IMG/VR virus record: IMGVR_UViG_3300046787_000286
Location: 62,001 to 126,000 of that record
Length of the DNA: 64,000 nucleotides
Direction: 5' to 3' (one strand)
Position numbers and translations under genes: made by a program. This document shows, in pieces, positions 1 through 64,000 of this stretch (within the stretch, counting starts at the first letter, position 1; every line of letters begins with the position of its first letter). The notes beneath the pieces are model-generated. The model was not told where the DNA came from, did not search any database, and saw only the letters and a program-made list of their open reading frames with translations.

Positions 1-164
1 GTCTTATCAGTGATCGCTCCCTTGCAGGAGTGAGCAGGCTTGCCTAAGTGAACTATTTTTAGTAGCGGAGTTATGTAGGCATACCTCCTTTGGCTGTGTC
101 ACCACAGTTATTCTTCACTAGATAGCAAGCTACCTAGTAGGACATTAAGCTGCCCTTATATTCT

Positions 165-193
165 ATTATAACATTGATTGCTGCACTTGTCAA
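165..193 (-). promoter_or_regulatory. sigma70-type early promoter
   Basis: TTGACA-17 bp-TATAAT on the minus strand, firing into a non-coding region at 1-155. Confidence 0.8.
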
Positions 194-222
194 CCATCAA
201 CATTACCAAATCTGTAAACAAC

Positions 223-296
223 TGCACACTTACAGGACTCGAACCTGACGACCAGGGCAATAGCCCTAGCTATGAATCCAACCATATCAGCGTGGC
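223..296 (-). pseudogene. tRNA-like element with contracted anticodon loop, no CCA
   Basis: T-arm CAGG-TTCGAGT-CCTG, D-arm-like GCTGATATGGTTGGATTCATAGC, hairpin TAGGGC-TATT-GCCCTG. Confidence 0.5.
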
Positions 297-347
297 CTAC
301 GCCTTTATGTGCATGTGTTTAAAGACTTTGTTACTGTCTAAGTATCT

Positions 348-376
348 ATTATAGCAAATTACGATATACTTGTCAA
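348..376 (-). promoter_or_regulatory. sigma70-type early promoter
   Basis: TTGACA-17-TATAAT. Confidence 0.8.
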
Positions 377-406
377 CTACTTTTTTGCATTTTGGGTAAA
401 GTGTTA

Positions 407-414
407 TATAAATA
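407..414 (+). promoter_or_regulatory. T4-type late promoter
   Basis: TATAAATA 8 nt upstream of ATG 422. Confidence 0.7.
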
Positions 415-421
415 TTCCACT

Positions 422-1600
422 ATGAATAAATCTAAAACTTTTTGTATAGCCACTCATGTTTGTATGGCAGTACAAAACGAAGTTGACTACTGTTGTTGCA
501 ACGCCAACAAAGAAAGTTGGAAAACAAATGACCACCAAGTCATGCGTGTAAACGAACACTCTCCCAAACAAGCCTGGAACAGCTATTCTCGTAAAATAAT
601 AAGAGAAGTATTAGATAATGGGCAACAACATCATTCGTGCCAGAAGTGTTGGGACATTGAGGCTGCTGGTAGCATAAGTCAACGTATGACATTGAATAAT
701 ATGTTTGTTGATGTTGAGTTACTCAACGACCAACCGCAGATTATAATTATAAAACCCGGAAATACTTGTAATTTTGCATGCCGAATGTGCAATCCTGAAA
801 CTAGCTCAAGCTGGTATTCGGATGCATACAAATTAGAAAAATCTACTTTGCCCTTTTCCGAATACACTCGTAAGTTTGAAACTATACGAAACAGTTTTAA
901 CCGTGATAATGAAAATTTTTGGAATACCTTCAAACAGTGGTTGCCAACTATAAAGTACATTGACATTTACGGCGGAGAACCATTCTTAGCTCCTGCATTG
1001 TTTGATCTACTAGAGCACGGAGTTAACATAGGTGCTGCAAAAGAAGTTTCTTTGCAACTGCATACAAATGCATCAATCATGAATCAACATTATCTTGATA
1101 TTTTAAGTCAGTACAAAAAAGTTACCTGTAAAGTAAGTATTGATTCAAGTGATCCGAAGAAAAACGATTACATACGGCATCAAGGAAACTTTGATAAAAC
1201 AATAGCTAATGCAAAATTATTCAAAACATTTTTTGATCAACATAAAAATTTAAATTTTGGAGTAACATACACACTTACGCCGTTGAATGTGTTCCATGTG
1301 GATCAAGATAAAGAACTTATTAGCGAACTATTAGAATTACCTAAAATAGATGTAAACATAGTAACTACACCAGAATACGACATACGTCACTTACCGATTC
1401 CAGTTAAGGACTTTCTAATTAATAATATTAACGATAGCTCGGTGAACAATTTTCTAAAACAAACTATACCAGGTTGCGACATTGAGTGGCCAAAATTCTG
1501 TAAAGTAACTGATGAGTTAGATGCCATACGCAACCAAAGTTTTGCCGAAACATTCCCCGAATGGTGGGAAATGCTCAAACCATACTGGGTGTCTCAATGA
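422..1600 (+). CDS. radical SAM protein with N-terminal Cys-rich (twitch/SPASM-like) segment
   Basis: GNTCNFACRMC (CxxxCxxC), GGEPF, TN, SID motifs; ATG 422 preferred to track start 392. Confidence 0.85.
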   Translation: MNKSKTFCIATHVCMAVQNEVDYCCCNANKESWKTNDHQVMRVNEHSPKQAWNSYSRKIIREVLDNGQQHHSCQKCWDIEAAGSISQRMTLNNMFVDVELLNDQPQIIIIKPGNTCNFACRMCNPETSSSWYSDAYKLEKSTLPFSEYTRKFETIRNSFNRDNENFWNTFKQWLPTIKYIDIYGGEPFLAPALFDLLEHGVNIGAAKEVSLQLHTNASIMNQHYLDILSQYKKVTCKVSIDSSDPKKNDYIRHQGNFDKTIANAKLFKTFFDQHKNLNFGVTYTLTPLNVFHVDQDKELISELLELPKIDVNIVTTPEYDIRHLPIPVKDFLINNINDSSVNNFLKQTIPGCDIEWPKFCKVTDELDAIRNQSFAETFPEWWEMLKPYWVSQ

Positions 1601-2028
1601 AACTATTACTAGGACTTAGGGGCACAGCAGAATGTAATGATGTTTGTGTTGAGGTTTTTGTAAATCAAAAATTAATTGCTCAACGCACATCTCAACTTGA
1701 CGAATTTATAACCGAACTAGTATTGCCAGAAAACCCTGCTGCTCATGTGGTAGAGATCTGCATATCTGGGAAAACAGAAAAACATACAGAAGTCGATGCA
1801 CAGGGCAACATTGTATCTGATGTAGCATTTATAATAGAAACGCTACAAATCGAAGACATAGACATGAAGCCAGTGTTCTGCCAAGGCAGACAGTGCTACT
1901 ATCACTCATCGAACATTCCCAATGGGCCAATAATTCAAGATGAGTTATACGATTATATAGGGTTTAACGGAAAAGTTCAACTCGAATTCTTTACACCTAT
2001 ATATCTATGGATGAGTGAATACTTTTGA
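1597..2028 (+). CDS. hypothetical protein
   Basis: ATGA overlap with the radical SAM stop. Confidence 0.7.
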   Translation: MKLLLGLRGTAECNDVCVEVFVNQKLIAQRTSQLDEFITELVLPENPAAHVVEICISGKTEKHTEVDAQGNIVSDVAFIIETLQIEDIDMKPVFCQGRQCYYHSSNIPNGPIIQDELYDYIGFNGKVQLEFFTPIYLWMSEYF

Positions 2029-2038
2029 ACTTTTCCTG

Positions 2039-2530
2039 TTACGCTACTTGAGCATGCCCGCGAGCATTGCCTAAGCTACGGAAGCGATCAGCTGCATAAG
2101 AAGCTGCAAACGCTTGTGGCTTAACTAAGGGTTCAACGTTGCATACGCCACGTATGTAACCGATAGCTTGGCTAACAACACAGCTTGAACCGTGCATTTC
2201 GTTAGGGTTAATATCCAAGTGAACTTCGACATCGCGACCTTCTAACACATCGGCTAACTTCAAATACAATGCTGACACTTTATAAACTTCAGTCATCAAG
2301 CGAGTGCTAGGACGGCTTGCACGTTGGTCATAATCGCGTTCGCGAGTTACTTCACCAAACAGCTTACAACCGTGGTTGCCATCGATATGAACCACAATGA
2401 CTGCTGTATAAACAGCATGCCATACGCCGTTGATTCTTGTACGTTCAGAGTCACAACCAATATAAATTTTAGTTTCTAGACTTTGTTCTACTATGAAGTC
2501 ACGGATTTCATCGATGTTAAATTTTGTCAT
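2039..2530 (-). CDS. YkuK/DUF458 RNase H-like protein
   Basis: IYIGCDSE ... EVHLDINP ... VKPQAFAASYAAD, typical of the YkuK family; AGAGG RBS. Confidence 0.75.
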   Translation of the reverse strand: MTKFNIDEIRDFIVEQSLETKIYIGCDSERTRINGVWHAVYTAVIVVHIDGNHGCKLFGEVTRERDYDQRASRPSTRLMTEVYKVSALYLKLADVLEGRDVEVHLDINPNEMHGSSCVVSQAIGYIRGVCNVEPLVKPQAFAASYAADRFRSLGNARGHAQVA

Positions 2531-2546
2531 TATTTCCTCTTTTATT

Positions 2547-2622
2547 TGGCGACCCCTGATGGATTCGAACCACCGACACGCGGCTTTGGAGACCGCTGTT
2601 CTGCCAACTGAACTAAGGAGCC
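2547..2622 (-). tRNA. trnW: tRNA-Trp(CCA)
   Basis: cloverleaf, loop CTCCAAA, encoded CCA. Confidence 0.95.
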
Positions 2623-2627
2623 ATTTT

Positions 2628-2701
2628 TGGTAGCCTGTAGAGGTTACGATCCTCTGTCGCTCGATTATCAGTCGAGTGCTCTACCATTGAGCTAACGGGC
2701 T
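2628..2701 (-). tRNA. trnI: tRNA-Ile(GAT)
   Basis: loop CTGATAA, encoded CCA. Confidence 0.9.
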
Positions 2702-2885
2702 ATTTTACTTTTACCTTTTGCAGGATATCTTTTCGCATCAAAAAGATTCTTGGGGAATTCTCTTGATGCACTGCAATATACTCTACCCCATCTATCCACT
2801 GGGAGAGTTTTGTGTTATCACATACAACACGTTCGCGATTTAGTTTATTCTCAAATGTCACGGGTTTCATCTCCTCCTCCCTTCA

Positions 2886-2960
2886 TGGCCGGTCCTGCAG
2901 GAATCGAACCCACATCTCCAAGTTCGAAGCATGGCATTCTATCCATTGAACTAAGGACCG
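2886..2960 (-). tRNA. trnR: tRNA-Arg(TCG)
   Basis: loop CTTCGAA, encoded CCA. Confidence 0.9.
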
Positions 2961-2964
2961 AAAA

Positions 2965-3144
2965 TTAATTACCTTCTAACTGCTCTATTTTATCGGCAGC
3001 TTCTTCAAGTAAGTCAGCAATGCGATCGGGCTTGCCCTCTTCTACACTCTTGCGTCCTTGAATCTGTCGCCTAATCTCTGCTCGCTTACGCAAGCGAAAG
3101 ACTAGGCTTTGTTCACTAACAGGTAGATGACTTTCGTCAATCAT
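2965..3144 (-). CDS. small hypothetical protein (59 aa, below track cut-off)
   Basis: MIDESHLPVSEQSLVFRLRKRAEIRRQIQGRKSVEEGKPDRIADLLEEAADKIEQLEGN; ATGA overlap with the ligase stop. Confidence 0.7.
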   Translation of the reverse strand: MIDESHLPVSEQSLVFRLRKRAEIRRQIQGRKSVEEGKPDRIADLLEEAADKIEQLEGN

Positions 3145-4046
3145 ACTGTTTCCATATAGTTACGTACCCACTCTAAACGAGCTTGCTCGTCCATAGCAGT
3201 ATACTCAACAATGTTAGCACGGATAGCATCCACTAGTGGATAGTATTCTTCGTCTAGTTGGTGCTTGATGTCTTTGTTCAAGTCTACTAACTTGTCTGTA
3301 CGTGGATTGCGAGCAACCCACTTTGAAGTCAAGTAGTATGGTGACTTGATTTTAGCACTCACACCTTCGTTAGTGTAGAATACAAAACCTTCGTGCTTGC
3401 ATTCCTTTGCTAAGTTCTTCAATGCAGCCATTGAAGTTGTTACACTTTCTGGCTTGTGACAGTTAAACAACAATGCTAAGTCTTGCAACACACATGGATC
3501 GTGCCCCACTTTAGATCCAAACTCGTTTTCGCGATAGCCTAAAACATACATGCCTGCCTTCTCTGGAACGATATGAGGGTCACTTGGGTGAACACACTCG
3601 AACATCACAGTCATACCGTCTAGTTCATCGTCACAAAATGCTATACGCCAATCAGCTAAAGAACCATGAGTCAACATCATTTCTTTTGCCAGGTCAACGT
3701 ATGGGCTGTCAGTGCTACCTGTAGTAGAAACTAGCACGTCGCCGTTATACCAAGTTATAGCAACCATAAAGCCGTTGACCTTACGATATGCTAGCACTTC
3801 TGTATCGTCGGCCAGCACTGGTGCTTCCTTTTCGATACCGTAGTTGTAGATCTTTGTGAATGGATATGACACTAGGTTGAAATCCTTGTCCACAATAGAC
3901 CCACGACATTCAGCAATGTATTCATTCCACAGGTTATCGTAGAACACTTTCTTCTTGTACTTTAGCACGTAGATACCGTCGCCGGCTTCCTTCATGTTAA
4001 CCAAGTTAGAAGTAGCTACATACTCCTTCAACTCATCTTTAAACAT
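3141..4046 (-). CDS. T4 Rnl1-like RNA ligase
   Basis: motif I RKVNGF, FECVHP, EGFV, KIKS; CRG and FTKIYNYG N-terminal motifs; likely start MFKDELKEY. Confidence 0.85.
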   Translation of the reverse strand: MFKDELKEYVATSNLVNMKEAGDGIYVLKYKKKVFYDNLWNEYIAECRGSIVDKDFNLVSYPFTKIYNYGIEKEAPVLADDTEVLAYRKVNGFMVAITWYNGDVLVSTTGSTDSPYVDLAKEMMLTHGSLADWRIAFCDDELDGMTVMFECVHPSDPHIVPEKAGMYVLGYRENEFGSKVGHDPCVLQDLALLFNCHKPESVTTSMAALKNLAKECKHEGFVFYTNEGVSAKIKSPYYLTSKWVARNPRTDKLVDLNKDIKHQLDEEYYPLVDAIRANIVEYTAMDEQARLEWVRNYMETV

Positions 4047-4500
4047 ACCAAATTTCCTTAAAGCCTTCTTCTTCAGTTGGCATTTCAAAATTGTTAATCA
4101 TTGAACGCATAACGTTCTCCGGAATTGCCTTACCTGGTCGGCTAGCTAATCGACGTTCGTGTTCTTCCTTTTCGGGAGTACGAAACACAACAGCAATCTT
4201 TTCATAGTTAGACAAAATTGCCAACTTAGACTTGCGAGATTTTGCGCTAGTATTAGTTTGATCCCAAATACAATCTACTTGGTTCGCGTGGCAAACTCGT
4301 GCTTGATTGTCCATCAACTTCATTGCAATAGGCGCATATTCTTTGAACACTTCGTTGTAAGTTTTACCTACACGTTCTGCATGCTCGTCAATAAAACGAT
4401 CGCTAGAGATAACCGGAACACCATCAGTCCAATTTTGTGCTTTGATCCAAGTGCTCTTACCTGAACCTGGCACACCAATTAACATGTAAACTTTTGGCAT
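4039..4500 (-). CDS. polynucleotide-kinase-like P-loop protein (AAA_33)
   Basis: GVPGSGKST, SSD, WDQTN, lid RLASR. Confidence 0.85.
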   Translation of the reverse strand: MPKVYMLIGVPGSGKSTWIKAQNWTDGVPVISSDRFIDEHAERVGKTYNEVFKEYAPIAMKLMDNQARVCHANQVDCIWDQTNTSAKSRKSKLAILSNYEKIAVVFRTPEKEEHERRLASRPGKAIPENVMRSMINNFEMPTEEEGFKEIWYV

Positions 4501-4509
4501 AATTACTCC

Positions 4510-5052
4510 TTAGTGGTGAGCTCGAATCTCACCTTTTAATGCGTCTGCAATCATGTCGTCCATGTTGCTAACCACACGACCTGTTGCGTCAAAAGCTACA
4601 TCACGGGCACGATACTTTTCCATGCCAGTCTTTGCACCATGTACATGACCGTAGAAGTGAACACTACCACGATGCATTTGGTCCCACTCCCAGATAGGGT
4701 AGTGCAACATGATAACAATTTGACCTTCATGGTTGTAACGCAAGTACTGATGCACTTCCTTAAACTCTGCACGGAATGCAGGGTCATTCAACAACTTGCG
4801 GTCATGATTGCCTTCAACCAAAATCTTACTACCATTCAACCGGCGCAAGATATCCACTGCGTCTTTTGCTGGCAAGAAAGCAAAGTCACCCAAGATGAAT
4901 GTTTCATCTTCTGGCGCAACACTTGCGTTCCATTCTTTAATCATCTTTTCTCGCATGTCAGCCACATCAGTGAAGCCTGCCCGAGTTACTGGGCAAAACT
5001 TCATAATGTTTGCGTGACCAAAATGCAAGTCACTTGTAATCCATTTTGTCAT
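4510..5052 (-). CDS. calcineurin-like metallophosphoesterase
   Basis: DLHFGH, LGDF, GNHD, HYP, GHVH motifs. Confidence 0.9.
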   Translation of the reverse strand: MTKWITSDLHFGHANIMKFCPVTRAGFTDVADMREKMIKEWNASVAPEDETFILGDFAFLPAKDAVDILRRLNGSKILVEGNHDRKLLNDPAFRAEFKEVHQYLRYNHEGQIVIMLHYPIWEWDQMHRGSVHFYGHVHGAKTGMEKYRARDVAFDATGRVVSNMDDMIADALKGEIRAHH

Positions 5053-5054
5053 TA

Positions 5055-5252
5055 TTATTCTCCGATGTATTCACGAACCCAATCAAAGTGAGCTTCGTCT
5101 GCTTTAACCCACTTGAACTGTTCTCGACGACGGTTGATTTTGTCAAAGTCAAAACAGATAAAGATCCAGCCCTTGTCCTCTGAGAACATGACGGTATTTT
5201 GGACTTTGACAATCTGTACGATTTTGTCTTTCATCTTTGCTACTATCATCAT
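5055..5252 (-). CDS. hypothetical protein
   Basis: operon position behind a sigma70 promoter. Confidence 0.6.
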   Translation of the reverse strand: MMIVAKMKDKIVQIVKVQNTVMFSEDKGWIFICFDFDKINRRREQFKWVKADEAHFDWVREYIGE

Positions 5253-5281
5253 GCTAGATCCTTTTGCTTTGTTATGTGTAT

Positions 5282-5310
5282 ATTATAGCAAATCGGGCAT
5301 TTTTGGTCAA
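5282..5310 (-). promoter_or_regulatory. sigma70-type early promoter of the RNA-repair operon
   Basis: TTGACC-17-TATAAT. Confidence 0.8.
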
Positions 5311-5330
5311 CCAAAAAATGTAGTACTTAA

Positions 5331-5813
5331 TTACACATCGCCTTCGCGGGTTGGACTATCTTCTAATCCCCACTCAACGCCATTGATTGTGTGGGGCTCT
5401 GCTTCGTCATAAGTCCAACCCAGCGCCTTCATCATCTTGTGCTTGACAAGTAAGTTAGGACTACGAAATGCTTCAGTGTCATCAAAGCCTAACATTACCC
5501 CAATTTCTGCAACTGCACCCGAACGGCACACTCCTGCGTGGCAATGAACAATAACGTTCATGCGTTGACCGTATGCTTTGAGCAACAAGTCAACCAATTG
5601 CTTGGCCTGTTCATCTGTGCATTTGCATTCGTCTGGAAAGTTATCTTTGTCCTCAGCATCCAAGAATTCAAACTGATGAACTTCACGGAATTCATACTTG
5701 GGAACAGGAAACTCGTATGCTGGATCTACAATCTGAATCAGCATAGAGTTAATGCCGGGGGTAATATGAAACCCTTGACGAATGTCACTCATGCTTACAT
5801 TTTGAATCCACAT
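5331..5813 (-). CDS. protein-tyrosine/dual-specificity phosphatase-like protein
   Basis: HCHAGVCRS (CX5R) and FLD acid loop. Confidence 0.8.
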   Translation of the reverse strand: MWIQNVSMSDIRQGFHITPGINSMLIQIVDPAYEFPVPKYEFREVHQFEFLDAEDKDNFPDECKCTDEQAKQLVDLLLKAYGQRMNVIVHCHAGVCRSGAVAEIGVMLGFDDTEAFRSPNLLVKHKMMKALGWTYDEAEPHTINGVEWGLEDSPTREGDV

Positions 5814-5835
5814 AAAAAATCTCCTTTAATGCGTT

Positions 5836-5864
5836 ATTATAACACTAAAGGAGATTTTGGTCAA
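5836..5864 (-). promoter_or_regulatory. sigma70-type early promoter
   Basis: TTGACC-17-TATAAT. Confidence 0.8.
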
Positions 5865-5889
5865 GTACTACCTTAGTACTACTTTTGTT

Positions 5890-5964
5890 TGGTACCTGGT
5901 GACGGTTTCGAACCGCCGACCCGCTGCGTGTAAAGCAGCCGCTCTCCCCCTGAGCTAACCAGGC
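5890..5964 (-). tRNA. trnV: tRNA-Val(TAC)
   Basis: loop TTTACAC, CCA. Confidence 0.95.
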
Positions 5965-5972
5965 AAATTGTT

Positions 5973-6046
5973 TGGAGCGGGGTGCGGGAATCGAACCCGC
6001 AACTTCAACTTGGAAGGATGGTGTTTTACCACTAAACTAACCCCGC
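5973..6046 (-). tRNA. trnG: tRNA-Gly(TCC)
   Basis: loop CTTCCAA, U73, CCA. Confidence 0.95.
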
Positions 6047-6054
6047 ATTAAATC

Positions 6055-6130
6055 TGGCTCCCCAGCGTGGGATCGAACCACGGACACCTTGATTAACAGT
6101 CAAGTGCAACTACCGCTGTGCTACTGGGGA
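6055..6130 (-). tRNA. trnN: tRNA-Asn(GTT)
   Basis: loop CTGTTAA, CCA. Confidence 0.95.
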
Positions 6131-6139
6131 ATATTTTTT

Positions 6140-6229
6140 TGGCGGTGCGAAAGAGACTCGAACTCTTAAAGCGGCTTTCACCACTCGACGGATTAGCAAT
6201 CCGCTCCAATACCATTATGGGACCGCACC
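6140..6229 (-). tRNA. trnS: tRNA-Ser(GCT)
   Basis: loop TTGCTAA, long variable arm, G73, CCA. Confidence 0.95.
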
Positions 6230-6233
6230 AAAC

Positions 6234-6608
6234 TTAACAAGGTATCGAACTTAGTTCATCTACCTGCTGCCTAGTAATATAATGAACTTTTTTACCGTCC
6301 ATAATACTTATAGGCATATAAACTACTCTATCTATGTCTGACAGATAAACTGCCCAACAGTCGATTAAATCTCTATTAATAGCAACACCCTTCCCGTTTA
6401 CCATAGAAGATGCTGCTATTTCATATCTATCACCTCTTCCCGGTGATCTATATTTTATTTGCAATCTAAACAATCTACCCTCTGAATCAACTGCTATACA
6501 GTCAACTGGATTATAGTCATCAAACGGTGTAAACGCGGTAAATCCTTTGGTGTATAAGTCTCCTATAACTTTAATAAGTCCTAGGTTGCCTTTTTCATTA
6601 ACATTCAT
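6234..6608 (-). CDS. free-standing PD-(D/E)XK homing endonuclease (I-Ssp6803I-like)
   Basis: GNLG...PFDD...VDCIA...LQIKY motif order; inserted between tRNA genes. Confidence 0.75.
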   Translation of the reverse strand: MNVNEKGNLGLIKVIGDLYTKGFTAFTPFDDYNPVDCIAVDSEGRLFRLQIKYRSPGRGDRYEIAASSMVNGKGVAINRDLIDCWAVYLSDIDRVVYMPISIMDGKKVHYITRQQVDELSSIPC

Positions 6609-6685
6609 GTGTATCTCCTGCTATGTTTATTTAGCAGATGATGCATCTGTTTGAATTACCGTCCTGCCCGTCTTCCAATTATTCT

Positions 6686-6714
6686 ATTATATATCCAACT
6701 GCATGTGCAGTCAA
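6686..6714 (-). promoter_or_regulatory. sigma70-type promoter inside the tRNA array
   Basis: TTGACT-17-TATAAT. Confidence 0.8.
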
Positions 6715-6720
6715 CTATTT

Positions 6721-6803
6721 TGGTACCCCTGGTCAGATTCGAACTGACATATTATACTCCTCTGTTTGAGAGAGGCGACTTTACCAAGTTTGTCCACAGG
6801 GGC
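6721..6803 (-). tRNA. trnL: tRNA-Leu(CAA)
   Basis: loop CTCAAAC, variable arm, CCA. Confidence 0.95.
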
Positions 6804-6808
6804 ATTTA

Positions 6809-6883
6809 TGGTGGATGTAGCTAGATTCGAACTAGCGGTAGGCACCGTATGAAGATGCTGCATTACCACTTTGCTATACATCC
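6809..6883 (-). tRNA. trnM: tRNA-Met(CAT), non-initiator type
   Basis: loop TTCATAC, no GGG/CCC anticodon stem, CCA. Confidence 0.85.
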
Positions 6884-7000
6884 ATATAGAAGCACTCTCA
6901 AATGCAGGCCTAGGAGGAGTCAAGCTCTGAAACCTTTGCGTATGCATCCACTAGGGTCTCTTCTCCCGCTTTGACTTATGCTAAGAATACTTCTATATGG
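6882..7000 (-). ncRNA. stem-clamped spacer RNA A (between His CCA and Met 5' end)
   Basis: about 17-bp terminal stem CCATATAGAAGTATTCT/AGAGTGCTTCTATATGG with G-U pairs on the minus strand. Confidence 0.65.
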
Positions 7001-7073
7001 GGTGTTAGATGGGGAACGATCCCATACTATCGCTTTCACAGAGCAATGTGCAGACCACTACACTACTAACACC
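6998..7073 (-). tRNA. trnH: tRNA-His(GTG)
   Basis: loop CTGTGAA, G-1/C73, CCA. Confidence 0.9.
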
Positions 7074-7085
7074 ATAAATATTTTT

Positions 7086-7250
7086 GTGAAAACTTACTAC
7101 AGTCAAACACCAGCCGGATTAGACTTTCAATTGAGTCTAAGTGATGATGGCGTGTGTTGCATTATAGTTTACGACACTTACGATTGTGAACTTGTCATGC
7201 GCTATTTCACTAACGTCAATCGAGCTCTACGCTTTATCAACAATCTCTAA
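7086..7250 (+). CDS. small antisense-orientation hypothetical protein (54 aa)
   Basis: GTG start 5 nt after the late-promoter motif ATAAATA (7074-7080); the rest of track ORF 6978-7250 overlaps tRNA-His. Confidence 0.5.
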   Translation: MKTYYSQTPAGLDFQLSLSDDGVCCIIVYDTYDCELVMRYFTNVNRALRFINNL

Positions 7251-7252
7251 TA

Positions 7253-7381
7253 CCATATAGAAACACATTCTTGACGTAAAGGGTCTTTTCATCGCGCTGG
7301 TTAGGCTGCTTCATAGTGAGACTCAACTATTAACCAAGTTGCTCGAAGTCTACTATCAATGATGAATGCATTTCTATATGG
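7253..7381 (-). ncRNA. stem-clamped spacer RNA B
   Basis: CCATATAGAAATGCATTC/GAATGTGTTTCTATATGG terminal stem. Confidence 0.65.
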
Positions 7382-7566
7382 CATTTGTAAAGCCGGCTCA
7401 CTTTGAGCACCCTCGTCCTCCACGGACGGAGTTCTATTGTCATCATCAGTAGCATCCAACAACGCAGGGCCCATTGTTATCTTACTCTACCAACTTATCG
7501 CGTCCCTTGCTCATACCCGTCGGTAATCACTCAGGCTTTCATTTAAACTACAGCTTAACAAATACC
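7379..7566 (-). ncRNA. 188-nt structured RNA closed by a GGTATTTGTTAAGC/GCTTTACAAATGCC stem
   Basis: 14-bp terminal stem ending in ...GCCA; internal hairpins; no plausible ORF. Confidence 0.5.
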
Positions 7567-7692
7567 ATATGAAAACATTCTGTTGTGCTTGAAACAGTGA
7601 CAACCCATCTTCCTGGCAACTTTTACCTGTATAGTCGACTTCAGGGTTACTCGATGAACTCCAGTGTAGTTGTTCAGAATGTTTACATATAG
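7565..7692 (-). ncRNA. stem-clamped spacer RNA C
   Basis: CTATATGTAAACATTCTG/CAGAATGTTTTCATATGG terminal stem. Confidence 0.65.
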
Positions 7693-7792
7693 CAAGCTCA
7701 TTGTAGGCAGGGCTCGAACCTGCACACAGTCCTTACGGATAATGTCGCCCCTATAACGGGGCAATGTCTACCAATTCCATCACTACGAGCTC
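7690..7792 (-). pseudogene. Leu-type class II tRNA-like RNA with non-canonical anticodon loop and a CTA end
   Basis: D-arm GTGATGGAATTGGTAGACA, T-arm GCAGG-TTCGAGC-CCTGC, GCCCC-GTTATA-GGGGC hairpin, bulged acceptor stem. Confidence 0.6.
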
Positions 7793-7840
7793 CTGGAGTT
7801 AATTACTCTCCAGCATGGGTGTTACCTGCAGATAACACTT

Positions 7841-7949
7841 ACCATATGTAAACACACTAACGAACCTGGCTGTGGGCCGCGAACCCACTGTTTTCGCGTG
7901 GCACCAGCAAGTATTGCCACAATTACTGGTTAATGTGTTTGCATATGGT
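7841..7949 (-). ncRNA. stem-clamped spacer RNA D (after Lys CCA)
   Basis: ACCATATGCAAACACATTA/TAGTGTGTTTACATATGGT terminal stem. Confidence 0.7.
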
Positions 7950-8019
7950 AGGGCTGCGGGGTAATGATCCCCGTTCTACTGGTTAAAAGCCAGTTGCTTC
8001 ACCTTAAAGCTTCAACCCC
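7946..8019 (-). tRNA. trnK: tRNA-Lys(TTT)
   Basis: loop CTTTTAA, CCA. Confidence 0.95.
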
Positions 8020-8022
8020 ATA

Positions 8023-8098
8023 TGGTCCCTCTGGTGGGAGTCGAACCCACACGTCACGGATTAAGAGTCCGGCATGCTGCCTTAACATCTCAAAGGGA
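8023..8098 (-). tRNA. trnK: tRNA-Lys(CTT)
   Basis: loop CTCTTAA, CCA. Confidence 0.95.
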
Positions 8099-8207
8099 TG
8101 GATTGTAAAAATTGTCTTTTACGTGCCATCCCGGACCATACAGGGTACAGGGATGACACTAACGTTTACCTGAACGTTTCATATCAAAGTTTCCTTATAA
8201 AAAATTT

Positions 8208-8283
8208 TGGTGCCGAAGAATGGATTTGAACCAGTGACACACGGATTTTCAATCCGCTGCTCTACCAACTGAGCTACATCGGC
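8208..8283 (-). tRNA. trnF: tRNA-Phe(GAA)
   Basis: loop TTGAAAA, CCA. Confidence 0.95.
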
Positions 8284-8290
8284 AATTGTT

Positions 8291-8364
8291 TGGTGCTCTC
8301 ACCAGGTATCGATCCTGGGTTTCTACATTACCAATGTAGTGTAATGCCTTTATACTATGAGAGC
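8291..8364 (-). tRNA. trnT: tRNA-Thr(GGT)
   Basis: loop TTGGTAA, CCA. Confidence 0.95.
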
Positions 8365-8619
8365 TTATTCTTCGTCGACTTCTTCTGAGTCGATTACTAC
8401 AATATCTTCTGCATCGATGTCTTCTTCATCGATTTCGTCGAGTACAACTTCTGCTTCTTCAACTACAGGTGCAGCCACAGGTTTCTTAGGTCTACCCCAT
8501 GCCGAGTAACTTGCACCTTCTACTCTACCGCTTACATTCGGTTCAATTTTTTGAATAGTGCCTCCACGAGCTAAGAACTCCTGGATAGCAAGGTCGGTTG
8601 AATTGTCTCTGTTACTCAT
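8365..8619 (-). CDS. hypothetical protein with acidic C-terminal tail
   Basis: AAGGA RBS, start MSNRDNST; IQEFLARGG motif; D/E-rich tail. Confidence 0.7.
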   Translation of the reverse strand: MSNRDNSTDLAIQEFLARGGTIQKIEPNVSGRVEGASYSAWGRPKKPVAAPVVEEAEVVLDEIDEEDIDAEDIVVIDSEEVDEE

Positions 8620-8637
8620 ATGTTCCTTTAAGTTAAT

Positions 8638-8713
8638 TGGTCCGGCGTGCAGGAATCGAACCCACATTCATGAGGTAGAAGCTCATTGTACTATCCATTG
8701 TACTAACGCCAGA
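8638..8713 (-). tRNA. trnR: tRNA-Arg(TCT)
   Basis: loop CTTCTAC, CCA. Confidence 0.95.
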
Positions 8714-8715
8714 TA

Positions 8716-8816
8716 TGGTAGGAGCGGTGGGAATTGAACCCACGTTAACTGCCTTATCTAGACAGTGCTTACGGCTGTATAAGGGCCGCCCTTAGGCCAA
8801 CATTAGCAACACTCCC
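8716..8816 (-). tRNA. atypical 101-nt class II tRNA with TAT anticodon
   Basis: 7-bp acceptor stem, T-arm GTGGG-TTCAATT-CCCAC, loop CTTATAC, about 28-nt variable arm, A73, CCA. Confidence 0.7.
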
Positions 8817-8907
8817 ATTGAAAAACACACTTAGACGTAGTAGTTCTTTAGTCCACTAAGATACACGACTACCACTCGTGTCATTAGTTAAATGTGTTTA
8901 TCAATGG
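8815..8907 (-). ncRNA. stem-clamped spacer RNA E (between Glu CCA and the TAT tRNA)
   Basis: CCATTGATAAACACATTT/AAGTGTGTTTTTCAATGG terminal stem. Confidence 0.65.
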
Positions 8908-8979
8908 AGTCGCATACGGGTTACGATCCCGTCTGGTCACCTTGAAAGGGTGATGACCTCACCAGAAGTCTAATGCGAC
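8905..8979 (-). tRNA. trnE: tRNA-Glu(TTC)
   Basis: loop CTTTCAA, CCA. Confidence 0.9.
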
Positions 8980-8988
8980 ATTGTTGAA

Positions 8989-9206
8989 TTTGTAAGTAGT
9001 TGAGCCACTTTTATCTCAACTTTTTTCCTGATTATACAAGTCCGGACAGGGGGCGGCATGACACTTGGGATACTAAGTCCAGCGTGGCAACCATACTGCA
9101 CCGATCCTTTCGGATCAGCCGGGAGTCGAACCCGCTTGCCTTTTACTACACAACACCTTCGAAGAATATTGAATAGCGTGACATTCTCTTGCTGACACTT
9201 ACAAAA
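8989..9206 (-). ncRNA. about 215-nt structured RNA with an internal T-arm
   Basis: terminal TTTGTAAGT/ACTTACAAA stem; GGG-TTCGACT-CCC at 9121-9133; GATCC-GAAA-GGATC hairpin. Confidence 0.55.
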
Positions 9207-9207
9207 T

Positions 9208-9281
9208 TGGTGGAGGATAACAGAATCGAACTGTTGCGAAAACCTTGCAAAGGTCCCAGGCTACCACTACATCAATCCCCC
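9208..9281 (-). tRNA. trnA: tRNA-Ala(TGC)
   Basis: loop TTTGCAA, GGG start, CCA. Confidence 0.95.
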
Positions 9282-9292
9282 GAATTTTTTAC

Positions 9293-9367
9293 TGGAGCCT
9301 TTGTAAAGAATCGAACTTCAGTTCCCGGCTTCGTAGACCAGTGTATTATCCATTATACGACAAAGGC
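9293..9367 (-). tRNA. trnR: tRNA-Arg(ACG)
   Basis: loop CTACGAA, CCA. Confidence 0.95.
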
Positions 9368-9374
9368 AAATTGT

Positions 9375-9447
9375 TAGGCCCCGGAGGGAGGAATCGAACC
9401 TCCATTGGTTGTATACGGACCGTGTTACCATTACACTACAACCGGGA
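9375..9447 (-). pseudogene. degenerate tRNA-like element
   Basis: intact D-arm GTGTAATGGTAACAC and T-arm GGAGG-TTCGATT-CCTCC; weak anticodon arm; ends in CCTA. Confidence 0.6.
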
Positions 9448-9453
9448 TATAGG

Positions 9454-9604
9454 TTTTTGAGAGTTCCAACTATCTTTCTCAAGGACTCGCCGGGCTTGTC
9501 TCGTATGAGGGAGTTTAAACTACCTTGTGTTGCTACTGGTGTGTCAGTCTCAAGAATAGGGACCTAGCGCACAAGGGACTCAACCTCTACGTCTATCTCA
9601 AAAA
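9454..9604 (-). ncRNA. about 150-nt spacer RNA closed by TTTTTGAGA/TCTCAAAAA
   Basis: 9-bp terminal inverted repeat directly after the tRNA-Thr CCA. Confidence 0.45.
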
Positions 9605-9605
9605 T

Positions 9606-9679
9606 TGGTGCCCCATAACAGAATCGAACTGCTATCCCCGGATTACAAAACCGGTGTTCTACCATTTAACTAATGGGGC
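9606..9679 (-). tRNA. trnT: tRNA-Thr(TGT)
   Basis: loop TTTGTAA, CCA. Confidence 0.95.
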
Positions 9680-9686
9680 AAATTGT

Positions 9687-9765
9687 TGGCTCCGTGTGTG
9701 AGATTCGAACTCACCTAGTCACTGATTAACAGTCAGGTCCTTGCACCTAGCTTGGATTTCACGGA
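9687..9765 (-). tRNA. trnN: tRNA-Asn(GTT), second copy
   Basis: loop CTGTTAA, CCA. Confidence 0.9.
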
Positions 9766-9772
9766 ATAAAAT

Positions 9773-9978
9773 TGGCGTTCCTTGTAGATTTTCACTACTG
9801 CTACACTAACGAGAGCGTTACAAGTCTTCCTTATCGTGCAGCTGGTTAGGCCTATTGTCAGGAGTTACGAAGCGTTTAGTATTCAGATCTGACCTGCGAC
9901 CAAGCAGCGATGCCTGTCAACTACTACTTCACCTTGCAGAGCACTGAGAGCTCGCTGTGTCATCCTTTACGGAGGAAC
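9773..9978 (-). ncRNA. 206-nt CCA-tailed RNA with acceptor/T-arm mimic
   Basis: GTTCCT/AGGAAC stem + G + CCA; GTAG-TGAAAAT-CTAC arm immediately 5' of the acceptor strand. Confidence 0.6.
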
Positions 9979-9985
9979 ATAAAAT

Positions 9986-10060
9986 TGGCGGTCCCAGGGG
10001 GTAACGATCCCCCTCCTCAGCAGTGACAGTGCTGTGTGCGTCCATGAACACCTTGAGACC
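9986..10060 (-). tRNA. trnD: tRNA-Asp(GTC)
   Basis: loop CTGTCAC, G73, CCA. Confidence 0.95.
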
Positions 10061-10065
10061 TAAAT

Positions 10066-10138
10066 TAAGAAAAACACATTGTAAGGGGTTCTCTGGTCAC
10101 CTCTACACGCTTTTGTATACGCAATGTGTCTTATATGG
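10066..10138 (-). ncRNA. stem-clamped spacer RNA F (after Tyr CCA)
   Basis: AAGACACATTG/CAATGTGTTTT stem. Confidence 0.5.
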
Positions 10139-10220
10139 TGGAGGTGGCTGGACTTGAACCAACAATGCACAAGGGCGGCGGATTTACAGTCCACTGGGGA
10201 TACCATTTTCCTACACCTCC
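10136..10220 (-). tRNA. trnY: tRNA-Tyr(GTA)
   Basis: loop CTGTAAA, variable arm, CCA. Confidence 0.95.
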
Positions 10221-10324
10221 ATAATTCTTCTGCCGACCGGACCTGCCCCGATAATATACTAGATACGTTAAATCTAGCCTTTCTAATGATACGTGCTTTC
10301 TTCACACGAATGACGACAAATTCT

Positions 10325-10408
10325 TGGTAGGACCGACCGGAATCGAACCGGTACGCATTACGCGGCAGATTTTAAGTCTGCTGTGGCTACCTATTACACC
10401 ACGGTCCC
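10325..10408 (-). tRNA. trnL: tRNA-Leu(TAA)
   Basis: loop CTTAAAA, variable arm, CCA. Confidence 0.95.
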
Positions 10409-10501
10409 ATAAATTGTTCTGGCGGTGCGAAACCATCTGCACACTTACGCCTCTTAGCTTCTCACACCCGGGTGTTTACGCTTGGGTCATCGCCTGAAAC
10501 T

Positions 10502-10592
10502 TGGTGGACAACAATGGGAATCTAACCCACTTCTCCCTCCTATGCTATTAGGAAGTTTCAGCACAGCATCAGTGCATCACGACAGTAAGTCC
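10502..10592 (-). ncRNA. CCA-tailed tRNA-like RNA with altered T-loop
   Basis: GGAC/GTCC + A + CCA; GTGGG-TTAGATT-CCCAT arm; no recognisable anticodon arm. Confidence 0.5.
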
Positions 10593-10599
10593 ATAAACT

Positions 10600-10630
10600 T
10601 GGAAGAGCGTAGGGGAGTCGAACCCCTCTA
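10600..10630 (-). pseudogene. orphan tRNA 3' fragment (T-arm, acceptor strand, U73, CCA), Cys-like
   Basis: AGGGG-TTCGACT-CCCCT-ACGCTCT-T-CCA fused to the HNH stop codon; no matching 5' half seen nearby. Confidence 0.6.
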
Positions 10631-11065
10631 CAAGTCTTCTAAATCTTTTATACTCAAACTGGCTCGGTTAGTTTTTCCACTGCCCCAGCCAGTTTGCAAT
10701 CCTTTTAGCATATTTGCTTTTGCCTCTGGGCTAGCGTTTCTGCTACCCCATGTGTCTGTTTGTGTATGACAGTTAGGACAAAGCCAAGTCACATTGTCAA
10801 TGGTATTGTTTTTTGGATCGCCGTCGATATGTTCTAACTGGAGAACTAATTTCTTGCCATTCCAATCACTAATACCACAACAACTGCACTTATACTCTGA
10901 AAATCTCTTTAGATAAGTTTTAGCATTGCCTTTATTGGCTTTGCCACTTTCCATTATAGTTTTTATCCTATAATCTTGAGTGCATTCTCTACTACAAAAA
11001 TGCCCTGATTGTTGCGAATCAAAATACTTGTATTCTGTGTTGCAACTTTTACACAATCCAATCAT
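10628..11065 (-). CDS. HNH homing endonuclease with Zn-ribbon N-terminus
   Basis: CxxC motifs; LQLEHIDGDPKNN...LCPNCH. Confidence 0.9.
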   Translation of the reverse strand: MIGLCKSCNTEYKYFDSQQSGHFCSRECTQDYRIKTIMESGKANKGNAKTYLKRFSEYKCSCCGISDWNGKKLVLQLEHIDGDPKNNTIDNVTWLCPNCHTQTDTWGSRNASPEAKANMLKGLQTGWGSGKTNRASLSIKDLEDL

Positions 11066-11107
11066 TGGTTAGTTCTCCTTGCATTTATTTAGCAAACTAA
11101 CCAATAA

Positions 11108-11182
11108 TGGTACTCCGAAGGAGAATCGAACTCCTCTTTCCGCCTTGAAAGGGCAGCGTCCTAACCGATAGACGACCGGAGC
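11108..11182 (-). tRNA. trnE: tRNA-Glu(TTC), second copy
   Basis: loop CTTTCAA, CCA. Confidence 0.95.
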
Positions 11183-11190
11183 ATAATAAA

Positions 11191-11425
11191 CACTATACAT
11201 AAACACATTGGGATGATTGACAACAACCTATCTAGGCTAACCACGCTATCGTCTAGCGACTGGCTGTCAAACACATTACAATCCTACCTGGTCCAGCGTG
11301 ACTACTGATCAAAGCCTAAGCCGATTTCCATCTTTCATGTAACATAGCACGGCTGACACGGCTGTCAACATCGCGATGCTATTGTTACCTACTGGGGCGG
11401 TAACCCAATGCGTTTGTGTATAGTG
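11191..11425 (-). ncRNA. stem-clamped RNA G (235 nt)
   Basis: CACTATACACAAACGCATTGGG/CCCAATGTGTTTATGTATAGTG, about 22-bp terminal stem. Confidence 0.65.
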
Positions 11426-11501
11426 TCCGGAACTGAATCCGGATTCACTATACAAAAATAAATTTTTAATGAACATTAGCTAGTTGCCTAACTAAGTGTC
11501 T

Positions 11502-11670
11502 AGTATAACATGATTGCCGATACTAGTCAATTTATTTGTTGCAAGTCCTTACACTTTGTAGGGTTACTTGGTATTCAGTTAGTTGCCTAACTTCCTAACT
11601 AGCCTCTAGTATAACACTCTTTTGATAAGTGGTCTACCACAAAATATTAACCCTACGCAATGTAGGGTTA
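11502..11670 (-). promoter_or_regulatory. tandem sigma70 promoters, each preceded by a palindromic box
   Basis: TTGACT-17-TATACT (11502-11530) and TAGACC-17-TATACT (11608-11636); TAACCCTAC-N5-GTAGGGTTA at 11648-11670 and a variant at about 11544-11566. Confidence 0.7.
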
Positions 11671-11691
11671 TGTAATACTTTTGTTTGTAGA

Positions 11692-11767
11692 TGGTCTCCA
11701 TAGAAGGATTTGAACCTTCACCACATGCTCCCAAAGCATGGACGCTACCAGGTTACGCCATACGGAG
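11692..11767 (-). tRNA. trnP: tRNA-Pro(TGG)
   Basis: loop TTTGGGA, CCA. Confidence 0.95.
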
Positions 11768-11772
11768 ATAAA

Positions 11773-11994
11773 TTATTTTACTTTTGGTTCTTTTGATTTG
11801 TCAAGCTCATGTGGCTCAGCAAATCTTGTAGGTGGATGGTCAAATGTTAGCCCCATCGACTTAAACCAACCTAATGGTTTCCAGTACTTGTGTATAATGT
11901 TGTTGACTATAACTAACCCAACAATGATTACAACAAAACCCATCATTGTCAATACTGACCCGGCTAAAAATACCGCTGCTTGATCCATGTCCAT
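11773..11994 (-). CDS. small single-pass membrane protein
   Basis: hydrophobic AAVFLAGSVLTMMGFVVIIVGLVIV stretch; AAGGA RBS. Confidence 0.65.
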   Translation of the reverse strand: MDMDQAAVFLAGSVLTMMGFVVIIVGLVIVNNIIHKYWKPLGWFKSMGLTFDHPPTRFAEPHELDKSKEPKVK

Positions 11995-12009
11995 AATTTT
12001 TAAAGTCCT

Positions 12010-12086
12010 TTGGAGCGGGCAAAGAGACTCGAACTCTCGACATCTTCCTTGGCAAGGAAGTGCTCTACCAACTGAGCTATACCCGC
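12010..12086 (-). tRNA. trnG: tRNA-Gly(GCC)
   Basis: loop TTGCCAA, U73, CCA. Confidence 0.95.
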
Positions 12087-12136
12087 ATTATATTTTACTT
12101 ATTATACAACACTCTTGCTGTGTTGTAAAGACATTT

Positions 12137-12213
12137 TGGTGCCGCCACGTGAACTCGAATCACGGACCTTCCGCTTATCAAGCGGATGCTCTAACCAACT
12201 GAGCTATGGAGGC
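12137..12213 (-). tRNA. trnI: tRNA-Ile(GAT), second copy
   Basis: loop TTGATAA, CCA. Confidence 0.95.
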
Positions 12214-12218
12214 ATATT

Positions 12219-12307
12219 TGGAGGAAGGATGGTAGAATCGAACTCCAACCGCTTTCGCAGTCCATCTGTTTTCAAGACAGTGCAGGGCCCAGCCCTGATA
12301 ACCTTCC
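12219..12307 (-). tRNA. trnS: tRNA-Ser(TGA)
   Basis: loop CTTGAAA, variable arm, CCA. Confidence 0.9.
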
Positions 12308-12313
12308 ATGTTG

Positions 12314-12387
12314 TGGTCTGGGTAGGAAGAATCGAACTTCCGCATCAAGTATCCAAGACTCGGAGACTACCACTATCTTATACCCAG
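12314..12387 (-). tRNA. trnP: tRNA-Pro(TGG), second copy
   Basis: loop CTTGGAT, CCA. Confidence 0.9.
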
Positions 12388-12394
12388 ATTGTTT

Positions 12395-12469
12395 TGGTGG
12401 ACCGTAGGAGAATCGAACTCCTGCTAAAGCGTTGCAAACGCCCTGTGCTACCATTATCACTAACAGCCC
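12395..12469 (-). tRNA. trnA: tRNA-Ala(TGC), second copy
   Basis: loop TTTGCAA, G3-U70, CCA. Confidence 0.95.
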
Positions 12470-12478
12470 ATAAATTGT

Positions 12479-12552
12479 TGGCACGGGAACTAGGGATCGA
12501 ACCTAGGACGACAGAGTCAAAGTCTGTTGTGTTACCTCTACACCATTCCCGA
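12479..12552 (-). tRNA. trnQ: tRNA-Gln(TTG)
   Basis: loop CTTTGAC, CCA. Confidence 0.95.
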
Positions 12553-12908
12553 ACAAATTTTTAACGCACTGTTGCCAATGCGTGTATTAAAAAGCACAGA
12601 TGTCTATGCTCTTTAATACGCTGGGTTTTTTCACACACCACAAAAGGTGCTTCTCATCCCCCAGGCCGCCCTCATTCTAGATTTTTATAGTGACTCTACG
12701 GCTCGCGTTGCCTAACCACTGTTGCTTAACCCAAGACCGGAGTCTTGCGTCTAGCCTTAAACTGTGCTGTTGCACGTTCTAGCTTCTGAGTAATGAGCGT
12801 TTGTCTTTGCTCAGAAGTTAAAGTATGCGTCCTCAACCAATCCTTCTTATCGTTGGGTATGGATTTTACTATGTCTGTCATTAATTGTCAATTCCTACTT
12901 TAGTTTTA

Positions 12909-12947
12909 CAAAACAAAAAACCCTAGGAGTTTTAGTCCTAGGGTCCT
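12909..12947 (-). terminator. intrinsic terminator (candidate attenuator)
   Basis: ACCCTAGGA-CTAAAAC-TCCTAGGGT followed by TTTTTGTTTT. Confidence 0.75.
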
Positions 12948-12969
12948 TTAGTTTGTAAGTTACTTGCTG

Positions 12970-13119
12970 TTAAGCGTAACCTGCTCCCTCGGACCCTAAG
13001 ATAATCTCTGGTGTGCGATCATTACTATTCATTCCTGATGCAAACCATACGGCGGGGCATGTGCCCAAGCCTTTAGCCTGTGTCTGGAGTGATAACGAAT
13101 AATAATGTATGTTGTTCAT
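12970..13119 (-). CDS. 49-aa leaderless leader-peptide candidate
   Basis: MNNIHYYSLSLQTQAKGLGTCPAVWFASGMNSNDRTPEIILGSEGAGYA; ATG is 6 nt after a TATAAT box. Confidence 0.55.
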   Translation of the reverse strand: MNNIHYYSLSLQTQAKGLGTCPAVWFASGMNSNDRTPEIILGSEGAGYA

Positions 13120-13125
13120 GTTAGT

Positions 13126-13154
13126 ATTATATGTGTTTATTTATACCTTGTCAA
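13126..13154 (-). promoter_or_regulatory. overlapping sigma70 and late promoter
   Basis: TTGACA-17-TATAAT with TATAAATA inside the spacer. Confidence 0.8.
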
Positions 13155-13204
13155 CCTAGTGTTGAGCTTTTATTTAGCCTTTTGGCAAAATTAGTTTGAT
13201 TATG

Positions 13205-13387
13205 TTATGATTTTCGTCTAGAACAGTTGGGATCATTGCAAACACTAATTCTCTTGCGATCACAGTGTGGACAATCTTTTGCGATCATCCATGTTTTTAA
13301 AAACATGGGTTTTTCATTCTTACCCGGTTTATCATTGCCTGAACATTGCGTGTAAATCATAATAGCCTCCTTGGCTACTATATACAA
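13205..13387 (-). CDS. small Cys-rich (Zn-finger-like) protein
   Basis: CPHC...CNDPNC. Confidence 0.45.
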   Translation of the reverse strand: MYIVAKEAIMIYTQCSGNDKPGKNEKPMFLKTWMIAKDCPHCDRKRISVCNDPNCSRRKS

Positions 13388-13421
13388 CGCCTTGCAAGTT
13401 ACTTACGTTGACACAAAAGGT

Positions 13422-13449
13422 AAAAAAGAATGCCCGCCGAAACGGGCAT
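13422..13449 (-). terminator. intrinsic terminator after the tmRNA coding piece
   Basis: ATGCCCG-TTTCGG-CGGGCAT-TCTTTTTT. Confidence 0.85.
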
Positions 13450-13835
13450 GGTTGTTTAGGTTACAAGGTAAGTCCTACCCCGGGTGCATGGGTTATTAAG
13501 CCAATACAGCAGCACGACGAGCGATTTTTACACCGCGAGCGTTGATAGCTACTTCACCTTTTGTATTTGCGTTTGCATTTACGTTTTTTTGCGTCTACGG
13601 CCGAGTTCCCCCAACCCTACGGCTTCTGCTTTGCCGAGCTGTCCACTTGTTTACTTGTTGCCCTGTCGAAACCATGGCAGGCCCATTATAAAACACACTA
13701 TTCCGTTATCCCACGTCTAGAACGATAACTGGGGCTCCGTAGAGCTAATGTGTTTTATGGTGGACCTGGCGGGAGTCGAACCCGCGTCCAGAACACTTTT
13801 CTCTTTGCTTCTTTCCTTACGGTTTTTACAGCAAT
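13450..13835 (-). ncRNA. ssrA: circularly permuted (two-piece) tmRNA
   Basis: acceptor piece ending GCGGGTTCGACTCCCGCCAGGTCCACCA (13758-13835) precedes the coding piece starting GGGCCTGCCATGGTTTCGAC (13684); G3-U70; tag ORF ANANTKGEVAINARGVKIARRAAVLA (13496-13576); promoter TTGACT-17-TATAAT at 13842-13870. Confidence 0.9.
13683..13760 (-). ncRNA. tmRNA intervening segment, equivalent to stem-clamped spacer I
   Basis: CCATAAAACACATTA/TAGTGTGTTTTATAATGG stem. Confidence 0.7.
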
Positions 13836-13872
13836 ACAACAATTATATATGACTTCTTTTAAAAAGTCAATA

Positions 13873-13895
13873 GAAAAGCCCACCGAAGTGGGCTT
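13873..13895 (-). terminator. intrinsic terminator
   Basis: AAGCCCAC-TTCG-GTGGGCTT-TTC. Confidence 0.8.
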
Positions 13896-13915
13896 AATAG
13901 TTAATCTAGTTTAGA

Positions 13916-14464
13916 TTAGAAGCCGAAACTTAGACCTAAACCAAATGCTTTCTCTTTGATATCCTGAGCAGAACGGCTTGCATTTAAGTTAACTGCAACA
14001 TTCTTTGCGACTGGCAAAGAGTATGTTGCAAATGAAACTGTTTGCTTAGTACGTGCGCCGTCTTCAGTTGAACCTACACGAGTCTTTGCACCCAACAACA
14101 AGAAGCCTGGACCGACTGGGCGACCATAAGTTGCACCAACTAAGCCATAGTTGAAACTTGCGCCACCGTTGAAGCCATTGTCATGACCAGCACCGATGAA
14201 TGGAGTAATACCTGCGATGTTAACCTTGTTGTTAGCAACAGTAGTTTCCAAACTGTTCACAACAACGCCGTCATTAAAACGTGCGGTTCGAGATTGCAAG
14301 TTGACTTGGTAGTCACCGAAGCCTTTTCCAGCACGAATATATTGGGCTGTGCTGTCAGTTGCACCTTTGCGACCTTGTACGTTTTCAACGTCAACTGATA
14401 CAAAGTCTACTGCAAAAGCAGAGCTAGAAATGGCCAAAGCCAAGATTGCGAAGATTTTTTTCAT
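13916..14464 (-). CDS. outer-membrane beta-barrel protein
   Basis: MKK signal peptide with AFA cleavage site, alternating beta-strands, C-terminal GLSFGF (BamA signal); sigma70 promoter at 14504-14532. Confidence 0.75.
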   Translation of the reverse strand: MKKIFAILALAISSSAFAVDFVSVDVENVQGRKGATDSTAQYIRAGKGFGDYQVNLQSRTARFNDGVVVNSLETTVANNKVNIAGITPFIGAGHDNGFNGGASFNYGLVGATYGRPVGPGFLLLGAKTRVGSTEDGARTKQTVSFATYSLPVAKNVAVNLNASRSAQDIKEKAFGLGLSFGF

Positions 14465-14546
14465 GTAATTTCCTTTTAGTTAAAATGACTTGCGTCACTT
14501 TACATTATATATTCGTAGCTACGTTAAGTCAAGTAAAAACGACAAA

Positions 14547-15101
14547 TTACTTGTTGGTGTCTTCTACAGGAACCCATCCTAATTTAAAAAAGTCTTCTCG
14601 GATCTCATCTGTGACACAGCTTTCACTAACATACTTGACAATGTCCATGCCTTGCTCTAGAGCCGATGCTATCTGCTGTTCAGTAAGCTCGCCTTTAATT
14701 CCTGAGCAGTACCAATCAATGTAGTCCCCAGACTCTACCATGTCAGCAACAATACCCCCGGCATAACGCCAGGAGCAAGAGTAAGTTTGCCCTTTCAGCA
14801 GCGGCCACACATCATTCTTTTGCCAGTCTTGATTGCACAAGGCAGCATAGATATTTTGTGCATAGCTTTCACGAGACTTAGCTTTGTCGCAGATCCACTC
14901 AGTGCTACGAAGATCATATTCCAAATTGTTCTGTTGCCACTCGGGCTCGGCTTCTTTTTTCTTAACCATATCACTCCACACACGCTCCCGCTCAATGGTT
15001 TGTCGAACTTCTTCATCAGTGTTGGGATCGCGCCCTTCTGCTATTACATCGTCGATGCGACACTTGCTGTGAAAGGTACCTTTAATGGGACTTGAGTTCA
15101 T
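14547..15101 (-). CDS. hypothetical phage protein
   Basis: long ORF downstream of a tRNA and promoter. Confidence 0.7.
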   Translation of the reverse strand: MNSSPIKGTFHSKCRIDDVIAEGRDPNTDEEVRQTIERERVWSDMVKKKEAEPEWQQNNLEYDLRSTEWICDKAKSRESYAQNIYAALCNQDWQKNDVWPLLKGQTYSCSWRYAGGIVADMVESGDYIDWYCSGIKGELTEQQIASALEQGMDIVKYVSESCVTDEIREDFFKLGWVPVEDTNK

Positions 15102-15119
15102 ATAGCTAAGAAAGTTAAA

Positions 15120-15194
15120 TGGTGCGACTGGAGGATTACGATACCTCGACCCAGCGATTATGAGTCGCTTGCTCTTCCTCTGAGCTACAGTCGC
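15120..15194 (-). tRNA. trnI: tRNA-Ile2(CAT), lysidine type
   Basis: AGCGA-CTCATAA-TCGCT arm typical of Ile2; CCA; promoter at 15203-15231. Confidence 0.8.
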
Positions 15195-15227
15195 TTATGT
15201 GTATTATACAACTATCCTAGATAATTG

Positions 15228-15611
15228 TCAATTGTAATTATCTAAAAACTTTTCCAAATCGCCGTATAAGTTAACTAACACAGCTTCACGGCTGCTAAAG
15301 AAAATTAGTTTAGCGACTCTTTGTTTTTCTACTTTGATGTAGTATGGCATTTGCAGCCTACGATCTAACTCTAAAATAGTTTTTTGGTTAAATCTAGACT
15401 TTGCCGGAATGTCAAATTCGTAGAACTCTATCTCTAACTCTTTAACAAATGCATCGTACCCATGTTTGGTTAAACGCATGCCACCGTTTTCTCTAAAGTT
15501 GTACCACCAAGTTATCCTTGCTTGGTCCACAGTCCAACTACCTGGTGGCAGTTTCTCCACCAGTTGTCGGGTGAGCTCTACCTTATCGCGCACCTGGGTA
15601 GATTTGTTCAC
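15228..15611 (-). CDS. hypothetical protein
   Basis: ORF in co-directional operon. Confidence 0.7.
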   Translation of the reverse strand: MNKSTQVRDKVELTRQLVEKLPPGSWTVDQARITWWYNFRENGGMRLTKHGYDAFVKELEIEFYEFDIPAKSRFNQKTILELDRRLQMPYYIKVEKQRVAKLIFFSSREAVLVNLYGDLEKFLDNYN

Positions 15612-15879
15612 CTTGTGTTAGTAACACTACAGTGAACTTGTCTGTTTTGAATTGAGTATTCAACTTCTTGGCCAAGTTAATAGCATGCCCTGGATTAGAG
15701 AATGATACCTTCTTATACTTCGGCCCTGGATATTGCACCAAAAGATTAGAAGTTTTAAGATTGATTGGCTTGTTATCATAGAACACTGCCCATACACCCT
15801 CACTGGCTAATACCTGCTCAGATTTGTATGTTGCTTTGTCTGTTAGTTCAACAAGAACTTTTGGTTTAGGTCTACTCAT
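15583..15879 (-). CDS. hypothetical protein
   Basis: late-promoter motif ATAAATA at 15885-15891. Confidence 0.75.
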   Translation of the reverse strand: MSRPKPKVLVELTDKATYKSEQVLASEGVWAVFYDNKPINLKTSNLLVQYPGPKYKKVSFSNPGHAINLAKKLNTQFKTDKFTVVLLTQGEQIYPGAR

Positions 15880-15909
15880 AACAATATTTATCCAAGAAAA
15901 CGGCGCAGT

Positions 15910-16119
15910 TTACTTAAACGTGCCGCCTTCTATGGAAACTTGTATTATTTCTTCTGCAGGCTTTGCAGCCATCTGCTCTCGGTAACTTTGTAACTCTAAC
16001 AAAATTCTTGTGATTTCAGCTGACATTGCCTTAGCATCAGACAACGGAATGCTCATGTCTCGTAGTCCACGAGCTTCCGTACCTTGTACCCTATCGATAA
16101 ACTTTTGTAAGTGTATCAT
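15910..16119 (-). CDS. hypothetical protein
   Basis: ATGA overlap with the upstream gene. Confidence 0.7.
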   Translation of the reverse strand: MIHLQKFIDRVQGTEARGLRDMSIPLSDAKAMSAEITRILLELQSYREQMAAKPAEEIIQVSIEGGTFK

Positions 16120-16478
16120 TGCTTTCTAACAAACGGTTTAAGATCAGGTGCTACCCAGCCCAGCGGCTTGAGTACTTTACCATCTTCGCGCTTGCGTACC
16201 ATACCTGTTTCACTGTCAATTTTAGCAAAGTTAGTTTTCATAACTTCTTTCCAGGCACCTTCGGCGTCTGCGCCCATTGAATGTATAGCACCAATAGTAA
16301 CAACTAAAATGTCAATCAATGCATCCAAGTCGTCTTCCATGGTAACAGAATCTTCTAATTCCTGCACTTCTTCTTTGATAAGATTAAAATAGAGTTTATA
16401 TTGCTCTATATTTTCGCCAGCAGTGGATTGACCACATGCTTGCATAAATTTTTGTTGGTCCTTAAATGGATTGGTCAT
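16116..16478 (-). CDS. MazG-like/PRA-PH nucleotide pyrophosphohydrolase
   Basis: LIKEEVQEL...DALIDILVVTIG, NFAK, GKVLKP; start MTNPFKDQ. Confidence 0.8.
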   Translation of the reverse strand: MTNPFKDQQKFMQACGQSTAGENIEQYKLYFNLIKEEVQELEDSVTMEDDLDALIDILVVTIGAIHSMGADAEGAWKEVMKTNFAKIDSETGMVRKREDGKVLKPLGWVAPDLKPFVRKQ

Positions 16479-16914
16479 TTGCTTCTTCCTTTGTATGAAA
16501 TGGTCCATGGTATTTGTAACGCTGTAGTGCAATCAACTTTGGGTTTTGAATTGTTTTCCAATTCTTGCCTCGTTGAATAGTATACCACCCGGCAGCGAAC
16601 CATGATTTAGATTTGTTAGATTTTGTAAACAACGGTAATCGATGTTTAACGTCCCAAATTGGATTGTAAATCCTACCGGCAGTTTCGTAACCGTGTACGT
16701 CACCTACCGCAGTTTTCTTTTTTGTTTTAGGAGGCTGCTCGAACACAATATTGTGTAGTTGAGTAACCATCTTGATAGATTTGTACTGCTGAATAGTATC
16801 GTTTAAACGAACTTGAAACCCGCCACTTTGACATGCTTCGACATTGCCTATTTTTTTGTCGTCTTGTTGTAGAATCCAAAACTGTTTATCAATTACTGGT
16901 TTAGCTACGATCAT
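16462..16914 (-). CDS. hypothetical protein
   Basis: coupled to the RNase H gene. Confidence 0.7.
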   Translation of the reverse strand: MIVAKPVIDKQFWILQQDDKKIGNVEACQSGGFQVRLNDTIQQYKSIKMVTQLHNIVFEQPPKTKKKTAVGDVHGYETAGRIYNPIWDVKHRLPLFTKSNKSKSWFAAGWYTIQRGKNWKTIQNPKLIALQRYKYHGPFHTKEEANDQSI

Positions 16915-17944
16915 TTAATACTCCTTTGTATGTTTCATTCATCCAGCGACTAATTGGATCAGCAAACTCACTCAACTTGTTAAGTTCGAATTTTCCACAG
17001 AACTTGAGAAAGTGCATGCCCACTTGCCCAACATCTTTGTGGCTAATTTGCTCTAAGATTGCTGCATCTACAGTTGCTTTGATGTCGTCGGGTTGAGCTG
17101 TTAAATCAATCAAGGTTCGATTGCGTTCGTAGTCGTCGAGAACTTTGTGCTCTTGTTCATTATGATCGGTCCAGCGTTGCAACATGAGATTGTTCCAAGA
17201 ATATCCTTTCTTGTCACGATCTTCAAACGCTTCTGTAAGACCTACTCGATTCTTGCTACCTTTGATAGGAGCACCAGGGTAAGCAGAAAATACATTATCG
17301 CCAGTATCACCTCGGATACATTTCAAGAACAATGCCCATTTGTGCCAGTTTGTGGGAGCCACAAAGCTGGGATCATGTTTTTCAACTTTAATCTTGCTGT
17401 CACTCTTAACTGTAAACTTCAACGAACGACCCTTGTCATCTTCTACCCCGTTGACAGTAAACAAGTGATCGGTGATACCATTATAGAGACTGACGTTTGG
17501 TGCAACCAATTGCACAAAATCAGAATCTGAACTTACAATAACATGTTCGTCTTGAGGGTGTAAAGCAATCCAACGTGCAATGATGTCATCAGCTTCTGCT
17601 GTAGCACAGCGAATAACACTACAGTTGGTTTTTGTAGACAAGTATTTAGTCATCTCGTCATACGTTTGCCAAAACAGGGTATCTTCTTCTGCTTCTGTTT
17701 CTGTCATTGCCTGGCGTGCTACTGTGCGATTGGCTTTGTAAGGCTTGTATGCGTCTTTGCGCCAGCTACGCCCTTCCAGTGCGAAAACCATGTGATCTGC
17801 GCCAAACTTGCGAGCTACTTTGTTTGCGCTCATCATTGTAACTTGCAACGAGAACCCTAATTTAGTCCAAGTATCACTAGCACGGTGCGCTGAATGACGG
17901 GCACGAAAAAACATATTGGATGTGTCAATTAGCACATATTTCAT
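16901..17944 (-). CDS. rnh: T4-type RNase H / 5'-3' exonuclease (FEN family)
   Basis: LIDTSN, EADDII, SSDSDFVQL, GDTGDN motifs. Confidence 0.9.
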   Translation of the reverse strand: MKYVLIDTSNMFFRARHSAHRASDTWTKLGFSLQVTMMSANKVARKFGADHMVFALEGRSWRKDAYKPYKANRTVARQAMTETEAEEDTLFWQTYDEMTKYLSTKTNCSVIRCATAEADDIIARWIALHPQDEHVIVSSDSDFVQLVAPNVSLYNGITDHLFTVNGVEDDKGRSLKFTVKSDSKIKVEKHDPSFVAPTNWHKWALFLKCIRGDTGDNVFSAYPGAPIKGSKNRVGLTEAFEDRDKKGYSWNNLMLQRWTDHNEQEHKVLDDYERNRTLIDLTAQPDDIKATVDAAILEQISHKDVGQVGMHFLKFCGKFELNKLSEFADPISRWMNETYKGVLNDRS

Positions 17945-17952
17945 TAGAAGCC

Positions 17953-18657
17953 TTAGATTATCTGGTTACGAACAATGTATTGTAGCATATAATTTGCCCA
18001 AAAGCAATGAGCGTCTTTACCAAAATGCCAAGAATCGGGCGCTACAGTTTGAAACCCGTTTTGTTGTAATACAGAAGTGTACGTTCCTGCACTGCTGTAA
18101 GGATCAATGTAACTTGTGCCCCAATCATGCTGATCTGAGATGGTGCTAAAGTCGTTGTTACCGTTAAAGAAAATGTGCGGGATTCCTTGATCTTCTAACT
18201 CAAGATGGAACTCCCAGATATTCTTGTGCCACTGCTGTGTACAAATATGCCAGTCTACGTTGGCAACAAAGTTTTTATAACGAAGTTTCATGCTATCAGG
18301 AACATCGTCAATTCCTGATGCATTGACTTGAAAATACGTACCGTTTTCGTCTTGCCATTCTTCTCGTTCCCATGTGCTCCATTGTATAACAACTAGTGCA
18401 TCTTGATTACGTGCATGATTTAACCATTCGCGTGTGGTACGTAGAATACGATGATTAGAACTTGCTGATTCAGCACCGCAATGAAAACTTGCTTTCAATG
18501 GCGTGCTTAATACTTTGCCCCAACTAACTGCTAGATTAGCAGGATGTGGGCTTCGTCCTAGATAAAATAATGCACCATCGTCCATTGCAAACGCATGGTT
18601 ATTCATTGCTTCTGCTGCGGCAGTGTGGCTATCACCATTGACGTATAGTATTGTCAT
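17953..18657 (-). CDS. SGNH-like hypothetical protein
   Basis: NGDSH block I, C-terminal HFGKDAH. Confidence 0.55.
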   Translation of the reverse strand: MTILYVNGDSHTAAAEAMNNHAFAMDDGALFYLGRSPHPANLAVSWGKVLSTPLKASFHCGAESASSNHRILRTTREWLNHARNQDALVVIQWSTWEREEWQDENGTYFQVNASGIDDVPDSMKLRYKNFVANVDWHICTQQWHKNIWEFHLELEDQGIPHIFFNGNNDFSTISDQHDWGTSYIDPYSSAGTYTSVLQQNGFQTVAPDSWHFGKDAHCFWANYMLQYIVRNQII

Positions 18658-18953
18658 TCTTGTTTTGCTAATTTTACAACAACTTCAAGGCGTCCTAACA
18701 TATCTGCTACTGCCGGCACATGGCGAAGTTTAAATGCTTCCTCTAGCATGCCGACTGTGTCATGCTCAAAGTCGTTCATAAACTGAAACAAGTAGGTAGA
18801 TCCGTCGCTGCATATATTGGCTAACACACCATTTCTACCGCGAATACTTACAGTAGTACCAGCGGCTGGCGGTGTTGAGAAGCTGATAGAGTTCTGCGTA
18901 GCGTGATAATCCGCACCAGGGCACTGCATAATCCCATTGACGTAAACTAGCAT
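18654..18953 (-). CDS. hypothetical protein
   Basis: overlapping start/stop junctions on both sides. Confidence 0.65.
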   Translation of the reverse strand: MLVYVNGIMQCPGADYHATQNSISFSTPPAAGTTVSIRGRNGVLANICSDGSTYLFQFMNDFEHDTVGMLEEAFKLRHVPAVADMLGRLEVVVKLAKQE

Positions 18954-19336
18954 TAGCTAACTTCTTTGCGACCGTTACCTAAATCTGTTGTTCTAACATA
19001 AATGCCCGAGTTACGCATAGCTTCTTCTTGTTCCCATGTTTCCATTACAACATGCCTACACACATTCTGGAACCAACGATCAACAATATCAGATTCGGTA
19101 TCGTCTGCTTTCATTTGATACCCGGCACGAACTAAATTGCTAACAAACTTATCATTCCAGTCTAGCTCAAACGCACCTTGGTGTAAGTTGTCGGGATCGA
19201 TTTCCATGCTAACCATACTTACATATGGTTCACCACGTTCGTTAGCCAACTCTTTTTCTGTTTTCTTTTTAGGCTTTGGTAAGTCAACTACTTTGGCCTC
19301 TGGCTTCTTCTTTTTAAATCTATCAAATATTCCCAT
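18953..19336 (-). CDS. conserved hypothetical phage protein
   Basis: AGGAG RBS 7 nt before MGIFDRF. Confidence 0.7.
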   Translation of the reverse strand: MGIFDRFKKKKPEAKVVDLPKPKKKTEKELANERGEPYVSMVSMEIDPDNLHQGAFELDWNDKFVSNLVRAGYQMKADDTESDIVDRWFQNVCRHVVMETWEQEEAMRNSGIYVRTTDLGNGRKEVS

Positions 19337-19802
19337 TGTCATTCTCCTTAATTTCTTGCCAGGTGTAATCACCTAACCACTTAACCCGGGTTATGTATTC
19401 ATAACCTTCAGGGATACCGGTGGTCCAATCAGATGGACCCAGGATGCTCAATCTAGTAATATTCTTTCGATGATCGCATATTAGCCAGTATATATTACCA
19501 TGCGCAATTTGAAAGTCGTATTTGGCTGCATGTACCATGTCAGTAACAGCTAATCTATGTTTAATATCGTCTGCTTGTTTTTGTAACACAGAAACTAGAT
19601 CCATAATACGGTTGTATTCTTGCTCGGCATGCATACGAGCAACATTGATCATGATATCTTTTTGCTGCTCAACAGGAACTAGATCAAATTTAACACTACC
19701 TGCTTCCGTAGGGTACGGCGACACATTTCTATTAAAAAACGCAACCAGTGTATTACCACTGGTTATGTCAAAACTTTCTCTGCCCTTGGATACATTGGAC
19801 AC
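19323..19802 (-). CDS. DUF2452-like hypothetical protein
   Basis: PYPTEAGSVKF...AKYDFQ...GNIYWL pattern. Confidence 0.6.
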   Translation of the reverse strand: MSNVSKGRESFDITSGNTLVAFFNRNVSPYPTEAGSVKFDLVPVEQQKDIMINVARMHAEQEYNRIMDLVSVLQKQADDIKHRLAVTDMVHAAKYDFQIAHGNIYWLICDHRKNITRLSILGPSDWTTGIPEGYEYITRVKWLGDYTWQEIKENDNGNI

Positions 19803-19813
19803 TATATTTACTC

Positions 19814-20602
19814 TTACTTTTTAAACACAGGAATTGGATTCATCTTGTGTATGTTGCGAGCACGAATCTCTCGATACTTCTTGAGTTGTGCTTTTTCTGT
19901 CTTGGTCAATGCTAGTGGATCCCATACACAGTTATCAGCTTGATCTAGTGCCATTGCATGTTCTAACTCTGGGTAAGTCATTCCTAACTGTGACTCGTCT
20001 GTGCGGTCGTCGTCCCATAACCCATCTGTTGGCGGTGCGTTAATGATCTCTTGCTCGATGCCCAATTCTCGAGCTATAGCCCACACTTCAGTTTTTAAGC
20101 AGTCGCCAATTGGGCTGATGTCTACACCGCCGTCGCCATACTTGGTAAAGAAGCCAACACCAAAGTCTTCTACTTTATTGCCAGTGCCTACAACAATACC
20201 GTTATGGCATTGTGCAATTTGATACAGCGTCATCATACGTAAACGAGCACGTGAGTTTGCTGATGCTAGCTTGTATGTATCATATGTGTCATCCTCGATT
20301 CCACAGAAAGGATCTACTTTCTTTTCGAATGCAGAAAACACTGGAGTTAAATCCATGCTCATGTGTGTAACGTTGTCAAACCGCTCTACTAGCCAACCGG
20401 CATGCAATGAGCTACGTTTGTCTAGCTTTTTATTCTGACGAATTGGCATTTGCACAACAATAGTTTTCAGCCCGGTCTTGGCACATAAAGTGCTAACAAC
20501 TGAGCTATCGATGCCGCCGGAGATACCAACAACTAGTGTAGTGACCTTTGCCTTCTTGGCATAGTCTTTGATCCATTTTGTAATTTGTGCGTGTAATTTC
20601 AT
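19814..20602 (-). CDS. nadE: NH3-dependent NAD+ synthetase
   Basis: SGGIDS PP-loop, NSRARLRM, GTGNKVE, FFTKYGDG, PTDGL...TDE...LG..Y; start MKLHAQ overlaps the queE stop. Confidence 0.88.
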   Translation of the reverse strand: MKLHAQITKWIKDYAKKAKVTTLVVGISGGIDSSVVSTLCAKTGLKTIVVQMPIRQNKKLDKRSSLHAGWLVERFDNVTHMSMDLTPVFSAFEKKVDPFCGIEDDTYDTYKLASANSRARLRMMTLYQIAQCHNGIVVGTGNKVEDFGVGFFTKYGDGGVDISPIGDCLKTEVWAIARELGIEQEIINAPPTDGLWDDDRTDESQLGMTYPELEHAMALDQADNCVWDPLALTKTEKAQLKKYREIRARNIHKMNPIPVFKK

Positions 20603-21459
20603 TATTTCCCCCAACCATTTCCCCACAAGTCGACGTGTAGTCGTGGACTGTAGTTGTAACCTTTGCTTAGTGCCCAATCTGCAACCTTAACACGGTTAGC
20701 AGCATAAGGAGTAACAACACCGCCTTGTGGCATTACATATACAACCCCAGTAAAGCCACCTGCTCTAAATTCTTTCACAGCACGTTCGACTTCGGCAAAG
20801 TGTTCTTCTGTTTCAACAACGAACTTAAGATACGTTGTACCATAGTCTTGATACATGCGTACAATTTCTGGGCGAATAGCTTCTTCCCACAGTTCACCAC
20901 TTGCACTTAGTTTAGCACTAACACTAAATGTAATTTCATTACCAGGACGATCACCCCAGTCTAACAAGTAGTCAATGAACTTAGGTTGCAAAGTTTGTGT
21001 GCCATTTGTTTCAAATGTAATATTCTTCAAGTCTGCCATATCCGGATGATCCAGCAGCTCTTGGTAAGCACGTTGCCAGCCTAACAAAGGCTCGCCACCT
21101 GTGATAACCAAATGTACATCGTTGCCGTTATCCTGTACCCAATGTTTGTTGGGAGTCAACGCCAACATTTGATCCACTAGGTCTTTGGTCTCAACCATCG
21201 GACTCAGTTCTTTAAACGCAGGATGCCAACTTGCGTAGCTGTCGCATCCAGTATTAACAAGGGGTAGACTAGTAAAATCCTTATACATCTCGATGTTCTT
21301 CGCCACGTCGTCTGCCTCTTTCGAAGTCTCGCCCGGCTTGCAACCGAAGCCCGAACAAGTAAAGTTACATCCGAAGGTTCGTAAGAATACTGAAGGAACG
21401 CCAACAAAGCGTCCTTCGCCCTGGGCAGAGTAAAAGAGTTCACTGATTTTTAATTTCAT
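20602..21459 (-). CDS. queE: 7-carboxy-7-deazaguanine synthase
   Basis: ELFYSAQGEGRFVGVPSVFLRTFGCNFTC...CDS, ITGGEP, ETNGT, RLHVDLWG. Confidence 0.92.
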   Translation of the reverse strand: MKLKISELFYSAQGEGRFVGVPSVFLRTFGCNFTCSGFGCKPGETSKEADDVAKNIEMYKDFTSLPLVNTGCDSYASWHPAFKELSPMVETKDLVDQMLALTPNKHWVQDNGNDVHLVITGGEPLLGWQRAYQELLDHPDMADLKNITFETNGTQTLQPKFIDYLLDWGDRPGNEITFSVSAKLSASGELWEEAIRPEIVRMYQDYGTTYLKFVVETEEHFAEVERAVKEFRAGGFTGVVYVMPQGGVVTPYAANRVKVADWALSKGYNYSPRLHVDLWGNGWGK

Positions 21460-21512
21460 AGTGTATTTAGACAAGATATTTTATATGCTATTATAATGGT
21501 TAAATAGATTTT

Positions 21513-22211
21513 ATGCAACCATTAAATTTACCAAAACTTATTGACAGTCCAGGCTTCATGTTAGCAGCCGATACTGTGTACTTTCAAAAATGGACAAAGT
21601 ATTTGTTCTTCAGTATTAAGAAACATGCACCTTGGGCGCACGTACATTTTCATGTGTTTGATCCAACTGCGGAAGATTTAGCCTGGTTGTCGGCAGCAGA
21701 TTGTAGTTATACATTTGAAACAACCCCATTAGATTATTGCCAGTCACACCAGGACAAGGTTGTGTATTGGTGCGCTGCAAGATATATTCGAACTACTGAA
21801 ATATACACTGATTCAACTCCTGTGATTAACCTAGATGCCGATAGCATTATGGTTTCTAGTTTAAGTCAAGAGCAATTTTTAAAAGACCTTGAACATAGCT
21901 GGGTACCAGTTGCTCCAAAGAGAGAAACTAGAAGTTTGTGTAGTGCGTTAGGTCTAGGGACTGATAACGGACGCTACGATGTTAGAAATGTATTACTAGA
22001 GGTATATAACAACTCTAGATTAACCTGGGCATTAGACCAACGACTATGCGATCAACTGCTAGACTCAGGCAAACTACAAGCAATGGACTTACGATACACA
22101 GATTTCAAAATGAAAGATACCTCTTACATCTGGACTGGTAAAGGAGACAGAGTTGATAAGTCTAGTTTCCAAAATGCACTGCGCCCGTATATAGGGTTAG
22201 TATCTCGCTAA
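21513..22211 (+). CDS. glycosyltransferase-like protein (GT-A, DAD motif)
   Basis: INLDADSI, DQ near the C-terminus, WTGKG; TTAAATA late motif upstream. Confidence 0.5.
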   Translation: MQPLNLPKLIDSPGFMLAADTVYFQKWTKYLFFSIKKHAPWAHVHFHVFDPTAEDLAWLSAADCSYTFETTPLDYCQSHQDKVVYWCAARYIRTTEIYTDSTPVINLDADSIMVSSLSQEQFLKDLEHSWVPVAPKRETRSLCSALGLGTDNGRYDVRNVLLEVYNNSRLTWALDQRLCDQLLDSGKLQAMDLRYTDFKMKDTSYIWTGKGDRVDKSSFQNALRPYIGLVSR

Positions 22212-22994
22212 TGATTCTTTAAGTCCTAGCAACGGAAGTTTATATTTTTCTAATTTGTCACCGTTGCCTGTGTAACTCATTCCTTGCTCAGTAACTTCGA
22301 TAAGAGATTTGTCTAGATTGTGTGTGTCGCAGTAGATACCTAATGTCTCGCTAAGGGTATACTTTTCAGCATACACACAGTTAATGTCTCGATCGATTAT
22401 GTTTCCATTGAGTACTGCATTAATGACCGTAGTAAAATCTTCGGCGCTGATCATATCAAATTTTCTATCAGTGATACTGAACTTATTGCCTTGCGCTAGA
22501 GAGGAATGTAATTTTTTAAGTAATCTAGCATTGTCTTCAGACGAGTCGAAACACCCAAACAATCGCAAATTATAACACATAGAATGTGTCCACAAGCATC
22601 TAGATATAAGATTTTTACTCATCCCGTAACTTTGTTGCGGTGAACAAGTGAATATGCTAGATTCTCTAGCACAATCAATTGGCTGACTAATATCAAACTC
22701 TGCACCTGTGCCGATATTAATTAATGTATCAAACTCACGACTATTAGACATGAGATTCATCACAGACAGAAGATTACTATTAACTATGTTACGATCTTCG
22801 GCCCATGGTGTGTTGCGACCAGCTGCACCACAATGGATTACTGCATCATATCTATTATGTTGAAAATGATTGTGTGTTGCTTCTGCGTCAGACAAGTCAA
22901 GTTCCTGTCGCGTAAGTGCAACGACATTGTATTGTAAATGTCTAGCAAGGTACGAGCCGAGGAATCCCCCGGCCCCTGTAATCAAAACCTTCAA
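22197..22994 (-). CDS. NAD-dependent sugar epimerase/reductase (extended SDR; YerF-like position)
   Basis: TGAGGFLG, YGMSK. Confidence 0.85.
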   Translation of the reverse strand: MKVLITGAGGFLGSYLARHLQYNVVALTRQELDLSDAEATHNHFQHNRYDAVIHCGAAGRNTPWAEDRNIVNSNLLSVMNLMSNSREFDTLINIGTGAEFDISQPIDCARESSIFTCSPQQSYGMSKNLISRCLWTHSMCYNLRLFGCFDSSEDNARLLKKLHSSLAQGNKFSITDRKFDMISAEDFTTVINAVLNGNIIDRDINCVYAEKYTLSETLGIYCDTHNLDKSLIEVTEQGMSYTGNGDKLEKYKLPLLGLKESLARY

Positions 22995-24751
22995 CGAATT
23001 CTTTCGTAGTTAAAGTAAGGATTGCCAGCTGCAAATTCTTCGTCGCTAACTAGTGGTGATTGATCGTTGATTGGGCGACCTTTCTCTAGCTTGGGCTCAA
23101 TTTGCACACCTGGGTGAATCTTGATTTCGATGATCCTACGTCCAGGTGCAAGCAATTCTGCGTTAATTTGATCTAGTGATGTAACTAGTTTGTAATCAAA
23201 GTCGAATGCTTCAGCAATTTTCTTAAAGTTAGGACGCCCCGGACCATTTTCTGTAGCAGCGTGTCGCCCATCCATGTAAGCATCTTGGAATTGACAAATC
23301 ATGCCTAGGCGATTGTTGTTAAACACAATGACTTTAATGTCTAGATCATATTCTTTGACTGTTTGCAATTCTTGCAAGTTCATCTGAATGCCGCCGTCAC
23401 CGTTAGAACAAATGTGTTGACGGTCTGGCGCTACTAATGCTGCACCAATTGATGCTGGCAACGCATATCCCATTGCATAATGCCCGGAACTTGTCATTAA
23501 CAACTGATCTTGGTCGCGATGGAAAGACTGGTAAACCCAACAGTGGTTGGCACCTGCATCCGTAGTAATAACAGCATTGGGTTCTGCTACTTTTTGTAAT
23601 TTTTCAACAACAAGATACGGACTCATTGTATCGTATTGCTTGCTATTTGAACTTGTATCTTTGTTAAAATACTTTGCTTTAAGTCCTTGACAATACTTTG
23701 GCCAGTCAGCATCAAACTTAGGCTTCTCTACTCCACGCAAGGCTTTCGAAAGATTGCGCAAATCAAAATGTAATCCTTTATAGTTTGCAGGATCTAGCTT
23801 TTCTAACTCGGCAGGATCGAGATCAACACACAATATTTCTGCATTGGGTGCAAAGTTTGCAGGGTTACCTGAACGCTGACGGTTGTCTAAACGTGATCCT
23901 AGCACAAGGATCTTGTCTGCGTTTTGAATTGCATTATTGCCTCCACGATTACCATATACACCAAAGTGACCAATGTAGTTAGGTGCTTCGTGATTAAAGT
24001 AGTTGAGTGCTGCCCAGGTAGCAACAAACGGAATTTTATTTGATTGCAACCAGCGTTCGAGTTCTACTTGTTGACCAGCAAGTCCAACACCTGCACCAAA
24101 GATAATCAATGGGCGATGTGCGCCTCCCAGGAATTGTTGGATTACTTTTCCTACTTGTTCAGGGGAGATACCTGTATCAACTGCTAACCACTTATCAGAG
24201 TCTGGCAATAACATAGTGCTATCTTCCATTTCTGCATTTTGCAAGTTCATTGGAATGTCAACTAGCACTGGGCCCATGCGACCTGAATATGCTTCTTCTA
24301 CTGCACGTTTTAATTCACGACGCATATCGTCATGTGTGGTTACGTTAACAGCATATTTGCAAACAGGTTTAACCATGCTAACAATATCCATTTGTTGGAA
24401 ACCTGCTTGACGCACAGCAGCACCACGATAGAGCTTTTGTTCTTCGTAGTTGACTTGTCCAGTAATATGCAAGCTAGGAATAGAATCATAATAACCACAC
24501 GCAATACCTGTGATTAAGTTAGATGCTCCTGGCCCTGATGTTGCCATTGACACACCTAGTTGCCCATTGGTACGCCATAATGCATCAGCTGCCATTGCTG
24601 CGGCTTGTTCGTGCTGGAAGCAAATAACATCCATGCCCTCCTCTAGTGCAATTTGATCAATTAAGAATGTGATTGCACCACCTTGCACTTGGAACACTTT
24701 GTTTGCACCAATTGCTTTTAAAAACTTAGCTACGTATTGACTACCTTTCAT
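22991..24751 (-). CDS. ThDP-dependent acetolactate-synthase-like enzyme (YerE-like)
   Basis: HEQAAAMAADA, TSGPGASN, GDGGIQMNLQEL...NN ThDP motif; sits among NDP-sugar genes. Confidence 0.88.
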   Translation of the reverse strand: MKGSQYVAKFLKAIGANKVFQVQGGAITFLIDQIALEEGMDVICFQHEQAAAMAADALWRTNGQLGVSMATSGPGASNLITGIACGYYDSIPSLHITGQVNYEEQKLYRGAAVRQAGFQQMDIVSMVKPVCKYAVNVTTHDDMRRELKRAVEEAYSGRMGPVLVDIPMNLQNAEMEDSTMLLPDSDKWLAVDTGISPEQVGKVIQQFLGGAHRPLIIFGAGVGLAGQQVELERWLQSNKIPFVATWAALNYFNHEAPNYIGHFGVYGNRGGNNAIQNADKILVLGSRLDNRQRSGNPANFAPNAEILCVDLDPAELEKLDPANYKGLHFDLRNLSKALRGVEKPKFDADWPKYCQGLKAKYFNKDTSSNSKQYDTMSPYLVVEKLQKVAEPNAVITTDAGANHCWVYQSFHRDQDQLLMTSSGHYAMGYALPASIGAALVAPDRQHICSNGDGGIQMNLQELQTVKEYDLDIKVIVFNNNRLGMICQFQDAYMDGRHAATENGPGRPNFKKIAEAFDFDYKLVTSLDQINAELLAPGRRIIEIKIHPGVQIEPKLEKGRPINDQSPLVSDEEFAAGNPYFNYERIR

Positions 24752-24760
24752 GGTATCTCC

Positions 24761-26080
24761 TTATTTGTATAAACTTAAGAAACCGCGAACAATTTTACCA
24801 ATGTAGGCAATTTGTTCGGGTGTGATTACAGGGCTAGTACCATGGAAGTAAGTATGGGTCATAGCATGTGTTGCGTTAGGGAAATTGTCCTTGGCCAGCT
24901 GCGGGTCCATTAAATGGCTATAAGCAGGCTGCAACATAATATTGCCAGCAAAGTAAGGACGAGTCTGGATCAAGTTCTCTTCTAGGTAATCCACAATGTC
25001 ACTGCGAGTAAACGGTGCATCTTTTCTAATAGTTAACGGGAACGCAAACCAGCTGGGATCACTCTTGGCAGTTGCTCTTGGCAAGTGGAAGAACTCTTCA
25101 TAGTCCTTGTAAATGTCAAACAGCAGTTGATAGTTACGTCGACGCAATGCGTGAATTTCTGGTAACTTTTTCAACTGTTCAAGACCCATAGCACACTGAA
25201 CTTCAATTGGTTTCATGTTGTAACCAATTTCGTCGTATACGTATTTGTGATCAAAAATTTCATCAGGTAAAGTAGGAATCCAGTTATTAAAACGATTGCC
25301 ACAAGTACCACACTTCAATTTGTTTGCTTCTGGCCCAACACAATAGCAGCCACGCCCCCATTCACGGAAGCTACGCAAGATAACATCTGTATTGGCATCG
25401 TTAGTTGCAACGTATCCACCTTCGCCCATGGTCATGTGATGTGCTGGATAGAAACTGCACGATGCCATTAAACCGTAACTGCCCAATGGCTTGCCATCAT
25501 ATGTGCTACCTAACGCATCACAGCAATCTTCTAGAAGAATCAAATTGTGTTGTTTCACTAATTCCATTAATCGATCCATTACTGGAGGATTACCTAGCAC
25601 GTGAGCAAACGTAATAACACGAATATCAGGGTTAGCTAATAAGGTTGACTCAACTTGATCTAAATCTAAGTTAAGTGTATCAAGTTCAATGTCTACAAAC
25701 ACTGGCTCAAAACCAACTTGCAATGTTGGGTTTAACGTTGTTGGAAATCCAGCAATAGGCATTAGAACTTTAGTGCCCTTGGGTAGGTTGTAGCCACGCT
25801 TGGATGTCAACGCTGACATCATTAATAAGTTACTAGATGATCCTGAGTTTGTTAAGATACCTTTGTCTTTACCAAAATACTTCGGAAACTCACGTTCAAA
25901 CTTTAGGCCATCGTCGCCCATAACAAGCCAACCCTTGAGCAAACTTGCGACCCCTGCTACAAATTCTTTTTCGTCAAAATATGACCCGGCATAGTTGACA
26001 AAATCTTTGCCAGCTACCCATGTTTTATTTTCTTGCTTTTGTTTAATGTGCTCTTGCACTAATTTAAGAATTTCTTCCAT
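24761..26080 (-). CDS. rfbH: CDP-4-keto-6-deoxyglucose 3-dehydratase (E1, RfbH/DdhC)
   Basis: NSGSSSNLL, SFYPAHHMTMGEGG (His in place of Lys), RDC-like GRGCYC...C, DHKYVYDEIGYN. Confidence 0.88.
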   Translation of the reverse strand: MEEILKLVQEHIKQKQENKTWVAGKDFVNYAGSYFDEKEFVAGVASLLKGWLVMGDDGLKFEREFPKYFGKDKGILTNSGSSSNLLMMSALTSKRGYNLPKGTKVLMPIAGFPTTLNPTLQVGFEPVFVDIELDTLNLDLDQVESTLLANPDIRVITFAHVLGNPPVMDRLMELVKQHNLILLEDCCDALGSTYDGKPLGSYGLMASCSFYPAHHMTMGEGGYVATNDANTDVILRSFREWGRGCYCVGPEANKLKCGTCGNRFNNWIPTLPDEIFDHKYVYDEIGYNMKPIEVQCAMGLEQLKKLPEIHALRRRNYQLLFDIYKDYEEFFHLPRATAKSDPSWFAFPLTIRKDAPFTRSDIVDYLEENLIQTRPYFAGNIMLQPAYSHLMDPQLAKDNFPNATHAMTHTYFHGTSPVITPEQIAYIGKIVRGFLSLYK

Positions 26081-26802
26081 TAGATAATACCTACTTCTTT
26101 ACTGATAAATTGCATTAAATTGATAACTTGTTGACTGCCACGGCTAGCATGGAAGTGTAAGATACGAGCGTCTTTAAGATTGATCCCATTCCAGTTATTG
26201 TGTTCAATAACTTCTTCAGGAGACAATGTTCTGAGTTTCATTGCCTGGTACGCCAGCCACGGATGTAAACGATCAGTGTCCGGTATGTCTTGTTTCCAGA
26301 ACATAGTGTTGTGTCGTAGTTGATCAAACCCCCAGTGTTGATCAGGATGACCTTCTCGTTGTTCCCACAACTGATCCCCTAGATCCCAAATATCCTGGCT
26401 CATAGTATGAGGGTAGTACTGAATGTCATCATTAAAGTAATTTGTAAATTCTTTATATGATTTGGGGTCCGTGTAATTGAATAAGCGATATTCCTTGAAC
26501 TTACTATCAAACAATTTAGTAGGTTGGGTCATCAGTGTATCGGCACCAGCCCAGAAAATATTACACGGCTCTTTGTGCCAAAGTTCCTTGATTGCATTCC
26601 AGTTTGCTACTGTATACTCATCGTTGTTTTTTACAGGTTCTGTCCAAAGCACTGCTTCAAACGGCTCCTCAACAAACTTCTGAAAGCTAGCCACACTTAG
26701 GTCATACATTTGCCTGTAGAACGTATAAAGATCAGTTCGTTTTTGATGTAGCCATCCGTCCTCAATTGGACGGACAGCGCAAACTAGATAATTTTTTACC
26801 AT
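26080..26802 (-). CDS. glycosyltransferase-like hypothetical protein
   Basis: in the sugar operon; FWAGADT and ILHFHASR motifs resemble GT-A enzymes. Confidence 0.5.
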   Translation of the reverse strand: MVKNYLVCAVRPIEDGWLHQKRTDLYTFYRQMYDLSVASFQKFVEEPFEAVLWTEPVKNNDEYTVANWNAIKELWHKEPCNIFWAGADTLMTQPTKLFDSKFKEYRLFNYTDPKSYKEFTNYFNDDIQYYPHTMSQDIWDLGDQLWEQREGHPDQHWGFDQLRHNTMFWKQDIPDTDRLHPWLAYQAMKLRTLSPEEVIEHNNWNGINLKDARILHFHASRGSQQVINLMQFISKEVGII

Positions 26803-27776
26803 ACAAAGTTCTCAATGTAATATTGTACTATCTCTTCTAGGGCTGTGTCAAAGACTGATTGCGGGTACCATCCCAGCCCCTTGAGTTTCGAGTCATCGAT
26901 TGCGTACCTTACATCTTGCCCCATACGCTGACTATCAAAAATATAATCTTCCCAATTATCCGAAGCATCTTCACCTTTGTAGATTTTTAGAAGCTTCTTG
27001 ATAACTTCTCGGTTGGGCATTTCGGCATTTCCTGAAATATTGTATATCTCATTAGTAACACCTGATTTGATAATAGTTACAACAGCAGTAGCAGTATCAG
27101 CAGCATGCAACCAAGTACGCACAGGTTTTCCTTGATCGTGAAGATCAATTTTCTTACCTAGCGTTAGGTATTTGATTGACTTAGGGATAAGTTTTTCAAC
27201 ATACTGTCCTGTGCCATAGTTATTGGTTGGTCGGACAATAACATACTTTAAGCCATATGTTCTAGCCCACGCAGTAATAAGCATGTCGGCAGCAGCTTTA
27301 CTTGCTGAGTATGGATTACTAGGCTTTAACAAATCTGTTTCTGAATGAGTACCTGCTTCAATGTCGCCGTAAACTTCGTCTGTTGAGAAATGTAAAAATA
27401 CAGGTTGCTTGTGTCGCGGCTGTTCTTTGATTAGTTCTAGTAGATGATGCACACCATTTACATTACTGTGCAAAAATACTCCACTGCTCATAATACTATT
27501 ATCAACGTGAGTTTCTGCAGCCATGTTAATAACATAGTCGCAATCGTGTAACCGATCTAGTTCATTGATATCAGTCTTGATAAACTTAAATGTTTTGTAT
27601 TTTTTAAATTTTTCTAAGAAGTGTTCATTACTAGCATAGGTACATTTATCTACACCTATAACATACCAACCCCGAGCTAGTAATTCGTGAGTCACATGCG
27701 ACCCCATAAACCCAAGGCATCCAGTTACATAAACTATCTTCTTCAAATCTTTCTCGCTTTGACTAATAAATGCCAT
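26796..27776 (-). CDS. rfbB: NDP-glucose 4,6-dehydratase (RmlB-like)
   Basis: TGCLGFMG, AAETHVDNSI, STDEVYG, PYSASKAA, NNYG. Confidence 0.9.
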   Translation of the reverse strand: MAFISQSEKDLKKIVYVTGCLGFMGSHVTHELLARGWYVIGVDKCTYASNEHFLEKFKKYKTFKFIKTDINELDRLHDCDYVINMAAETHVDNSIMSSGVFLHSNVNGVHHLLELIKEQPRHKQPVFLHFSTDEVYGDIEAGTHSETDLLKPSNPYSASKAAADMLITAWARTYGLKYVIVRPTNNYGTGQYVEKLIPKSIKYLTLGKKIDLHDQGKPVRTWLHAADTATAVVTIIKSGVTNEIYNISGNAEMPNREVIKKLLKIYKGEDASDNWEDYIFDSQRMGQDVRYAIDDSKLKGLGWYPQSVFDTALEEIVQYYIENFVW

Positions 27777-28522
27777 CCGAGATATTCTCGAACAGCTTCA
27801 CGCATTGCATCTGGCATAGCAGCAAACCATGGCTCTAATTCATAGCGGCCTGCCTTATACGCATCTACATTATACATAAAGCAATGATCCTGACGTACAC
27901 GTTCTATATGCCAGCCTGGACCCAACAACTCAGGAATTTCTTCTTTGGTGAAACTTTTAGCATACGGGCAACCAGCTTGTGCTTCGTATTGGTCAAGCCC
28001 TTTATAAATCATTGCTTGCTTCCAGGAATTCTTCGCGTATACCATGAAGCGGAACTCTCCACCAGGATTAAGCAACGAGTGTACATTGTTGATTATAGTA
28101 TTGATTGCTGGAAAGTGATGAATAACACCATAGCTGTAAACAAGATCAAATTTTCCCAGGTTTGCAGTGTCGGTGCTATTACTTGCATCAATGTTATGGA
28201 ATTCTCCATCGAGCCCTAGTACTTCAAAACGTTGTCGAGCAATTTCCACACTTTGGTCACTGTAGTCAATGCCTACATATTCTGCACCGTGCTTGGCAAA
28301 TTCTTCGCCGTCGCTAGCAATACCACATCCAACTTCTAAAACACGTTTGCCTTGCCACAAATGAAATCCAGCAAATTCTGGAATGTGCGGCTCCACTTGA
28401 TATCGACGTTCGCTAACTTGATGGAAAAACTTTGGTGTTCCAAACTCAGCTGTGCCGTGTTTGATATTACAAGGCTGTGCATTCCAATATTTTTTAATTC
28501 GTGCCTCTAACTCGTCACTCAT
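27743..28522 (-). CDS. class I SAM-dependent methyltransferase
   Basis: VLEVGCGIASDG, FDLVYSYGVIHH, LNPGG. Confidence 0.85.
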   Translation of the reverse strand: MSDELEARIKKYWNAQPCNIKHGTAEFGTPKFFHQVSERRYQVEPHIPEFAGFHLWQGKRVLEVGCGIASDGEEFAKHGAEYVGIDYSDQSVEIARQRFEVLGLDGEFHNIDASNSTDTANLGKFDLVYSYGVIHHFPAINTIINNVHSLLNPGGEFRFMVYAKNSWKQAMIYKGLDQYEAQAGCPYAKSFTKEEIPELLGPGWHIERVRQDHCFMYNVDAYKAGRYELEPWFAAMPDAMREAVREYLGWHLLVKARKI

Positions 28523-29349
28523 GCTGCACCCATCTTTGTCATTGGTATTTGGAATTGTTTGCATTGATTATTGGTATCATTTTCTTGTAGTTTAATCCAC
28601 GGGTCTTGTTTACCAGACTTGACGTTTGCCCACCAGGTGATATCCAAGTTCTTAGATGCCATGTAATCAGATAGCTTTTCAACGTCTTGCATTCTACGCA
28701 AGTGCCAACTCACGTGATGAAAATCTCTCGAGTCTGATGGATTGCCTTCGTACATAACACGATTTTTGTAAGTGTCATCATTGTTATTGCCAGTGAGATC
28801 ATGACGATCGTGTGTGACCCAAACAGGAACCCTTTCGAAAATATCCAACAAGTAAGCCTGTTGACTTAGCCAAGCATCAGAAATCTGATGTGGACTTAGA
28901 TATCCCAAATGGTCTAACCATTCTCGAGGGACGATAGGGAAAATTGAATATGGATGATCGTTGTGTGTATGAACAGCCAAACATTTAAACTCCCCTGTGT
29001 GTTTAGCAATAACCTTGTCCCACCCAGCGGTGTCCATCATTGCATCGTCGTTCCAGAACATTAACCAATCAGCGTCAGACGACACTGCAAGAGCGTTAAC
29101 ATATTCGTTTAATCTATTGTATCCAAGTCTTTCAAAAACTTGTGCATCATAGTTGACTTTTTTCTCAATTAACCACGGCTCCAATTCGTTTTGGAAATGT
29201 TCGATGCCAGGTGTATCATCGTGATCGAACCCTAGTAATAGTTGAACTGTGTTTAAATCAACTGCTCGGTTAATTAAACTCATTACGCTGCGGCTTAGCG
29301 CATCTGTGCGTCCTCGTGTGGGTAGTAAAATTGCAATGCTATATTTCAT
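28519..29349 (-). CDS. GT2-family glycosyltransferase
   Basis: LLPTRGR, FDHDD, WNDD motifs. Confidence 0.75.
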   Translation of the reverse strand: MKYSIAILLPTRGRTDALSRSVMSLINRAVDLNTVQLLLGFDHDDTPGIEHFQNELEPWLIEKKVNYDAQVFERLGYNRLNEYVNALAVSSDADWLMFWNDDAMMDTAGWDKVIAKHTGEFKCLAVHTHNDHPYSIFPIVPREWLDHLGYLSPHQISDAWLSQQAYLLDIFERVPVWVTHDRHDLTGNNNDDTYKNRVMYEGNPSDSRDFHHVSWHLRRMQDVEKLSDYMASKNLDITWWANVKSGKQDPWIKLQENDTNNQCKQFQIPMTKMGAA

Positions 29350-29386
29350 ATCATTATGTATCTATAAAATGAAGTACCGGCAATTT

Positions 29387-29884
29387 TTACGCAAATAGAT
29401 CTTCGTTCCATTCACGGTGGCCTTCTCGATACGCCATGTTGCTTTGTGTTTCGCGCACTTCAACACGATAGCACCATAAACGATCTGCTTCGCCAGGTCC
29501 CCACATCTCAGGAATGTAAACACCATTTACATACTTGTACAGCATGTCGCTTAGTGCTTCACAACCTAGTGCAGGTAGCACAACGATCTTGGCCATGTTC
29601 TTCTCTTGTAGCAGTTTAAATGTTTCCAACTCTGGATCATCTTGTGCAACAATAAGCGTATGGTCGAATTGGTCTTCCAGTGTCTTCTTTAGTTCCTTGA
29701 GACCGCCGTAGTCTGCGGCCCAGTTACGAACGTCTAGATCATTGGTTCCAAAATAGAACTTCATTGAAAAAGCGTAGCCGTGGATTAAGTTACAGTGACT
29801 ATCAGCACGCCATTGTCTGTAAGCAACAGGGAAGGCGTTGTGATACTCTTTTGTAGAGGTGTATTTGTATTGGATGGGTGTCAT
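29387..29884 (-). CDS. queD: 6-carboxy-5,6,7,8-tetrahydropterin synthase
   Basis: HCNLIHGY (CxxxHG), FDHT, VEVRET. Confidence 0.88.
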   Translation of the reverse strand: MTPIQYKYTSTKEYHNAFPVAYRQWRADSHCNLIHGYAFSMKFYFGTNDLDVRNWAADYGGLKELKKTLEDQFDHTLIVAQDDPELETFKLLQEKNMAKIVVLPALGCEALSDMLYKYVNGVYIPEMWGPGEADRLWCYRVEVRETQSNMAYREGHREWNEDLFA

Positions 29885-29894
29885 GCTTGTTTCT

Positions 29895-29957
29895 CCTATG
29901 TTAATTTTAGCATAGGCAGCAGAATTTGTATAGCGGGATGATGCTCTAAAGGCCGCT
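29895..29957 (-). promoter_or_regulatory. preQ1-I-like riboswitch candidate upstream of queD
   Basis: AGCGG-CCTTTAGAGCATCATC-CCGCT-ATACAAATTCTG, followed by a CCTATG/CATAGG hairpin over the RBS. Confidence 0.55.
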
Positions 29958-30081
29958 TAGAGAAATACTTATGCTAGTTCCACTAGATGGTATTTAGAAG
30001 CCGGATAATGTTCCTGTAGCCACTCCAATAACCCTTCTTGGTTTGGCAACTGAATTTCTCCAGTTTTGTTTGTTATCACAA

Positions 30082-30483
30082 TCATTTTGGTAACTGATAG
30101 CCGCCACTTTTGTAGTTTGCTTGCCCGTGAATAACACCACGCACACCGCCGATTGGGTTAGCACAGTCACCGGTTTTGCGAGGAATCAGATGCACATGCG
30201 GATACATTACTGTTTGGCCAGCAGCTTCGCCCATGTTGATTCCAACGTTGAATGCATCACACATGCCTTCATCAACTAGTTTCTGGCCATGATAAAATGC
30301 ACGTTTAAAACAGTGTTCGATTGTGGCGCCATTGTTTGTTACAGGCACAAACAACAAGTGTCCCTTAGCAACAGGAAATCTATCTTGAAATACTGCGACT
30401 TGTAGATCACTAAGTTCGTGAACTTTTAAATCCCAAGGCGCTACACCTGCTTGTGCGGCCTTGTCTAATGTATTGTATTTCAT
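30082..30483 (-). CDS. HIT-family hydrolase
   Basis: PVAKGHLL, AAGQTVMYPHVHLIPR (HxH triad region). Confidence 0.9.
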   Translation of the reverse strand: MKYNTLDKAAQAGVAPWDLKVHELSDLQVAVFQDRFPVAKGHLLFVPVTNNGATIEHCFKRAFYHGQKLVDEGMCDAFNVGINMGEAAGQTVMYPHVHLIPRKTGDCANPIGGVRGVIHGQANYKSGGYQLPK

Positions 30484-30486
30484 AGT

Positions 30487-31704
30487 TTATAATTCCTTTG
30501 TATAATATTTTCCATTAAGATATTGTAGCACATAGACCTTGTTGTTAGTAGTGTTTTGATAAACTGTGCCGTGCCCAATGTTCCAACTTCCTCGACCTGC
30601 CCCTGCTGTTGCAGCCATTGCATCTAATACGTCTTGTTTATAAGGAACCCATGAACCATTGACAATTTGATAAATTTTCATATGGCCATTATCGGCGCCG
30701 AACAATACAGTTGTATGCCCAGCTGTGAAGATAGTATGTGAATAATAAGCATTATTATTTTGGTTGTCAAACGCAGCCTGTGCTGTGAAGTTGCCTTGCC
30801 CGTCACCTAATAATACTTGCTTCGCCCCAGGCACGCCGGAAACAACATCGTTAAACACCGCTACAAAATCTGTGTGTCCATCATTGTTGATGTCCATTGC
30901 CCGACTATTAATCAAGTCAAATTCGGCGCCATTATTTGGTGCAGTGATACCTATGTTAGATAGCACACCAAGATTGTTGTCCAAATTAACAATGGAAGAT
31001 TTATAGCCAGCAACTAATCCTGACTGTCCCATTATGATAGAAATTGTATTATTTTGATTGTGAACTACACTACATGTAGCAAAATGATCGTTGGGTAATA
31101 CTGTTGTTTGGATTGTAAAGTTACGATTGCCATTATTAACGTATAAGCCACCATTGGCGCCACTTACTAATAAGTCAATATCGCCGTCGCGGTCAATATC
31201 GTCGTAGCAGGCACCATGTGCATACACTTGATCAGACAAGTCTTGTCGAATAAACTGTCCTGAATTGTTCCAGAAGAACACACTGTTAGCAAGCGGTTGA
31301 CCAGCACCGTCGTCAAACGCTGGAAAGAAAATATCATTGCGGCCATCGTTGTCAAAGTCTGCAATAAAAATACGTTGACTACCGCTGTAAGTGTTCGACG
31401 GAAGAACCTCAGTTGTTTTTTCAGTCAACGAGCCATCTGTGTTTTGATAAAATACATAGATGCGAGCAGTGTGAGTGCCGTCATTAACCCATCCACCTAC
31501 TACAATGTCATCAAGCCCGTCGTTGTTTAAGTCTCCTACTGCTAAAGTATTAACAAGATTTAGGCCTGTATTAGTTGTTCGCAATACTGTGTTTAGTCCA
31601 GCTGCTGGCACAACGCCAGTGGAAGACGATGACCCTCCGCCACCACCTCCGCAGCCAGTTAATACTAAAGTTAACAGAATAATAGTTACAGTACTTTTGA
31701 TCAT
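30487..31704 (-). CDS. FG-GAP/VCBS-repeat lipoprotein
   Basis: lipobox LTGC, Gly/Ser linker, repeated DxNxDGxxD motifs; promoter TTGACC-17-TATAAT at 31711-31739. Confidence 0.8.
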   Translation of the reverse strand: MIKSTVTIILLTLVLTGCGGGGGGSSSSTGVVPAAGLNTVLRTTNTGLNLVNTLAVGDLNNDGLDDIVVGGWVNDGTHTARIYVFYQNTDGSLTEKTTEVLPSNTYSGSQRIFIADFDNDGRNDIFFPAFDDGAGQPLANSVFFWNNSGQFIRQDLSDQVYAHGACYDDIDRDGDIDLLVSGANGGLYVNNGNRNFTIQTTVLPNDHFATCSVVHNQNNTISIIMGQSGLVAGYKSSIVNLDNNLGVLSNIGITAPNNGAEFDLINSRAMDINNDGHTDFVAVFNDVVSGVPGAKQVLLGDGQGNFTAQAAFDNQNNNAYYSHTIFTAGHTTVLFGADNGHMKIYQIVNGSWVPYKQDVLDAMAATAGAGRGSWNIGHGTVYQNTTNNKVYVLQYLNGKYYTKEL

Positions 31705-32288
31705 GCATGTATTATAACAGTTTGGGATTTATTGGTCAAACTATTCCAAAAGTATCAATGTTACACTATCAGATGTCTAAGCGACATCTTCTCTTTCGTC
31801 TTTGACTCAGAGAGTTTTGTAGCAAACGAAGTTGAGATATTTTCGCTAGATGCTTGATCCATACGACACCCTGATAAAGGGCGCAGTAAAAAGAATGTTG
31901 AGACATTCGCTGAGTGTTTCACTCACACTGACAATAGGTATTTGTGTTGTTCACGCTTCTGGGCTCTGTACCTTACCCCACCTACTACGATTTTTAAGAG
32001 AACCTCGGTGCCAATGTTCTCATGAGCGTATTAAACAATAAGTTGGATTACTCCACACTCAACCTGTTCCGACTACGCAAACGTAAAACCCACAGGGGCA
32101 ACATTTTAAGGCATCTCTAGTCAAGGCTAGAGGTAGTGCATAGAAGTCCTACTACAGCGGTAGGATTTGGTTGCCGTCACACATCAGAACGGATTCGCCA
32201 GCGGTATTACAATCGGCCCGCCACCCTTGGAGCTGTATTAAATGTCAAGTGAAAGCACGGGCGAACCGTGCTTACGCAAGTAGATTAA

Positions 32289-32990
32289 TTAACGTGGTGC
32301 AAACTCTTGTTGAAGTTTGATGTTGTCAAAGAACTCTTTCTTTACCGAAGCATCTGTCTTAAATGCACCATTAAGAACTGTCGTCTGGGTGAGACTAGAG
32401 TGAGCCATAATACCACGATTCTCACAGCATCCATGGGTAGCTTGGATATAAACTGCAACATCTTTGGATCCAGTTGCAAATTCAATTTCACGAGCGATGT
32501 CCATACAGAGTTCTTCTTGTAGTGTTCCTCGTCGAGCACACCATTGCGCAATTCGAGTGTATTTCGAAAGGCCAATGAGTTTTGGTCCAGCAATAATGCC
32601 AATATAAGCCACACCCGTAACAGGCTGGTGATGATGCGAACACATGCTCTTAAGCTCTGAACGCACAACCAACATACCATCGTAGGCTCCTTCTGTATCA
32701 TTGGGGAAAGCCGTAGCATTAGGGCTCTCCTCGTATCTGCCAGCCATGATTTCATATACATACATCTTTGCTAAACGGCGTGCTGTACCCATTGAGTTTG
32801 GATCGTTTTGTCGATCAATAATCAAACTGTCTAGCACACCTTCAAACTTGCCTGTGAGCTCATCCACTAGCAAGTCTTTTTCTTTATCAGTAATAAAGTC
32901 ACTGATGTTATCACCTGCCCAGTAACGCTTGTCTGCGTCAGTTAATCGTTTGCGAATTACTTGTGATAGGTTTAAACTGTTGTCTGTCAT
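32289..32990 (-). CDS. folE: GTP cyclohydrolase I
   Basis: SMCSHHHQP, GLSKYTR, QEEL, HGCCENRG. Confidence 0.95.
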   Translation of the reverse strand: MTDNSLNLSQVIRKRLTDADKRYWAGDNISDFITDKEKDLLVDELTGKFEGVLDSLIIDRQNDPNSMGTARRLAKMYVYEIMAGRYEESPNATAFPNDTEGAYDGMLVVRSELKSMCSHHHQPVTGVAYIGIIAGPKLIGLSKYTRIAQWCARRGTLQEELCMDIAREIEFATGSKDVAVYIQATHGCCENRGIMAHSSLTQTTVLNGAFKTDASVKKEFFDNIKLQQEFAPR

Positions 32991-32991
32991 A

Positions 32992-33585
32992 TTAGTCCTT
33001 AATTGTGATGGTTCTTAAATCTGGGTATTCAACTAGCTTGGGTTTAACTGGAAACTCTTTAATACCTTGCAGTAGTGCAATTCCTTTGACTGCTTCTTCT
33101 GGTGTAGGTTTATAGTGATAACCAACCCTAAACTCTTTCTGTTGTTCCCACGGTGATATATTTAGATCGCGACCGTCGTATCGCATACGAATTATTACAT
33201 CATACGCTGCTTTGTCATCTAACAGTATAGCACCACCACGGCCTATATGTAAAGGCTTTGTGTGCCCAAAGCTCAAACATTGCATTTGCCCTTCGCGATA
33301 CATGTTCTTTTCTAGTCTACGTGCTGAATCCCAAATTCGAGTTTTTCTAAACTTGTATTCGCCTACCCACTGTTCATTACCTTCGTAGTAGTATTGAATT
33401 TTCAACTTGTGCATTAGCATCGGAATACTCAAGTAAGTAAAAGGTGTGAACGCACAAAACTCAACCTTGTCATATCTCATACAAAGCTCAATAGCGTGAG
33501 TGCAACAATCGGTCATGATTGCATACGGTGCGCCAGTATATTCTGCTAGTGCGATTTCAAATCGATTAATATCGTCAAATGTCAT
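32992..33585 (-). CDS. short DegT/DnrJ-type PLP aminotransferase-like protein
   Basis: DCCTHAIEL, DSA, SFGHTKPL..GRGGAIL. Confidence 0.75.
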   Translation of the reverse strand: MTFDDINRFEIALAEYTGAPYAIMTDCCTHAIELCMRYDKVEFCAFTPFTYLSIPMLMHKLKIQYYYEGNEQWVGEYKFRKTRIWDSARRLEKNMYREGQMQCLSFGHTKPLHIGRGGAILLDDKAAYDVIIRMRYDGRDLNISPWEQQKEFRVGYHYKPTPEEAVKGIALLQGIKEFPVKPKLVEYPDLRTITIKD

Positions 33586-34532
33586 TTGTTATACCAATTC
33601 CATGCATGTTGAATCATTGCATCTAAATCGTGGTGACGCCAAGCTCCAGCTACTAAATCGAACTTAGCCGAAGTAGCAGTTAACGTTGCAGGATCTCCAG
33701 ACCGTGCTGCACTGATATGAATATTAGGACGCTTACCGGTAATTTCTGTTGCACGTAGTATCACCTGCTGAACTGAGTGTCCATGATTTGATCCAAGATT
33801 ATAGATACCTGCAGGAATCTTGTGATAGATCGCCAAAGCATGTGCTCTAGCAATGTCTTCAACATGAACATAATCACGAACGCAGGTACCGTCAGCAGTA
33901 GGGTAATCCATCCCATAAACCTCAAATGTAGATCCATCCTTTGCAGCCTCTAAGAATTTAGCAATTAAATGAGTAGCACCTGGCTCTTGTCCATGGCAGC
34001 CCTTTGGGTCAGCACCACAGGCATTAAAATAACGAAAGCTAACGTAGTCCAAGCCATATGCTCGATGATATGACTTTAGAATCATGTCAATCATATACTT
34101 GCTTTCGCCATAAGGACTAATAGGTAATTCCGGGAACGATTCGTCTATTGGATTCAGCACTGGCTCGCCGTATGTAGCTGCTGAAGAACTAAAAATAAAT
34201 TTAGTCTTAGGTAAACTCTTGCGAACAATGTCCAACAACTTTAGAGTTTTAACCACATTGTTGTTGTAGTATTCACTAGGATCTTTTACACTTGGTCCAA
34301 CAAGACTAGTGCCAGCACAGTGAATAATAGCATCAGGTTGTTTTGCAATAATCCAGCTTAGAGCCACATCGCTAGCAAAGTCCTGGTACAAGTATCCGTC
34401 GCACACGCCTAACAAATGCTTAGGCGGATCTCTACGATCGATGCCGTACACCACGTGCCCTGCGTCTTTCAACAACAGGGCAGTTTGTCCGCCAATGTAG
34501 CCGGCTGAGCCAGTAACAATTACAGTTGACAT
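33582..34532 (-). CDS. galE: UDP-glucose 4-epimerase
   Basis: GSAGYIG, SSSAATYG, PYGESK, RYFNACG, DGTCVRDYVHV. Confidence 0.9.
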   Translation of the reverse strand: MSTVIVTGSAGYIGGQTALLLKDAGHVVYGIDRRDPPKHLLGVCDGYLYQDFASDVALSWIIAKQPDAIIHCAGTSLVGPSVKDPSEYYNNNVVKTLKLLDIVRKSLPKTKFIFSSSAATYGEPVLNPIDESFPELPISPYGESKYMIDMILKSYHRAYGLDYVSFRYFNACGADPKGCHGQEPGATHLIAKFLEAAKDGSTFEVYGMDYPTADGTCVRDYVHVEDIARAHALAIYHKIPAGIYNLGSNHGHSVQQVILRATEITGKRPNIHISAARSGDPATLTATSAKFDLVAGAWRHHDLDAMIQHAWNWYNK

Positions 34533-35723
34533 TTAGTACTTTGCCCCAGCAACGTGGTCACGATAGCGGTTGCCCGATCGATCCCATTGAGTACCGTAAC
34601 CAGTGATGATATCAACAATGCGACCAACAGTTCCGTCGTTCCAATCACTAATCTTTCCAGCATCTGGGTGTAGTCCTGACATTAACATTTCAAGTTTTCT
34701 GATTGCGTCTGACTGACTCCATGGGATATATAAACGGTCAGGGCAGTTTGCAAATGTTTCAGGGAAACTGCGATAAGCAGGATACAGAACATTGCTTCCC
34801 AGAGTGTCAGCTTCTGAGACTGTGTTAGAGACCCAATCTTGTAAAGCACAATTAAAAAGCACACGGGTATCATTGAGTAGATTATAGTAATCATTTTTGC
34901 TCAGGTTGTCGTAGATCTTGATCTTACCTTGCTCTGCTAAAGTTCTTGCTCTTGAGACATACTCCGGATTGTTAGATCTTAACTCACCACCTTGAAAGAT
35001 AGCAAACTCCACGCCAGGAAATCTTTCTTGATATGCTTCAGCAAGATCCATAAAGAAGCCAGGTTGCTTTTCTTGGTCGAACCTGGCCGCAAAGCCAACA
35101 CGTAGAGACCGTTCTCCAAACGGCTTTTTATTTGCTTCGCCGCCGATGCGCTCAAGAACTTCTGCTTTTCCGAATGCAAGACCGGAAATGTTGTAGATTG
35201 GAGCAGTCCATCCAGCAATTCGCATATGGGCAACCATCTCTTCGTTGGTAGCAAGAACTGCACCACCGGATGTTTTAACCAGTTCATTAACCATCTGCTC
35301 ATACAAGCCCATCCATTTACTCATGCCCCATACATGGACAAAATCGTCTGGATCAATAGCTTGAGCCAAACAACGCACAAACACCCTTGGTCGCATACTA
35401 GCAGGAACTTGGTCCATGATGTACGGCAAGGATTCAATACCTGGTTGAAACATGTCTTCGAAGTAGATGACATCTTCATTAGTGACTTCGCCTTCGCGCA
35501 TCATCTTGACCAAGTTCATAAGTTGACTCATGCCAAAGTATGAGCGACCGTGTGCATCTAGCACTTGGCCCACAACAATGCTCTTTGAGTTATCTAGTGT
35601 GTTGCCGGGAACGTACACAACGTCTAGTCCACGTGAGTCAAACACACGCTTGTTCCATTCTGTTAGCTGTAGCGTATAACGGGCTTCGTAGCTCTCTAGG
35701 CCCATATAAAATAGTTTTCTCAT
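34533..35723 (-). CDS. GT-B (GT1/GT4-like) glycosyltransferase
   Basis: ARFDQEKQP, NCALQDWVSNTVSEA donor-binding pattern. Confidence 0.75.
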   Translation of the reverse strand: MRKLFYMGLESYEARYTLQLTEWNKRVFDSRGLDVVYVPGNTLDNSKSIVVGQVLDAHGRSYFGMSQLMNLVKMMREGEVTNEDVIYFEDMFQPGIESLPYIMDQVPASMRPRVFVRCLAQAIDPDDFVHVWGMSKWMGLYEQMVNELVKTSGGAVLATNEEMVAHMRIAGWTAPIYNISGLAFGKAEVLERIGGEANKKPFGERSLRVGFAARFDQEKQPGFFMDLAEAYQERFPGVEFAIFQGGELRSNNPEYVSRARTLAEQGKIKIYDNLSKNDYYNLLNDTRVLFNCALQDWVSNTVSEADTLGSNVLYPAYRSFPETFANCPDRLYIPWSQSDAIRKLEMLMSGLHPDAGKISDWNDGTVGRIVDIITGYGTQWDRSGNRYRDHVAGAKY

Positions 35724-35746
35724 ATAAGTTCTCTCATGTAAAAGTT

Positions 35747-36658
35747 TTAAATTTTATCTAATAACTGATGAAGTAATTTAGAATCAGTTGGGAAGGTATT
35801 TAGACTGTCGCAGCGGATTTCGTATCCAAGAGATCTTAGTCTTTGCTGTACAATAGCTTCTGCAATGATGTTAATCGGTTCCCATGCTAACGATTGATTG
35901 TTAATTGAACAGTCAACTATCTGGGATAATAAATTAAATTCATCTACAATGTACTGTTGTGCTACTCGCCATTGCTCGGCAAACTCTATTAGATTGCCTT
36001 GCAAAGTAAAGTTGCAATAGTTGATAATTTTGTTAAACGAGTCTAATGTGTTAGACAGTAATTCACCATTAGTTAACACCAGCCACTCAGGACCTGACAC
36101 ATGATCCGGCGCAGTAATAAACTCAGTAACAACCCCTGGATAGAACATACTAAACCATTCACGCAGTTCCCAAGATTGCATTTGCGACCAATGTGTATAA
36201 CTGCTATTCCATCCCGACAGATTGTTTCTGTTATCACCAATGATCAGTTCGATGCTATTACCTTCTATAGGGTTAACACATAATTTATGATACTTAAACA
36301 ACAAATTTAATTCTGCTTGCTCAATGTTGGGTTGATAAATTAATATTTTTTTATCTGTATTCCAAGTTGGAATAGTTGAAAAGTATTTTATGATTTCCGG
36401 TAGTTTACATTCTTTGAATGGATATGTCGGAGTTGTGATCGCATCTGTAGATCTATCAGTACCTAAAAAGTAATCGAGCTCAGCAAGGCTAGATATATGG
36501 CATTCTTTTTTAAACGAATGCATGGAGCCATTGGGCATAATATAGCCATCGATCTTGTTTTTATGATTGGTGTAGTTATGTAACACATATTCGATTGTGC
36601 TACCGAACGAACCACTATCATAAAATACATGTATCATTATAGTGTTCCTCTTGGCCAC
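35747..36658 (-). CDS. hypothetical protein, possibly sulfotransferase-like
   Basis: N-terminal beta-strand + SGSFGST loop; AT-rich. Confidence 0.45.
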   Translation of the reverse strand: MAKRNTIMIHVFYDSGSFGSTIEYVLHNYTNHKNKIDGYIMPNGSMHSFKKECHISSLAELDYFLGTDRSTDAITTPTYPFKECKLPEIIKYFSTIPTWNTDKKILIYQPNIEQAELNLLFKYHKLCVNPIEGNSIELIIGDNRNNLSGWNSSYTHWSQMQSWELREWFSMFYPGVVTEFITAPDHVSGPEWLVLTNGELLSNTLDSFNKIINYCNFTLQGNLIEFAEQWRVAQQYIVDEFNLLSQIVDCSINNQSLAWEPINIIAEAIVQQRLRSLGYEIRCDSLNTFPTDSKLLHQLLDKI

Positions 36659-37059
36659 TTGCCGCCGTTGAATGACATTGCAGTTTTTTGCGAAAGCTCA
36701 CGCACGAGATCTCGATCAATAGATTGTGCCATGTTTTGAGCAGCAGTCATGGTGTATTTGTCGTTCCAATCATATGCCTGGCGCGGTTCATATAGTTTGT
36801 TAGTAACATTACGAAGCTCTTCATCCATGCGACTCATACGTTGATTTAGATGATGCATGTCCTCAAACATTCTACGCAACGGTCCATGATTGCGATCGTG
36901 CCGTCCTGATGATTCAGGAGCAGTTAACGCAACAATCATCATTAACTTGCGTAGTGTTTCCACCACGCGAGGATCGCTACTGGTCATTGCAGTATCGAAC
37001 ATGTCGATAAAGCGTTCCAGGTCAAAGTCGGCCTGGTCCGACTCTCTTGCAGCACTCAT
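36637..37059 (-). CDS. hypothetical protein
   Basis: start MSAARES directly after the upstream stop. Confidence 0.65.
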   Translation of the reverse strand: MSAARESDQADFDLERFIDMFDTAMTSSDPRVVETLRKLMMIVALTAPESSGRHDRNHGPLRRMFEDMHHLNQRMSRMDEELRNVTNKLYEPRQAYDWNDKYTMTAAQNMAQSIDRDLVRELSQKTAMSFNGGKWPRGTL

Positions 37060-37061
37060 GA

Positions 37062-37283
37062 TTAGATCAAGCGACCAAGTCTGCGGGCATCTTCTTCCCA
37101 CATGTTCTTTGCGTACTTGCCTGACGTGTATTTAGAATACTGTTGCCATGCATAACTTTTAAAGTTATACAAGTCTGCTTCGTTGAAGCGGTAGCCGTAA
37201 CTGGCTACAAACTCTCGGAAGTTATCTAAATCCTCGAGGATTTGTTGGACTTTAGCATTATGCTTGATTTGAGGTTTGGACAT
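37062..37283 (-). CDS. hypothetical protein
   Basis: AAGGA RBS. Confidence 0.7.
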   Translation of the reverse strand: MSKPQIKHNAKVQQILEDLDNFREFVASYGYRFNEADLYNFKSYAWQQYSKYTSGKYAKNMWEEDARRLGRLI

Positions 37284-37294
37284 TGTTTTTCCTT

Positions 37295-37891
37295 TCAGTA
37301 GTAATTAATGTCGTTATTGATATGCCAGTGGTTGTGTAAAACTTGTGCTTGTTCCTGATCTACATTCTTATTTAGAAAAGTGTTAAGACCGGGAATAATA
37401 TCATGTGCGGTTAAGTTGGGATGCCAGAAGTCATTTAATGCTATAGTATAAATGTTTTCTGGTAGTCCTGTAAAGTACGTTTGGTAAAAGTAAGGCTGAT
37501 AAAGGTAAAGTTGCTCTTCGTCAAGATAGTACGGATGGCTCATTTGGCCTAATCTATTTTGTCGAATGTTAAGTAGATATCTATCTCGAGCGGTATCAAT
37601 AGTTACAACAATAAATTTTTTATCAACGATTGCGTTAATCTGATCTCTTTGGGTTGCTAACTCTCCAAAATGACCATGTATAATGTATTCACGATGAGGA
37701 TCTTGCGCCGCAGCTTCTACTCGAAACGGTTGCACGTTTCTGCCCGAGGTAGAATGAACCTCACGTTCGCCACAGGTGTACACTTCGATGTTGAGATCAC
37801 TACTGTTGCCAAAACTTTTATCAAGGCACAGTATATTTTTAAGATGATTACCTCCGCCGCTTGGCGGGTAGGCAATTACAAGTGCAGTCAT
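37295..37891 (-). CDS. hypothetical protein, possibly sulfotransferase-like
   Basis: IAYPPSGGGNHL loop. Confidence 0.45.
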   Translation of the reverse strand: MTALVIAYPPSGGGNHLKNILCLDKSFGNSSDLNIEVYTCGEREVHSTSGRNVQPFRVEAAAQDPHREYIIHGHFGELATQRDQINAIVDKKFIVVTIDTARDRYLLNIRQNRLGQMSHPYYLDEEQLYLYQPYFYQTYFTGLPENIYTIALNDFWHPNLTAHDIIPGLNTFLNKNVDQEQAQVLHNHWHINNDINYY

Positions 37892-38334
37892 TAGATTTTG
37901 ATATTGTTAGCAGGCTGTGTTAGTTCGTATTTGATTAATGCGCCGTTTTCGCCATCTTCGGCAACTTCGATCCATACTGCACGATTAGGAAAACGTTCTG
38001 CAATCTTTACATACAAGTCGTCACTCATCATTTCACATGACTTGAAGTCGAGTTGGAGAGTTCCGTCTCTGTAAAGATTTTCAAGCCATCGTTTAAACTG
38101 GATGAACTCGACATCTCTATCGTTGTGGAATACATCGAGCCAGACTCGAAAATGGAATATATGGCGGTGAGGCACACCAAGAAAACTAACATCATACTCA
38201 TCACCGGTCGCCAGTAATGGATCAGTAGCTGCGGCAGGATATTTGTGTATTCCTTCTTTGCGGAATGTAACCCAGATCTTTCGTTCTGCATGTTGCTTAA
38301 TTCTTTCAATTTGTTCTCGTTCTGCTTGTATCAT
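37891..38334 (-). CDS. dpdL: QueD-paralog T-fold protein, DpdL-like (CDG decarboxylase candidate)
   Basis: FLGVPHRHIF fits the LxxxHRHxF signature as recalled for DpdL; DRDVEFI, SCEM. Confidence 0.62.
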   Translation of the reverse strand: MIQAEREQIERIKQHAERKIWVTFRKEGIHKYPAAATDPLLATGDEYDVSFLGVPHRHIFHFRVWLDVFHNDRDVEFIQFKRWLENLYRDGTLQLDFKSCEMMSDDLYVKIAERFPNRAVWIEVAEDGENGALIKYELTQPANNIKI

Positions 38335-38600
38335 AATGCTTTCATACTTTCTGCTGTGATAATTTTACTAAGTTCTTCGCCGAGCTTGGCATCGTCGTGT
38401 ACAATGTAAAACCCGATAAAGCTCATGTCTTTAACTTTGTTGTATGTGGTTGTTTCGATTGCAACACCACCTGCACCTTTGTACACGTCAATGCGTATAG
38501 AGTTTGATTCTAGTACTCTGCCATCACGCCCTACTTCAATTGGATCTTCGTCAATTGACCAAGCCCAGTGCAATACTTTGCGTTTTAACCATTTGATCAT
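38331..38600 (-). CDS. hypothetical protein
   Basis: ATGA-coupled. Confidence 0.65.
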   Translation of the reverse strand: MIKWLKRKVLHWAWSIDEDPIEVGRDGRVLESNSIRIDVYKGAGGVAIETTTYNKVKDMSFIGFYIVHDDAKLGEELSKIITAESMKAL

Positions 38601-39106
38601 AATAGACTGTCTTTACTGTATTGATCCCATGACGTAAATGTTTCACGACTCATCAAGCTGTGTAGACTATGTGTCCATACCCCAGGATTAGTTGCATCGA
38701 AATCGTTGTCGTCAATCTTGATCATTGTGTTGTAGTTCCACAATTTAACGTAAGGGATACTTACACGAATTTGTGGGATGAAGTTGTTATATTCACACAA
38801 GCCAGAATCGTTAAACGTTTCTACGTGTGTAATTGGAATGTCTAGACTGCACATATACCCGCGATCTAAGAAGGCGGTAATCATGGTTTCCCAGCGTTGC
38901 CATTCTAGTGCGTTCTCGGGATGGAAGCTGTGATTAGCACCAAAGAAGATATGTTCAACTCCCCTAGGGTTCATATCGAAGTGATGCGCAATATCATCAA
39001 TTGACTGTACGCCAACCACGAACAAAGTTTGTTTTCCAAAAGCAGGAGTACGCTCTACCTCTTCACCAAAAAAGAAGTTAACGTTGTCATGGCCTTCACG
39101 ATTCAT
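38597..39106 (-). CDS. hypothetical protein between dpdA and dpdL
   Basis: coupled to dpdA; GANHSF motif. Confidence 0.7.
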   Translation of the reverse strand: MNREGHDNVNFFFGEEVERTPAFGKQTLFVVGVQSIDDIAHHFDMNPRGVEHIFFGANHSFHPENALEWQRWETMITAFLDRGYMCSLDIPITHVETFNDSGLCEYNNFIPQIRVSIPYVKLWNYNTMIKIDDNDFDATNPGVWTHSLHSLMSRETFTSWDQYSKDSLL

Positions 39107-40769
39107 TGTGTATATCCTCTTCCATTTTGTCTAGTGCTGTTGTATCTAATTGTACAGTATCATCTGTGGTTTCTGCAACCTCAGGTTCTTCTAAATCAAA
39201 CAATGCATTAAATTGAGTTCGGGCATTTAGAGCTTTTTTACCTTTGAAGCCTCGTGTGCCTACAATTTCCATCCAATATGTCGAGTATGTTTCAATGATA
39301 GCTTCAGCACTATCGCGATCTGGTGCAGCAAAGATAGCTTCTACAATGTCTTGAAAGCGAGCATAATCGCCAGTGCTGCGTCGCATCATCTTTGGATGTT
39401 GACCGGCGTCAAATCGTCGATTGGCTTCTTGTACAGCAGTCAGATGCATCCAAACATTATGGCCCATTAGTAATGCGTAGCTAAAACTATCCCAAGAAGT
39501 TTTACCTTCCTTGCCATTCTTATTTAGATCACCGGGCTTGTAGATACAGATGTCCTTCATTGTGAGCATATCACTAATTGGGCTATCTTCCCAACGAGGA
39601 TACACACCATCTGCAACTACTCCGTCCGACCATTTGCGTGTGTCTGTTGCGTACTTTTTGTCGTCTGCTGATGGGGCCATTCTGTAGCTCCACTTTTCGT
39701 CGTGTTCGTATACGTTCTCGAAGTAGACCTGCCCATTCGCAGTCGCCAGAAACGGACTGGCACAATCAAAAGAAATAGTAAAAGCAGGATTGACATATTT
39801 TCTTACAGCTCTCTGAATAACAGTGAGCAATACTGCCCACTCTAGTTTACTTGTACCCAAGAAGTGCATCCAATCATGCTTGCCCTCTTGTAACAAGTTA
39901 TCGTAACGCAATGCTACTAGGCGCTTTAACACCAAGTGTACGTCACACATGTTCTGGCCTCCCATTGACCAACCATCAAAATGCGTGTCGGGATACTTTA
40001 CAGGATCACAAAACTCTTTCATTTCGTGATACCATGCATCGGCAGAGCCGTGATTATCGCCCTGTAGCACGTTTAAGAATTTTGCACCGCCATTGGCAAC
40101 ACCTTTACGATGAGCCATAAAGTACAGGTTATTGTACTTTGTTGCAGCCACAGCTTCTTCTAATGTGGTAATGCCACAAGCGTTAGATGCTTTTTTATCA
40201 TGAATAACCCATGTAGGAATATCCAAGATCATGCCATAGTCGGCAATGTTGTCTAACCATTTAAGAACACCGTCGCGTTTTTTCTGAGCAGCGTCGATTA
40301 GTTTTTGATACTCAGCCGCAGGATCTTTCTTGGTTGTTTTGCCTTTGGCATTAACAGACTCAATTGGTCCAGCTGCTTTTAACGCAGAAAGTTTATCTTG
40401 AACTTCTTTACTTCCTGGATCTCGCCACTCGCCTTCCCAAAGACCTTTTGCGATCTGGAAACCGCCCGAGTCTCCTAAGATGAATGTGCCTGGTTCGCGG
40501 GAGCGTACCATATCCTCTGACCAGTCTTGTTTGGCAAGATCGAGGTTAGCATGTCCTCCAGAGTAGAGTGACCACTTATATGGAAAGAGTCCCTTAGTTG
40601 AGTTGAGCCAATTAAGCTGTTCCATGTCCGTAAGGCCTTGCGGAAATCTTGCTGGATCCACATACTGTTCATTTCTCTGTTTGCCTATAAATGTTCCGTA
40701 GAAGCCAGAGATAGCTGGTAAGAAAACAGCGTAGTCATTCTGCTTGGCAGTTAAGTTATCTTGTGTCAT
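39096..40769 (-). CDS. dpdA: TGT-fold deazapurine transglycosylase (DpdA-like)
   Basis: LGDSGGFQ, LDIP, LNVLQG, HFLG, SFDCASP motifs; co-located with folE/queD/queE. Confidence 0.8.
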   Translation of the reverse strand: MTQDNLTAKQNDYAVFLPAISGFYGTFIGKQRNEQYVDPARFPQGLTDMEQLNWLNSTKGLFPYKWSLYSGGHANLDLAKQDWSEDMVRSREPGTFILGDSGGFQIAKGLWEGEWRDPGSKEVQDKLSALKAAGPIESVNAKGKTTKKDPAAEYQKLIDAAQKKRDGVLKWLDNIADYGMILDIPTWVIHDKKASNACGITTLEEAVAATKYNNLYFMAHRKGVANGGAKFLNVLQGDNHGSADAWYHEMKEFCDPVKYPDTHFDGWSMGGQNMCDVHLVLKRLVALRYDNLLQEGKHDWMHFLGTSKLEWAVLLTVIQRAVRKYVNPAFTISFDCASPFLATANGQVYFENVYEHDEKWSYRMAPSADDKKYATDTRKWSDGVVADGVYPRWEDSPISDMLTMKDICIYKPGDLNKNGKEGKTSWDSFSYALLMGHNVWMHLTAVQEANRRFDAGQHPKMMRRSTGDYARFQDIVEAIFAAPDRDSAEAIIETYSTYWMEIVGTRGFKGKKALNARTQFNALFDLEEPEVAETTDDTVQLDTTALDKMEEDIHNES

Positions 40770-41449
40770 TTGGTAAATGCTTTGTTGATTAAATTATAGT
40801 CCTCTTTGTACGCTTCTTTAACACGTAGTAGTAGATCGGGTCTACTATCCAATAACTTTTTAAAAAAATCCTGGAGAACTTTTGTTTCGTTATTTGTTGC
40901 ACCATAATTGCGATCGAGGTCGACGCCGGGCAAAAGGCCATGGGGTGGAGCAAAATTTTTGTCAAAATTTTGATCTAGCATAAAATACTTTCTTTCCACA
41001 TATGGTCGAATATCTTGAATGAATGCATACTGTGGCCATACATGATCATCGAATCTATAGATATTATCAAATATCAATCTCTCAGTTGACAGATTGTAAA
41101 AATTAATAAATTCTTGTGCTGAAAGTGAAGCATTTGCATCGATGTTTGCCCAGGGAGAATTGGGCAGTATTGGGCCGTTTGGACCAATTGGGCATAACAC
41201 ATACGTTGTTAAATATTGTGCAATGCCGCTGATCCAGCGATCGACTGGATCTCTTAAAATAACGCTAATCTGATTAACGTTAGCCCAATTATCGCCGGTT
41301 AACTCTGCGGTTATCCATTCATATTGTCTTGCCCAGCTATGTACATAGCTACTGGCATTTTTTGGAATGTTAAGTATGAATTTTGTTTTGCTAGGACTTA
41401 GCAACCCAGAAGCCATCCCATACCCGCGATCCTTGAGCGTTACATTCAC
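40766..41449 (-). CDS. sulfotransferase family protein
   Basis: IPKNASS (5'-PSB) and RDPVDRWISG (3'-PB). Confidence 0.75.
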   Translation of the reverse strand: MNVTLKDRGYGMASGLLSPSKTKFILNIPKNASSYVHSWARQYEWITAELTGDNWANVNQISVILRDPVDRWISGIAQYLTTYVLCPIGPNGPILPNSPWANIDANASLSAQEFINFYNLSTERLIFDNIYRFDDHVWPQYAFIQDIRPYVERKYFMLDQNFDKNFAPPHGLLPGVDLDRNYGATNNETKVLQDFFKKLLDSRPDLLLRVKEAYKEDYNLINKAFTK

Positions 41450-42168
41450 TTGCTTTGTGCCGGAAGAATGAAGTTGTATGTAGCAATGCCTGAGTTAACA
41501 GTAATCATTGCAGCGCCATCGTCACTAACTTTCATGACCTTGTCACCTGTTAAGCTCAAAATTGAGATAACGGTGTTAATTGGCCATGACCATGCACGTT
41601 TGAGTTGGCCTTTAACGCCAGGTTCAAACACAAAACTACCTGAGTGGGTAGAATGGTCGCCGAAGCTAAACTTCAAGTCGCCGTTTTCTGTTTTTGCTTG
41701 GAACACAGTTTCTTCTGCGTTAGCTTGGGCCTGCATTTTTAAACGCATGATGCTAGCGGCACTAGGTTCGAATTCAATATGCCAGTTAACGCCTTTGAAC
41801 TTAACAGTTTTTAACTTTTCATTGATAATTTCACTAGACATGAAACGGTAGTTGTTCTTGAAGTCGCCTACGGCATTTTCAAAGTTGATACCATCTGGTT
41901 GTGCATCTGCTCGCTTGGTAATGCTTAACTTGGCATTCTCTTTATACTCTTGGATGTTAAGTAAGATTTTAAGTTTGTTCAAGTTCGGCATACCAAATGT
42001 GCCAATAAACTCTGGCACAGGTCCGGCATATTGCCCTTCGATAACAACACTTCGATCTTCTGCAAGACCAGCGATAGTAGTTGTAGTGTCGTCTCCGACA
42101 ATTTTAACTAGGTCAATACAGCCTAGGTCGTATGTGTGACTTACTAAGTCAAGTAAATGATCTCTCAT
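41446..42168 (-). CDS. probable sliding clamp (gp45-like)
   Basis: 240 aa, two-domain alpha/beta pattern, FGMPNLNKL, close to PolB. Confidence 0.5.
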   Translation of the reverse strand: MRDHLLDLVSHTYDLGCIDLVKIVGDDTTTTIAGLAEDRSVVIEGQYAGPVPEFIGTFGMPNLNKLKILLNIQEYKENAKLSITKRADAQPDGINFENAVGDFKNNYRFMSSEIINEKLKTVKFKGVNWHIEFEPSAASIMRLKMQAQANAEETVFQAKTENGDLKFSFGDHSTHSGSFVFEPGVKGQLKRAWSWPINTVISILSLTGDKVMKVSDDGAAMITVNSGIATYNFILPAQSK

Positions 42169-42211
42169 AATTTTCTCCTATTAATTAGTATACACGAAGT
42201 ATTTAGATTTT

Positions 42212-43156
42212 TCAAGTCTTATGGACAACTTTTGCAAGAGCTTGTCCTCCTCTTAAGCTACTTAATGTACCGGGCTTTTGTAGCTCGATCCATGTAGTTG
42301 GTAGATTGTCATTCCAGATAAAATAAATTTCGTATCCGATCTGACGAGCAATATCCTTTACTAGTTTTCCCGGAGTGTAGCATGCATAGTAACTTTCTGC
42401 TAACCTAACTGCTTTTTCATTGTCGCAGTCATTGAAGGTCATCATTAGTCTACCGCCAGGCTTTAGTTTGGAAAAGATTTCTTGTAACCATCTTTCGATT
42501 ACTTGCACAGGAGTAAACTCAAAAAAGTTATAAGCAACACATACTGCAAATTGCGAATCTGGTAACCGTTCTAGTATAGGTCTTGAATGATCACGATCGT
42601 CAACAATTACAGGGCGCAATCGACGCTGGTACTGATCCGGGAACCCAAGGGTACAAGGAAACAACATGTCATTGCTACGATCTATTAGATACAACGGATC
42701 AAAACTAACCATATGTTCAACAAATGTTTCTAGTCCAGGACGTATGATCATACCTGGATGTAAATTTGTACTGAAATTTTTAATACGTGCTCGGATAATG
42801 CTATCGTGCTCGGCTGTTAACACAGGTCTACGATTGAGTATATGCTCGTCTGTGTCGTTTACCATTTCTTGATCATACAAGCGATACGTTTCGTCGAGCC
42901 AGTACTGTTCTTTAAGATCGATTTCTTGCTGTGCTTCTGCTTTAGCTTGCGCAACAAGATCTACAAACCGATCAAACTCGTGATGCATCGATTGGTGAAC
43001 ATCGGCCATTTGTTGTTTAAGATTAGTTGGATCAAAGTCCTTGCTGTTAACAAGATGTTTAATTTGACTTAGATCTGTATCAACTTGAGACCGTGCTTCC
43101 TCGACATGAAGACGATTTAATTGATTGCGGTAAGCAACTAGTTCACTTAGTTTCAT
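42212..43156 (-). CDS. coiled-coil + methyltransferase-like protein
   Basis: YNFFEF...LKPGGRLMMTF Rossmann end. Confidence 0.6.
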   Translation of the reverse strand: MKLSELVAYRNQLNRLHVEEARSQVDTDLSQIKHLVNSKDFDPTNLKQQMADVHQSMHHEFDRFVDLVAQAKAEAQQEIDLKEQYWLDETYRLYDQEMVNDTDEHILNRRPVLTAEHDSIIRARIKNFSTNLHPGMIIRPGLETFVEHMVSFDPLYLIDRSNDMLFPCTLGFPDQYQRRLRPVIVDDRDHSRPILERLPDSQFAVCVAYNFFEFTPVQVIERWLQEIFSKLKPGGRLMMTFNDCDNEKAVRLAESYYACYTPGKLVKDIARQIGYEIYFIWNDNLPTTWIELQKPGTLSSLRGGQALAKVVHKT

Positions 43157-45816
43157 GTGAAATCAAACAAAGAAGTAAATGTATTATCTGTGTTAGTAGC
43201 AGACGCAAGATCCCACTCTAACACACCCAGCAAGTTATCAACTTTGCCATCAATAACAGTAGCTTCCATTAGCGAATCATCAAACGGCAACTCAGAGAAC
43301 CATTGTGGTAGACGTTGCTCGTCAGTAGGATAACCAATCGAAGTCCACCCTAGTGGATTATCCCGTAGTTTACATACAATAGTTTTCATGCCGTCAACAA
43401 TTTGCATCGAATAGTTGTCGCTATTCATGCGGCGCAACGTATTCCAGTTTAGTGCAGCTCTAACGTGCCCTGGCATGTTTGCTCGTCCTAGTCGTGCTTC
43501 TTCTGCACCGTACTTGGTCAAGTTGTTTACACGCTTGGGAGAACCCTTTTCCCAACCTGGGCGCTCTTTGAACTCGTATTTGAATTTGCGAATTTTCTCA
43601 ATGATATCGTCTCGCGACACACCGGTTAGAACGTCATACAAAATTCCACTCAAGAAGTCTTGAATAACTTTGGGAGTATCCGAACGTTTCAAGTCCAAGC
43701 CCATGGCTTTTACTTTGCCAGGCTTGCCGTCTGTGTCGACTCGTTTGCCTTCTTTGTCGATGATCATTACAGCATAACGCTTTTTAGTAATAAACAAACC
43801 TTTACTTGCAACTACTTCGCGCCCGCCCTTGATTACTGATCCCATTTCCCGTGGAACGTGGAAGGCTTGTTCCATAAAGCCCGGAAAACTAATATTAACC
43901 TGATCTGCAATAGAGTCATATAGCTGGATAGCAATATCTTTGCTCCACGCCATGCGCCCTTCTTCAACTTCCTTTTGGAGAACTGGCCAGGCTGAGAAAT
44001 AGCACGAATCGGTATCACCGTAGATGATCGTGTCACCAACATGATCATATTTGCCGGTAATGCATTCGTTGACATACGCATCCATGTGTTTCGCGATGCT
44101 ACGCCCAGTAAGAGTGGTTGATTGACCAATACGCTTGTCAAAGAAACGACAGCCCGCATTAAGGATGGCGCCATAAAGTGAGTTAAGGTTAATTTTCTTA
44201 ACCAGTTGTCGTTTGTCCCAGTATTCTTCATCTTCTTTAGTCTCGCACTGTTTGAGCTTGGCCTGCATTTCCTTACGTTCGGCATACCAACGCTTTAACA
44301 AGCCGGGGATAACACCTTCTTTTTCATAAGTGAAGATAGTACCGTTAGCACTGATACCCCAAGGTTGGTTTGAGTCAAAGATCATGTGCCAAACTTCGGC
44401 AGCACTGTGAACAGTTGATTCTCCGCCTTCCCAGTCGATTGTGATCTCTGTGCCTCGTTGTTGCTCCATTACAGCAGTATACTCTAATGTAGCAAACAAT
44501 CCTTCCCAGGCAGCAGCAAAGCTCATCTTCTGCTTTTCCATACGCTCTTTAATGAGCCTATCTGTCATTGTGAGTCTAAGCTGTCCGACAATCGTTTCCG
44601 GTCCCATGTTAAGAGCACGGATTGTTGACGGGTAGAGCGAGTTAATGTCAATGGACCCGACATACTCGTGGACTCCTTTTTTGGGATAAGCAACATAGGC
44701 ACCTGCGGCTTGTGTGTCTTCATCATTGAGTCTTTCTTTACGGTTGGGAACTACCATGCCACGTTCGTGGGCTTCGTTAATGATTGCTTGCTCTGTTACT
44801 GCTACAGCACCCATTGTGGTTTGTAGCAACACAGTGTTTTCGTGTGCCAGTGTATTGGCCAAGTCAAGGAACTTGAGTTTCTTGTCTAGCTTGGCTAACA
44901 ACACAGTATCTTGACGGTTGTAGTCAATGAACGTTTTGAAGTTCTGATTGTAAAGTTGATCCAGAGTACCTTCGTACTGCGTCTTACGCTCGTCGAGTTC
45001 GTACTCGCCGATAGCATCTAGTGAATAACTGTGACGCTCTTCGTATGTGTATTTGCGATACAGTTGCATATAGTCCAAATGCACACGACCTACTAGATCA
45101 AATGTTAGACTTTCTGTGCCGTAGCGTTCAAACATACGTTGTTTAGGTAACTGCCCCCACAAGCAAAAACGTCGAGTGTCGTCCTTGCTCAAGATTCGAG
45201 TAATACGCATCACAGTGTATGGAATATCGAAACCTTCTGAGTTCCAGCCACTAAGTGCATCTGCATCTTCGATTAGATCAAGGAATGTTTTTAACATATC
45301 CTCTTCCTTCTCAAACACCAGAGTGTTTTCAAACTCGCTAGCAATTTCTTGTGCTGTTTCCATACTCATGTGTCGAGGTGGAATAACCAAAGTGACTAGC
45401 TGTTCGAGCCAGTCAAGGTATACAGAGATAGCAGTGATTTTGTTAAAGGGATCGTCAGGTCGACTGTAACCCTTTACTGGATCAAAGTCGACCTCAATGT
45501 CGAAAAATGCTGTTTGCAGTTTCGGAGCATCCTGTCCTTTGAAGTTGTCTTCTAAACAACGAAAGATAGGATTGATGTCTGATTCATAAAGTTGCTTGCC
45601 GGAATGCATGCGAACTTCTTTGCGGAATTCCTTGTTAGTACGTGTACTAAATCTAGCAACTGGATTGCCAAAAATGTTTTGAAATTTACCGCGTGGGTCG
45701 TCGTAATAGAACACATAGTTAGCAGGGAACTCTTGATAGATTCTCTTGCCGTTCTTGCGTTCTACAACATGGATGCGATCGTGCTCACGATCAAATAGTG
45801 CGTCTACGTAACTCAT
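43153..45816 (-). CDS. family B DNA polymerase
   Basis: exo DIEVD, GWNSEGFDIPY, YNRQD; pol DINSLYPS, KINLNSLYG, YGDTDS; no intein. Confidence 0.97.
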   Translation of the reverse strand: MSYVDALFDREHDRIHVVERKNGKRIYQEFPANYVFYYDDPRGKFQNIFGNPVARFSTRTNKEFRKEVRMHSGKQLYESDINPIFRCLEDNFKGQDAPKLQTAFFDIEVDFDPVKGYSRPDDPFNKITAISVYLDWLEQLVTLVIPPRHMSMETAQEIASEFENTLVFEKEEDMLKTFLDLIEDADALSGWNSEGFDIPYTVMRITRILSKDDTRRFCLWGQLPKQRMFERYGTESLTFDLVGRVHLDYMQLYRKYTYEERHSYSLDAIGEYELDERKTQYEGTLDQLYNQNFKTFIDYNRQDTVLLAKLDKKLKFLDLANTLAHENTVLLQTTMGAVAVTEQAIINEAHERGMVVPNRKERLNDEDTQAAGAYVAYPKKGVHEYVGSIDINSLYPSTIRALNMGPETIVGQLRLTMTDRLIKERMEKQKMSFAAAWEGLFATLEYTAVMEQQRGTEITIDWEGGESTVHSAAEVWHMIFDSNQPWGISANGTIFTYEKEGVIPGLLKRWYAERKEMQAKLKQCETKEDEEYWDKRQLVKKINLNSLYGAILNAGCRFFDKRIGQSTTLTGRSIAKHMDAYVNECITGKYDHVGDTIIYGDTDSCYFSAWPVLQKEVEEGRMAWSKDIAIQLYDSIADQVNISFPGFMEQAFHVPREMGSVIKGGREVVASKGLFITKKRYAVMIIDKEGKRVDTDGKPGKVKAMGLDLKRSDTPKVIQDFLSGILYDVLTGVSRDDIIEKIRKFKYEFKERPGWEKGSPKRVNNLTKYGAEEARLGRANMPGHVRAALNWNTLRRMNSDNYSMQIVDGMKTIVCKLRDNPLGWTSIGYPTDEQRLPQWFSELPFDDSLMEATVIDGKVDNLLGVLEWDLASATNTDNTFTSLFDFT

Positions 45817-45869
45817 TTAACTCCGTTTGTGGCTGGAAAGCCGTGATACATGCCCGTAACGTGGGCGAT

Positions 45870-46496
45870 TCATTGATATTTATATTGGTTGCCACGGTGA
45901 TTCTCTTTTATATTTTTCAAATCACTCTCGACATTTTTTATAAAAAAATCATAGTCTTGAGCAGTAATACCTTTGGTACTAAGGTCAGAATACAAATCTC
46001 TCAAATGATCGATGTTAGCAATGAATAAATTAGCATCATACGGGGATTTTATTAATAAATTTTTAATATCGTAGTTGTGACCAAATTTAGAAAAAAGATA
46101 TTTTGGATCAGCTAGTAACTCTTCATATACAATTTCAACTGAGTTACCAAATTGTCTTGATTCTATGGCTTGGTAAAATGCTGTTTGAAAAATAAACATA
46201 TCTGTAAACTCTGTATTATTAATTTCAAATGAGTCAACATTGATATTTGAATCCACAGAGGTCCAATGGAATTTGTCTAGCTTAGACGCTACAAACATGC
46301 TTATTATAGCATCAAACATACTTCTTCGTCGACTGATTACAGGGATGGTATTCTCATCGGGCAACTCTAATAGAGGATTATGTGTTTGTGTTACACAAGT
46401 AGATTTAAAATAATGCGCTAGATTATTCTTAATCAAATGAGACCCAGTTCTCCCTGCACCAAACACTACAGCCGAAAACATCGAAGAGTTTTTCAT
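45870..46496 (-). CDS. Stf0-like sulfotransferase
   Basis: GAGRTGSHL, RRSMFDAIIS, YEEL. Confidence 0.6.
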   Translation of the reverse strand: MKNSSMFSAVVFGAGRTGSHLIKNNLAHYFKSTCVTQTHNPLLELPDENTIPVISRRRSMFDAIISMFVASKLDKFHWTSVDSNINVDSFEINNTEFTDMFIFQTAFYQAIESRQFGNSVEIVYEELLADPKYLFSKFGHNYDIKNLLIKSPYDANLFIANIDHLRDLYSDLSTKGITAQDYDFFIKNVESDLKNIKENHRGNQYKYQ

Positions 46497-46551
46497 AAAA
46501 TTGCCAAGATAGCCCTTGTATGTAACGTGACTACGGAATTATAATTTACAA

Positions 46552-47154
46552 TCATGATGCATCTCGTTTACTAATCACAGTGTCGATCAAACCGTATGCT
46601 AGTGCTTGTTCAGCTGACATGAATGTATCACGATCCATATCCTTCTCAAACTCTGCATAAGTCTTGCCTGCACTGTTATGGCTAACATAGATTTCAGTCA
46701 GTCGCTTTTTCAAGTAGGTGATTTCTTTGTAAGAAATTTCAATGTCACTTTGCATACCACGTGCGCCACCGGAGGGTTGGTGAATCATGTGTCGTGCATT
46801 TGGTAACATTTTACGTTTGCCCGGTGCACCTGCTTGTGCCAGCAGTGAGCCCATTGAGCAGGCCTGTCCCATTACAATAGTTTGCACATCGGGACGAATA
46901 AACTGCATGGTATCATAAATTGCCATGCCAGCAGTTACTGAACCACCTGGGCTATTGATATACATGTAGATATCGCTTTTTGGATCTTCGCTTTCGAGAT
47001 ACAACATCTGGGCAACAATCAAGTTTGCCATCTGATCATGCACTTCGCCTTCTAGCAAAATAACACGATCACGAAGCAAGCGTGAATAGATATCGTAGCT
47101 ACGTTCGCCTTTGCTGGTTTGTTCCAGCACCATTGGGACTAATGCCATATTCAA
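46552..47154 (-). CDS. clpP: ClpP protease subunit
   Basis: [26 protein letters not shown]. Confidence 0.97.
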
Positions 47155-47156
47155 CC

Positions 47157-47417
47157 TTACAGAGTTTTACCGACAGTTTCGAGGATTGTTTCGAGCAATT
47201 CGTGATCTTGCTTTTCTTTGCCAAACTCAGCTTTGTGTGCTAGCTTGATAGCCTTTTTAAGCACAGCTGGCTTGATTTCGAGTTCTTCTGCTACAGCTTT
47301 GATAGTGTCACTCAAGCCGCCTTGTAACGTATCAATCTCGTGCATGACTTGCATACCTTCGTTGATGATTTGGGTGAGTTTGATCTTTTGATCGCCGTTA
47401 AAAGTTTTTTCGCTCAT
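47157..47417 (-). CDS. DsbA/GapR-like dsDNA-binding protein
   Basis: coiled coil + [20 protein letters not shown]; sigma70 promoter at about 47438-47466. Confidence 0.55.
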
Positions 47418-47574
47418 AGAGTTCTCCGTAAAATTACTATTATACAGAGATAGTTTGCAAATGCAATAGCTTTGGTGAAAGTGCTACACTTTTGGATTCC
47501 CGGTAGCGAATCGGGCCGTCCAGGGCAGTAGCCTCCCCACACTACGGTAACTTAATACCGGTCCTAAGGTGTGT

Positions 47575-48153
47575 TCATTTTCGACCTATAACCATATATC
47601 TTGTGTACGTGGTTTCTGGGTCTTGTAAATCGATTTCCCCTTGATACAATACGTCATTCAACGGAAACTTTTTTAATATATCTTGTGTGCTATAAAACGG
47701 TGTGCGATCGACATTGTCGCGAGCTTGCATTACTACTAGAGTATCATCGGGAATGTTATCAAACCATTCGGTACCAGACATGTCTGTAAGGCTGTTGTTG
47801 ACCACAACGCTATCGGTATCAACTTGACGATAATCAAGTTTGTTCGCGTCCTGATTCATGTATTCTACATTTCGGGCACTAATATGATCCATCATGCGAC
47901 GACTTTGATCCAACATGCCTTTGTTAGTTTCGACGTTAATAAACTTGTTAACGTTTACTACAGGATCGAGAGTCATATACAGTGCAAGATTGCCATACCA
48001 CGATCCTAATATGTACATTGTAGAAATTTCTGGCTGCACCTTTGCTAATTCTTGCATCAACCAAACTTTACTTTTAGTTAAGTCGTGTGTGAAACTACCT
48101 TTAAGGCTGTGGCCACTAGACTCTGCTATTGCATAAAGTTCGTTGAGTATCAT
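47575..48153 (-). CDS. methyltransferase-fold protein with an N-terminal targeting-like peptide
   Basis: MILNELYAIAES leader; YILGSWYG, INVETN, VVVNNS. Confidence 0.6.
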   Translation of the reverse strand: MILNELYAIAESSGHSLKGSFTHDLTKSKVWLMQELAKVQPEISTMYILGSWYGNLALYMTLDPVVNVNKFINVETNKGMLDQSRRMMDHISARNVEYMNQDANKLDYRQVDTDSVVVNNSLTDMSGTEWFDNIPDDTLVVMQARDNVDRTPFYSTQDILKKFPLNDVLYQGEIDLQDPETTYTRYMVIGRK

Positions 48154-48162
48154 TACAACTAC

Positions 48163-51100
48163 TTAATCTTTTTTACTAGCCTCAATGGCAGCTAGGCGGC
48201 GTGCTAGGTCTGCAATATCAACTGGCTTAGACTTTTCTTGCTCTCTAGCTTTTTGTCCCATACGTTTGACCATGTCTTGATACTTGTTGCTGTAATTGGC
48301 TTCTTGCTCTTCGTCGTCGCCTTCGTGAACACGGTATGCTGATTGTGCTGCTTCTGGATCTTGGATTGCTTTTTTTGCAATTTTAGATGTTAAGTCGGCA
48401 TAGTAGCGTGGATCGGCATCACTCGCATTTGCCCTAGCAGCAGCGAATCGAGGATTTTGTTGTGATTGTGGAATAACAGGTTCTAGTACATTGTCACTTG
48501 GTTCAAACGATAATGCGTGTTGTCCGGACACTTTATCTGTAATAGAAGAATCGCCTTTGGTAATTCGTTGTGTCATTGCTGACATCGGATCAGCTTTAGG
48601 TGCTGCCAATTGTGTCGCGGTAGATTTCATGCTGGACTTAGCAGGTTGAGCTTTGGGGGTGGGCTTGTTTTTTGTCTTGGGTGCTGCTGGTTCAACAGTT
48701 GTTGTTGACACTGTTGTAGGGGCAACAGATGTATCAGCATCGGCAGCACTAGATTTTTTCTCCGATTTACGACCAGACATTGATGCAAGTTTCTTTTCCA
48801 GCTGACTATTAACATTTTGAAGTTGTCGTAGTCGTGAGCTCAGTGTTGAATTCTGATTTTCTAAGTCGCTGATCTCAGTGTTTTGTTCTTGGTCAATTTG
48901 ATCAATCTGTGCTAGCATTTGATCTTGCTTGCGTTCAGCTTGACGCATTTGATCAAACGCTTGCTGATCTTGATCTTGACTGCGCATAAAATCTTTAGCA
49001 AGTGCTTCAATCCCTGAGCCTGCTGTAGGGAAATCGGCTTTAGCACGACTAATTGCTCGTTGCAGGCCAACGTCTTTTACATCGGGCTCTGCTTCGCCGT
49101 CTTTTTTATCAGCTTCGACTACGCCTTGTTGTGGTACCATATTCGCCGCTGGCGCAGGTTGTGCGGCCATTCTACGTGCAACTTCTCTACGACCAACATA
49201 GTCACCGCTCTTGGGATCTGCCCAGCTTGGTGTAGCTGCTGGTTGTGCTGCCTGTTTTGTAGGTTGAGGGATGCCCGATGCATTAGCTGCGCCGCTATAA
49301 TTCCAGGCCGCTGCATTTGCCGGCATTTGACTTTTGACACTCGACGGAGATGTTGTGCTTGCAGCAGGGCGGCTAGTGGCAGCAGGTGTTGCAGTCATTG
49401 TTGGTTCGACTCTACCTTGTGGGCCAGTTTGTTGTGTAGGTATCTTCATAGAAGAATACACACTATTAATAACTTCTGGCGATACACCAGCGGCTACTAA
49501 TACTTGTCTGACTCCTTCTGAGTCCATTGGTTTTCTTGCTTTGTTCCAGGCTTGCAACAACTTGTCTAACGTAATCTTAGTTGTTAAGTTATGGCCTTTA
49601 GTTTGTGCCCAATTGCCTGCTTTGGCAGCAGCACCCTTAACTGAATCCCACATGCCTTCATTGAGTTTCTTTTGACCAGCAACCACTGAGTCAAACACCA
49701 TATAAATTTGACTTTCTTTTAACTTAGGTGCATTGAATTTCAAGAACCCAGGCTTCTCGGGATCATCTTTCCATCCTGGCATTAAGTTGCCGTCTTGGTC
49801 ATAAGGCACAGGTGATCCAGGATTCTTTGCTAACCAATCAGAATACTCTGCTGATGCTTTGACATTTTGTGTATTGATCTCTGCATTTTGTGCAGCAACG
49901 TCTGCATCAACCTTAGCATTGGCTCTATCCCAAGGATTGGTTTTAGAAGAAGCATAATCAACTTCGTTGCCCTTTGGTGTTATTGTTGGTCTATCGCTAG
50001 CATTGCCGCCCATTTTCATAAATTCTGAATCGGGCTTTAGCAGTGATGCACCATCGTCGAATGCAGGATCTTGTGGACGTCTCTCTCCGCCATCTGGGTC
50101 ATACATCGGAGCTTGATCAGCAGGAATTCTACCACTAGTTGGAACACTTGCTGTTCCACTTGACCCGCTAGGTGCGTTGTATTCTCCTGCACCAGGCAAG
50201 TTCCATTTTGCAGCTTGATTGCGGCTAATCTCACTTGGGGTGTATGCTCCACTCTTAACCTTATCCCATGTGTCGGCTGCTGTGCCTACACCGTCTGCAT
50301 AAGTTTGTGTTGGGCCCAAGCTGCCTGGCACATTTAATTTTTGTCCTGGTTGTAATACATCGGGGTTTGTGAGTTTTGTGCGAACATCATATGTTGGTTC
50401 AGATCCTGTGCCCGGAGGAACAGCATCGCCCATTGGGTTAATGTCAGTGAATGCATTTGGATCGTTCCAGGTTATACGATCACCAGTAGGAACAGTTTGA
50501 CCAGAGTTGGCGGCCATTAAATCTTTTACGCTAACACCATTCTTCTGAGCAATTTGACTTAGTGTGTCTCCCTTTTGCACAACATAATCAGTGCCGTCTG
50601 GTAATTTAGCAGGTGTACCAGTAGGAATTTGTGCATTCGGATTCTTGAAGTAATCAGCAATTGAATGAGCTGCCATTGCCAATGCGCCAGTTTTAGCGCC
50701 CTTGTATAGAGCAGAACTTGCTTTGTCACCTTGCAACAAACGATCTGTCATTTTTAACAGTCCAATTGCGCCAGCTCCGCCTAGCCCTGCGCCACTTAAC
50801 CCTGCGGCAGCAATTAGAGCAGCGTATACGGCGCTTTGAATATAAGGATGTTTTTTAGCAAAGTCACGATACTTGTTGACATATTGCATCACACCTTCGT
50901 CACCACCAGTTGCTGTTTTTAATTTAGCAGCAGCAGTGTCGTATAAATCATCAAATCCTTTAACTGGATGAGATTTCTGTATTTGGTCTTTTAGGCCTTC
51001 CCACGCTGCGTTGAGTTCTGATGCTTTATCAACGCCACGACCAGCTAATGTTCTGTTGTTGCCAGCTTGGGTAGCTGATTGTTCAACTCGTGAAAAAATG

Positions 51101-51807
51101 TCTTGAATTTGCTGAGGTGTTAAACGATACTCAACAAGTTGTGTACCTACTCGATTCCACTGTTCGTAGATCTGTTGGCGGTCTTCCTTAAGAAAGACAC
51201 TTTCATTTACTTTTTTTTTATTTTCTTGTTCTGCTTTCTTAGCAGCTTCACGCTTCTTGCGGAAGATTTCACGGAAGTAATCTTCATCGTCTGGGTTAAC
51301 ACCAGGTGTTTGTTGGCCACGATGTCTTGGCTTGGCTGGCGTATCACCTGGACGAGGATAATCGATTCCCGGTAAGTCGTATGGGCCACCTTCTGCTACA
51401 CTTTTTTTCTTGGCAGCATTCTTTTGACGCTCTTTTTCTAGCCTAGCATCGTCACGCTTGCTTTGCTTTTCTTGTTGTTCTTTGTCGTGGGCTCGACGCT
51501 CTTCGTCGCTCATGTCATTTAGCTCAGCACGTTTTTTATTGCCGGATCTAAATGATGCTGAAGCAGCACGGGCTTCTGACATACCTTGCTTGTGTAATTG
51601 CTTGTAAGCAGTGATTAAATCACTTTCAAAATCATCATCTATGAACTTATTACGGGCTACTGTGCGACCTAAATCTTTAACAACGATTTCCCACGCTGCA
51701 TCTAAAATATCATCATTGGACTGCAATCCTGCTGTTAATTTTTCTGCTACTTGTTCGTAGTAGTGGTGACTTGGGTTTGTGTTCTCATACAAGTTTGTGA
51801 TAATCAT
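48163..51807 (-). CDS. large probable virion-internal protein with Gly/Ala hydrophobic segment and LysM domain
   Basis: YVVQKGDTLSQIAQKNG...PDVLQPGQKLNVP; AALIAAAGLSGAGLGGAGAIG; many V/L-x-E sites. Confidence 0.7.
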   Translation of the reverse strand: MIITNLYENTNPSHHYYEQVAEKLTAGLQSNDDILDAAWEIVVKDLGRTVARNKFIDDDFESDLITAYKQLHKQGMSEARAASASFRSGNKKRAELNDMSDEERRAHDKEQQEKQSKRDDARLEKERQKNAAKKKSVAEGGPYDLPGIDYPRPGDTPAKPRHRGQQTPGVNPDDEDYFREIFRKKREAAKKAEQENKKKVNESVFLKEDRQQIYEQWNRVGTQLVEYRLTPQQIQDIFSRVEQSATQAGNNRTLAGRGVDKASELNAAWEGLKDQIQKSHPVKGFDDLYDTAAAKLKTATGGDEGVMQYVNKYRDFAKKHPYIQSAVYAALIAAAGLSGAGLGGAGAIGLLKMTDRLLQGDKASSALYKGAKTGALAMAAHSIADYFKNPNAQIPTGTPAKLPDGTDYVVQKGDTLSQIAQKNGVSVKDLMAANSGQTVPTGDRITWNDPNAFTDINPMGDAVPPGTGSEPTYDVRTKLTNPDVLQPGQKLNVPGSLGPTQTYADGVGTAADTWDKVKSGAYTPSEISRNQAAKWNLPGAGEYNAPSGSSGTASVPTSGRIPADQAPMYDPDGGERRPQDPAFDDGASLLKPDSEFMKMGGNASDRPTITPKGNEVDYASSKTNPWDRANAKVDADVAAQNAEINTQNVKASAEYSDWLAKNPGSPVPYDQDGNLMPGWKDDPEKPGFLKFNAPKLKESQIYMVFDSVVAGQKKLNEGMWDSVKGAAAKAGNWAQTKGHNLTTKITLDKLLQAWNKARKPMDSEGVRQVLVAAGVSPEVINSVYSSMKIPTQQTGPQGRVEPTMTATPAATSRPAASTTSPSSVKSQMPANAAAWNYSGAANASGIPQPTKQAAQPAATPSWADPKSGDYVGRREVARRMAAQPAPAANMVPQQGVVEADKKDGEAEPDVKDVGLQRAISRAKADFPTAGSGIEALAKDFMRSQDQDQQAFDQMRQAERKQDQMLAQIDQIDQEQNTEISDLENQNSTLSSRLRQLQNVNSQLEKKLASMSGRKSEKKSSAADADTSVAPTTVSTTTVEPAAPKTKNKPTPKAQPAKSSMKSTATQLAAPKADPMSAMTQRITKGDSSITDKVSGQHALSFEPSDNVLEPVIPQSQQNPRFAAARANASDADPRYYADLTSKIAKKAIQDPEAAQSAYRVHEGDDEEQEANYSNKYQDMVKRMGQKAREQEKSKPVDIADLARRLAAIEASKKD

Positions 51808-52655
51808 TATGCTTCCTCAATATAGTCTGCTGACTGGTCTGTTTTTTTACAATGTGCCATATACATTTCCATGGCCATACTAGCGTGATCTAAGTTTTTA
51901 AAGCGACTAGGCAAACGTCTGTTGCCGTGGCGAATTTCAAAGCCTGAACGTTCGTCGCCGTGAATTTCACAAATGCGACCATCTTCTAGTGCAATAGTTT
52001 TTACTGGGGCACTTGTTGCCGCAGCGTATGTGGGTTCTTGTATTGGTGCAACTGGTGTATCAGCAGCTGGTTCTGTCTCGGTTGGATCTTCGTCGAGTTC
52101 GTCTTGAACTGCTGAACCGGCAGCATGACCTGCAAGGCCAGCTAGCCCTCTTGTTACTGCACCTGCTCCGGCACCTGCTAATGCTCTGCCAGTTATAGCA
52201 CCTAGTGCAGGCAAAAACTCATCGAGTTGTTCTTCATCTAAATCGGGATTTTTAGAAATAATATCTTTGTCCGTAGCTTTTTTACCGATGTCACGATTCT
52301 TGGGCTTGTCTCCAATATCACGATCTTTCTTTTTAGCAACTGTGTCTTCGACTGAATCCAAGTAGTCAATAAAAGATTTTTTAACTTTATCTAACAACTT
52401 CTCTTCGTTGGCCACAGCCTCTTCGATTGATTCTTCGTTTTTTTCTTCTGACTCTGCGCCAACAAAGTAACCTTTGGTTACAGCAGGCTTGTCAGGATTG
52501 CCACCTAGTATAGGGCCACCTTTGCCTGGCTTGAATAGAGCAGGCAATTGATGCACTGACTTTTGTTGTGCATTTTGACTGCCACTAGGTTCAGCGGGAG
52601 TAATACGCCCTTCTAAAATAGCTAGTCTTTTGACTATGTCGTGCATGTTATTCAT
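51807..52655 (-). CDS. probable virion-internal protein
   Basis: AILEG, IEEA, LDEF, LDED, YIEEA motifs; Gly/Ala segment. Confidence 0.65.
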   Translation of the reverse strand: MNNMHDIVKRLAILEGRITPAEPSGSQNAQQKSVHQLPALFKPGKGGPILGGNPDKPAVTKGYFVGAESEEKNEESIEEAVANEEKLLDKVKKSFIDYLDSVEDTVAKKKDRDIGDKPKNRDIGKKATDKDIISKNPDLDEEQLDEFLPALGAITGRALAGAGAGAVTRGLAGLAGHAAGSAVQDELDEDPTETEPAADTPVAPIQEPTYAAATSAPVKTIALEDGRICEIHGDERSGFEIRHGNRRLPSRFKNLDHASMAMEMYMAHCKKTDQSADYIEEA

Positions 52656-52656
52656 A

Positions 52657-53100
52657 TTATGCTCTCTGATCTTTCAAGAAACTTCTCAACATCCAGCCGT
52701 GCTTGCCATGTGCGTCGATGCGTTCTGCTATAAAGTTAGCAATACCTTGTTGGTTTTCTTGTTCAGATACGGCAAATGTTTCGTTTAGAAGTTCGATCAT
52801 TTGTTCATTGTTGGCCAAAAGTTCTTCAATCATGAGTCGTGCGCGAGGAATCTTTGTTTGACCTGATATACGTGATAGTTCCATGAATCGTTCAAAACTA
52901 CCAGGAGCATAGTCATCTAGTGTACGAATGTATTCGGCTGTGCGGTCAATGGAGTTGTCATATACTTCTTCGTAGAGATCTCCGAAAAACTCGTGCAATT
53001 GTGCAAAGTCTGGCCCTTCTACATTCCAGTGAAACAACTGGGCCTTGATACTGAATGCATATTCAGTTGCTAATAGAGTTTTTAAACTGTCCGCGAGCAT
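52657..53100 (-). CDS. dps: Dps-family ferritin-like protein
   Basis: FHWNVEGPDF..LHEFF..LYE, D..AE.IR, HGWML. Confidence 0.9.
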   Translation of the reverse strand: MLADSLKTLLATEYAFSIKAQLFHWNVEGPDFAQLHEFFGDLYEEVYDNSIDRTAEYIRTLDDYAPGSFERFMELSRISGQTKIPRARLMIEELLANNEQMIELLNETFAVSEQENQQGIANFIAERIDAHGKHGWMLRSFLKDQRA

Positions 53101-53275
53101 TTTTATTCCTTTTATATTCCTTGGGCGTGTTAGGCGTAGGATCTGTAGTATATTTACCTGCCATTAAGTTTGCGCCATTTCTTGACACTATGCCCAACGA
53201 CGACTCTACTGGGGCCATGCCGCCAGCACAAGTGGCACCAACTGATGCAGATTCAACAATTTCACGCCATCTCAT
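53063..53275 (-). CDS. small protein with a targeting-like leader
   Basis: MRWREIVESA. Confidence 0.6.
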   Translation of the reverse strand: MRWREIVESASVGATCAGGMAPVESSLGIVSRNGANLMAGKYTTDPTPNTPKEYKRNKNARGQFKNSISN

Positions 53276-53558
53276 CTCTAATCCTTAGTAAATTACTGCC
53301 TTTGATATTAGCAGGGCCGTATTCTACACGCAAGTTTTCCATGCGCAAACTAGCTATTGCAGGTGGTACAAGTTCACAACGAATTGCGTATTTGCCTGCA
53401 GGCGCTTCGATTTGCAGCATTTCTTCTAGATATGCGTCAGTAAAATTAAATGTGCGCTCTGTAAAAAGTTCGTCGTTGACAAAAACACGATAGTCGGGCG
53501 CTTGCCCTGCCCACTCGCAATGCACATCAAATAAAACTTTAACAAAATGCCTAGTCAT
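53262..53558 (-). CDS. hypothetical protein
   Basis: late motif CTAAATA at 53564-53570. Confidence 0.7.
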   Translation of the reverse strand: MTRHFVKVLFDVHCEWAGQAPDYRVFVNDELFTERTFNFTDAYLEEMLQIEAPAGKYAIRCELVPPAIASLRMENLRVEYGPANIKGSNLLRIRDEMA

Positions 53559-53592
53559 GAATATATTTAGTTATTATGACAAAGGCGGTGAG

Positions 53593-53787
53593 TTACTTGA
53601 CTTGGCGGATACTTCCTATATGCCAGTCTTCTACTCCGTACTGTGCCTTCATTAGTTGTCGTGCTTGATTGGCATTGTTGGCAGTAACAGTAACGTCTAT
53701 ACGGCCAACATAGTTAGGGTGTTGAATACGAACAGATGCTGTCCATAGTAGGCTTTTTATCTTGGGTAAAACTTCTTTTGCTTTCAT
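53593..53787 (-). CDS. small protein (MKAKEVL start)
   Basis: overlap junction with the upstream gene; ANNANQARQLM motif resembles repeats in 55691-60649. Confidence 0.6.
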   Translation of the reverse strand: MKAKEVLPKIKSLLWTASVRIQHPNYVGRIDVTVTANNANQARQLMKAQYGVEDWHIGSIRQVK

Positions 53788-54188
53788 GTTACAGGGCCAC
53801 CTTCTACCCAGGCATCGCATGTTCGTTTTGCAGCACATTTAAACTTTAAAAATTTGCAATATCCCAATTGCCCAGCATCTATAGTATCGTGTGGATCCGA
53901 CCCAGGCTCTTCTCCAATGCCCTTGGCAATGCAATCTTGCATGTCTTCAGAGATGTCAAATGCTGCACAATTGCCACAACGATTTTGTTTTACTGATTCA
54001 ATATCATCTGTGTTCCATTTATCGGCAAGTTCTGCCCAGTACTCGTCGTTGGGCTCGTTGGGGTTAAGTGGGCCATAGTGATATTCGTCTATGGCCTTTT
54101 GACGATTTTTTAAATTTAGTTCAATGCTTTGTGTAGCAGGTGGACAGCCTTTTTCGATGGCTTCTAATAGATTAATAAAGTTTCTCAT
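53784..54188 (-). CDS. HiPIP-like Cys-rich protein
   Basis: CGNCAAF...GYCKF...TCDAW; leader MRNFINLLEA. Confidence 0.5.
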   Translation of the reverse strand: MRNFINLLEAIEKGCPPATQSIELNLKNRQKAIDEYHYGPLNPNEPNDEYWAELADKWNTDDIESVKQNRCGNCAAFDISEDMQDCIAKGIGEEPGSDPHDTIDAGQLGYCKFLKFKCAAKRTCDAWVEGGPVT

Positions 54189-55219
54189 TTTTTCTTCCCT
54201 GATTTCATGTTCGCGCACCAATGGTACATTCTAGCCTTTTCGCCTGACGCATTTTTAGCACGTTGACGTAAATCTGTAACTGATCCATTGCAACTAGCAC
54301 CTGCACGTTTTACACGTCCGGGGCGACTCTTGCCTTTGACTTTTCCATCTGCAAAGTTTTCTGCTACTGAGTTTGCTCTAGTTAATTTGTATCTAACTGC
54401 ATCACCATCGTCTTGGTGCTGGGCACTATATCCCCAAGCGGCCGCATATCGTTGAACTAGTCTGTTATATAACTTAGCACGACTTTCTGGATTTGGAACA
54501 GGATCGTCGGGTCCGTAGTATGTAGTTGGGTCAACTTCTTTACTGGCTGAAAAGATTAAGTTTTGGGGTTTGTATTTTTTAATGTATTTTTGTATAGCAG
54601 CTAATACAGTGGCAAATATTCTTTGTGCGTCACCTTCGCCTGTTACTTCTTGGCTGTTGTTTCTATGAAAGTCGACCTGTATAACTTCATTACCTTCGCC
54701 ATCGTATTCTTGATTGAACATGATGTTGAGATATGTGCCGTCTGGTAGTTTTGTATTTGCATCAACATCACCGTACTCTGACGTTTCCCATTTGGATTTG
54801 TAAGGTTGATCAAATGCTTCGTCTACGCTTTGTTTCACGGGTATGTTCTTGAGTGCAGCAGCGACACCTGGGTGCATCGGTGCAGGCCAATCGCCAGCTT
54901 CTACCCAGCAATAGTCTTGCCATTCTGGATTGGCACGTGGCTCAAACTCACTTGGTACCGTACCCAAGAATGTAACATACTTGGCGTTTTCGCCAATGCG
55001 CTTTAGCTTGATAGGTCCAGTGTATCCACCTTCTTCGGCTAGTTCTCTGCGAGCGCATTGCTCCAGTGATTCACCAGGCTCTCTGCCACCGCCCCATGCT
55101 GCCCATAGCCCGGGATCGTTAATATCGTTGCTACGCTGTTGCAAGCCATAACGACCCGTGTCTTCTGCGTAGAGCACAATGCCTGCGGCACCTTGGTCTG
55201 TAAATTCGTGTGCTCTCAT
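54185..55219 (-). CDS. Nudix hydrolase + two further domains
   Basis: Nudix box GGREPGESLEQCARRELAEEGG; VDEA and VAEN junctions. Confidence 0.85.
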   Translation of the reverse strand: MRAHEFTDQGAAGIVLYAEDTGRYGLQQRSNDINDPGLWAAWGGGREPGESLEQCARRELAEEGGYTGPIKLKRIGENAKYVTFLGTVPSEFEPRANPEWQDYCWVEAGDWPAPMHPGVAAALKNIPVKQSVDEAFDQPYKSKWETSEYGDVDANTKLPDGTYLNIMFNQEYDGEGNEVIQVDFHRNNSQEVTGEGDAQRIFATVLAAIQKYIKKYKPQNLIFSASKEVDPTTYYGPDDPVPNPESRAKLYNRLVQRYAAAWGYSAQHQDDGDAVRYKLTRANSVAENFADGKVKGKSRPGRVKRAGASCNGSVTDLRQRAKNASGEKARMYHWCANMKSGKKK

Positions 55220-55686
55220 ATTTTTTTAACTACCTTAATCTGTGCTTTTCTAGGATCGACAATTCTAACTTCTTGTTCGTGATGTTGCTGGGCAAAGTTA
55301 ACACCGTGATTGGTAATGTTATTAGGACCAACAGTGGCAGACAATATGTATGCGTGTGGCTGCTCATCTAAGTCCATGTCCATAGCCGCATACTCACCAG
55401 CTTCTGATTGCAAATATTCCTCAGCCGATTTTGGAGTTAAAGTCCAGTGCAATCCGGGCTGTTGTAGATTTGGCTGCTGGCCAGGGACTACCCAGATAGC
55501 ACGATATACTATACCACCTTGTGCTACTAACTTATCTACCGCAGCCATATACGCATCCAGTATTTGGTGTGCTTCTTTTTCGGAATCGTAATAGTCTGTT
55601 AGATAGGCAATTGCATCGACTATGCGCTCTGGCTCGTGCAGCGTATTCAGTTGAACATTTTCTACAACAAACTCGTTTGCTCTCAT
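55216..55686 (-). CDS. ADP-ribosyltransferase-like protein
   Basis: VYRA, GLHWT, EQEVR order fits the R-S/T-E ART fold; leader MRANEFVVE. Confidence 0.5.
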   Translation of the reverse strand: MRANEFVVENVQLNTLHEPERIVDAIAYLTDYYDSEKEAHQILDAYMAAVDKLVAQGGIVYRAIWVVPGQQPNLQQPGLHWTLTPKSAEEYLQSEAGEYAAMDMDLDEQPHAYILSATVGPNNITNHGVNFAQQHHEQEVRIVDPRKAQIKVVKKI

Positions 55687-55690
55687 AGTA

Positions 55691-58600
55691 TTATCCCATC
55701 TCCGGTACTACTGTAACACCATCTACTAGTTGTTGTGGATTCTGTGTTAGCCAAGCCATTGCAATACGGTTAGCATCGCTTTGAGCATTGCCGATACCGC
55801 CAAATCTATAAATCACTTGATTGTTGGGATTTAATATCAACCACTGTCCAGTAAATGATCCTGTGCCCGATGGATTGTAAGTTTGCCCAACCTGGCTACC
55901 TGTCGCAGGTTCGTTTGCTGTAGTAATGATGCCACCTTGTGCTGCATCGGCTCCAGACCCAATTGATTGAACTGTATAGTTATCACCCACAAAATCGTTA
56001 TCGTCGTAAAAATCGCCTGCTATGATAGCAGCTTCTTGGCGGTCGGGTGCATAAAACTGATGCACTAAACGATTAGTGCTGCCGTCTCGAATTTCCCAGT
56101 TAGGGGCTTGTTGTGAAACACTTTCGCGAGTTCTTACAACAAATTCAGCAGGATCGAGCCCTGTTTGTTGTATCCAAGCTCTTGCTTCGGTTTCGGCTGT
56201 TTGACGATCTGTGCTTGTGGGATTAAAGTAAACTTGGTTGTTGGCCATACTAGCAAGTTCCCACGGGCCCGGGCCATGTGGGATTAAATTGTTTACTCCA
56301 GACGATTGCTGTGCAGGTTCAATTTCGCGAACTTCGATATCGGTGCGCATGTTAGGACGCTCAGCACGTTGTTGTTCTATCCAAGATTCAGCAGCTTCTT
56401 GGCTTGGGAATCTATACAATGGTGGCGTTTCACCTCTTGAGTATGTGCCAGGCTGATTAGCAAAGCGGTCGTTTGCGTTGATCCAAATACCCCAGTTGCC
56501 TTGATTTTGTTGTGCCGGTGGTTGTGCAGTTGGTGTAATTTCGCCGGATGCTGATACTCTACCAACTTCTTGACCTTGCGGGTTTCTAACAACAACATCA
56601 ACATCACGGCGTTGTGCCCAATATTGTGCTCTTTGCAATGCTGTCTGATCATTGCCATACTCATCACCTGCAATCAGTCCACCGCCTGTGGTAGTTATTC
56701 TGTAAGTCCCGCCACCTTGTGGTGTGGGTTCAGCACGACCGTGTCCATACATAGCATTGATGTTGCTGTTGGGGTTCTCTTGTTTCCATTGCTGTAATAC
56801 GCCGTATGCGTCTGCATAATCAGAAGCATTAAATCTATAGAAGATCTCATTGGTATCACCATTCTTCAAATACCAATCGCCATCGGGATTGTTTGGACGG
56901 CCTGCTACTGTTGTGCCTTGCGTCTGTGGCTTCTCTTCGTATGGACGAAGTGGCTCAGCAGTCATGCTGTTGATTGCAGTAGGACCTGGTGCAAGTCCCC
57001 ACTCTCGTGCGGCTGTTGTTTTAGCTTCGCTTTCATTGTCAGCAACAACTTCCATACGCTGGCCGTTGTATTTTACATTCCACCACATCTTGCCGGTGTT
57101 TTCGCCCTTGGCCACTTTGCGTTGTAATTGTGCTTGTCTAAGGAAACTCTTTAGTGCAGCCTTGGGCATTTCGCCAGCAGCATAACGACTAAAGATATTC
57201 AACAAGTCTTTATCACCCGGAGTTGCGATCTTATTAGGTGTGATGCTATATTCAGACTGAGTTGAATCGGCTGGCAAGTTTGCTTTAACTTTTTCCCATG
57301 CTTCCTTGGCAGTTTTTGCTTCAACGTTGGTCTTGAACGCAGGCATTTGTCTGCGAGTATCTTTGTCCCACACAGTAGCATTGGATGTAACAGTCCATTC
57401 TACTTCGCCAGTCTTTCCTCTACGTGATCCTATGTCACCAGTTAATACTTTGTAGAGTTTCTTTTGATACTCTTCCTTATACTTGTTAGGATCCATAGCA
57501 GCATCCATTGCCACAACCATACGATTGATTGTGTCCTGCATCTTTTTAGGATTTTCGGCAATGTCAGTTAGGTAGTCGCCACCCGGGGAACGGAACTCAA
57601 TACGATTGTCCTTGGTATTGATACTGGTGAACTTGTCTGTGACGCCAGAGTGTAATATCTTAGATGCCGCAGCGTCAAGGTGAGACTTCATCTTGTCTAA
57701 CAACTCTTTGGCTTTTTCTGGCTTGTCTCTTGCTAATTGCTTAACTTTTTCAATAGCAGGTTTAGCGTATGAGTTTCCAATACGATCAAACTGGCGTAAT
57801 ACGTGTTCGTCGCCTAGTAATAATGCAGCCTTTAAGTAATCTAGTTTGTCAAGATCGTAGCCTGGAATTGAAATGTTTGTGTGCATACTAGTCTTGTTGT
57901 TCTTGCCGGTATACACGCCATTGTCAGCGGCCCAGGCTTGTACCTTTTTCATTACTGTGCCAATATCTTCTAGAGGGATAGGCGGACTTACAAATTCCAA
58001 TCCAGTGTCGCCCTCGTTATCAGGAGTGTCTAAACTGCCGTCCGGTTCGATAGTAAAGCAATCGTCTGGCTTGTTGCTGCCAACCGATACCCACCCGTTG
58101 CCCACCCACTTTTTATAGCCACCGCCGTAGCCGTGGTAGTTAGAGCTGTATGCTACACTATCCATGCCCATGGCATTCATAAAGTCTAACGCAACATTTT
58201 CAATATCGCCTGCTGAGTCACTGCTGCTGGTATAATACGGCCAGACCACATTACCGTAATTGCCTTCGACGTCAGACGCATAACTAATGCTAATACTGTC
58301 TAGCCAGTCACTTTCAGAGTACTCGTCTCTTTTTTCGGCTTCAAATTCTTCCTGGGCATAGTCATAACTGCGACCTTGTGCTTCCCAAGTCTCTACATAG
58401 TATTCTGCGTTGATTTCGCGTAACTTTTCTGCTACTAACTCTCCAAACTCTTCTGATGTAGGGTCTAGATCAGGGTAATCGGCCTTTACTTCATCTTCGG
58501 CTCGTTCTTGGTAGTCCTCAGGATCAAAAGGTTCTTCACGGTCTAAGTATTCCTGGAAGAACTCAAAACCGTTGTTGTGCCAGTCTTGATCTATTTGTTC

Positions 58601-60649
58601 CGTTTGCCAGTCAAAGTAATCAGATTCCATTTGCTCACGAAGTCTGCGGATTTCATTGCGTCCGTTGTAATCACCATCATCAAAAAAGTTCACAGCATCA
58701 TCAATATCACGAACACGCTCGTCCTGATCGTAGTCAGGTTCCTGGTCGCGGTCTTCATCGTTGCTTACGTTGGGAACATACATTTCAAACTCTAAACCAA
58801 CTTTAGCACCTTTGATATCTTTGGCTAGATTAGCCAAGTTTTTAGAAGTCATCTTGACTTCAAACAAGTCTTGTTCCTTGAATGCTTGTAACTCTTCAGC
58901 CAGTGCCTTGTTTAAATGCTTGCCTGTAACATCTTCCCCGCCTTCAACATCAGGATCTAGATCATGTGTTTTTAATCCAAGACGTTTGAATTGTTTTAGA
59001 TAGCCTTGTTCAGCTTCGTCTGATGGAAAAGTAATAACTGTTTGCGGTGGCCCTTGATTGTAGTCCTTTGGATCAGCATCATCCATGTCTGAAATATCCA
59101 TGCCCAGTCTATACCAATCAGTTAAGTCGGTAACATCTACTTTGGTTGTGCCTGCTGGCATCTGTGGCTCAAACTCTGGCCCCGTAGCTTCTTGATTTCC
59201 GAGCTCGTCTTCTTGCTCGCCGGGTGCTTGACTTAATGGAGTTGAATTGTAACCATAACTCTTTTTAGCAGTGGCTTCCTGTAAGTTTGCTGACTTGATC
59301 AACAACTCTGGCTTGCCTTGCTTGTCTGTTTTAAGAGCCATCTTGTTGGCTTCTTTGCCTGTTTGACCAGGATGCACATCCACAGTTAGTGCCATATTGA
59401 AACGTGGATCTTTTGCTTGGGCTCGAGTAGGAATATATCCTGATGCTTCGTTAACAGCTACATCTTCGAAGTATTCTGGGTGCATGCCTGCATAGTCACG
59501 CATTAACACACCAGCACGGGCATTTGCTTCGTTTTCATAGGCAGAACCTGTTTCGCCTGCATCCAGGGGCATAGATTCTGTTTCGTCTTGTTTGCGATGA
59601 GTAAGTTCGTGTGCTAGGGTGCGCAATATGTCCATGATATGACGGTTGCCTAGAGCTACTATTAATTCACCTGTAGCTGCATCGTAACGACCAAAACTCT
59701 TGTTGCGAATTGACCACTCGGGATCTTTCTTGAGGCGCAACTTTGGAACATTGTCGATTTCTAATTCTTCAACAGCAAAGTTTAAAAAATCTCTAATAAT
59801 CTCTTCTTGTGTAGGGGTAGGCTTCTCACTCAAGAACATTCTAGTACTAGCACCGACTCCGTCTGGGGTAGCAGTGGCATCTTCGGCCACGTGCTTGTAT
59901 CCGTAAATAAAAGGCTTTTTAACTTTAACTTTGTTTTGTTCTGCTAAACTCAGTTCAGCATCTCTTGCAGCGGCCTTTGCATCGTATAACTTTGTGATGT
60001 AACCTTGTGTGCGCAACATTTTGTAAGCAAGATTCTCTGGGCCTAGTTCTCCGTGTGCATCTAGGCCTGCTTGGCGATATGTTTTGATCTTTCGAGCTAG
60101 ACTATCAATACGCTCCATGTCGTTGCTTTTTACAGCATCGTCAATTCTGTGCTTAAAATCTTCGTACTTGCTGCGAACTGCATCGTCATCTACTGTGGAC
60201 TTGCGATATCTAGGAATGTTGATCCAGTCGTTGTTTAGTACAGAGAACACACCTTGGCTTACTGGAGGCTTGTTTGCATTTTCTACATACAACTCTACAT
60301 CATAACCGCCAATTTTGATATTGTGCAAGTCGTTATATTGATATTTCTTTGCGTCAAACAATTCACGATAAACATCATCAGAGTCTGCTTGTGGAATATC
60401 AACCACTAGGTGTAAGTCGATGTCTGAATATGGTGTATATGTGTAGCCTGCATTTGATCCTGATACAGTTATGTCTTTTACTTCTAAATCAGAAAGTCCC
60501 AGGAACTCTTTGAAATCGGCAGCAATTTCAAGTAACTTGTCACGTACTTCAGGGCGCATCTGTTCTTTTTGCCACAGGCGTGGGTTCAACTGTTTGTTGA
60601 ATTTAACTGCATCAGCAAGGTTATAGGAATCAAGTTCTTGTAAGTTCAT
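55691..60649 (-). CDS. 1652-aa polyvalent protein: Pol-beta NTase + HExxH metallopeptidase + amidoligase + C-terminal repeats
   Basis: SGSNAGY...SDIDLH; LAHELTH; GLEFEM, EPDGSL, LEFVSPP, SMHTNIS, RIEFRSPG; about 8 short A-x3-EA repeats; late motif at 60675-60681. Confidence 0.8.
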   Translation of the reverse strand: MNLQELDSYNLADAVKFNKQLNPRLWQKEQMRPEVRDKLLEIAADFKEFLGLSDLEVKDITVSGSNAGYTYTPYSDIDLHLVVDIPQADSDDVYRELFDAKKYQYNDLHNIKIGGYDVELYVENANKPPVSQGVFSVLNNDWINIPRYRKSTVDDDAVRSKYEDFKHRIDDAVKSNDMERIDSLARKIKTYRQAGLDAHGELGPENLAYKMLRTQGYITKLYDAKAAARDAELSLAEQNKVKVKKPFIYGYKHVAEDATATPDGVGASTRMFLSEKPTPTQEEIIRDFLNFAVEELEIDNVPKLRLKKDPEWSIRNKSFGRYDAATGELIVALGNRHIMDILRTLAHELTHRKQDETESMPLDAGETGSAYENEANARAGVLMRDYAGMHPEYFEDVAVNEASGYIPTRAQAKDPRFNMALTVDVHPGQTGKEANKMALKTDKQGKPELLIKSANLQEATAKKSYGYNSTPLSQAPGEQEDELGNQEATGPEFEPQMPAGTTKVDVTDLTDWYRLGMDISDMDDADPKDYNQGPPQTVITFPSDEAEQGYLKQFKRLGLKTHDLDPDVEGGEDVTGKHLNKALAEELQAFKEQDLFEVKMTSKNLANLAKDIKGAKVGLEFEMYVPNVSNDEDRDQEPDYDQDERVRDIDDAVNFFDDGDYNGRNEIRRLREQMESDYFDWQTEQIDQDWHNNGFEFFQEYLDREEPFDPEDYQERAEDEVKADYPDLDPTSEEFGELVAEKLREINAEYYVETWEAQGRSYDYAQEEFEAEKRDEYSESDWLDSISISYASDVEGNYGNVVWPYYTSSSDSAGDIENVALDFMNAMGMDSVAYSSNYHGYGGGYKKWVGNGWVSVGSNKPDDCFTIEPDGSLDTPDNEGDTGLEFVSPPIPLEDIGTVMKKVQAWAADNGVYTGKNNKTSMHTNISIPGYDLDKLDYLKAALLLGDEHVLRQFDRIGNSYAKPAIEKVKQLARDKPEKAKELLDKMKSHLDAAASKILHSGVTDKFTSINTKDNRIEFRSPGGDYLTDIAENPKKMQDTINRMVVAMDAAMDPNKYKEEYQKKLYKVLTGDIGSRRGKTGEVEWTVTSNATVWDKDTRRQMPAFKTNVEAKTAKEAWEKVKANLPADSTQSEYSITPNKIATPGDKDLLNIFSRYAAGEMPKAALKSFLRQAQLQRKVAKGENTGKMWWNVKYNGQRMEVVADNESEAKTTAAREWGLAPGPTAINSMTAEPLRPYEEKPQTQGTTVAGRPNNPDGDWYLKNGDTNEIFYRFNASDYADAYGVLQQWKQENPNSNINAMYGHGRAEPTPQGGGTYRITTTGGGLIAGDEYGNDQTALQRAQYWAQRRDVDVVVRNPQGQEVGRVSASGEITPTAQPPAQQNQGNWGIWINANDRFANQPGTYSRGETPPLYRFPSQEAAESWIEQQRAERPNMRTDIEVREIEPAQQSSGVNNLIPHGPGPWELASMANNQVYFNPTSTDRQTAETEARAWIQQTGLDPAEFVVRTRESVSQQAPNWEIRDGSTNRLVHQFYAPDRQEAAIIAGDFYDDNDFVGDNYTVQSIGSGADAAQGGIITTANEPATGSQVGQTYNPSGTGSFTGQWLILNPNNQVIYRFGGIGNAQSDANRIAMAWLTQNPQQLVDGVTVVPEMG

Positions 60650-60717
60650 AGGTATATATTAGAATATCAACTTGTATTTATTCATAGCATAGTTTACAGG
60701 ATATAGATGCTGAAGTC

Positions 60718-60742
60718 AAAAAAAAGCCCCTTGCGGGGCTTT
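60718..60742 (-). terminator. intrinsic terminator
   Basis: AAGCCCC-GCAA-GGGGCTT-TTTTT. Confidence 0.85.
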
Positions 60743-60744
60743 AG

Positions 60745-61674
60745 TTATGCTTCCTTCTTCAAGGACTTGCCTTTAACAGGAGCAGGAGGTTCTGCTGGTG
60801 CACCACTTGTGGCAACCACTTGTGGCGTAGGGGATGAATTAACCGGTAACGTATATTGAGTTGTTGCTTGTCCTGCTGCATCTACAGGTGCAACCGGTGC
60901 ATTAGCCAGGGCCATTGCATGCAATTCACGATACACGTTTTCTTGTGCTTGATAGTCAAACACATAAGTGCCTGTGTGACGCAATAACACACGCTTGTCT
61001 ACCCATACTTTACCACCAACATCGCGCCAGTTTTCGCAGAAGCTCCAGTCTTCTGAGTAGTAACGATTTTCACGCACACCTGTGTCAAAGTAGGTTTTCA
61101 TATGAGGATCCAAGTCTGCTGACAATCCAATGTCGTTCTTGAACGATTTAACATTGGGATGCGAGTTCATCTTTTCAAACACATGCTTCTTGATTAACAA
61201 GAAACCTGTACCTGTTTTAGTAACTTCTTGTAGGCCTTCTGGGCCTTCTTCTGCACCTTCGAATCCGTTAACACACCATTTGATTGGCAAGGATTTCATT
61301 GGGTATAAGCCACCAATAACATCAACGTCGCGATTCAACAATACCAACAAGTGCCATGGTTCCCAGCCAATGTCTGCATCAATAAACATCAAGTGAGTTG
61401 AGTCTGGGTTTGTTAAGAACTTGGCTGTTAGTGTATTACGAGCACGAGTAATTAGCGACTCGTTTGTCATTGTTTCCATGGTCCATTCGATACCCAATTG
61501 ACGAGCGGTGTTACTCCATTTAATAAAGCTCATAAAGGTAGATTCAGTAAGCATGCCGCCGTAGCATGGCATACAAATATGAACACGGGTAGTACGTAGA
61601 TAATCTACATTGACTTGAATTTGTTGTTGCCCAGGTGCTGCTGGGGCTTCGGTTGTGGGTTGGTTATCAGCCAT
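60745..61674 (-). CDS. GT-A glycosyltransferase-like protein
   Basis: CMPCYGG, ESLITRARN, FIDADI, GTGFLLI, SEDWSFC; late motif TTAAATA at 61701. Confidence 0.75.
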   Translation of the reverse strand: MADNQPTTEAPAAPGQQQIQVNVDYLRTTRVHICMPCYGGMLTESTFMSFIKWSNTARQLGIEWTMETMTNESLITRARNTLTAKFLTNPDSTHLMFIDADIGWEPWHLLVLLNRDVDVIGGLYPMKSLPIKWCVNGFEGAEEGPEGLQEVTKTGTGFLLIKKHVFEKMNSHPNVKSFKNDIGLSADLDPHMKTYFDTGVRENRYYSEDWSFCENWRDVGGKVWVDKRVLLRHTGTYVFDYQAQENVYRELHAMALANAPVAPVDAAGQATTQYTLPVNSSPTPQVVATSGAPAEPPAPVKGKSLKKEA

Positions 61675-61725
61675 TGTTTCCTCTTAAGTATTAAGTGAAA
61701 TATTTAAGAGGAATTTACTAGTGGC

Positions 61726-63729
61726 TTATTTTTTCTCGTCTACGTAGTCTTCGTCAACGGATTGTTGCACAGGGCTTGTGCCCAAAACGGTTGCATTTTT
61801 ACTATCGGCCCAGGCGTGTGCAGCTTCAGCTGATGGGAACGTCTTGCGCCACATCACACGTTGGTCACGGCGGTCGTAAACATAACCATATGCTTCCACT
61901 GGTCCTGCTTCCTCTGCTACTTGTTCTGGTTTGAATTCCAAAGCACCTTGTGTATTGCCCATAATGATATTGGCAATCTTGTAGATGTTGTCAAACGTCA
62001 AATCAAAGTGACGCTCAAACGGATGTCCTTTTAGTAAACTAAATGTAGTAAGTAGTTTACCTTTTATTTGTCCGGTAAGGCCGCCTCCGGTATACTTGCC
62101 AACTTGAATACTACCGCGTGTGCTTACTGCACCTTTGTTACGTCCACCCGCTCTAGTCTCATAGTATGAGTAAAGCATTGTTGGGCCATACTCCATTGGG
62201 TCGTGTGGAACAAAGCGGGCTTTGATTGTTGTCTTTACAACGTTTTCTACACAGTCGAAGTCTTTGGCTACAATTTGTTTTACTTGTTCAATGAATTCGG
62301 GCCATGGAATAAACTTACGTGATCCACCACCTTCATCCGGAACAAATTCGGTTAAGTGGGCTTCGTTCATTTTACCATCACTACTAAATCCATAATATTT
62401 CGCTACATCTTGTAAATCACTAGGACGGTACTTGTTGAGAAAGTCTGATATTAAATCGTGGATGTGTCCGGAGTTCCCTGCTTGGTCTAATGCACCGGGC
62501 AAAGGTATTTCACCATATTTCCATCTAATATGCACACCACCAGGACTGTCTATGTACCAACGTCTTCCGTCCCAGTCTAAACCAAATTTATCTACTGTTA
62601 CTTTTAGTTGTATGTCTTTGGCCGGAGTACCTGGCACAGTCTCGCACCATATGTCAAATTGATTGTTGCGTAGATATCTTGATTTGTATGGCTTGCCGAA
62701 GTTTGGCGGCACATATCTGTCTCCATCATCGCCATTACCTGGAGCGAACTCGTTTAGTTGGTCAGCTAGTTGTTCTTCACTCCAGCCAATGTAGCTATCA
62801 CTATCATCGTCGCCGATACGCATAACATACGCACCGCCTTCCTCGCTTTCAAGCTCGCCAATTTCCCAACCGACTTTGGCTAAGGCTTGTTCTACTCGAC
62901 GTTGTGTAGCTACATCTGGGGCAGAATACCACATTTTAGCAAATCGAAGTAACACATCTTCGGGGTCATTTTCTCTGTCGTTACCACTGCCGGGTGCAAA
63001 TTCGTTTAGTTCTTCATCTTCAGTCATGCTAAAGTCCTTCTTCATGAAGTCCTTGGTTCTAGACACTGCTGGCTGTATTTTTTTAAGTTTAGGTGGCTTG
63101 CTTCTAAACATCACAGAACCTAGCATATTACTTTCGTCTAGCGTGGTACCCATGGCTGCGTCTAGCATTTTAACAACAGTAGCAGCAAGTTTAGGATTTA
63201 TTTGTGTTTTTGGGTACAAACTCATTACAAGAGCTGTCTTACGTCTAGTATCCAATGTGGGCCATGCTGTGCGTATTTCTGTAGCACTAGTCATACCAGG
63301 ACCAAACTCCACTGTGGGCAAGTAAGCCATGTAAGCATGCTTATTCATCGGAGCAAGTTCATCTTGTCCTTCATAAGGTTGCAAGTATGCAGGGTTGCCA
63401 TCTTTTTTAACGCCGCCTGCTTGTGGTGGTTTGTTTGCGTCCTTTTCCGAACGTACAAAAATTAATTGGGTGGTTTCGGGATCAAAGTGATCTGTAACTT
63501 CTCGTGCTTGAAACGGTGACTTAACTTGTATGAATTTACCAGGATTAACGCCTGCTAGTTTAGCAAGTTTTTCTTTAACAGCAAACGGGAATGGTCTAGC
63601 GGATGTGTCGTTGGTTGCAGCCACATAGACATCTGCGCCGGGGAAAGCATCTTGTGCTTGTTGGTATAGTGCGTAATGGCCAGCGTGGAACGGATGAAAT
63701 CCGCCTGGCATGATAATAACTTGCTTCAT
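61726..63729 (-). CDS. HIGH-motif cytidylyltransferase-family domain + modular C-terminal segments
   Basis: PGGFHPFHAGH, SATEIR; three L(N/T)EF(A/V)P-headed segments; late motif CTAAATA at 63736. Confidence 0.75.
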   Translation of the reverse strand: MKQVIIMPGGFHPFHAGHYALYQQAQDAFPGADVYVAATNDTSARPFPFAVKEKLAKLAGVNPGKFIQVKSPFQAREVTDHFDPETTQLIFVRSEKDANKPPQAGGVKKDGNPAYLQPYEGQDELAPMNKHAYMAYLPTVEFGPGMTSATEIRTAWPTLDTRRKTALVMSLYPKTQINPKLAATVVKMLDAAMGTTLDESNMLGSVMFRSKPPKLKKIQPAVSRTKDFMKKDFSMTEDEELNEFAPGSGNDRENDPEDVLLRFAKMWYSAPDVATQRRVEQALAKVGWEIGELESEEGGAYVMRIGDDDSDSYIGWSEEQLADQLNEFAPGNGDDGDRYVPPNFGKPYKSRYLRNNQFDIWCETVPGTPAKDIQLKVTVDKFGLDWDGRRWYIDSPGGVHIRWKYGEIPLPGALDQAGNSGHIHDLISDFLNKYRPSDLQDVAKYYGFSSDGKMNEAHLTEFVPDEGGGSRKFIPWPEFIEQVKQIVAKDFDCVENVVKTTIKARFVPHDPMEYGPTMLYSYYETRAGGRNKGAVSTRGSIQVGKYTGGGLTGQIKGKLLTTFSLLKGHPFERHFDLTFDNIYKIANIIMGNTQGALEFKPEQVAEEAGPVEAYGYVYDRRDQRVMWRKTFPSAEAAHAWADSKNATVLGTSPVQQSVDEDYVDEKK

Positions 63730-63757
63730 AGCAAGTATTTAGTTTACATGGTTTCTA

Positions 63758-64000
63758 TTAGTACACGACTGTGATTGAATCAATTTGCCCGGCACTAAAG
63801 TCTGTAATTTTAACACGCAGCCAAGTATAGTTGCCAGTTAGTGACACAGGGTAAACACCTGACACAATAGTAGATGCATCGCCGAATGTGTTTACATCTA
63901 CCCAGTTTGCTACTTCCCAGTTTTGATCAAGCGTGGCTTGAACAGTAATCACACCCTGGAATCCAGTGATGCGTTGATAAACTGTTTGTATTGCACCCTG
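63758..64000 (-). CDS. partial hypothetical (probably structural) protein
   Basis: open frame continues past the window edge. Confidence 0.5.
   Translation of the reverse strand, partial: QGAIQTVYQRITGFQGVITVQATLDQNWEVANWVDVNTFGDASTIVSGVYPVSLTGNYTWLRVKITDFSAGQIDSITVVY

What the first reader, a model, noticed from the sequence alone, without database searches (positions are those of the whole stretch)
6606..11105. Both homing endonucleases in the array are gated by an RBS-sequestering hairpin with a late promoter at its loop
Seen: upstream of the PD-(D/E)XK gene, CTGCTA-AATAAACA-TAGCAG-GAG (6610-6646); upstream of the HNH gene, TTGGTTAGTT-TGC-TAAATAAAT-GCA-AGGAG-AACTAACCAA-TG (11065-11104). 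Each contains TAAATA. Established: T4-like phage homing endonucleases such as I-TevI use this to block translation from early read-through transcripts. Inference: two unrelated nucleases converged on the same silencing so they can sit inside a highly transcribed tRNA operon.
Basis: partly seen in the sequence, partly recalled or inferred. Interest (0 to 1): 0.6.

Follow-up and report, generated by a model that had tools for sequence, protein, structure and literature searches.

The report
Late-promoter hairpins gating two homing endonucleases
Two selfish nuclease genes inside a giant phage's tRNA gene cluster each carry an RNA hairpin that hides their ribosome-binding site and holds a likely late promoter, the same trick phage T4 uses, so this is a well-supported but ordinary new example of a known mechanism.

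Summary
On the minus strand, the PD-(D/E)XK gene (6234-6608) and the HNH gene (10628-11065) are each preceded by a stable hairpin (z -3.2 to -4.0). It pairs the Shine-Dalgarno or start region with upstream sequence and encloses CTAAATA.

TAAATA is the most enriched hexamer upstream of ORFs in this 214-kb freshwater jumbo-phage contig (11-fold). It has a fixed geometry that places the predicted start inside the 3' arm. The phage's endolysin and one further gene use the same arrangement, as T4 gene e does.

Homologues of both nucleases in 8 and 7 distinct uncultured-phage loci, and in two cultured cyanophages, keep TAAATA inside an RBS-occluding hairpin although the stems differ. Nucleotide homology with relatives begins at the hairpin's first bases, so the module belongs to the mobile cassette.

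This matches the published regulation of T4 I-TevI, I-TevII, I-TevIII and segB (itself in a tRNA cluster) and of Aeh1 mobE. It is a new member of a known kind.

Not shown: transcription start sites, timing, or a gp55-type sigma factor. The contig is 62% complete.

The parts
6234..6608 (-). Free-standing I-Ssp6803I-like PD-(D/E)XK homing endonuclease gene (124 aa). Its stop codon lies 5 nt before tRNA-Ser(GCT).
   Evidence: PF11645 at E 9e-12. The AlphaFold model (pLDDT 88.7) best matches 2OST I-Ssp6803I, TM 0.77. Depth is zero in four lake runs although the flanks are covered.
6606..6649 (-). RBS-sequestering hairpin 1. The core pairs 6642-6632 with 6623-6613. SD GGAG is at 6618-6615 and the ATG at 6608-6606.
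   Evidence: RNA folds: -13 kcal/mol, with 13 of the 17 RBS/start nucleotides paired to upstream partners, versus 0.0 kcal/mol for the predicted late RNA.
6628..6634 (-). CTAAATA, the putative late promoter core. It straddles the 5' arm and the loop. The predicted +1 is about 6622.
   Evidence: Motif enrichment and spacing statistics.
6635..6649 (-). Conserved 6-3-6 palindrome (CAGATG cat CATCTG). It is an alternative, weaker hairpin (-5.5 kcal/mol) that competes for the 5' arm.
   Evidence: RNAalifold finds 6 pairs, 2 of them with compensatory changes, across relatives.
6686..6714 (-). Sigma-70-like promoter (TTGACT-17-TATAAT) just upstream of cassette 1. Its transcripts would contain the whole hairpin.
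   Evidence: Consensus scan, 11 of 12 matches. It lies outside the block homologous to relatives, which starts at 6651.
6140..6229 (-). tRNA-Ser(GCT), the invariant downstream partner of this nuclease family.
   Evidence: ARAGORN. The homology block with L003, L006 and L008 runs 6651->6139.
10628..11065 (-). Free-standing HNH homing endonuclease gene (145 aa).
   Evidence: phrog_10822 at E 8e-27 plus eight other HNH PHROGs. The HIDGD...N...CPNCH motif is visible. Depth is near zero in the lake runs.
11061..11108 (-). RBS/AUG-sequestering hairpin 2, with a 15-bp outer stem. SD AGGAG is at 11079-11075 and the AUG at 11065-11063 lies inside the 3' arm.
   Evidence: -17 to -21.6 kcal/mol for the full context versus -0.4 to -1.8 for the predicted late RNA, with 15 of 17 RBS/start nucleotides paired.
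11086..11092 (-). CTAAATA, the putative late promoter core, in the interior loop. The predicted +1 is about 11080, the A before AGGAG.
   Evidence: The 11-nt string TGCTAAATAAA is shared with site 1.
11108..11182 (-). tRNA-Glu(TTC). Its CCA end abuts the 5' arm of hairpin 2.
   Evidence: ARAGORN and Rfam.
10600..10627 (-). Orphan tRNA 3' fragment (T arm, acceptor strand and CCA) that begins right at the HNH stop codon.
   Evidence: Read from the sequence. Neither ARAGORN nor Rfam calls it.
8365..8619 (-). Internal contrast: the third protein gene in the tRNA array (acidic, SutA RNAP-binding-domain-like) has an open SD, no hairpin and no TAAATA.
   Evidence: PF20661 at E 2.5e-8. The fold z-score is +0.5.
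61678..61713 (-). Same device at a non-nuclease gene (309 aa, 60745-61674, phrog_1574): a 10-bp stem, TAAATA at 61706-61701 and the SD in the 3' arm.
   Evidence: -18.6 to -19.4 kcal/mol versus -0.8 for the late RNA.
5816..5858 (-). Sigma-70 version of the device at gene 5331-5813 (phosphatase-like). A 17-bp hairpin has TGTTATAAT in its loop and AAGGAG in its 3' arm.
   Evidence: -20.7 kcal/mol; 16 of 17 occluded.
13126..13154 (-). Perfect-consensus sigma-70 promoter upstream in the array, on the same strand. Another lies at 15203-15231, and 11/12 or 10/12 matches lie at 12891, 12129, 11804, 11530, 11368 and 7190.
   Evidence: No terminator-like site lies on the minus strand between 11648 and 6234.

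Best explanation
Each nuclease gene is a mobile cassette whose 5' end is a self-contained 'late-only translation' module.

The proposed mechanism has two states:
- Read-through state. Host sigma-70 RNA polymerase transcribes the tRNA array from the many consensus-like promoters upstream. That RNA runs through the cassettes and folds the hairpin. The hairpin buries the Shine-Dalgarno sequence (PD-(D/E)XK) or the Shine-Dalgarno sequence plus the AUG (HNH), so ribosomes cannot load.
- Late state. A T4-type late promoter whose core here is TAAATA sits in the 5' arm or loop. Its transcripts start about 6 nt downstream, inside or just before the 3' arm. They lack the 5' arm, are unstructured, and carry a free SD 6-9 nt from the AUG. 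The nuclease is therefore made only late.

The phage applies the same device to its endolysin.

Shown here: the hairpins, their statistics, the motif's genome-wide behaviour, the conservation in relatives, and membership of the module in the cassette.

Inferred: that TAAATA is a late promoter, where transcription starts, that the array is transcribed early, and the biological purpose. The purpose could be limiting nuclease toxicity. It could also be keeping ribosomes off tRNA precursors, since the ORFs end 5 nt before a tRNA or directly at a tRNA T arm.
For: 1. The hairpins are real and unusually stable.

2. TAAATA behaves as a promoter-like signal.
- It is the top hexamer within 60 nt upstream of ORFs: 38 of 93 genomic copies, 11-fold enrichment, above the SD.
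- Its distance to the start is bimodal. One class lies 4-7 nt before an ATG with no SD: 19 ORFs against about 4.4 for permuted hexamers, with all 9 N5 cases opening an ORF. The other lies 17-31 nt before a start with an SD.
- This is what a -10-type element placing +1 about 6 nt downstream would give.

3. Four genes have TAAATA inside an RBS-occluding hairpin: the two nucleases, a 309-aa gene, and the endolysin (phrog_181 at E 5e-75). The endolysin case copies the classic T4 gene e arrangement. Fisher's test for TAAATA at -45..-20 against a strong occluding hairpin gives p = 0.026.

4. Relatives keep the architecture.
- All 8 distinct PD-(D/E)XK homologue loci (42-93% amino-acid identity) and 7 of 8 HNH homologue loci have TAAATA 15-27 nt before the start, inside an SD-occluding hairpin.
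- Stem sequences differ between relatives, and the predicted late RNAs fold at only 0 to -2.6 kcal/mol.

5. Cultured T4-like cyanophages DSL-LC03 (HNH) and Sf-FR1 (PD(D/E)XK, lying between two tRNAs) show the same hairpin with a perfect TATAAATA in the loop.

6. Nucleotide homology with relatives starts at 6651 and at 11104, the first bases of the hairpin modules.

7. In the closest cultured relative, Sinorhizobium phage Phosso, TAAATA lies 19-33 nt upstream of the portal, scaffold, small terminase, tail-fibre and minor-tail genes. ATAAATA was reported before structural genes of the related phages CBB and GAP32 (PMC5259590).

8. Sigma-70-like promoters lie upstream on the same strand, with no terminator-like site before either gene.

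9. The only other protein gene in the array has an open SD and no hairpin.

10. The mechanism is published for I-TevI, I-TevII, I-TevIII, segB and mobE.
Against: - No transcription start, timing or translation data exist. The RNA runs found are assembled contigs with no depth over either nuclease gene.
- No homologue of T4 gp55 was found on the contig with the T4 protein, phrog_234 or phrog_12791. No capsid, sheath or portal gene was found either, so the 'late' label could not be tied to structural genes in this genome itself. The contig is only 62% complete.
- The full T4 consensus TATAAATA is nearly absent: 4 copies against roughly 20 that I estimate from base composition.
- In site 1 a conserved alternative hairpin competes for the 5' arm.
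- In two relatives (L008, L018) the SD is only partly occluded or lies outside the hairpin.
- A third HNH gene on the contig has neither hairpin nor TAAATA.
Confidence: 0.7

Rival explanations
1. Constitutive attenuation. The hairpins keep nuclease translation permanently low on all transcripts, and TAAATA in the loop is not a working promoter at these two sites. This is what Brok-Volchanskaya et al. proposed for T4 segB, where no nearby promoter had been mapped.
For: - The segB precedent (PMC2330249).
- No TSS data and no gp55 on the contig.
- Nuclease toxicity would favour very low expression.
Against: - An exact TAAATA is kept at 15-27 nt from the start in 15 of 16 distinct relative loci while the stems change.
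- Two cyanophages have a perfect TATAAATA there.
- The same geometry occurs at the endolysin, which must be expressed.
Confidence: 0.12
2. The inverted repeats act at the DNA level or in RNA processing: as an operator for autorepression by the dimeric nuclease (as I-TevI binds an operator over its late promoter), as a homing or insertion scar, or as an RNase III or tRNA-maturation signal. On this reading RBS occlusion is incidental.
For: - The conserved palindrome 6649-6635 lies directly upstream of TAAATA.
- I-TevI autorepression overlaps its late promoter (PMC2988022).
- Hairpin 2 starts at the tRNA-Glu CCA end.
Against: - A protein operator would be conserved in sequence. Instead the stems covary or are replaced while pairing with the SD or AUG is kept.
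- The 3' arm always contains the SD or start region.
- None of these sites is followed by a U-run.
- This rival can coexist with the main model.
Confidence: 0.08
3. TAAATA is not a promoter but an RNA-level signal, for example an A/U-rich translation enhancer or a nuclease cleavage site. The hairpins would then regulate access to it.
For: The motif lies very close to start codons, with a mode of 5 nt, and those cases have no SD. That could also suit an SD-independent initiation signal.
Against: - The second class lies 17-31 nt upstream with a normal SD in between.
- The motif resembles the T4 late -10 element and the motifs before structural genes in Phosso, CBB and GAP32.
- In cyanophage homologues the same position holds a full TATAAATA.
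Confidence: 0.08

Closest known systems
T4 segB (GIY-YIG homing endonuclease inside the T4 tRNA gene cluster)
   Same: - It is a free-standing nuclease gene embedded in a phage tRNA cluster and co-transcribed with tRNA precursors.
- A stable hairpin (reported as 20.2 kcal) holds both the SD and the initiation codon in its stem (PMC2330249).
[quoted passage not shown]
   Different: - The nuclease families differ: GIY-YIG there, HNH and PD-(D/E)XK here.
- T4 is a Straboviridae phage of about 169 kb. This is a jumbo phage nearest to Phosso and Atu_ph07, with DNA polymerase identities of 52% and 46%.
- Here the candidate promoter core sits visibly inside the hairpin.
[quoted passage not shown]
   Same: An RBS-sequestering hairpin forms only on transcripts from upstream early or middle promoters. 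A late or middle promoter placed so that its transcripts lack the 5' arm frees the RBS (PMC2988022).
   Different: - Those nucleases are intron-encoded (the I-Tev enzymes) or sit in nrd genes (mobE). These two are free-standing and lie between tRNA genes.
- Those cases have experimental start sites; these have none.
- The motif here is TAAATA, not TATAAATA.
T4 late genes e (lysozyme), soc, 49 and others, regulated by the same hairpin-plus-late-promoter logic
   Same: The endolysin of this phage (contig 139588-140202) has TAAATA inside an SD/AUG-occluding hairpin. This parallels T4 gene e, which is listed with soc and others in PMC2988022.
   Different: The lysin is a GH19-type enzyme, not a T4 lysozyme homologue. 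The phage also has a sigma-70 -10 version of the device (5816-5858), which the T4 papers I read do not describe.
I-Ssp6803I (PD-(D/E)XK homing endonuclease of the Synechocystis tRNA-fMet intron, PDB 2OST)
   Same: It is the best structural match to the 124-aa protein (TM 0.77, E 3e-8), belongs to the same Pfam family PF11645, and is likewise associated with a tRNA gene.
   Different: - Sequence identity is only 14-16%.
- The protein here is free-standing rather than intron-encoded; no group I intron is found in 1-16000.
- It is tied to tRNA-Ser(GCT) rather than tRNA-fMet.

Membership tests
T4-type hairpin/late-promoter translational gating (I-TevI, segB, mobE, gene e) | The SD and/or AUG are base-paired in a stable local hairpin on read-through RNA. 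| tested here: met
   13 of 17 and 15 of 17 RBS/start nucleotides are paired with upstream partners, with z-scores of -3.2 to -4.0.
T4-type hairpin/late-promoter translational gating (I-TevI, segB, mobE, gene e) | A promoter lies within or overlaps the hairpin, so that its transcripts lack the 5' arm. | tested here: inconclusive
   The motif position and geometry fit. TAAATA lies 19-20 nt before the ATG, and the predicted late RNAs fold at only 0 to -1.8 kcal/mol. No start site has been mapped.
T4-type hairpin/late-promoter translational gating (I-TevI, segB, mobE, gene e) | The gene lies inside an earlier transcription unit, so read-through RNA exists. | tested here: inconclusive
   Sigma-70-like promoters lie upstream on the same strand, with no terminator-like site between them and either gene. 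This rests on sequence consensus only.
T4-type hairpin/late-promoter translational gating (I-TevI, segB, mobE, gene e) | Translation is delayed to late infection. | not testable with these tools
   The virus is uncultured. The RNA runs found are contigs with no depth over the nuclease genes.
T4-type late promoter (gp55-dependent TATAAATA) | The 8-bp TATAAATA box. | tested here: not met
   Both sites read CTAAATA. TATAAATA occurs only 4 times on the contig. The 6-bp core TAAATA is the enriched unit, as with ATAAATA in CBB and GAP32.
T4-type late promoter (gp55-dependent TATAAATA) | The phage encodes a gp55-like late sigma factor. | tested here: inconclusive
   T4 gp55, phrog_234 and phrog_12791 found nothing, but the contig is 62% complete. 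A related jumbo phage, CBB, has a gp55-like gene.
T4-type late promoter (gp55-dependent TATAAATA) | The motif precedes late or structural genes. | tested here: met
   It precedes the endolysin here. In Phosso it precedes the portal, scaffold, small terminase and tail genes. No structural genes are recognisable on this contig itself.
I-Ssp6803I-like PD-(D/E)XK homing endonucleases (PF11645) | Family profile match and PD-(D/E)XK fold. | tested here: met
   PF11645 scores 45.7 bits against a cut-off of 26.1. 2OST is the top fold hit, TM 0.77.
I-Ssp6803I-like PD-(D/E)XK homing endonucleases (PF11645) | Mobility: presence/absence polymorphism at a fixed target. | tested here: met
   The gene always lies directly 5' of tRNA-Ser(GCT) while its other neighbours vary. 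The homology block is 6651->6139. Depth over the ORF is zero, and a joint 6225->6673 appears in two lake metagenomes (one contig each, 40-nt sides, so modest evidence).
I-Ssp6803I-like PD-(D/E)XK homing endonucleases (PF11645) | Site-specific DNA cleavage. | not testable with these tools
   Needs an enzyme assay.
HNH homing endonucleases | HNH catalytic motif and family profile match. | tested here: met
   phrog_10822 at E 8e-27 and eight further HNH PHROGs. HIDGD...N...CPNCH and the cysteine pairs are visible. Pfam PF01844 scores only 18.7 bits against a cut-off of 21.4.

The most novel reading that the evidence does not exclude
The hairpin-plus-late-promoter unit is not a local adaptation. 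It is a portable 5' module that travels with the nuclease cassettes of at least two unrelated families, and it occurs across phage groups as distant as T4-like cyanophages and alphaproteobacterial-type jumbo phages.

In this jumbo phage it is one face of a wider rule: a gene is translated only from its own promoter. The rule is implemented with late (TAAATA) and with sigma-70 promoters. It sits alongside a large set of leaderless late mRNAs that start at the A of the AUG.
Probability: 0.4. Interest if true: 0.55.

Novelty: new member of a known kind. Interest (0 to 1): 0.38.

Why it matters
It extends a regulatory device known from T4 and Aeh1 in two directions. The first is to a very distant, uncultured freshwater jumbo phage. 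The second is to a nuclease family (I-Ssp6803I-like PD-(D/E)XK) for which I found no earlier report of this regulation in the few papers I searched.

It also gives comparative evidence, from 15 distinct environmental loci and two cultured cyanophages, that the regulatory hairpin is part of the mobile cassette itself.

In practice the results give:
- a calibrated late-promoter model for this phage clade (TAAATA, with +1 about 6 nt downstream);
- two cultured cyanophages (DSL-LC03 and Sf-FR1) in which the mechanism can be tested.

The mechanism itself is not new.

Tried and rejected
- Near-identical DNA in cultured phages: none beyond a tRNA fragment.
- gp55 searches with the T4 protein and two PHROG profiles: nothing.
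- gp23, tail sheath and T4 portal Pfam searches on the contig: nothing. The structural module is probably on the missing 38%.
- GIY-YIG search on the contig: nothing.
- PDB searches with the PD-(D/E)XK sequence and with its profile: only spurious weak hits to hnRNP A1/A2B1 RNA-binding proteins and tyrosyl-tRNA synthetase. The fold search was needed.
- Sequencing runs: the RNA runs are assembled contigs with small shares and no depth over the nuclease genes, so they say nothing about start sites or timing.
- The joints 10629->11157/8 have 18-22-nt sides and an anticodon arm between them. I read them as other tRNA-Glu genes, not as an HNH-less allele.
- An exact-pattern scan of viral contigs for the backbone flank 6676-6698, looking for a nuclease-less allele: no hit.
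- The HNH homologues of S-CRM01 and Atu_ph07 have longer, different N-termini and could not be compared.
- RNAalifold on the PD-(D/E)XK leaders returned the upstream palindrome rather than the RBS hairpin, because the RBS stems are in different registers in different relatives. I therefore scored each sequence on its own.
- A literature search for leaderless late mRNAs with T4-type promoters found no directly relevant paper.

Full report
**Context**

The window is bases 62001-126000 of a 214-kb IMG/VR virus contig that CheckV rates 62% complete. Its family-B DNA polymerase is closest to Sinorhizobium phage Phosso (52%) and Agrobacterium phage Atu_ph07 (46%), and then to the RaK2/GAP32/121Q jumbo phages (about 43%). 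Near-identical DNA occurs in freshwater and lake metagenomes.

Almost all genes, and the 33 tRNA/tmRNA genes ARAGORN calls in the window, lie on the minus strand. The finding therefore has to be read on that strand.

**Observation**

Both quoted strings are present at the stated coordinates.

Site 1, upstream of the PD-(D/E)XK gene (6234-6608):
- A 7-bp stem pairs 6638-6632 with 6623-6617, and a 3-bp extension pairs 6642-6640 with 6615-6613.
- The stem encloses an 8-nt loop. TAAATA lies at 6633-6628.
- The GGAG Shine-Dalgarno (6618-6615) has three of its four bases paired. The ATG is at 6608.

Site 2, upstream of the HNH gene (10628-11065):
- It covers the end of AGGAG, the spacer and the AUG itself. 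TAAATA lies at 11091-11086.

The folds are far better than shuffles: z -3.2 and -4.0, with 0 of 200 shuffles as good. Across 277 ORF starts on the contig, only 19 reach a looser threshold for occlusion of the RBS by upstream sequence, and some of those are artefacts such as the antisense of site 1.

**The genes**

- The 124-aa protein hits PF11645 (E 9e-12). A confident AlphaFold model (pLDDT 88.7) best matches I-Ssp6803I, the tRNA-intron homing endonuclease (2OST, TM 0.77).
- The 145-aa protein hits nine HNH PHROGs, the best at E 8e-27, and shows the HNH motif.
- Both ORFs have zero or near-zero depth in four lake runs whose contigs cover the flanking array. A joint 6225->6673 in two runs is consistent with a nuclease-less allele. 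That evidence is modest: one contig per run, with 40-nt sides.

**Is TAAATA a promoter here?**

- The T4 consensus TATAAATA is almost absent, with 4 copies.
- TAAATA is nonetheless the single most enriched hexamer within 60 nt upstream of ORF starts: 38 of 93 copies, 11-fold, ahead of the Shine-Dalgarno words. GCTAAATA is the top octamer.
- A separate, very regular sigma-70 class (TTGACC-17-TGCTATAAT) marks the presumptive early promoters.
- The distance from TAAATA to the start codon is bimodal.
  - In 19 ORFs of at least 50 aa it is 4-7 nt (mode 5) with no SD. Permuted hexamers give about 4.4, and there are no such cases at 0-3 or 8-15 nt.
  - In about 14 others it is 17-31 nt with a normal SD.
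- This is what a -10-type element that sets +1 about 6 nt downstream would produce. The first class would be leaderless mRNAs.
- Applied to the two nuclease sites, the rule puts +1 at about 6622 and about 11080. Both positions lie at or just before the 3' arm. The resulting RNAs fold at 0 to -1.8 kcal/mol, against -13 to -21.6 for read-through RNA.

**The link to 'late'**

- On this contig the endolysin (contig 139588-140202; phrog_181 at E 5e-75) has TAAATA inside an SD/AUG-occluding hairpin. This is the arrangement classically described for T4 gene e.
- A 309-aa gene (60745-61674) has the same arrangement.
- No capsid, sheath or portal gene and no gp55 homologue was found on the contig. The missing 38% may explain this.
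- In Phosso, the closest cultured relative, TAAATA lies 19-33 nt upstream of the portal, scaffold, small terminase, tail-fibre and minor-tail genes. The count is 14 copies on the structural-gene strand against 2 on the other.
- Buttimer et al. reported ATAAATA before structural genes of CBB and GAP32, together with a gp55-like gene (PMC5259590).

**Comparative test**

- Homologues of the PD-(D/E)XK protein were found in 10 viral contigs, 8 of them distinct (42-93% identity). Homologues of the HNH protein were found in 15.
- Every PD-(D/E)XK homologue lies directly 5' of tRNA-Ser(GCT), while its other neighbours differ. The HNH homologues lie between various tRNA genes.
- In all 8 distinct PD-(D/E)XK loci and in 7 of the 8 HNH loci that have an identifiable start, TAAATA lies 15-27 nt before the start codon.
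- There it sits inside a hairpin that pairs the SD or start region with sequence upstream of the motif, and the predicted late RNAs are unstructured.
- The stems are not conserved in sequence. Examples from the HNH family are GGTTAGT/ACTAACC, GTTAGATCG/CGGTCTAAC and GGTAGA/TCTACC. RNAalifold finds compensatory pairs in that family.
- Two cultured T4-like cyanophages carry the same construction with a perfect TATAAATA in the loop: DSL-LC03 (HNH) and Sf-FR1 (a PD(D/E)XK gene between tRNA-Arg and tRNA-Val).
- Nucleotide homology between the window and its relatives begins at 6651 and runs to the end of tRNA-Ser. For L013 it covers exactly 11104-11063.
- So the hairpin module is the 5' end of each cassette, not part of the host backbone.

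**Context of transcription**

- The array carries many consensus-like sigma-70 promoters on the same strand. Perfect ones lie at 13154-13126 and 15231-15203, and 11/12 or 10/12 matches lie at 12891, 12129, 11804, 11530, 11368, 7190 and 6714.
- No terminator-like site lies on the minus strand between 11648 and 6234. Read-through RNA over both cassettes is therefore expected, but this is an inference.
- The only other protein gene in the array, a SutA-RBD-like acidic ORF (8365-8619), has an exposed SD, no hairpin (z +0.5) and no TAAATA. Gating is thus selective within the array.
- A third HNH gene elsewhere on the contig has neither feature.

**Comparison with what is known**

[quoted passage not shown] They also describe it for non-nuclease late genes such as e and soc (PMC2988022).
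- SegB is itself embedded in the T4 tRNA cluster. It has a hairpin holding the SD and the AUG (PMC2330249).
- The present case is therefore a new member of a known kind.
- It differs in four ways: the phage lineage, the 6-bp promoter core, the PD-(D/E)XK nuclease family, and the evidence that the module moves with the cassette.

**Qualifications**

- At site 1 a conserved 6-3-6 palindrome (6649-6635) can form a weaker alternative hairpin (-5.5 kcal/mol) that competes for the 5' arm. It covaries in relatives. Its role is open: a kinetic switch, or an operator for autorepression as in I-TevI.
- The device is not nuclease-specific. A sigma-70 version exists at gene 5331-5813.
- 'Convergence' should therefore be read as two cassettes each using a general phage solution.
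- The purpose may be as much to keep ribosomes off tRNA precursors as to limit nuclease toxicity. The PD-(D/E)XK stop codon is 5 nt from tRNA-Ser, and the HNH stop abuts a tRNA T arm. This is an inference, by analogy with the I-TevI/intron-splicing result cited.

**Verdict**

Confidence in the gating model is about 0.7. The novelty is low to moderate.

Noticed in passing
whole contig; in the window e.g. 63741->ATG 63729, 53569->53558, 21469, 21501 (+), 15890->15879: 19 ORFs of at least 50 aa have TAAATA 4-7 nt (mode 5) before the ATG and no Shine-Dalgarno, against about 4.4 for permuted hexamers. These are probably leaderless late mRNAs that start at the A of the AUG. I found no report of this for T4-type late promoters.
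   Followed up: partly
window 5816-5864 (-), gene 5331-5813: A sigma-70 promoter (TTGACC-17-TATAAT with an upstream TG) is embedded in a 17-bp hairpin whose 3' arm holds AAGGAG. This is the same 'translated only from its own promoter' logic, built with an early-type promoter. The gene lies just downstream of the tRNA array.
   Followed up: partly
window 6139-6651 (-); L003-L012: The I-Ssp6803I-like nuclease gene lies directly 5' of tRNA-Ser(GCT) in all nine loci checked for tRNAs (the window plus eight of its ten homologue contigs), while the other neighbours vary. In L008 the ORF overlaps the tRNA. The nuclease and the tRNA form one homology block.
   Followed up: partly
window 6635-6649 (-): A conserved palindrome (CAGATG cat CATCTG) lies immediately upstream of the late motif. 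It is mutually exclusive with the RBS hairpin and shows compensatory changes in relatives. It may be a switch or an operator.
   Followed up: partly
window 10600-10627 (-): An orphan tRNA 3' part (T arm, acceptor strand and CCA) starts right at the HNH stop codon. No 5' half was found, and neither ARAGORN nor Rfam calls it. It may be a remnant of the insertion target.
   Followed up: partly
window 8365-8619 (-): A small acidic protein with a SutA RNA-polymerase-binding domain (PF20661, E 2.5e-8) is encoded inside the tRNA array. It starts 18 nt after tRNA-Arg and has an open SD.
   Followed up: partly
window 8987-9142 and other long spacers (7080-7700, 7790-7945, 9450-9600, 9690-9985, 10410-10600, 11190-11690): The array has long spacers that hold no called tRNA, some with T-arm-like motifs and recurring AAACACA-type flanks. 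A contig from metatranscriptome run X15 covers 8987-9142 at high depth, as does a DNA contig. These may be unannotated structured RNAs.
   Followed up: no
window 13405-13856 (-): The phage encodes a permuted (two-piece type) tmRNA (RF04321, 91 bits) next to the tRNA array.
   Followed up: no
window 13119-13176 (-): A perfect sigma-70 promoter (TTGACA-17-TATAAT) has a full TATAAATA inside its spacer, a GCTAAATAAA just upstream, and an ATG 6 nt after the -10 element (49-aa ORF 12970-13119). Early and late signals are stacked on one start.
   Followed up: no
contig 174692-175108 (-), outside the window (L034:14692-15108): A third HNH gene (138 aa) abuts the end of the preceding gene and has no TAAATA and no RBS hairpin. 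It is a promoter-less cassette of the kind also known in T4.
   Followed up: yes
L048 (Phosso 225001-270000), locus position about 40090-40146: In Phosso, the minor tail gene has TAAATA in the loop of a 14-bp hairpin whose 3' arm ends just before the SD. Another gene (locus 7168-8004, minus strand) has TAAATA-N5-ATG. Both motif classes therefore exist in the cultured relative.
   Followed up: no

What the first reader, a model, noticed from the sequence alone, without database searches (positions are those of the whole stretch)
6882..13760. Family of at least 8 stem-clamped spacer RNAs attached to tRNA/tmRNA CCA ends
Seen: eight non-coding units (6882-7000, 7253-7381, 7565-7692, 7841-7949, 8815-8907, 10066-10138, 11191-11425, 13683-13760) share a 12-22 bp terminal stem with consensus CCA-TAT/TT-x-AAACACATT ... 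AGTGTGTTT-x-ATA-TGG. Their interiors (about 45-190 nt) are unrelated but each is hairpin-rich. Seven start at the CCA (once CTA) of an upstream RNA, and four end on the 5' GG of the next RNA. Stem mismatches read as G-U on the minus strand but A-C on the plus strand, which points to RNA-level selection on the transcribed strand. One member is the intervening segment of the permuted tmRNA. Inference: a conserved clamp delivers variable small-RNA cargoes released by tRNA processing (RNase P/RNase III-like or a phage enzyme), i.e. a tRNA-punctuated small-RNA cassette array. I cannot assign it to a known RNA family.
Basis: partly seen in the sequence, partly recalled or inferred. Interest (0 to 1): 0.9.

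Follow-up and report, generated by a model that had tools for sequence, protein, structure and literature searches.

The report
Conserved hairpin clamps between phage tRNAs
An uncultured jumbo phage, and at least 70 related metagenomic phage contigs, carry a previously undescribed family of RNA hairpins in their tRNA gene arrays: each starts at the CCA end of one tRNA, is closed by the same 18-base-pair stem, and holds an interchangeable interior whose function is unknown.

Summary
All eight units lie on the minus strand, the strand of the tRNAs, and share the terminal stem. A covariance model built only from other phages finds five of them at E of 1e-4 or better, one marginally and one weakly. 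The eighth is too long for the model, but six related arrays hold members of the same ~210-250-nt class.

The family is widespread: about 130 units in about 70 IMG/VR contigs, all inside one-strand tRNA arrays. It is absent from Rfam and GenBank phages. Among 120 matches in bacterial genomes, only three short MAG contigs hold real units.

The clamp is a sharply bounded 18-bp helix:
- pairs 7, 8, 9 and 18 covary;
- G-U pairs occur on the tRNA strand;
- position 8 is usually not a Watson-Crick pair (mostly A-C).

Most units with a recognised upstream tRNA follow Lys, Glu or Gln; the commonest downstream tRNA is Met. Interiors turn over as cassettes. They are unrelated between near-identical flanks, identical copies occur in different tRNA contexts, and they are never inverted. 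Some interior classes are conserved and show compensatory changes.

Best reading: a co-transcribed, self-folding spacer module excised during tRNA and tmRNA end maturation, whose repeated arms also allow interiors to be exchanged by recombination. Whether the interiors act in trans is untested.

The parts
6882..7000 (-). Clamp unit 1. It runs from the CCA of tRNA-His (6998-7072) to the GG that starts tRNA-Met (6809-6883). The stem is 19 bp with several G-U pairs.
   Evidence: z -4.2; 28.8 bits, E 8e-5; plus strand 20.5 bits
7253..7381 (-). Clamp unit 2. Its interior belongs to a class conserved in L002, L003, L031 and L043, with compensatory changes. It starts at the CCA of a 183-nt non-tRNA RNA.
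   Evidence: z -5.0; alignment A4; 17 of 45 pairs, the clamp's own pairs included, changed on both sides; 36.3 bits
7565..7692 (-). Clamp unit 3, a divergent member. It starts at CUA after a tRNA-like gene. The stem has a U-U mismatch at position 8.
   Evidence: I10; z -1.5; 12 bits, E 0.27
7841..7949 (-). Clamp unit 4. It starts at the CCA of tRNA-Lys(UUU) (7946-8019). It has a C-A mismatch at position 8, and its interior holds a hairpin that resembles a tRNA T arm.
   Evidence: z -4.4; 42 bits, E 5e-8
8815..8907 (-). Clamp unit 5. It runs from the CCA of tRNA-Glu (8905-8979) to the GG of a long-arm tRNA (8716-8816). The same interior class sits in a tandem array before tRNA-Arg in L031, L056 and L061.
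   Evidence: class 3; z -4.7; 38.6 bits
10066..10138 (-). Clamp unit 6, a decayed member between tRNA-Tyr and tRNA-Asp. Only the 11-bp upper stem is kept.
   Evidence: z -1.6; 17.6 bits, E 0.01-0.045
11191..11425 (-). Clamp unit 7. A 22-bp stem encloses an interior of about 190 nt. The interior belongs to a conserved structured class (~210-250 nt units) that in three of the five related arrays (L016, L023, L060), as here, lies upstream of tRNA-Glu (5-91 nt).
   Evidence: I2; z -4.5; alignment A3; 18 of 40 pairs changed on both sides
13683..13760 (-). Clamp unit 8. It is the intervening loop of the permuted tmRNA, between the CCA of the acceptor piece and the 5' GGG of the coding piece.
   Evidence: z -3.5; 35.2 bits; Rfam RF04321 alignment places it in the loop
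5890..15194 (-). The host structure: a one-strand array of about 30 tRNA genes plus the permuted tmRNA (13405-13850). It holds several sigma-70-like promoters and a few small ORFs.

Best explanation
The units are a new family of self-folding spacer RNAs co-transcribed with phage tRNAs and the tmRNA.

A conserved 18-bp basal helix begins with the 3' CCA of the upstream RNA. It ends with U followed by the first Gs of the downstream RNA. The whole insert is therefore folded away from its neighbours, and the upstream 3' end is brought next to the downstream 5' end.

Inferred mechanism:
1. RNase P cuts after the conserved U(-1) at the 3' foot of the clamp.
2. An endonuclease cuts at or just after CCA. 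It could be RNase E acting on the weak A/U-rich lower stem with its mismatch at position 8, an RNase Z/BN-type or RNase III-type enzyme, or a phage enzyme.
3. The tRNA ends mature and the hairpin is released as a discrete small RNA.

The conserved arm sequence would be the recognition determinant. Most interiors are free to vary, and a minority of interior classes are themselves conserved structured RNAs.

Because the arms are repeated near-identical 17-22-nt sequences in one orientation, they also act as sites of homologous exchange. This swaps interiors and reshuffles tRNA blocks among co-infecting phages.

Shown: the anatomy, the conservation, the strand bias, the turnover and the positions. 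Inferred: the cleavages, the enzymes and any trans function.
For: - Distribution: the exact 17-mer occurs in 82 IMG/VR contigs. 74 of them have the paired arm, and all of those lie in one-strand tRNA arrays.
- Position: 161 units were scanned, and 100 start exactly at a tRNA CCA. 33 end on nucleotides 1-2 of the next tRNA.
- Clamp geometry: the helix stops sharply at 18 bp. Positions 1-7 and 9-18 are paired in at least 91% of units, and position 19 in about 55%.
- Covariation: it is seen at pairs 7, 8, 9 and 18. 95.4% of cells pair, and 0 of 500 shuffles reach the observed covariation.
- Strand bias: sense-strand G-U pairs far outnumber A-C outside positions 8-9. Sense folds are more stable than antisense in 61 classes against 20 for whole units, and in 57 against 23 for interiors. 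In the window, the model scores the tRNA strand higher for every unit it detects.
- Conservation order: arms 94% identical, flanking tRNA ends 88%, interiors 72% and bimodal.
- Persistence: the Lys-unit-Met and Glu-unit-Leu positions persist in L004 and L005, where the neighbouring protein is 89% and 60% identical.
- tmRNA: one unit is the intervening loop of the permuted tmRNA. A working tmRNA needs a free CCA end and a 5' end made by RNase P exactly at the clamp's two feet.
- Exchange: flanks and clamp are identical but interiors unrelated in L002 against L003. An identical 69-nt unit sits in Tyr-Ala, x-Met and x-His contexts.
- Orientation: 85 related interior pairs share orientation and none is inverted.
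- Conserved interior classes with compensatory changes.
Against: - There are no expression or end-mapping data, because the phage is uncultured.
- The clamp is 18 bp, shorter than the roughly two helical turns usually quoted for RNase III (from memory). No nuclease gene could be tied to the family.
- A blunt stable hairpin abutting CCA might hinder 3' trimming rather than help it.
- Arm sequence conservation beyond what pairing requires would equally fit a DNA-level site.
- A strand composition bias (a G-rich sense strand) could contribute to the sense-versus-antisense stability difference.
- Many units share ancestry, so the counts are not independent events.
Confidence: 0.5

Rival explanations
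1. The units are selfish, MITE-like palindromic DNA elements. Their terminal inverted repeats are the arms. They insert at the tRNA-tRNA junction (CCA-TAT-GG, itself a palindrome) and are tolerated because the transcript folds on itself.
For: - Identical 69-nt copies occur in unrelated tRNA contexts.
- Tandem arrays of five to six units are joined by TAA linkers.
- The bare junction CCA-TAT-GG occurs in these arrays, once in this window and six times at Lys-Lys junctions across the loci.
- HNH and PD-(D/E)XK endonuclease genes lie inside the array.
- A cargo-less 43-nt clamp exists.
Against: - Orientation is fixed: 85 related pairs the same way round, none inverted.
- There is no target-site duplication. 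CCA and UGG are inverted and form part of the stem.
- No orthologous empty site was found.
- No longer element with the same ends and an ORF was seen.
- There are 82 interior classes among 121 distinct units, unlike a homogeneous MITE family.
- G-U pairs favour the sense strand.
- Occupancy of the same two junctions persists in L004 and L005, where the neighbouring protein is 89% and 60% identical.
Confidence: 0.18
2. The units are a scaffolded small-RNA display system. The constant clamp is only the processing handle. The released interiors are the payload: trans-acting structured RNAs (decoys, aptamers, sponges or tRNA-like molecules) that are exchanged between phages under an arms race.
For: - Interiors are structured beyond shuffled controls.
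- Several classes are conserved across phages with compensatory changes and conserved single-stranded blocks.
- Interiors are replaced wholesale between near-identical flanks.
- Apart from one empty clamp, interiors are never shorter than 27 nt.
- 6 of 81 classes carry a canonical T-arm next to the 3' arm, against 0.9 expected.
Against: - No antisense complementarity was found to about 1 Mb of related phage DNA or to the rest of the window.
- Anticodon-loop mimics are not enriched.
- Many interiors have no detectable relative.
- One empty clamp exists.
- Nothing shows that the RNAs are stable.
Confidence: 0.2
3. The arms function purely at the DNA level, as recombination or cruciform sites that shuffle tRNA blocks. 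This would resemble the PeSL cassettes of T4-type phages. Alternatively they are transcription signals (promoter, terminator or antiterminator).
For: - Arm sequence is conserved beyond what pairing needs.
- Contexts are chimeric, sharing only one flank.
- PeSL-mediated shuffling is documented in T4-type phages (PMC2839356, PMC4122927).
- The dominant 5' arm reads TATAAAAA, which is close to the T4 late promoter as I recall it.
Against: - Pair covariation and the sense-strand G-U bias point to a folded RNA.
- No sigma-70-like match lies in seven of the eight units; the one in unit 7 (11368-11341) is in its interior, not its arms. No U-tract terminator coincides with a clamp: the only terminator-like matches inside units (4 and 8) are on the plus strand.
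- The window's own clamps lack TATAAAAA, and that motif is not placed upstream of genes here.
- The distance between arms varies from 9 to about 200 nt.
Confidence: 0.1

Closest known systems
T4 RNAC and RNAD (species 1 and 2 RNAs) in the T4 tRNA cluster
   Same: They are non-tRNA stable RNAs co-transcribed with phage tRNAs in a phage of the T4 superfamily and processed from the same precursor. Their function remains unknown (PMC3014915, PMC2330249).
   Different: I fetched and folded the T4 RNAs. They have no clamp sequence, no 18-bp basal stem flush with a CCA, are single copy, and show no variable-interior architecture.
tRNA-linked hairpin RNAs of murine gammaherpesvirus 68 (TMERs) and bacterial tRNA spacer RNAs (3'ETS-leuZ sponge)
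   Same: In both, small RNAs are encoded directly beside a tRNA or tRNA-like unit and are freed by tRNA end-processing enzymes (PMC4838037; bioRxiv 10.1101/2021.04.25.441314; PMC6191717).
   Different: TMERs are eukaryotic Pol III units feeding the miRNA pathway. The E. coli spacers have no shared scaffold. Here one constant 18-bp clamp recurs around many unrelated interiors, and no processing has been demonstrated.
Co-transcribed repeat hairpins of bacteria (Correia/NEMIS, ERIC, REP)
   Same: They are repeated inverted-repeat elements that fold into long RNA hairpins within transcripts. From memory, some are cut by RNase III or RNase E.
   Different: Those families have homogeneous interiors, insert in both orientations, and some have target duplications. 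Here the interiors are heterogeneous, the orientation is fixed, the position is tied to tRNA CCA ends, and the elements are found only in phages.
PeSL mobile regulatory cassettes of T4-type phages
   Same: They are short conserved motifs, repeated in a T4-type genome, that serve as exchange points between otherwise unrelated sequences (PMC2839356, PMC4122927).
   Different: PeSLs are promoter-plus-terminator composites that flank ORFs as direct repeats. The clamps are inverted arms around non-coding interiors inside tRNA arrays, and no promoter or terminator match lies in the arms.
Intervening loop of permuted (two-piece) tmRNA genes; processing stems of rRNA operons
   Same: Unit 8 occupies exactly the tmRNA loop that has to be excised. 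As in rRNA operons, flanking sequences pair to enclose an RNA that is cut out.
   Different: The Rfam consensus loop is a stretch of about 23 A/U-rich nucleotides, whereas here it is a 73-nt family member. The tmRNA loops of phage loci L027 and L033 are stem-closed but with other sequences.
Large ornate RNAs near phage tRNAs (GOLLD, ROOL)
   Same: They are structured non-coding RNAs of unknown function that, as I recall, often sit beside tRNA genes in phages and prophages.
   Different: They are single large RNAs of 500-800 nt with their own Rfam models. Neither matched the window, even at E up to 5 over positions 1-16000.

Membership tests
Any Rfam 15 family | A match to a curated covariance model | tested here: not met
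   At the gathering threshold only tRNA and tmRNA_permuted matched. At E up to 5 over positions 1-16000 nothing overlapped a unit, apart from the tmRNA models that span unit 8.
MITE / terminal-inverted-repeat transposon derivative | Terminal inverted repeats | tested here: met
   The arms are 17-22 nt and about 94% identical between copies.
MITE / terminal-inverted-repeat transposon derivative | Target-site duplication as direct repeats, and empty sites in relatives | tested here: not met
   The flanks are CCA and UGG, which are inverted and paired. No orthologous empty site exists among 93 loci.
MITE / terminal-inverted-repeat transposon derivative | Insertion in either orientation, and a homogeneous interior | tested here: not met
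   85 related interior pairs share orientation and none is inverted. There are 82 interior classes among 121 distinct units.
RNase III-type processing stem | A double-stranded stem of about two helical turns enclosing the released RNA | tested here: inconclusive
   The conserved helix is 18 bp with an internal mismatch at position 8. Extension beyond it varies.
RNase III-type processing stem | Staggered cleavage in the stem | not testable with these tools
   This needs end mapping or in vitro cleavage.
tRNA-punctuated or tRNA-linked small RNA (TMER-like, ETS/ITS-derived) | The RNA abuts a tRNA end within one transcript | tested here: met
   100 of 161 units start at a tRNA CCA, and 33 end on tRNA nucleotides 1-2. 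The promoter and terminator positions leave the units inside operons.
tRNA-punctuated or tRNA-linked small RNA (TMER-like, ETS/ITS-derived) | Release by RNase P or RNase Z, and a stable product with a trans function | not testable with these tools
   The only support is indirect: the tmRNA needs these cuts.
PeSL cassette | A composite of an early promoter and a terminator stem-loop | tested here: not met
   No sigma-70-like match lies in any clamp arm (one lies in the interior of unit 7), and no minus-strand U-tract terminator coincides with a clamp.
Integron attC-like site | An integrase and ORF cassettes between the sites | tested here: not met
   The interiors are 27-200 nt and non-coding. 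The ten proteins near the array scanned against PHROGs and the ten scanned against Pfam gave no integrase family.
Permuted tmRNA intervening loop | A position between the CCA of the acceptor piece and the 5' end of the coding piece | tested here: met
   This applies to unit 8 only. The RF04321 alignment scores 91 bits.

The most novel reading that the evidence does not exclude
A phage system in which one constant processing scaffold, the 18-bp clamp anchored on tRNA CCA ends, expresses a recombinationally shuffled library of structured small RNAs. Some of these are arranged in tandem arrays. They would serve as interchangeable trans-acting effectors (decoys, sponges or tRNA-like molecules) in phage-host or phage-phage conflict. 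In bacterial terms this would be a counterpart of polycistronic hairpin-RNA clusters.
Probability: 0.15. Interest if true: 0.9.

Novelty: new variant of a known kind. Interest (0 to 1): 0.64.

Why it matters
Phage tRNA arrays are usually read as simple lists of tRNA genes. This family shows that, in a large clade of uncultured jumbo phages, the long spacers are themselves organised. A single RNA motif is more conserved than the tRNA ends beside it, it marks defined junctions, and it carries interiors that turn over rapidly.

- It is a clean candidate for a new RNA family, with about 130 instances, covariation and a defined boundary.
- It gives a concrete handle on how long polycistronic tRNA and tmRNA precursors are matured in phages.
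- It offers a possible mechanism for how tRNA arrays are reshuffled.
- If the interiors prove functional, it would reveal a new way in which phages express small RNAs.

Tried and rejected
- **Promoter idea.** The dominant 5' arm reads TATAAAAA, which resembles the T4 late promoter. The window's own clamps lack it, and the motif is not placed upstream of genes here. No sigma-70-like site lies in any clamp arm (one falls in the interior of unit 7) and no minus-strand terminator coincides with a clamp.
- **Anticodon-nuclease decoy idea.** It was prompted by the Lys/Glu/Gln bias. Anticodon-loop-like heptamers are not enriched in the interiors.
- **Antisense regulator idea.** No minus-strand matches of interiors were seen (none among the 60 best matches listed) against about 1 Mb of related phage DNA plus 47 kb of the window.
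- **Cultured relatives.** Megablast and blastn against 50,697 GenBank phages returned only chance hits.
- **Host origin.** Of 120 exact 17-mer hits in bacterial genomes, only three carry the paired arm. All three lie on short MAG contigs, which I take to be binned phage DNA.
- **Similarity to T4 rnaC and rnaD.** None.
- **Empty-site search.** No orthologous tRNA pair lacking the unit was found.
- **Link to the PD-(D/E)XK gene.** Its more distant homologues (49-60% identity, L006-L011) sit in arrays without family members. A sequence search of the PDB gave nothing, so my recollection that this Pfam family includes a tRNA-intron homing endonuclease remains unverified.
- **First alignment of the ~230-nt class.** It used wrong-strand coordinates for three loci and was redone.

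Full report
**Setting.** The window is part of IMG/VR contig IMGVR_UViG_3300046787_000286, which is 214 kb long (L001 is 100% identical). Its DNA polymerase is at most 52% identical to any polymerase of a GenBank phage. The nearest are Sinorhizobium phage Phosso and Agrobacterium phage Atu_ph07. The region has no nucleotide relative among 50,697 phage records. It is therefore an uncultured jumbo phage of the wider T4-like group. Positions 5890-15194 hold a one-strand (minus) array of about 30 tRNA genes and a permuted tmRNA, with several strong sigma-70-like promoters.

**Check of the observation.** Read on the minus strand, each of the eight intervals is an insert closed by a terminal stem with a shared sequence: 5' CCA-UAU-R-x-AAACACAUU ... 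ARUGUGUUU-x-Y-AUA-UGG 3'.
- Four units start at the CCA of a canonical tRNA (His, Lys, Glu, Tyr). One starts at the CCA of the tmRNA acceptor piece, one at the CCA of a 183-nt non-tRNA RNA, and one at CUA after a tRNA-like gene.
- Units 1 and 5 end on the GG that starts the next tRNA. Unit 8 ends three bases before the GGG of the tmRNA coding piece.
- Rfam's permuted-tmRNA model places unit 8 in the intervening loop.
- The units fold with the clamp closed, with z-scores from -1.5 to -5.0.
- Units 6 (10066-10138) and 3 (7565-7692) are degenerate.

**Independent test.** I built covariance model R1 from 40 units of other phages only (alignment A5) and searched the window.
- Five units score 28.8-42 bits (E from 8e-5 to 5e-8), unit 6 scores 17.6 bits, and unit 3 scores 12 bits with filters off.
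- Unit 7 is too long for the model. Nothing else in the 64 kb matches.
- Every detected unit scores higher on the tRNA strand.

**The family beyond this genome.** The plus-strand 17-mer of unit 2 occurs exactly in 82 IMG/VR contigs.
- In 74 of them the complementary arm lies 40-430 nt away. Those contigs carry one-strand arrays of up to 35 tRNAs, whereas the eight without a partner carry almost none. The eight partnerless hits give a rough chance background.
- A symmetric scan, allowing up to four mismatches to either arm on the tRNA strand, found 161 units, 121 of them distinct.
- R1 found 246 matches counting both strands, which is about 130 sites in 73 loci.
- Contigs reach 364 kb.
- The family is absent from GenBank phages. 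Among 120 chance-level 17-mer hits in 185,579 bacterial and archaeal genomes, only three have the partner arm. All three lie on MAG contigs of 1.5-2.8 kb. I conclude that the family is specific to phages.

**Anatomy of the clamp.**
- Positions 1-7 and 9-18 are paired in at least 91% of the 121 distinct units. Position 19 drops to about 55%, and the register is lost beyond that, so the helix has a sharp 18-bp boundary.
- Pair 18 covaries freely (A-U 39, C-G 31, G-C 20, U-A 9). Pair 7 is A-U 89, U-A 24, G-C 5. Pair 16 is U-A 54, U-G 52, C-G 15.
- On A5, 95.4% of cells pair and 7 of 18 pairs change on both sides. No shuffle out of 500 reaches the observed covariation, and versions with the partners slid by one to three columns pair at only 28-62%.
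- Outside positions 8-9, sense-strand G-U pairs (about 90 cells) far outnumber A-C (about 4).
- Position 8 is the exception: A-C 59, G-C 31, A-U 16, U-U 5, C-A 4.
- The lower stem is almost entirely A/U, and the upper stem (ACACAUU/AGUGUGU) is stronger.
- Sense RNA folds more stably than antisense RNA in 61 of 82 interior classes against 20 (p about 3e-8). For interiors alone the split is 57 against 23. A G-rich sense strand may contribute to this.

**Position.**
- Of 126 non-redundant contexts, 76 begin at the CCA of an ARAGORN tRNA: Lys 33, Glu 14, Gln 7, Leu 7 and others. Lys, Glu and Gln together make up only about 15% of the tRNA genes in these loci.
- The commonest downstream tRNAs are Met (19) and His (6).
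- Many 'non-tRNA' upstream contexts are tRNA-like genes that end in NCCA.
- The architecture tRNA-Lys, 3 nt, tRNA-Lys, unit, then tRNA-Met recurs in L001-L005. Glu-unit-Leu recurs in L004, L005, L041, L043 and in the window. The neighbouring protein is only 60% identical in L005.
- Spacer lengths in these arrays are bimodal, either under 20 nt or 70-100 nt.
- The bare junction CCA-TAT-GG, itself a palindrome, also occurs.

**Interiors.**
- BLAST clustering gives 82 classes among 121 distinct units.
- Unit length is 63-139 nt (mode about 80), with a few units of 190-250 nt. A single cargo-less clamp of 43 nt lies after tRNA-Met in L041.
- Turnover is cassette-like. L002 and L003 have identical flanks and clamps but wholly unrelated interiors of 83 and 50 nt.
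- Of 12 orthologous pairs, five have unrelated interiors. One pair has identical interiors despite 14 differences in 80 flank positions.
- An identical 69-nt unit lies in Tyr-Ala, x-Met and x-His contexts in seven contigs, and other classes also move between contexts.
- Tandem arrays occur: in L031, five to six units are joined by TAA linkers, with UUA replacing CCA at internal starts.
- Orientation never flips: 85 related pairs share orientation and none is inverted.
- Some classes are clearly constrained:
  - the class of unit 2 keeps long single-stranded blocks and shows compensatory changes;
  - the ~210-250-nt class of unit 7 does likewise, and in three of the five related arrays it lies upstream of tRNA-Glu, as it does here;
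  - the commonest Lys-linked class has a covarying hairpin with a CCGG loop.
- Six of 81 classes carry a canonical T-arm placed against the 3' arm, against 0.9 expected. Predicted architecture is otherwise heterogeneous, with one to three hairpins.

**Interpretation.** The sharp helix boundary, the covariation, the strand-specific G-U pairs, the fixed orientation and the registration on CCA and G+1 all point to a folded RNA made with the tRNAs.

The tmRNA case is the most informative. A two-piece tmRNA needs a free CCA end and a 5' end made by RNase P at exactly the two feet of the clamp. At least there, then, the unit must be excised (inference and the established biology of permuted tmRNA). 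The U before the downstream G fits the RNase P preference as I recall it.

Which enzyme frees the CCA end is unknown. The weak A/U-rich lower stem with its conserved mismatch would suit RNase E access. An 18-bp helix is short for RNase III. An RNase Z/BN-type cut after CCA is also possible. I therefore favour a cis-acting insulation-and-processing module (confidence about 0.5).

The arms are more conserved than the adjacent tRNA ends (94% against 88%). This argues for sequence-specific recognition. The same repeated arms are the obvious substrate for the exchange of interiors and for array reshuffling. That is analogous to PeSL-mediated shuffling in T4-type phages (PMC2839356, PMC4122927).

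**Rivals.**
- A simple MITE is disfavoured by the fixed orientation, the lack of a target duplication, the lack of empty sites and the heterogeneous interiors.
- A promoter or terminator role is not supported.
Conserved interior classes favour it. The empty clamp, the absence of antisense targets and the absence of anticodon-loop mimicry do not.

**Comparison with known systems.** The nearest analogues are:
- T4 RNAC and RNAD, whose function is unknown (PMC3014915; I checked them and they are not clamp-like);
- tRNA-linked viral hairpin RNAs (TMERs, PMC4838037);
- sRNA sponges derived from tRNA spacers (bioRxiv 10.1101/2021.04.25.441314);
- co-transcribed bacterial repeat hairpins;
- rRNA-type processing stems.

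None has one constant clamp around many interchangeable interiors at tRNA CCA ends. There is no Rfam family for it. I rate it a new variant of a known kind: a solid candidate RNA family whose mechanism is still unproven.

Noticed in passing
window 7382-7564 (-) and 7693-7840 (-): Two non-tRNA elements lie between clamp units. One is a 183-nt RNA that starts GG, ends GCCA and is closed by a 9-bp stem. The other is a tRNA-like gene with a 6-nt 'anticodon' loop and a long variable arm, ending GCUA instead of CCA and preceded by two hairpins. L002 and L003 carry a comparable 130-nt tRNA-like element between two units.
   Followed up: partly
window 8980-9207, 9446-9605 (-); L006; L027 and L033 tmRNA genes: Long inserts after a CCA that do not belong to the family are also closed by terminal stems of unrelated sequence. 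This includes the intervening loops of two other phage permuted tmRNAs. Stem closure therefore looks like a general rule for inserts in phage tRNA arrays.
   Followed up: partly
window 2039-5813 (-): A gene cluster resembling an RNA-repair set lies beside the array: an Rnl1-type RNA ligase (3141-4088), an AAA_33 kinase (4039-4500), a weak match to a dual-specificity phosphatase (5331-5813) and an RNaseH_like PF04308 protein (2039-2530). It recalls the T4 Pnk/Rnl1 pathway for tRNA-Lys repair.
   Followed up: partly
window 6234-6608, 8365-8667, 10628-11065 (-): Three small ORFs sit inside the tRNA array: a PD-(D/E)XK endonuclease (PF11645), an acidic protein with a SutA RNA-polymerase-binding domain, and an HNH endonuclease. 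The PD-(D/E)XK gene is kept beside tRNA arrays in L001-L011, including arrays that have no clamps.
   Followed up: partly
window 11191-11425 (-), with relatives in L016, L020, L023, L030 and L060: The interior of unit 7 is a conserved structured RNA with several invariant blocks and compensatory pairs (units of this class are ~210-250 nt). It has no Rfam match. In three of the five related arrays (L016, L023, L060), as here, it lies upstream of tRNA-Glu.
   Followed up: partly
window 11418-11456 (-): A short hairpin just upstream overlaps the 5' arm of unit 7 (GUAUAGUG ... CACUAUAC). It offers an alternative pairing for that arm.
   Followed up: no
window 12220-12307 (-): A tRNA-Sec-like gene scores 45.9 bits, just under Rfam's 47-bit cut-off. 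ARAGORN did not call it.
   Followed up: no
L041 2149-2191: A cargo-less 43-nt clamp (a 17-bp stem with a 9-nt loop) lies directly after tRNA-Met. It is followed at once by a TTGACA-17-TACAAT promoter.
   Followed up: partly
L031 4850-5446 (tRNA-strand coordinates; also L056 and L061): A tandem array of five to six clamp units lies between tRNA-Lys and tRNA-Arg. The units are joined by TAA linkers, and a degenerate tRNA-like element follows the first unit.
   Followed up: partly
window 13405-13850 (-): For the phage-encoded permuted tmRNA, ARAGORN reads an unusually long tag peptide that ends AAVLA. Relatives in L027 and L033 encode shorter tags that end FALAA.
   Followed up: no

What the first reader, a model, noticed from the sequence alone, without database searches (positions are those of the whole stretch)
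7379..7566. 188-nt RNA ending in CCA, between two clamp elements
Seen: a 14-bp closing stem GGTATTTGTTAAGC/GCTTTACAAATGCC-A, flanked exactly by clamp C upstream and clamp B downstream, so it occupies a tRNA slot in the clamp architecture without being a tRNA. A 75-nt analogue (GGCGATG...CACCGCC-A) is at 10420-10494.
Basis: partly seen in the sequence, partly recalled or inferred. Interest (0 to 1): 0.6.

Follow-up and report, generated by a model that had tools for sequence, protein, structure and literature searches.

The report
New structured RNA in phage tRNA array
The 188-base stretch is a real, previously uncatalogued structured non-coding RNA. It sits like a gene inside the tRNA arrays of some uncultured giant phages and is probably cut out by the tRNA-processing enzymes; its function is unknown.

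Summary
On the minus strand, 7568-7378 folds into a five-helix RNA closed by a 17-18 bp terminal helix. It lies between two about 20-bp "clamp" hairpins in a giant-phage tRNA array.

Eleven distinct homologues were found in viral and metagenome contigs. 94% of cells in 52 predicted pairs are paired, and 24 pairs show compensatory changes; 0 of 500 shuffles reached these values. It is not a tRNA, matches no Rfam 15 family and is not coding.

In 9 of 11 copies found, the last paired base abuts base +1 of a downstream tRNA. Where a called tRNA lies directly upstream (5 copies), it ends 0-6 nt before the helix. The RNA therefore fills a tRNA slot and is probably released by RNase P and tRNA 3' maturation.

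- The "CCA" end exists only in this window and belongs to the clamp motif.
- The clamps are a separate hairpin family and flank only 3 of 11 members.
- The 75-nt "analogue" shows no significant fold and no homologue.

The closest known cases are T4 RNAC/RNAD and the GOLLD/ROOL RNAs, which share the setting but show no homology. Function is unknown. A conserved GC palindrome in one apical loop hints at dimerisation. No expression data could be obtained.

The parts
7378..7568 (-). The whole RNA as defined by its terminal helix (191 nt).
   Evidence: Covariance-model hits of 219-237 bits. An 11-member alignment A9 with 52 pairs. Coordinates mapped.
7551..7568 (-). P1 5' strand (AUGGUAUUUGUUAAGCUG).
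   Evidence: Pairs with 7378-7395. 17 pairs, 98% of cells paired, 8 pairs with compensatory changes.
7378..7395 (-). P1 3' strand (CGGCUUUACAAAUGCCAU). Its last 4 nt overlap the downstream clamp arm.
   Evidence: In the 455-nt precursor fold the clamps take over the outer P1 bases.
7536..7550 (-). J1/2, a conserved unpaired strand (UAGUUUAAAUGAAAG).
   Evidence: Conserved in all members. Part of it was required by the search patterns, so that part's invariance is biased.
7504..7535 (-). P2, a composite hairpin with an invariant CGACGG apex (GACG loop).
   Evidence: P2c has 3 of 4 pairs covarying (UA/CG, AU/CG/GC, CG/UA/AU). The P2a/b pairs are invariant.
7445..7494 (-). P3: a covarying 8-bp base helix, a variable distal stem and an apical loop. 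The loop carries the palindrome GGGCCC at 7467-7472.
   Evidence: 5 of 8 base pairs show compensatory changes. The loop has GGGCCC in 10 members and GGCGCC in L089.
7429..7444 (-). J3/4, a conserved purine-rich strand (GAUGACAAUAGAACUC).
   Evidence: GAUGRCA is conserved in most members of A8 and A9.
7414..7428 (-). P4 hairpin (CGUCC-GUGGA-GGACG).
   Evidence: 4 of 5 pairs covary. The loop is GNGGA in most members.
7396..7408 (-). P5 hairpin (GCUCA-AAG-UGAGC). Its 3' strand runs straight into the P1 3' strand.
   Evidence: 100% of cells paired. The basal pair changes from G-C to A-U in L089 and L138, and loop length varies.
7565..7692 (-). Upstream clamp hairpin (arms CUAUAUGUAAACAUUCUG / CAGAAUGUUUUCAUAUGG). 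Its last bases are the first bases of the RNA.
   Evidence: Fold z = -2.3.
7253..7381 (-). Downstream clamp hairpin (arms CCAUAUAGAAAUGCAUUC / GAAUGUGUUUCUAUAUGG).
   Evidence: Fold z = -5.4. Two G.U pairs form only on this strand.
7842..7948 (-). Third clamp hairpin. It starts at the CCA of tRNA-Lys(uuu).
6882..7000 (-). Fourth clamp hairpin, between tRNA-His and tRNA-Met.

Best explanation
It is a member of a new family of about 190-nt structured non-coding RNAs carried in the tRNA arrays of one clade of uncultured giant phages. The window's record is 214 kb and 62% complete; complete relatives reach 364 kb.

Shown:
- The fold is a five-way junction. A long terminal helix P1 carries four hairpins, P2 to P5.
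- The strands J1/2 and J3/4, the GACG apex of P2 and a GC-palindromic loop on P3 are nearly invariant.
- The RNA is on the same strand as the tRNAs.
- It has no sigma-70-like promoter or terminator of its own.

Inferred biogenesis:
- It is transcribed by host RNA polymerase as part of a long tRNA precursor and released by tRNA punctuation.
- RNase P cutting at +1 of the next tRNA makes its 3' end.
- 3' maturation of the preceding tRNA makes its 5' end.
- In this window, cleavage in the flanking about 20-bp clamp hairpins, which look like RNase III substrates, would do both jobs.
- The two ends are then locked in the flush P1 helix, which should protect the RNA from exonucleases.

Inferred role (weakly supported): it acts in trans through its invariant unpaired core, binding a protein or RNA of the translation, tRNA or defence machinery. 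It may act as a dimer through the P3 loop.
For: Structure and family:
- The fold beats shuffles at z = -3.7.
- 11 distinct members share 64-96% identity.
- 94.3% of cells are paired against 82.5% in shuffles. 24 of 52 pairs have changes on both sides against 12 in shuffles, with 0 of 500 shuffles reaching either value. Sliding the partners drops pairing to 36-48%.
- G.U pairs and every covariance-model hit lie on the tRNA strand.

Placement and processing:
- The gap to +1 of a downstream tRNA is 0 nt in 9 of 11 copies, with five different downstream tRNAs. In the 5 copies with a called tRNA directly upstream, it ends 0-6 nt before P1 (one overlaps by 1 nt).
- No sigma-70-like promoter lies directly upstream. 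No minus-strand terminator was found from the RNA up to 11648. Near-consensus promoters lie further upstream.

Not coding, not a known family:
- The 57-aa frame is broken by indels in L012. The AUG of the AUG-AAA-GCC-UGA string is ACG in L102 and L138.
- There is no Rfam match at E <= 10 in three members.

Precedent: T4 rnaD starts 1 nt after tRNA-Arg and rnaC 6 nt after rnaD. Both are stable RNAs of unknown role (PMC3014915, PMC9697503).
Against: - There is no expression or end-mapping data.
- The family is sporadic. It is absent from 38 related records, including a 100%-complete and a 92%-complete genome, so it is dispensable.
- All members were found through patterns from the J1/2-P2 core or the P3 loop. 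The invariance of those blocks is therefore partly built in.
- Nothing identifies a partner. No phage RNase III, CCA-adding enzyme or Ro60 was found in the incomplete record.
- The sequences are related to each other, so shuffle controls overstate significance somewhat.
Confidence: 0.7

Rival explanations
1. It is only a structured spacer. It acts in cis to keep neighbouring tRNAs folding and being processed correctly, and has no function once released.
For: It always fills the space between array genes exactly. The array also uses other structured spacers, the clamp hairpins.
Against: Unpaired strands and loop sequences stay nearly invariant while overall identity falls to 64%. The same RNA sits beside five different downstream tRNAs. 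It sits beside a protein gene in L089 and between clamps here. Most tRNA junctions in these arrays need no such spacer.
Confidence: 0.12
2. It is a selfish or mobile cassette. The terminal inverted repeats (P1 at DNA level) serve transposition or homing, and the RNA fold is incidental.
For: Presence is patchy among close relatives and the neighbours differ. Homing-type endonuclease genes, PD-(D/E)XK and HNH, lie in the array. The termini read AUAU...AUAU.
Against: Internal helices P2c, P3, P4 and P5 covary, which DNA-level repeats do not explain. P1 tolerates G.U pairs, which form only on the transcribed strand. No transposase is associated with it.
Confidence: 0.06
3. It is a self-cleaving or processing ribozyme that creates the ends of the adjoining tRNAs.
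For: Both boundaries coincide with tRNA ends. It has a complex junction with an invariant core.
Against: There is no match to any ribozyme family in Rfam 15. The hammerhead-like CUGAUGA is absent from half the members. In the window and in L089 no tRNA follows it. The 5' and 3' ends pair with each other, unlike HDV-type folds. Host RNase P already explains the 3' cut.
Confidence: 0.04
4. It is a degenerate or intron-bearing tRNA, or a small protein gene.
For: It lies in a tRNA slot. This copy ends GCCA. A 57-aa frame spans 7474-7301.
Against: ARAGORN and the Rfam tRNA model do not call it, and it has no T arm or D arm. CCA is not conserved. The frame shifts in L012 and is no better conserved than the upstream half.
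Confidence: 0.02

Closest known systems
Phage T4 RNAC and RNAD (species 1 and 2 stable RNAs in the tRNA gene cluster)
   Same: They are small stable RNAs of 139 and 119 nt encoded on the tRNA strand inside a phage tRNA cluster. They directly abut a tRNA gene: rnaD starts 1 nt after tRNA-Arg and rnaC 6 nt after rnaD. Their roles are still unknown (PMC3014915, PMC9697503). A homing endonuclease gene lies in the same cluster (PMC2330249).
   Different: There is no sequence or structure similarity. Model R2 run with filters off gives only noise on the T4 region, 1.7 bits at rnaC. RNAC carries a tRNA-type T arm (CCGGGUUCGAAUCCCGG) and this RNA has none. This RNA is larger, with a five-way junction and a 17-bp closing helix.
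GOLLD and ROOL large ornate RNAs
   Same: They are structured RNAs of unknown function found in phages and prophages, often near tRNA islands. They were defined by covariation and shown to form RNA-only homo-oligomers (PMC12286853). The GC palindrome kept in the P3 loop here would allow self-association.
   Different: They are about 580 to over 800 nt, against 190 nt here. No Rfam match to either was found. Oligomerisation here is only a hypothesis, resting on one sequence replacement.
Functional tRNA-operon spacers and the tRNA punctuation mode of RNA release (my own knowledge: the E. coli 3'ETS-leuZ sponge; mitochondrial transcripts)
   Same: An RNA lying between tRNAs is set free by RNase P and the tRNA 3' nucleases. 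It then acts on its own.
   Different: Those spacers are short and unstructured, or are mRNAs or rRNAs. This is a dedicated, highly structured RNA that moves between different tRNA neighbours.
Bacterial Y RNAs (YrlA)
   Same: They have a long terminal helix formed by the 5' and 3' ends plus a structured module. They occur in some phages (PMC4201824).
   Different: There is no tRNA-like module and no Rfam match. No Ro60/TROVE gene was found in the record, although the record is incomplete.

Membership tests
tRNA (Rfam RF00005) | Cloverleaf with D, anticodon and T arms, detected by ARAGORN or the tRNA covariance model. | tested here: not met
   33 tRNA or tmRNA calls and 30 Rfam tRNA hits in the window, none at 7378-7568. 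No tRNA hit at E <= 10.
tRNA (Rfam RF00005) | Encoded or added 3' CCA after a discriminator base. | tested here: not met
   GCCA occurs only in the window copy. The other ten end AAUAU, UAUUAU or UACUAU.
T4 RNAC/RNAD-type stable RNAs | Encoded inside a phage tRNA cluster on the tRNA strand, abutting tRNA genes. | tested here: met
T4 RNAC/RNAD-type stable RNAs | Homology to T4 rnaC or rnaD. | tested here: not met
   R2 with filters off on T4 68000-76000 scores at most 11.5 bits, elsewhere in the region, and 1.7 bits at rnaC.
T4 RNAC/RNAD-type stable RNAs | Accumulates as a stable processed RNA during infection. | not testable with these tools
GOLLD / ROOL | Match to the Rfam covariance models. 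| tested here: not met
   No hit at gathering score or at E <= 10.
GOLLD / ROOL | RNA-only homo-oligomer. | not testable with these tools
   The only hint is a 6-nt GC palindrome in the P3 loop: GGGCCC in 10 members and GGCGCC in L089.
Bacterial RNase P RNA | Conserved CR-I, CR-IV and CR-V regions with the P4 long-range helix. | tested here: not met
   No Rfam RNase P hit. The P4-like pairing GAAAGCC with GGCUUU is lost in L089, L138 and the group with GGCUUAA, whereas the competing P1 pairing covaries.
Small self-cleaving ribozymes (hammerhead, HDV-like, twister, pistol, hatchet) | Conserved catalytic core and fold. | tested here: not met
   No Rfam hit. CUGAUGA is present only in the window/L012 group. 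Cleavage activity itself was not testable.
Bacterial Y RNA (YrlA) with Ro60 | Ro60/TROVE protein partner and a tRNA-like module. | tested here: inconclusive
   No TROVE match in the 214-kb record, which is only 62% complete. No Rfam hit.
RNase III processing hairpins (for the clamps) | About two turns of double-stranded RNA in the transcript. | tested here: met
   Terminal stems of 18-22 bp in all four hairpins. Across 31 distinct copies there are 41 G.U against 20 A.C on the tRNA strand, p about 0.01, though the copies are not independent.
RNase III processing hairpins (for the clamps) | Cleavage by RNase III. | not testable with these tools
   No phage RNase III gene was found. Host enzyme is assumed.

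The most novel reading that the evidence does not exclude
The RNA works as a homodimer, or a higher assembly, held together by a kissing interaction between the GC-palindromic apical loops of P3. That would make it a small, tractable relative in kind of the RNA-only assemblies formed by ROOL and GOLLD. In this reading it sequesters a tRNA-related or defence-related factor during infection. The one lineage that replaced the whole distal P3 (L089) still presents a 6-nt GC palindrome, GGCGCC instead of GGGCCC, in an 8-nt loop.
Probability: 0.15. Interest if true: 0.75.

Novelty: new member of a known kind. Interest (0 to 1): 0.55.

Why it matters
Phage tRNA clusters have long been known to carry stable RNAs of unknown function: T4 RNAC and RNAD for about 50 years, and more recently GOLLD and ROOL. 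This adds a compact, covariation-supported family with a clear biogenesis model and a testable self-association motif.

The same array also holds at least two or three further conserved non-tRNA RNAs and a conserved processing-hairpin family. Giant-phage tRNA arrays therefore look like general launch pads for structured RNAs, not only tRNA supply depots. A 190-nt RNA is small enough for probing, structure determination and pull-downs, which could help with the wider question of what these RNAs do.

Tried and rejected
- **Known families:** Rfam at gathering score and at E <= 10 on three members gave only noise-level snoRNA/sRNA/lncRNA hits.
- **RNase P-like reading:** the strings GAAAGCC, ACAAUAGAA and CCGGCUUUA resemble CR-I, CR-IV and CR-V. 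They cannot be threaded on the P RNA fold, and the P4-like pairing is not maintained while P1 covaries.
- **Hammerhead reading of CUGAUGA...GAAA:** the string is not conserved.
- **HDV-like topology:** the ends pair with each other, so it does not fit.
- **SRP domain IV-like AGCA/GGAA motifs:** no model hit.
- **Coding:** the 57-aa ORF and the mini-ORF AUG-AAA-GCC-UGA both fail on conservation.
- **Y RNA:** no TROVE gene found.
- **Homology to T4 rnaC/rnaD:** none.
- **Cellular homologues:** 33 pattern matches in 185,579 species genomes, about the chance expectation, and none fits the model.
- **Antisense targets in the phage record:** only chance-level 10-11-mers. A 14-nt identity to tRNA D-arm sequence in P3 is not conserved in the family.
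- **Chance pattern matches:** L085-L087 and L139-L140 matched the search patterns but did not fit the covariance models; L085 and L139, the two read, look like coding sequence.
- **Weak model hits:** L002 (E = 0.31) and L058 (E = 0.43) were not followed up and are treated as noise.
- **Clamps as promoters:** the motif resembles a T7-type ...CTATA|GG promoter. I considered this less likely than RNA hairpins, because the inverted partner, the G.U pairs on the sense strand and the overlap with tRNA CCA ends all point to RNA.

Full report
**Setting.** The window is bases 62001-126000 of a 214-kb IMG/VR virus record that CheckV rates 62% complete.
- Its minus strand carries a dense RNA gene array from about 15.2 kb down to 0.2 kb. 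ARAGORN tRNAs there, and Rfam calls a permuted tmRNA at 91 bits.
- Genes typical of phage tRNA regions are interspersed: an Rnl1-type RNA ligase, a phosphatase, an RNase H-like protein, PD-(D/E)XK and HNH endonucleases, and a small protein with a SutA RNA-polymerase-binding motif.
- Relatives are plentiful in IMG/VR. 186 contigs encode the ligase at 73-92% identity, and one complete genome is 364 kb.
- The nearest cultured phages are distant. The ligase is 47% identical to that of Acidovorax phage ACP17.

**The observation.** Read on the minus strand, 7566->7379 begins GGUAUUUGUUAAGC and ends GCUUUACAAAUGCC-A, as reported.
- The 188-mer folds at -61.1 kcal/mol with z = -3.7.
- On both sides lie hairpins of 128-129 nt whose outer 18-22 bp form a near-perfect stem. 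The consensus is CCAUAURNAAACAYNYU...ARNRUGUUUNYAUAUGG.
- Four such hairpins lie at 6882-7000, 7253-7381, 7565-7692 and 7842-7948. Their interiors are unrelated.
- In the 214-kb record, good copies occur only in this stretch. Related contigs hold 31 distinct copies. These usually start at the CCA of a tRNA, often tRNA-Lys, and end at the first bases of the next gene.
- On the tRNA strand their stems show 41 G.U against 20 A.C. This favours a hairpin in the RNA rather than a DNA element, although the copies are not independent.

**Homologues.**
- BLAST and a first covariance model found the RNA in only one of 40 related records.
- Pattern scans built from conserved blocks then found more copies. 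L089, L102 and L138 came from IMG/VR. Seven contigs, six of them distinct, came from the metagenome collection.
- All score 159-220 bits with model R2.
- Complete or near-complete relatives lack it. 33 pattern matches in bacterial and archaeal genomes are about the chance expectation, and none fits the model.

**Structure.** The 11-member alignment A9 has 64-96% pairwise identity.
- It supports seven helical segments with 52 pairs. 94.3% of cells are paired, against 82.5% in shuffles and 36-48% with slid partners.
- 24 pairs change on both sides, against 12 in shuffles. 0 of 500 shuffles reach the observed values.
- In window coordinates the elements are:
  - P1: 7568-7551 with 7395-7378.
  - P2: 7535-7504, with an invariant CGACGG apex.
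  - P3: 7494-7445.
  - P4: 7428-7414.
  - P5: 7408-7396, stacking directly on P1.
- The joining strands J1/2 and J3/4 are conserved.
- G.U pairs and all model hits are on the tRNA strand.
- The distal half of P3 is poorly conserved as a helix (74% paired). It nevertheless presents CAAUGGGCCCUGCG in nine members and CAAGGGGCCCUGCG in L138. L089 has a wholly different stem, whose 8-nt loop contains GGCGCC.

**What it is not.**
- It is not a tRNA and not any Rfam 15 family.
- It is not coding. The 57-aa frame suffers compensating 1-nt indels in L012, and the upstream half is equally conserved. The short AUG-AAA-GCC-UGA frame reads ACG in two members.
- It is not homologous to T4 rnaC or rnaD.
- RNase P-like, hammerhead-like and SRP-like strings were each examined. 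They fail on covariation, conservation or topology.

**Position and likely biogenesis.**
- In 9 of 11 copies the nucleotide after the last P1 pair is +1 of a tRNA: Met, Asn, Leu-CAA or Leu-GAG.
- In 5 copies a called tRNA ends 0-6 nt before P1. In three others an uncalled tRNA-like 3' end lies there, and in the window, L089 and L102 a clamp hairpin precedes the RNA.
- The RNA therefore fills an inter-tRNA space completely, with different neighbours in different phages.
- In this window and in L089 and L102 a clamp hairpin lies upstream. Downstream there is a clamp here, a protein gene with an AAGGAGG ribosome-binding site in L089, and tRNA-Met in L102.
- No sigma-70-like promoter precedes the RNA, and no minus-strand terminator was found from the RNA up to 11648. 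Near-consensus promoters lie further upstream and downstream.
- From the established action of RNase P at tRNA +1, the 3' end of the RNA is inferred to be made by that cut. The 5' end is inferred to come from 3' maturation of the preceding tRNA, or here from cleavage of the clamp stems.
- In a fold of the 455-nt precursor, the clamps form fully and borrow the outer P1 bases. P1 would then close only after processing. This step is inference.
- No phage RNase III or CCA-adding enzyme was detected.

- The terminal CCA is the start of the clamp motif and is not shared by any homologue.
- The 75-nt element at 10420-10494 has z = -0.84 and no homologue.

**Function.** Nothing here identifies a partner.
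- The strongest clues are the invariant unpaired core, the family's dispensability, and its exclusive association with tRNA arrays that also carry an RNA ligase and a phosphatase.
- I rate a trans-acting stable RNA, a binder or decoy for a translation, tRNA or defence factor, as the most likely role.
- The palindromic P3 loop gives a modest, testable case for dimerisation.
- A purely cis spacer, a mobile cassette and a ribozyme are less likely, for the reasons listed under the rival explanations.

**Comparison with known systems.**
- The setting matches T4 RNAC and RNAD. They abut tRNA-Arg in the T4 cluster and their roles are unknown (PMC3014915, PMC9697503).
- It also matches the tRNA-island association of GOLLD and ROOL (PMC12286853).
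- No homology to any of them was found, so this is a new family of a known kind.

**Limits.**
- There are no expression data.
- Members were found through sequence patterns, so the invariance of the J1/2-P2 core and of the P3 loop is partly built in.
- The sample is small and phylogenetically related.

Noticed in passing
window 9446-9605 (-): A second conserved structured RNA of about 155 nt lies in the array, with no Rfam hit at gathering score. It is found in 19 related loci. Alignment shows a closing helix UUUUGAGA/UCUCAAAA and several clearly covarying helices.
   Followed up: partly
window 7690-7842 (-): The 'tRNA-???' call at 7699-7789 is a conserved tRNA-like RNA. It has a good T arm, a 6-nt 'anticodon' loop and a bulged acceptor. 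A 53-nt 5' extension forms two covarying hairpins. Homologues were hit in 6 related loci (4 aligned), and the arrangement is reminiscent of T4 RNAC.
   Followed up: partly
window 8980-9207 (-): A 228-nt conserved non-tRNA segment with a T-arm-like GGGUUCGACUCCC hairpin. Homologues were hit in 8 related loci (5 aligned). Its nature is unknown.
   Followed up: partly
window 10594-10640 and 10503-10591 (-): An orphan tRNA 3' half (T arm, acceptor strand and CCA) lies at the 3' end of the HNH endonuclease ORF (10628-11065), overlapping its last codons. It is followed by an 89-nt tRNA-like sequence that neither ARAGORN nor Rfam calls. This may be debris of endonuclease-mediated rearrangement.
   Followed up: no
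window 13405-13850 (-): A permuted (two-piece type) tmRNA gene lies in the phage array (Rfam RF04321, 91 bits).
   Followed up: no
window 5836-5864, 6686-6714, 7161-7190 and 11.3-15.2 kb (-): There are many near-consensus sigma-70-type promoters on the array strand, two of them 12 of 12. They include a repeated promoter-containing block at 347-376, 5281-5310 and 5835-5864. This suggests host RNA polymerase transcribes the array. The unstructured 181 nt at 7073-7253 (z = +0.3) carries one of these promoters upstream of tRNA-His.
   Followed up: partly
window 3141-4088, 5331-5813, 2039-2530, 8365-8667 (-): Beside and within the array lie an Rnl1-type RNA ligase, a DSP/PTP-type phosphatase and an RNase H-like protein. 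There is also a 100-aa protein with a SutA RNA-polymerase-binding motif. Together they look like a tRNA repair and host-takeover island.
   Followed up: no
window 8719-8816 and 9379-9445 (-): Rfam calls two extra tRNAs that ARAGORN misses. One is 98 nt long and may carry an insertion or intron. The other is 67 nt with a weak score of 32.8 bits.
   Followed up: no
L012:2531-2597: Part of the interior of the window's 7253-7381 clamp hairpin recurs at 85% identity at a different array position in a related phage. The hairpins may therefore move as units.
   Followed up: no
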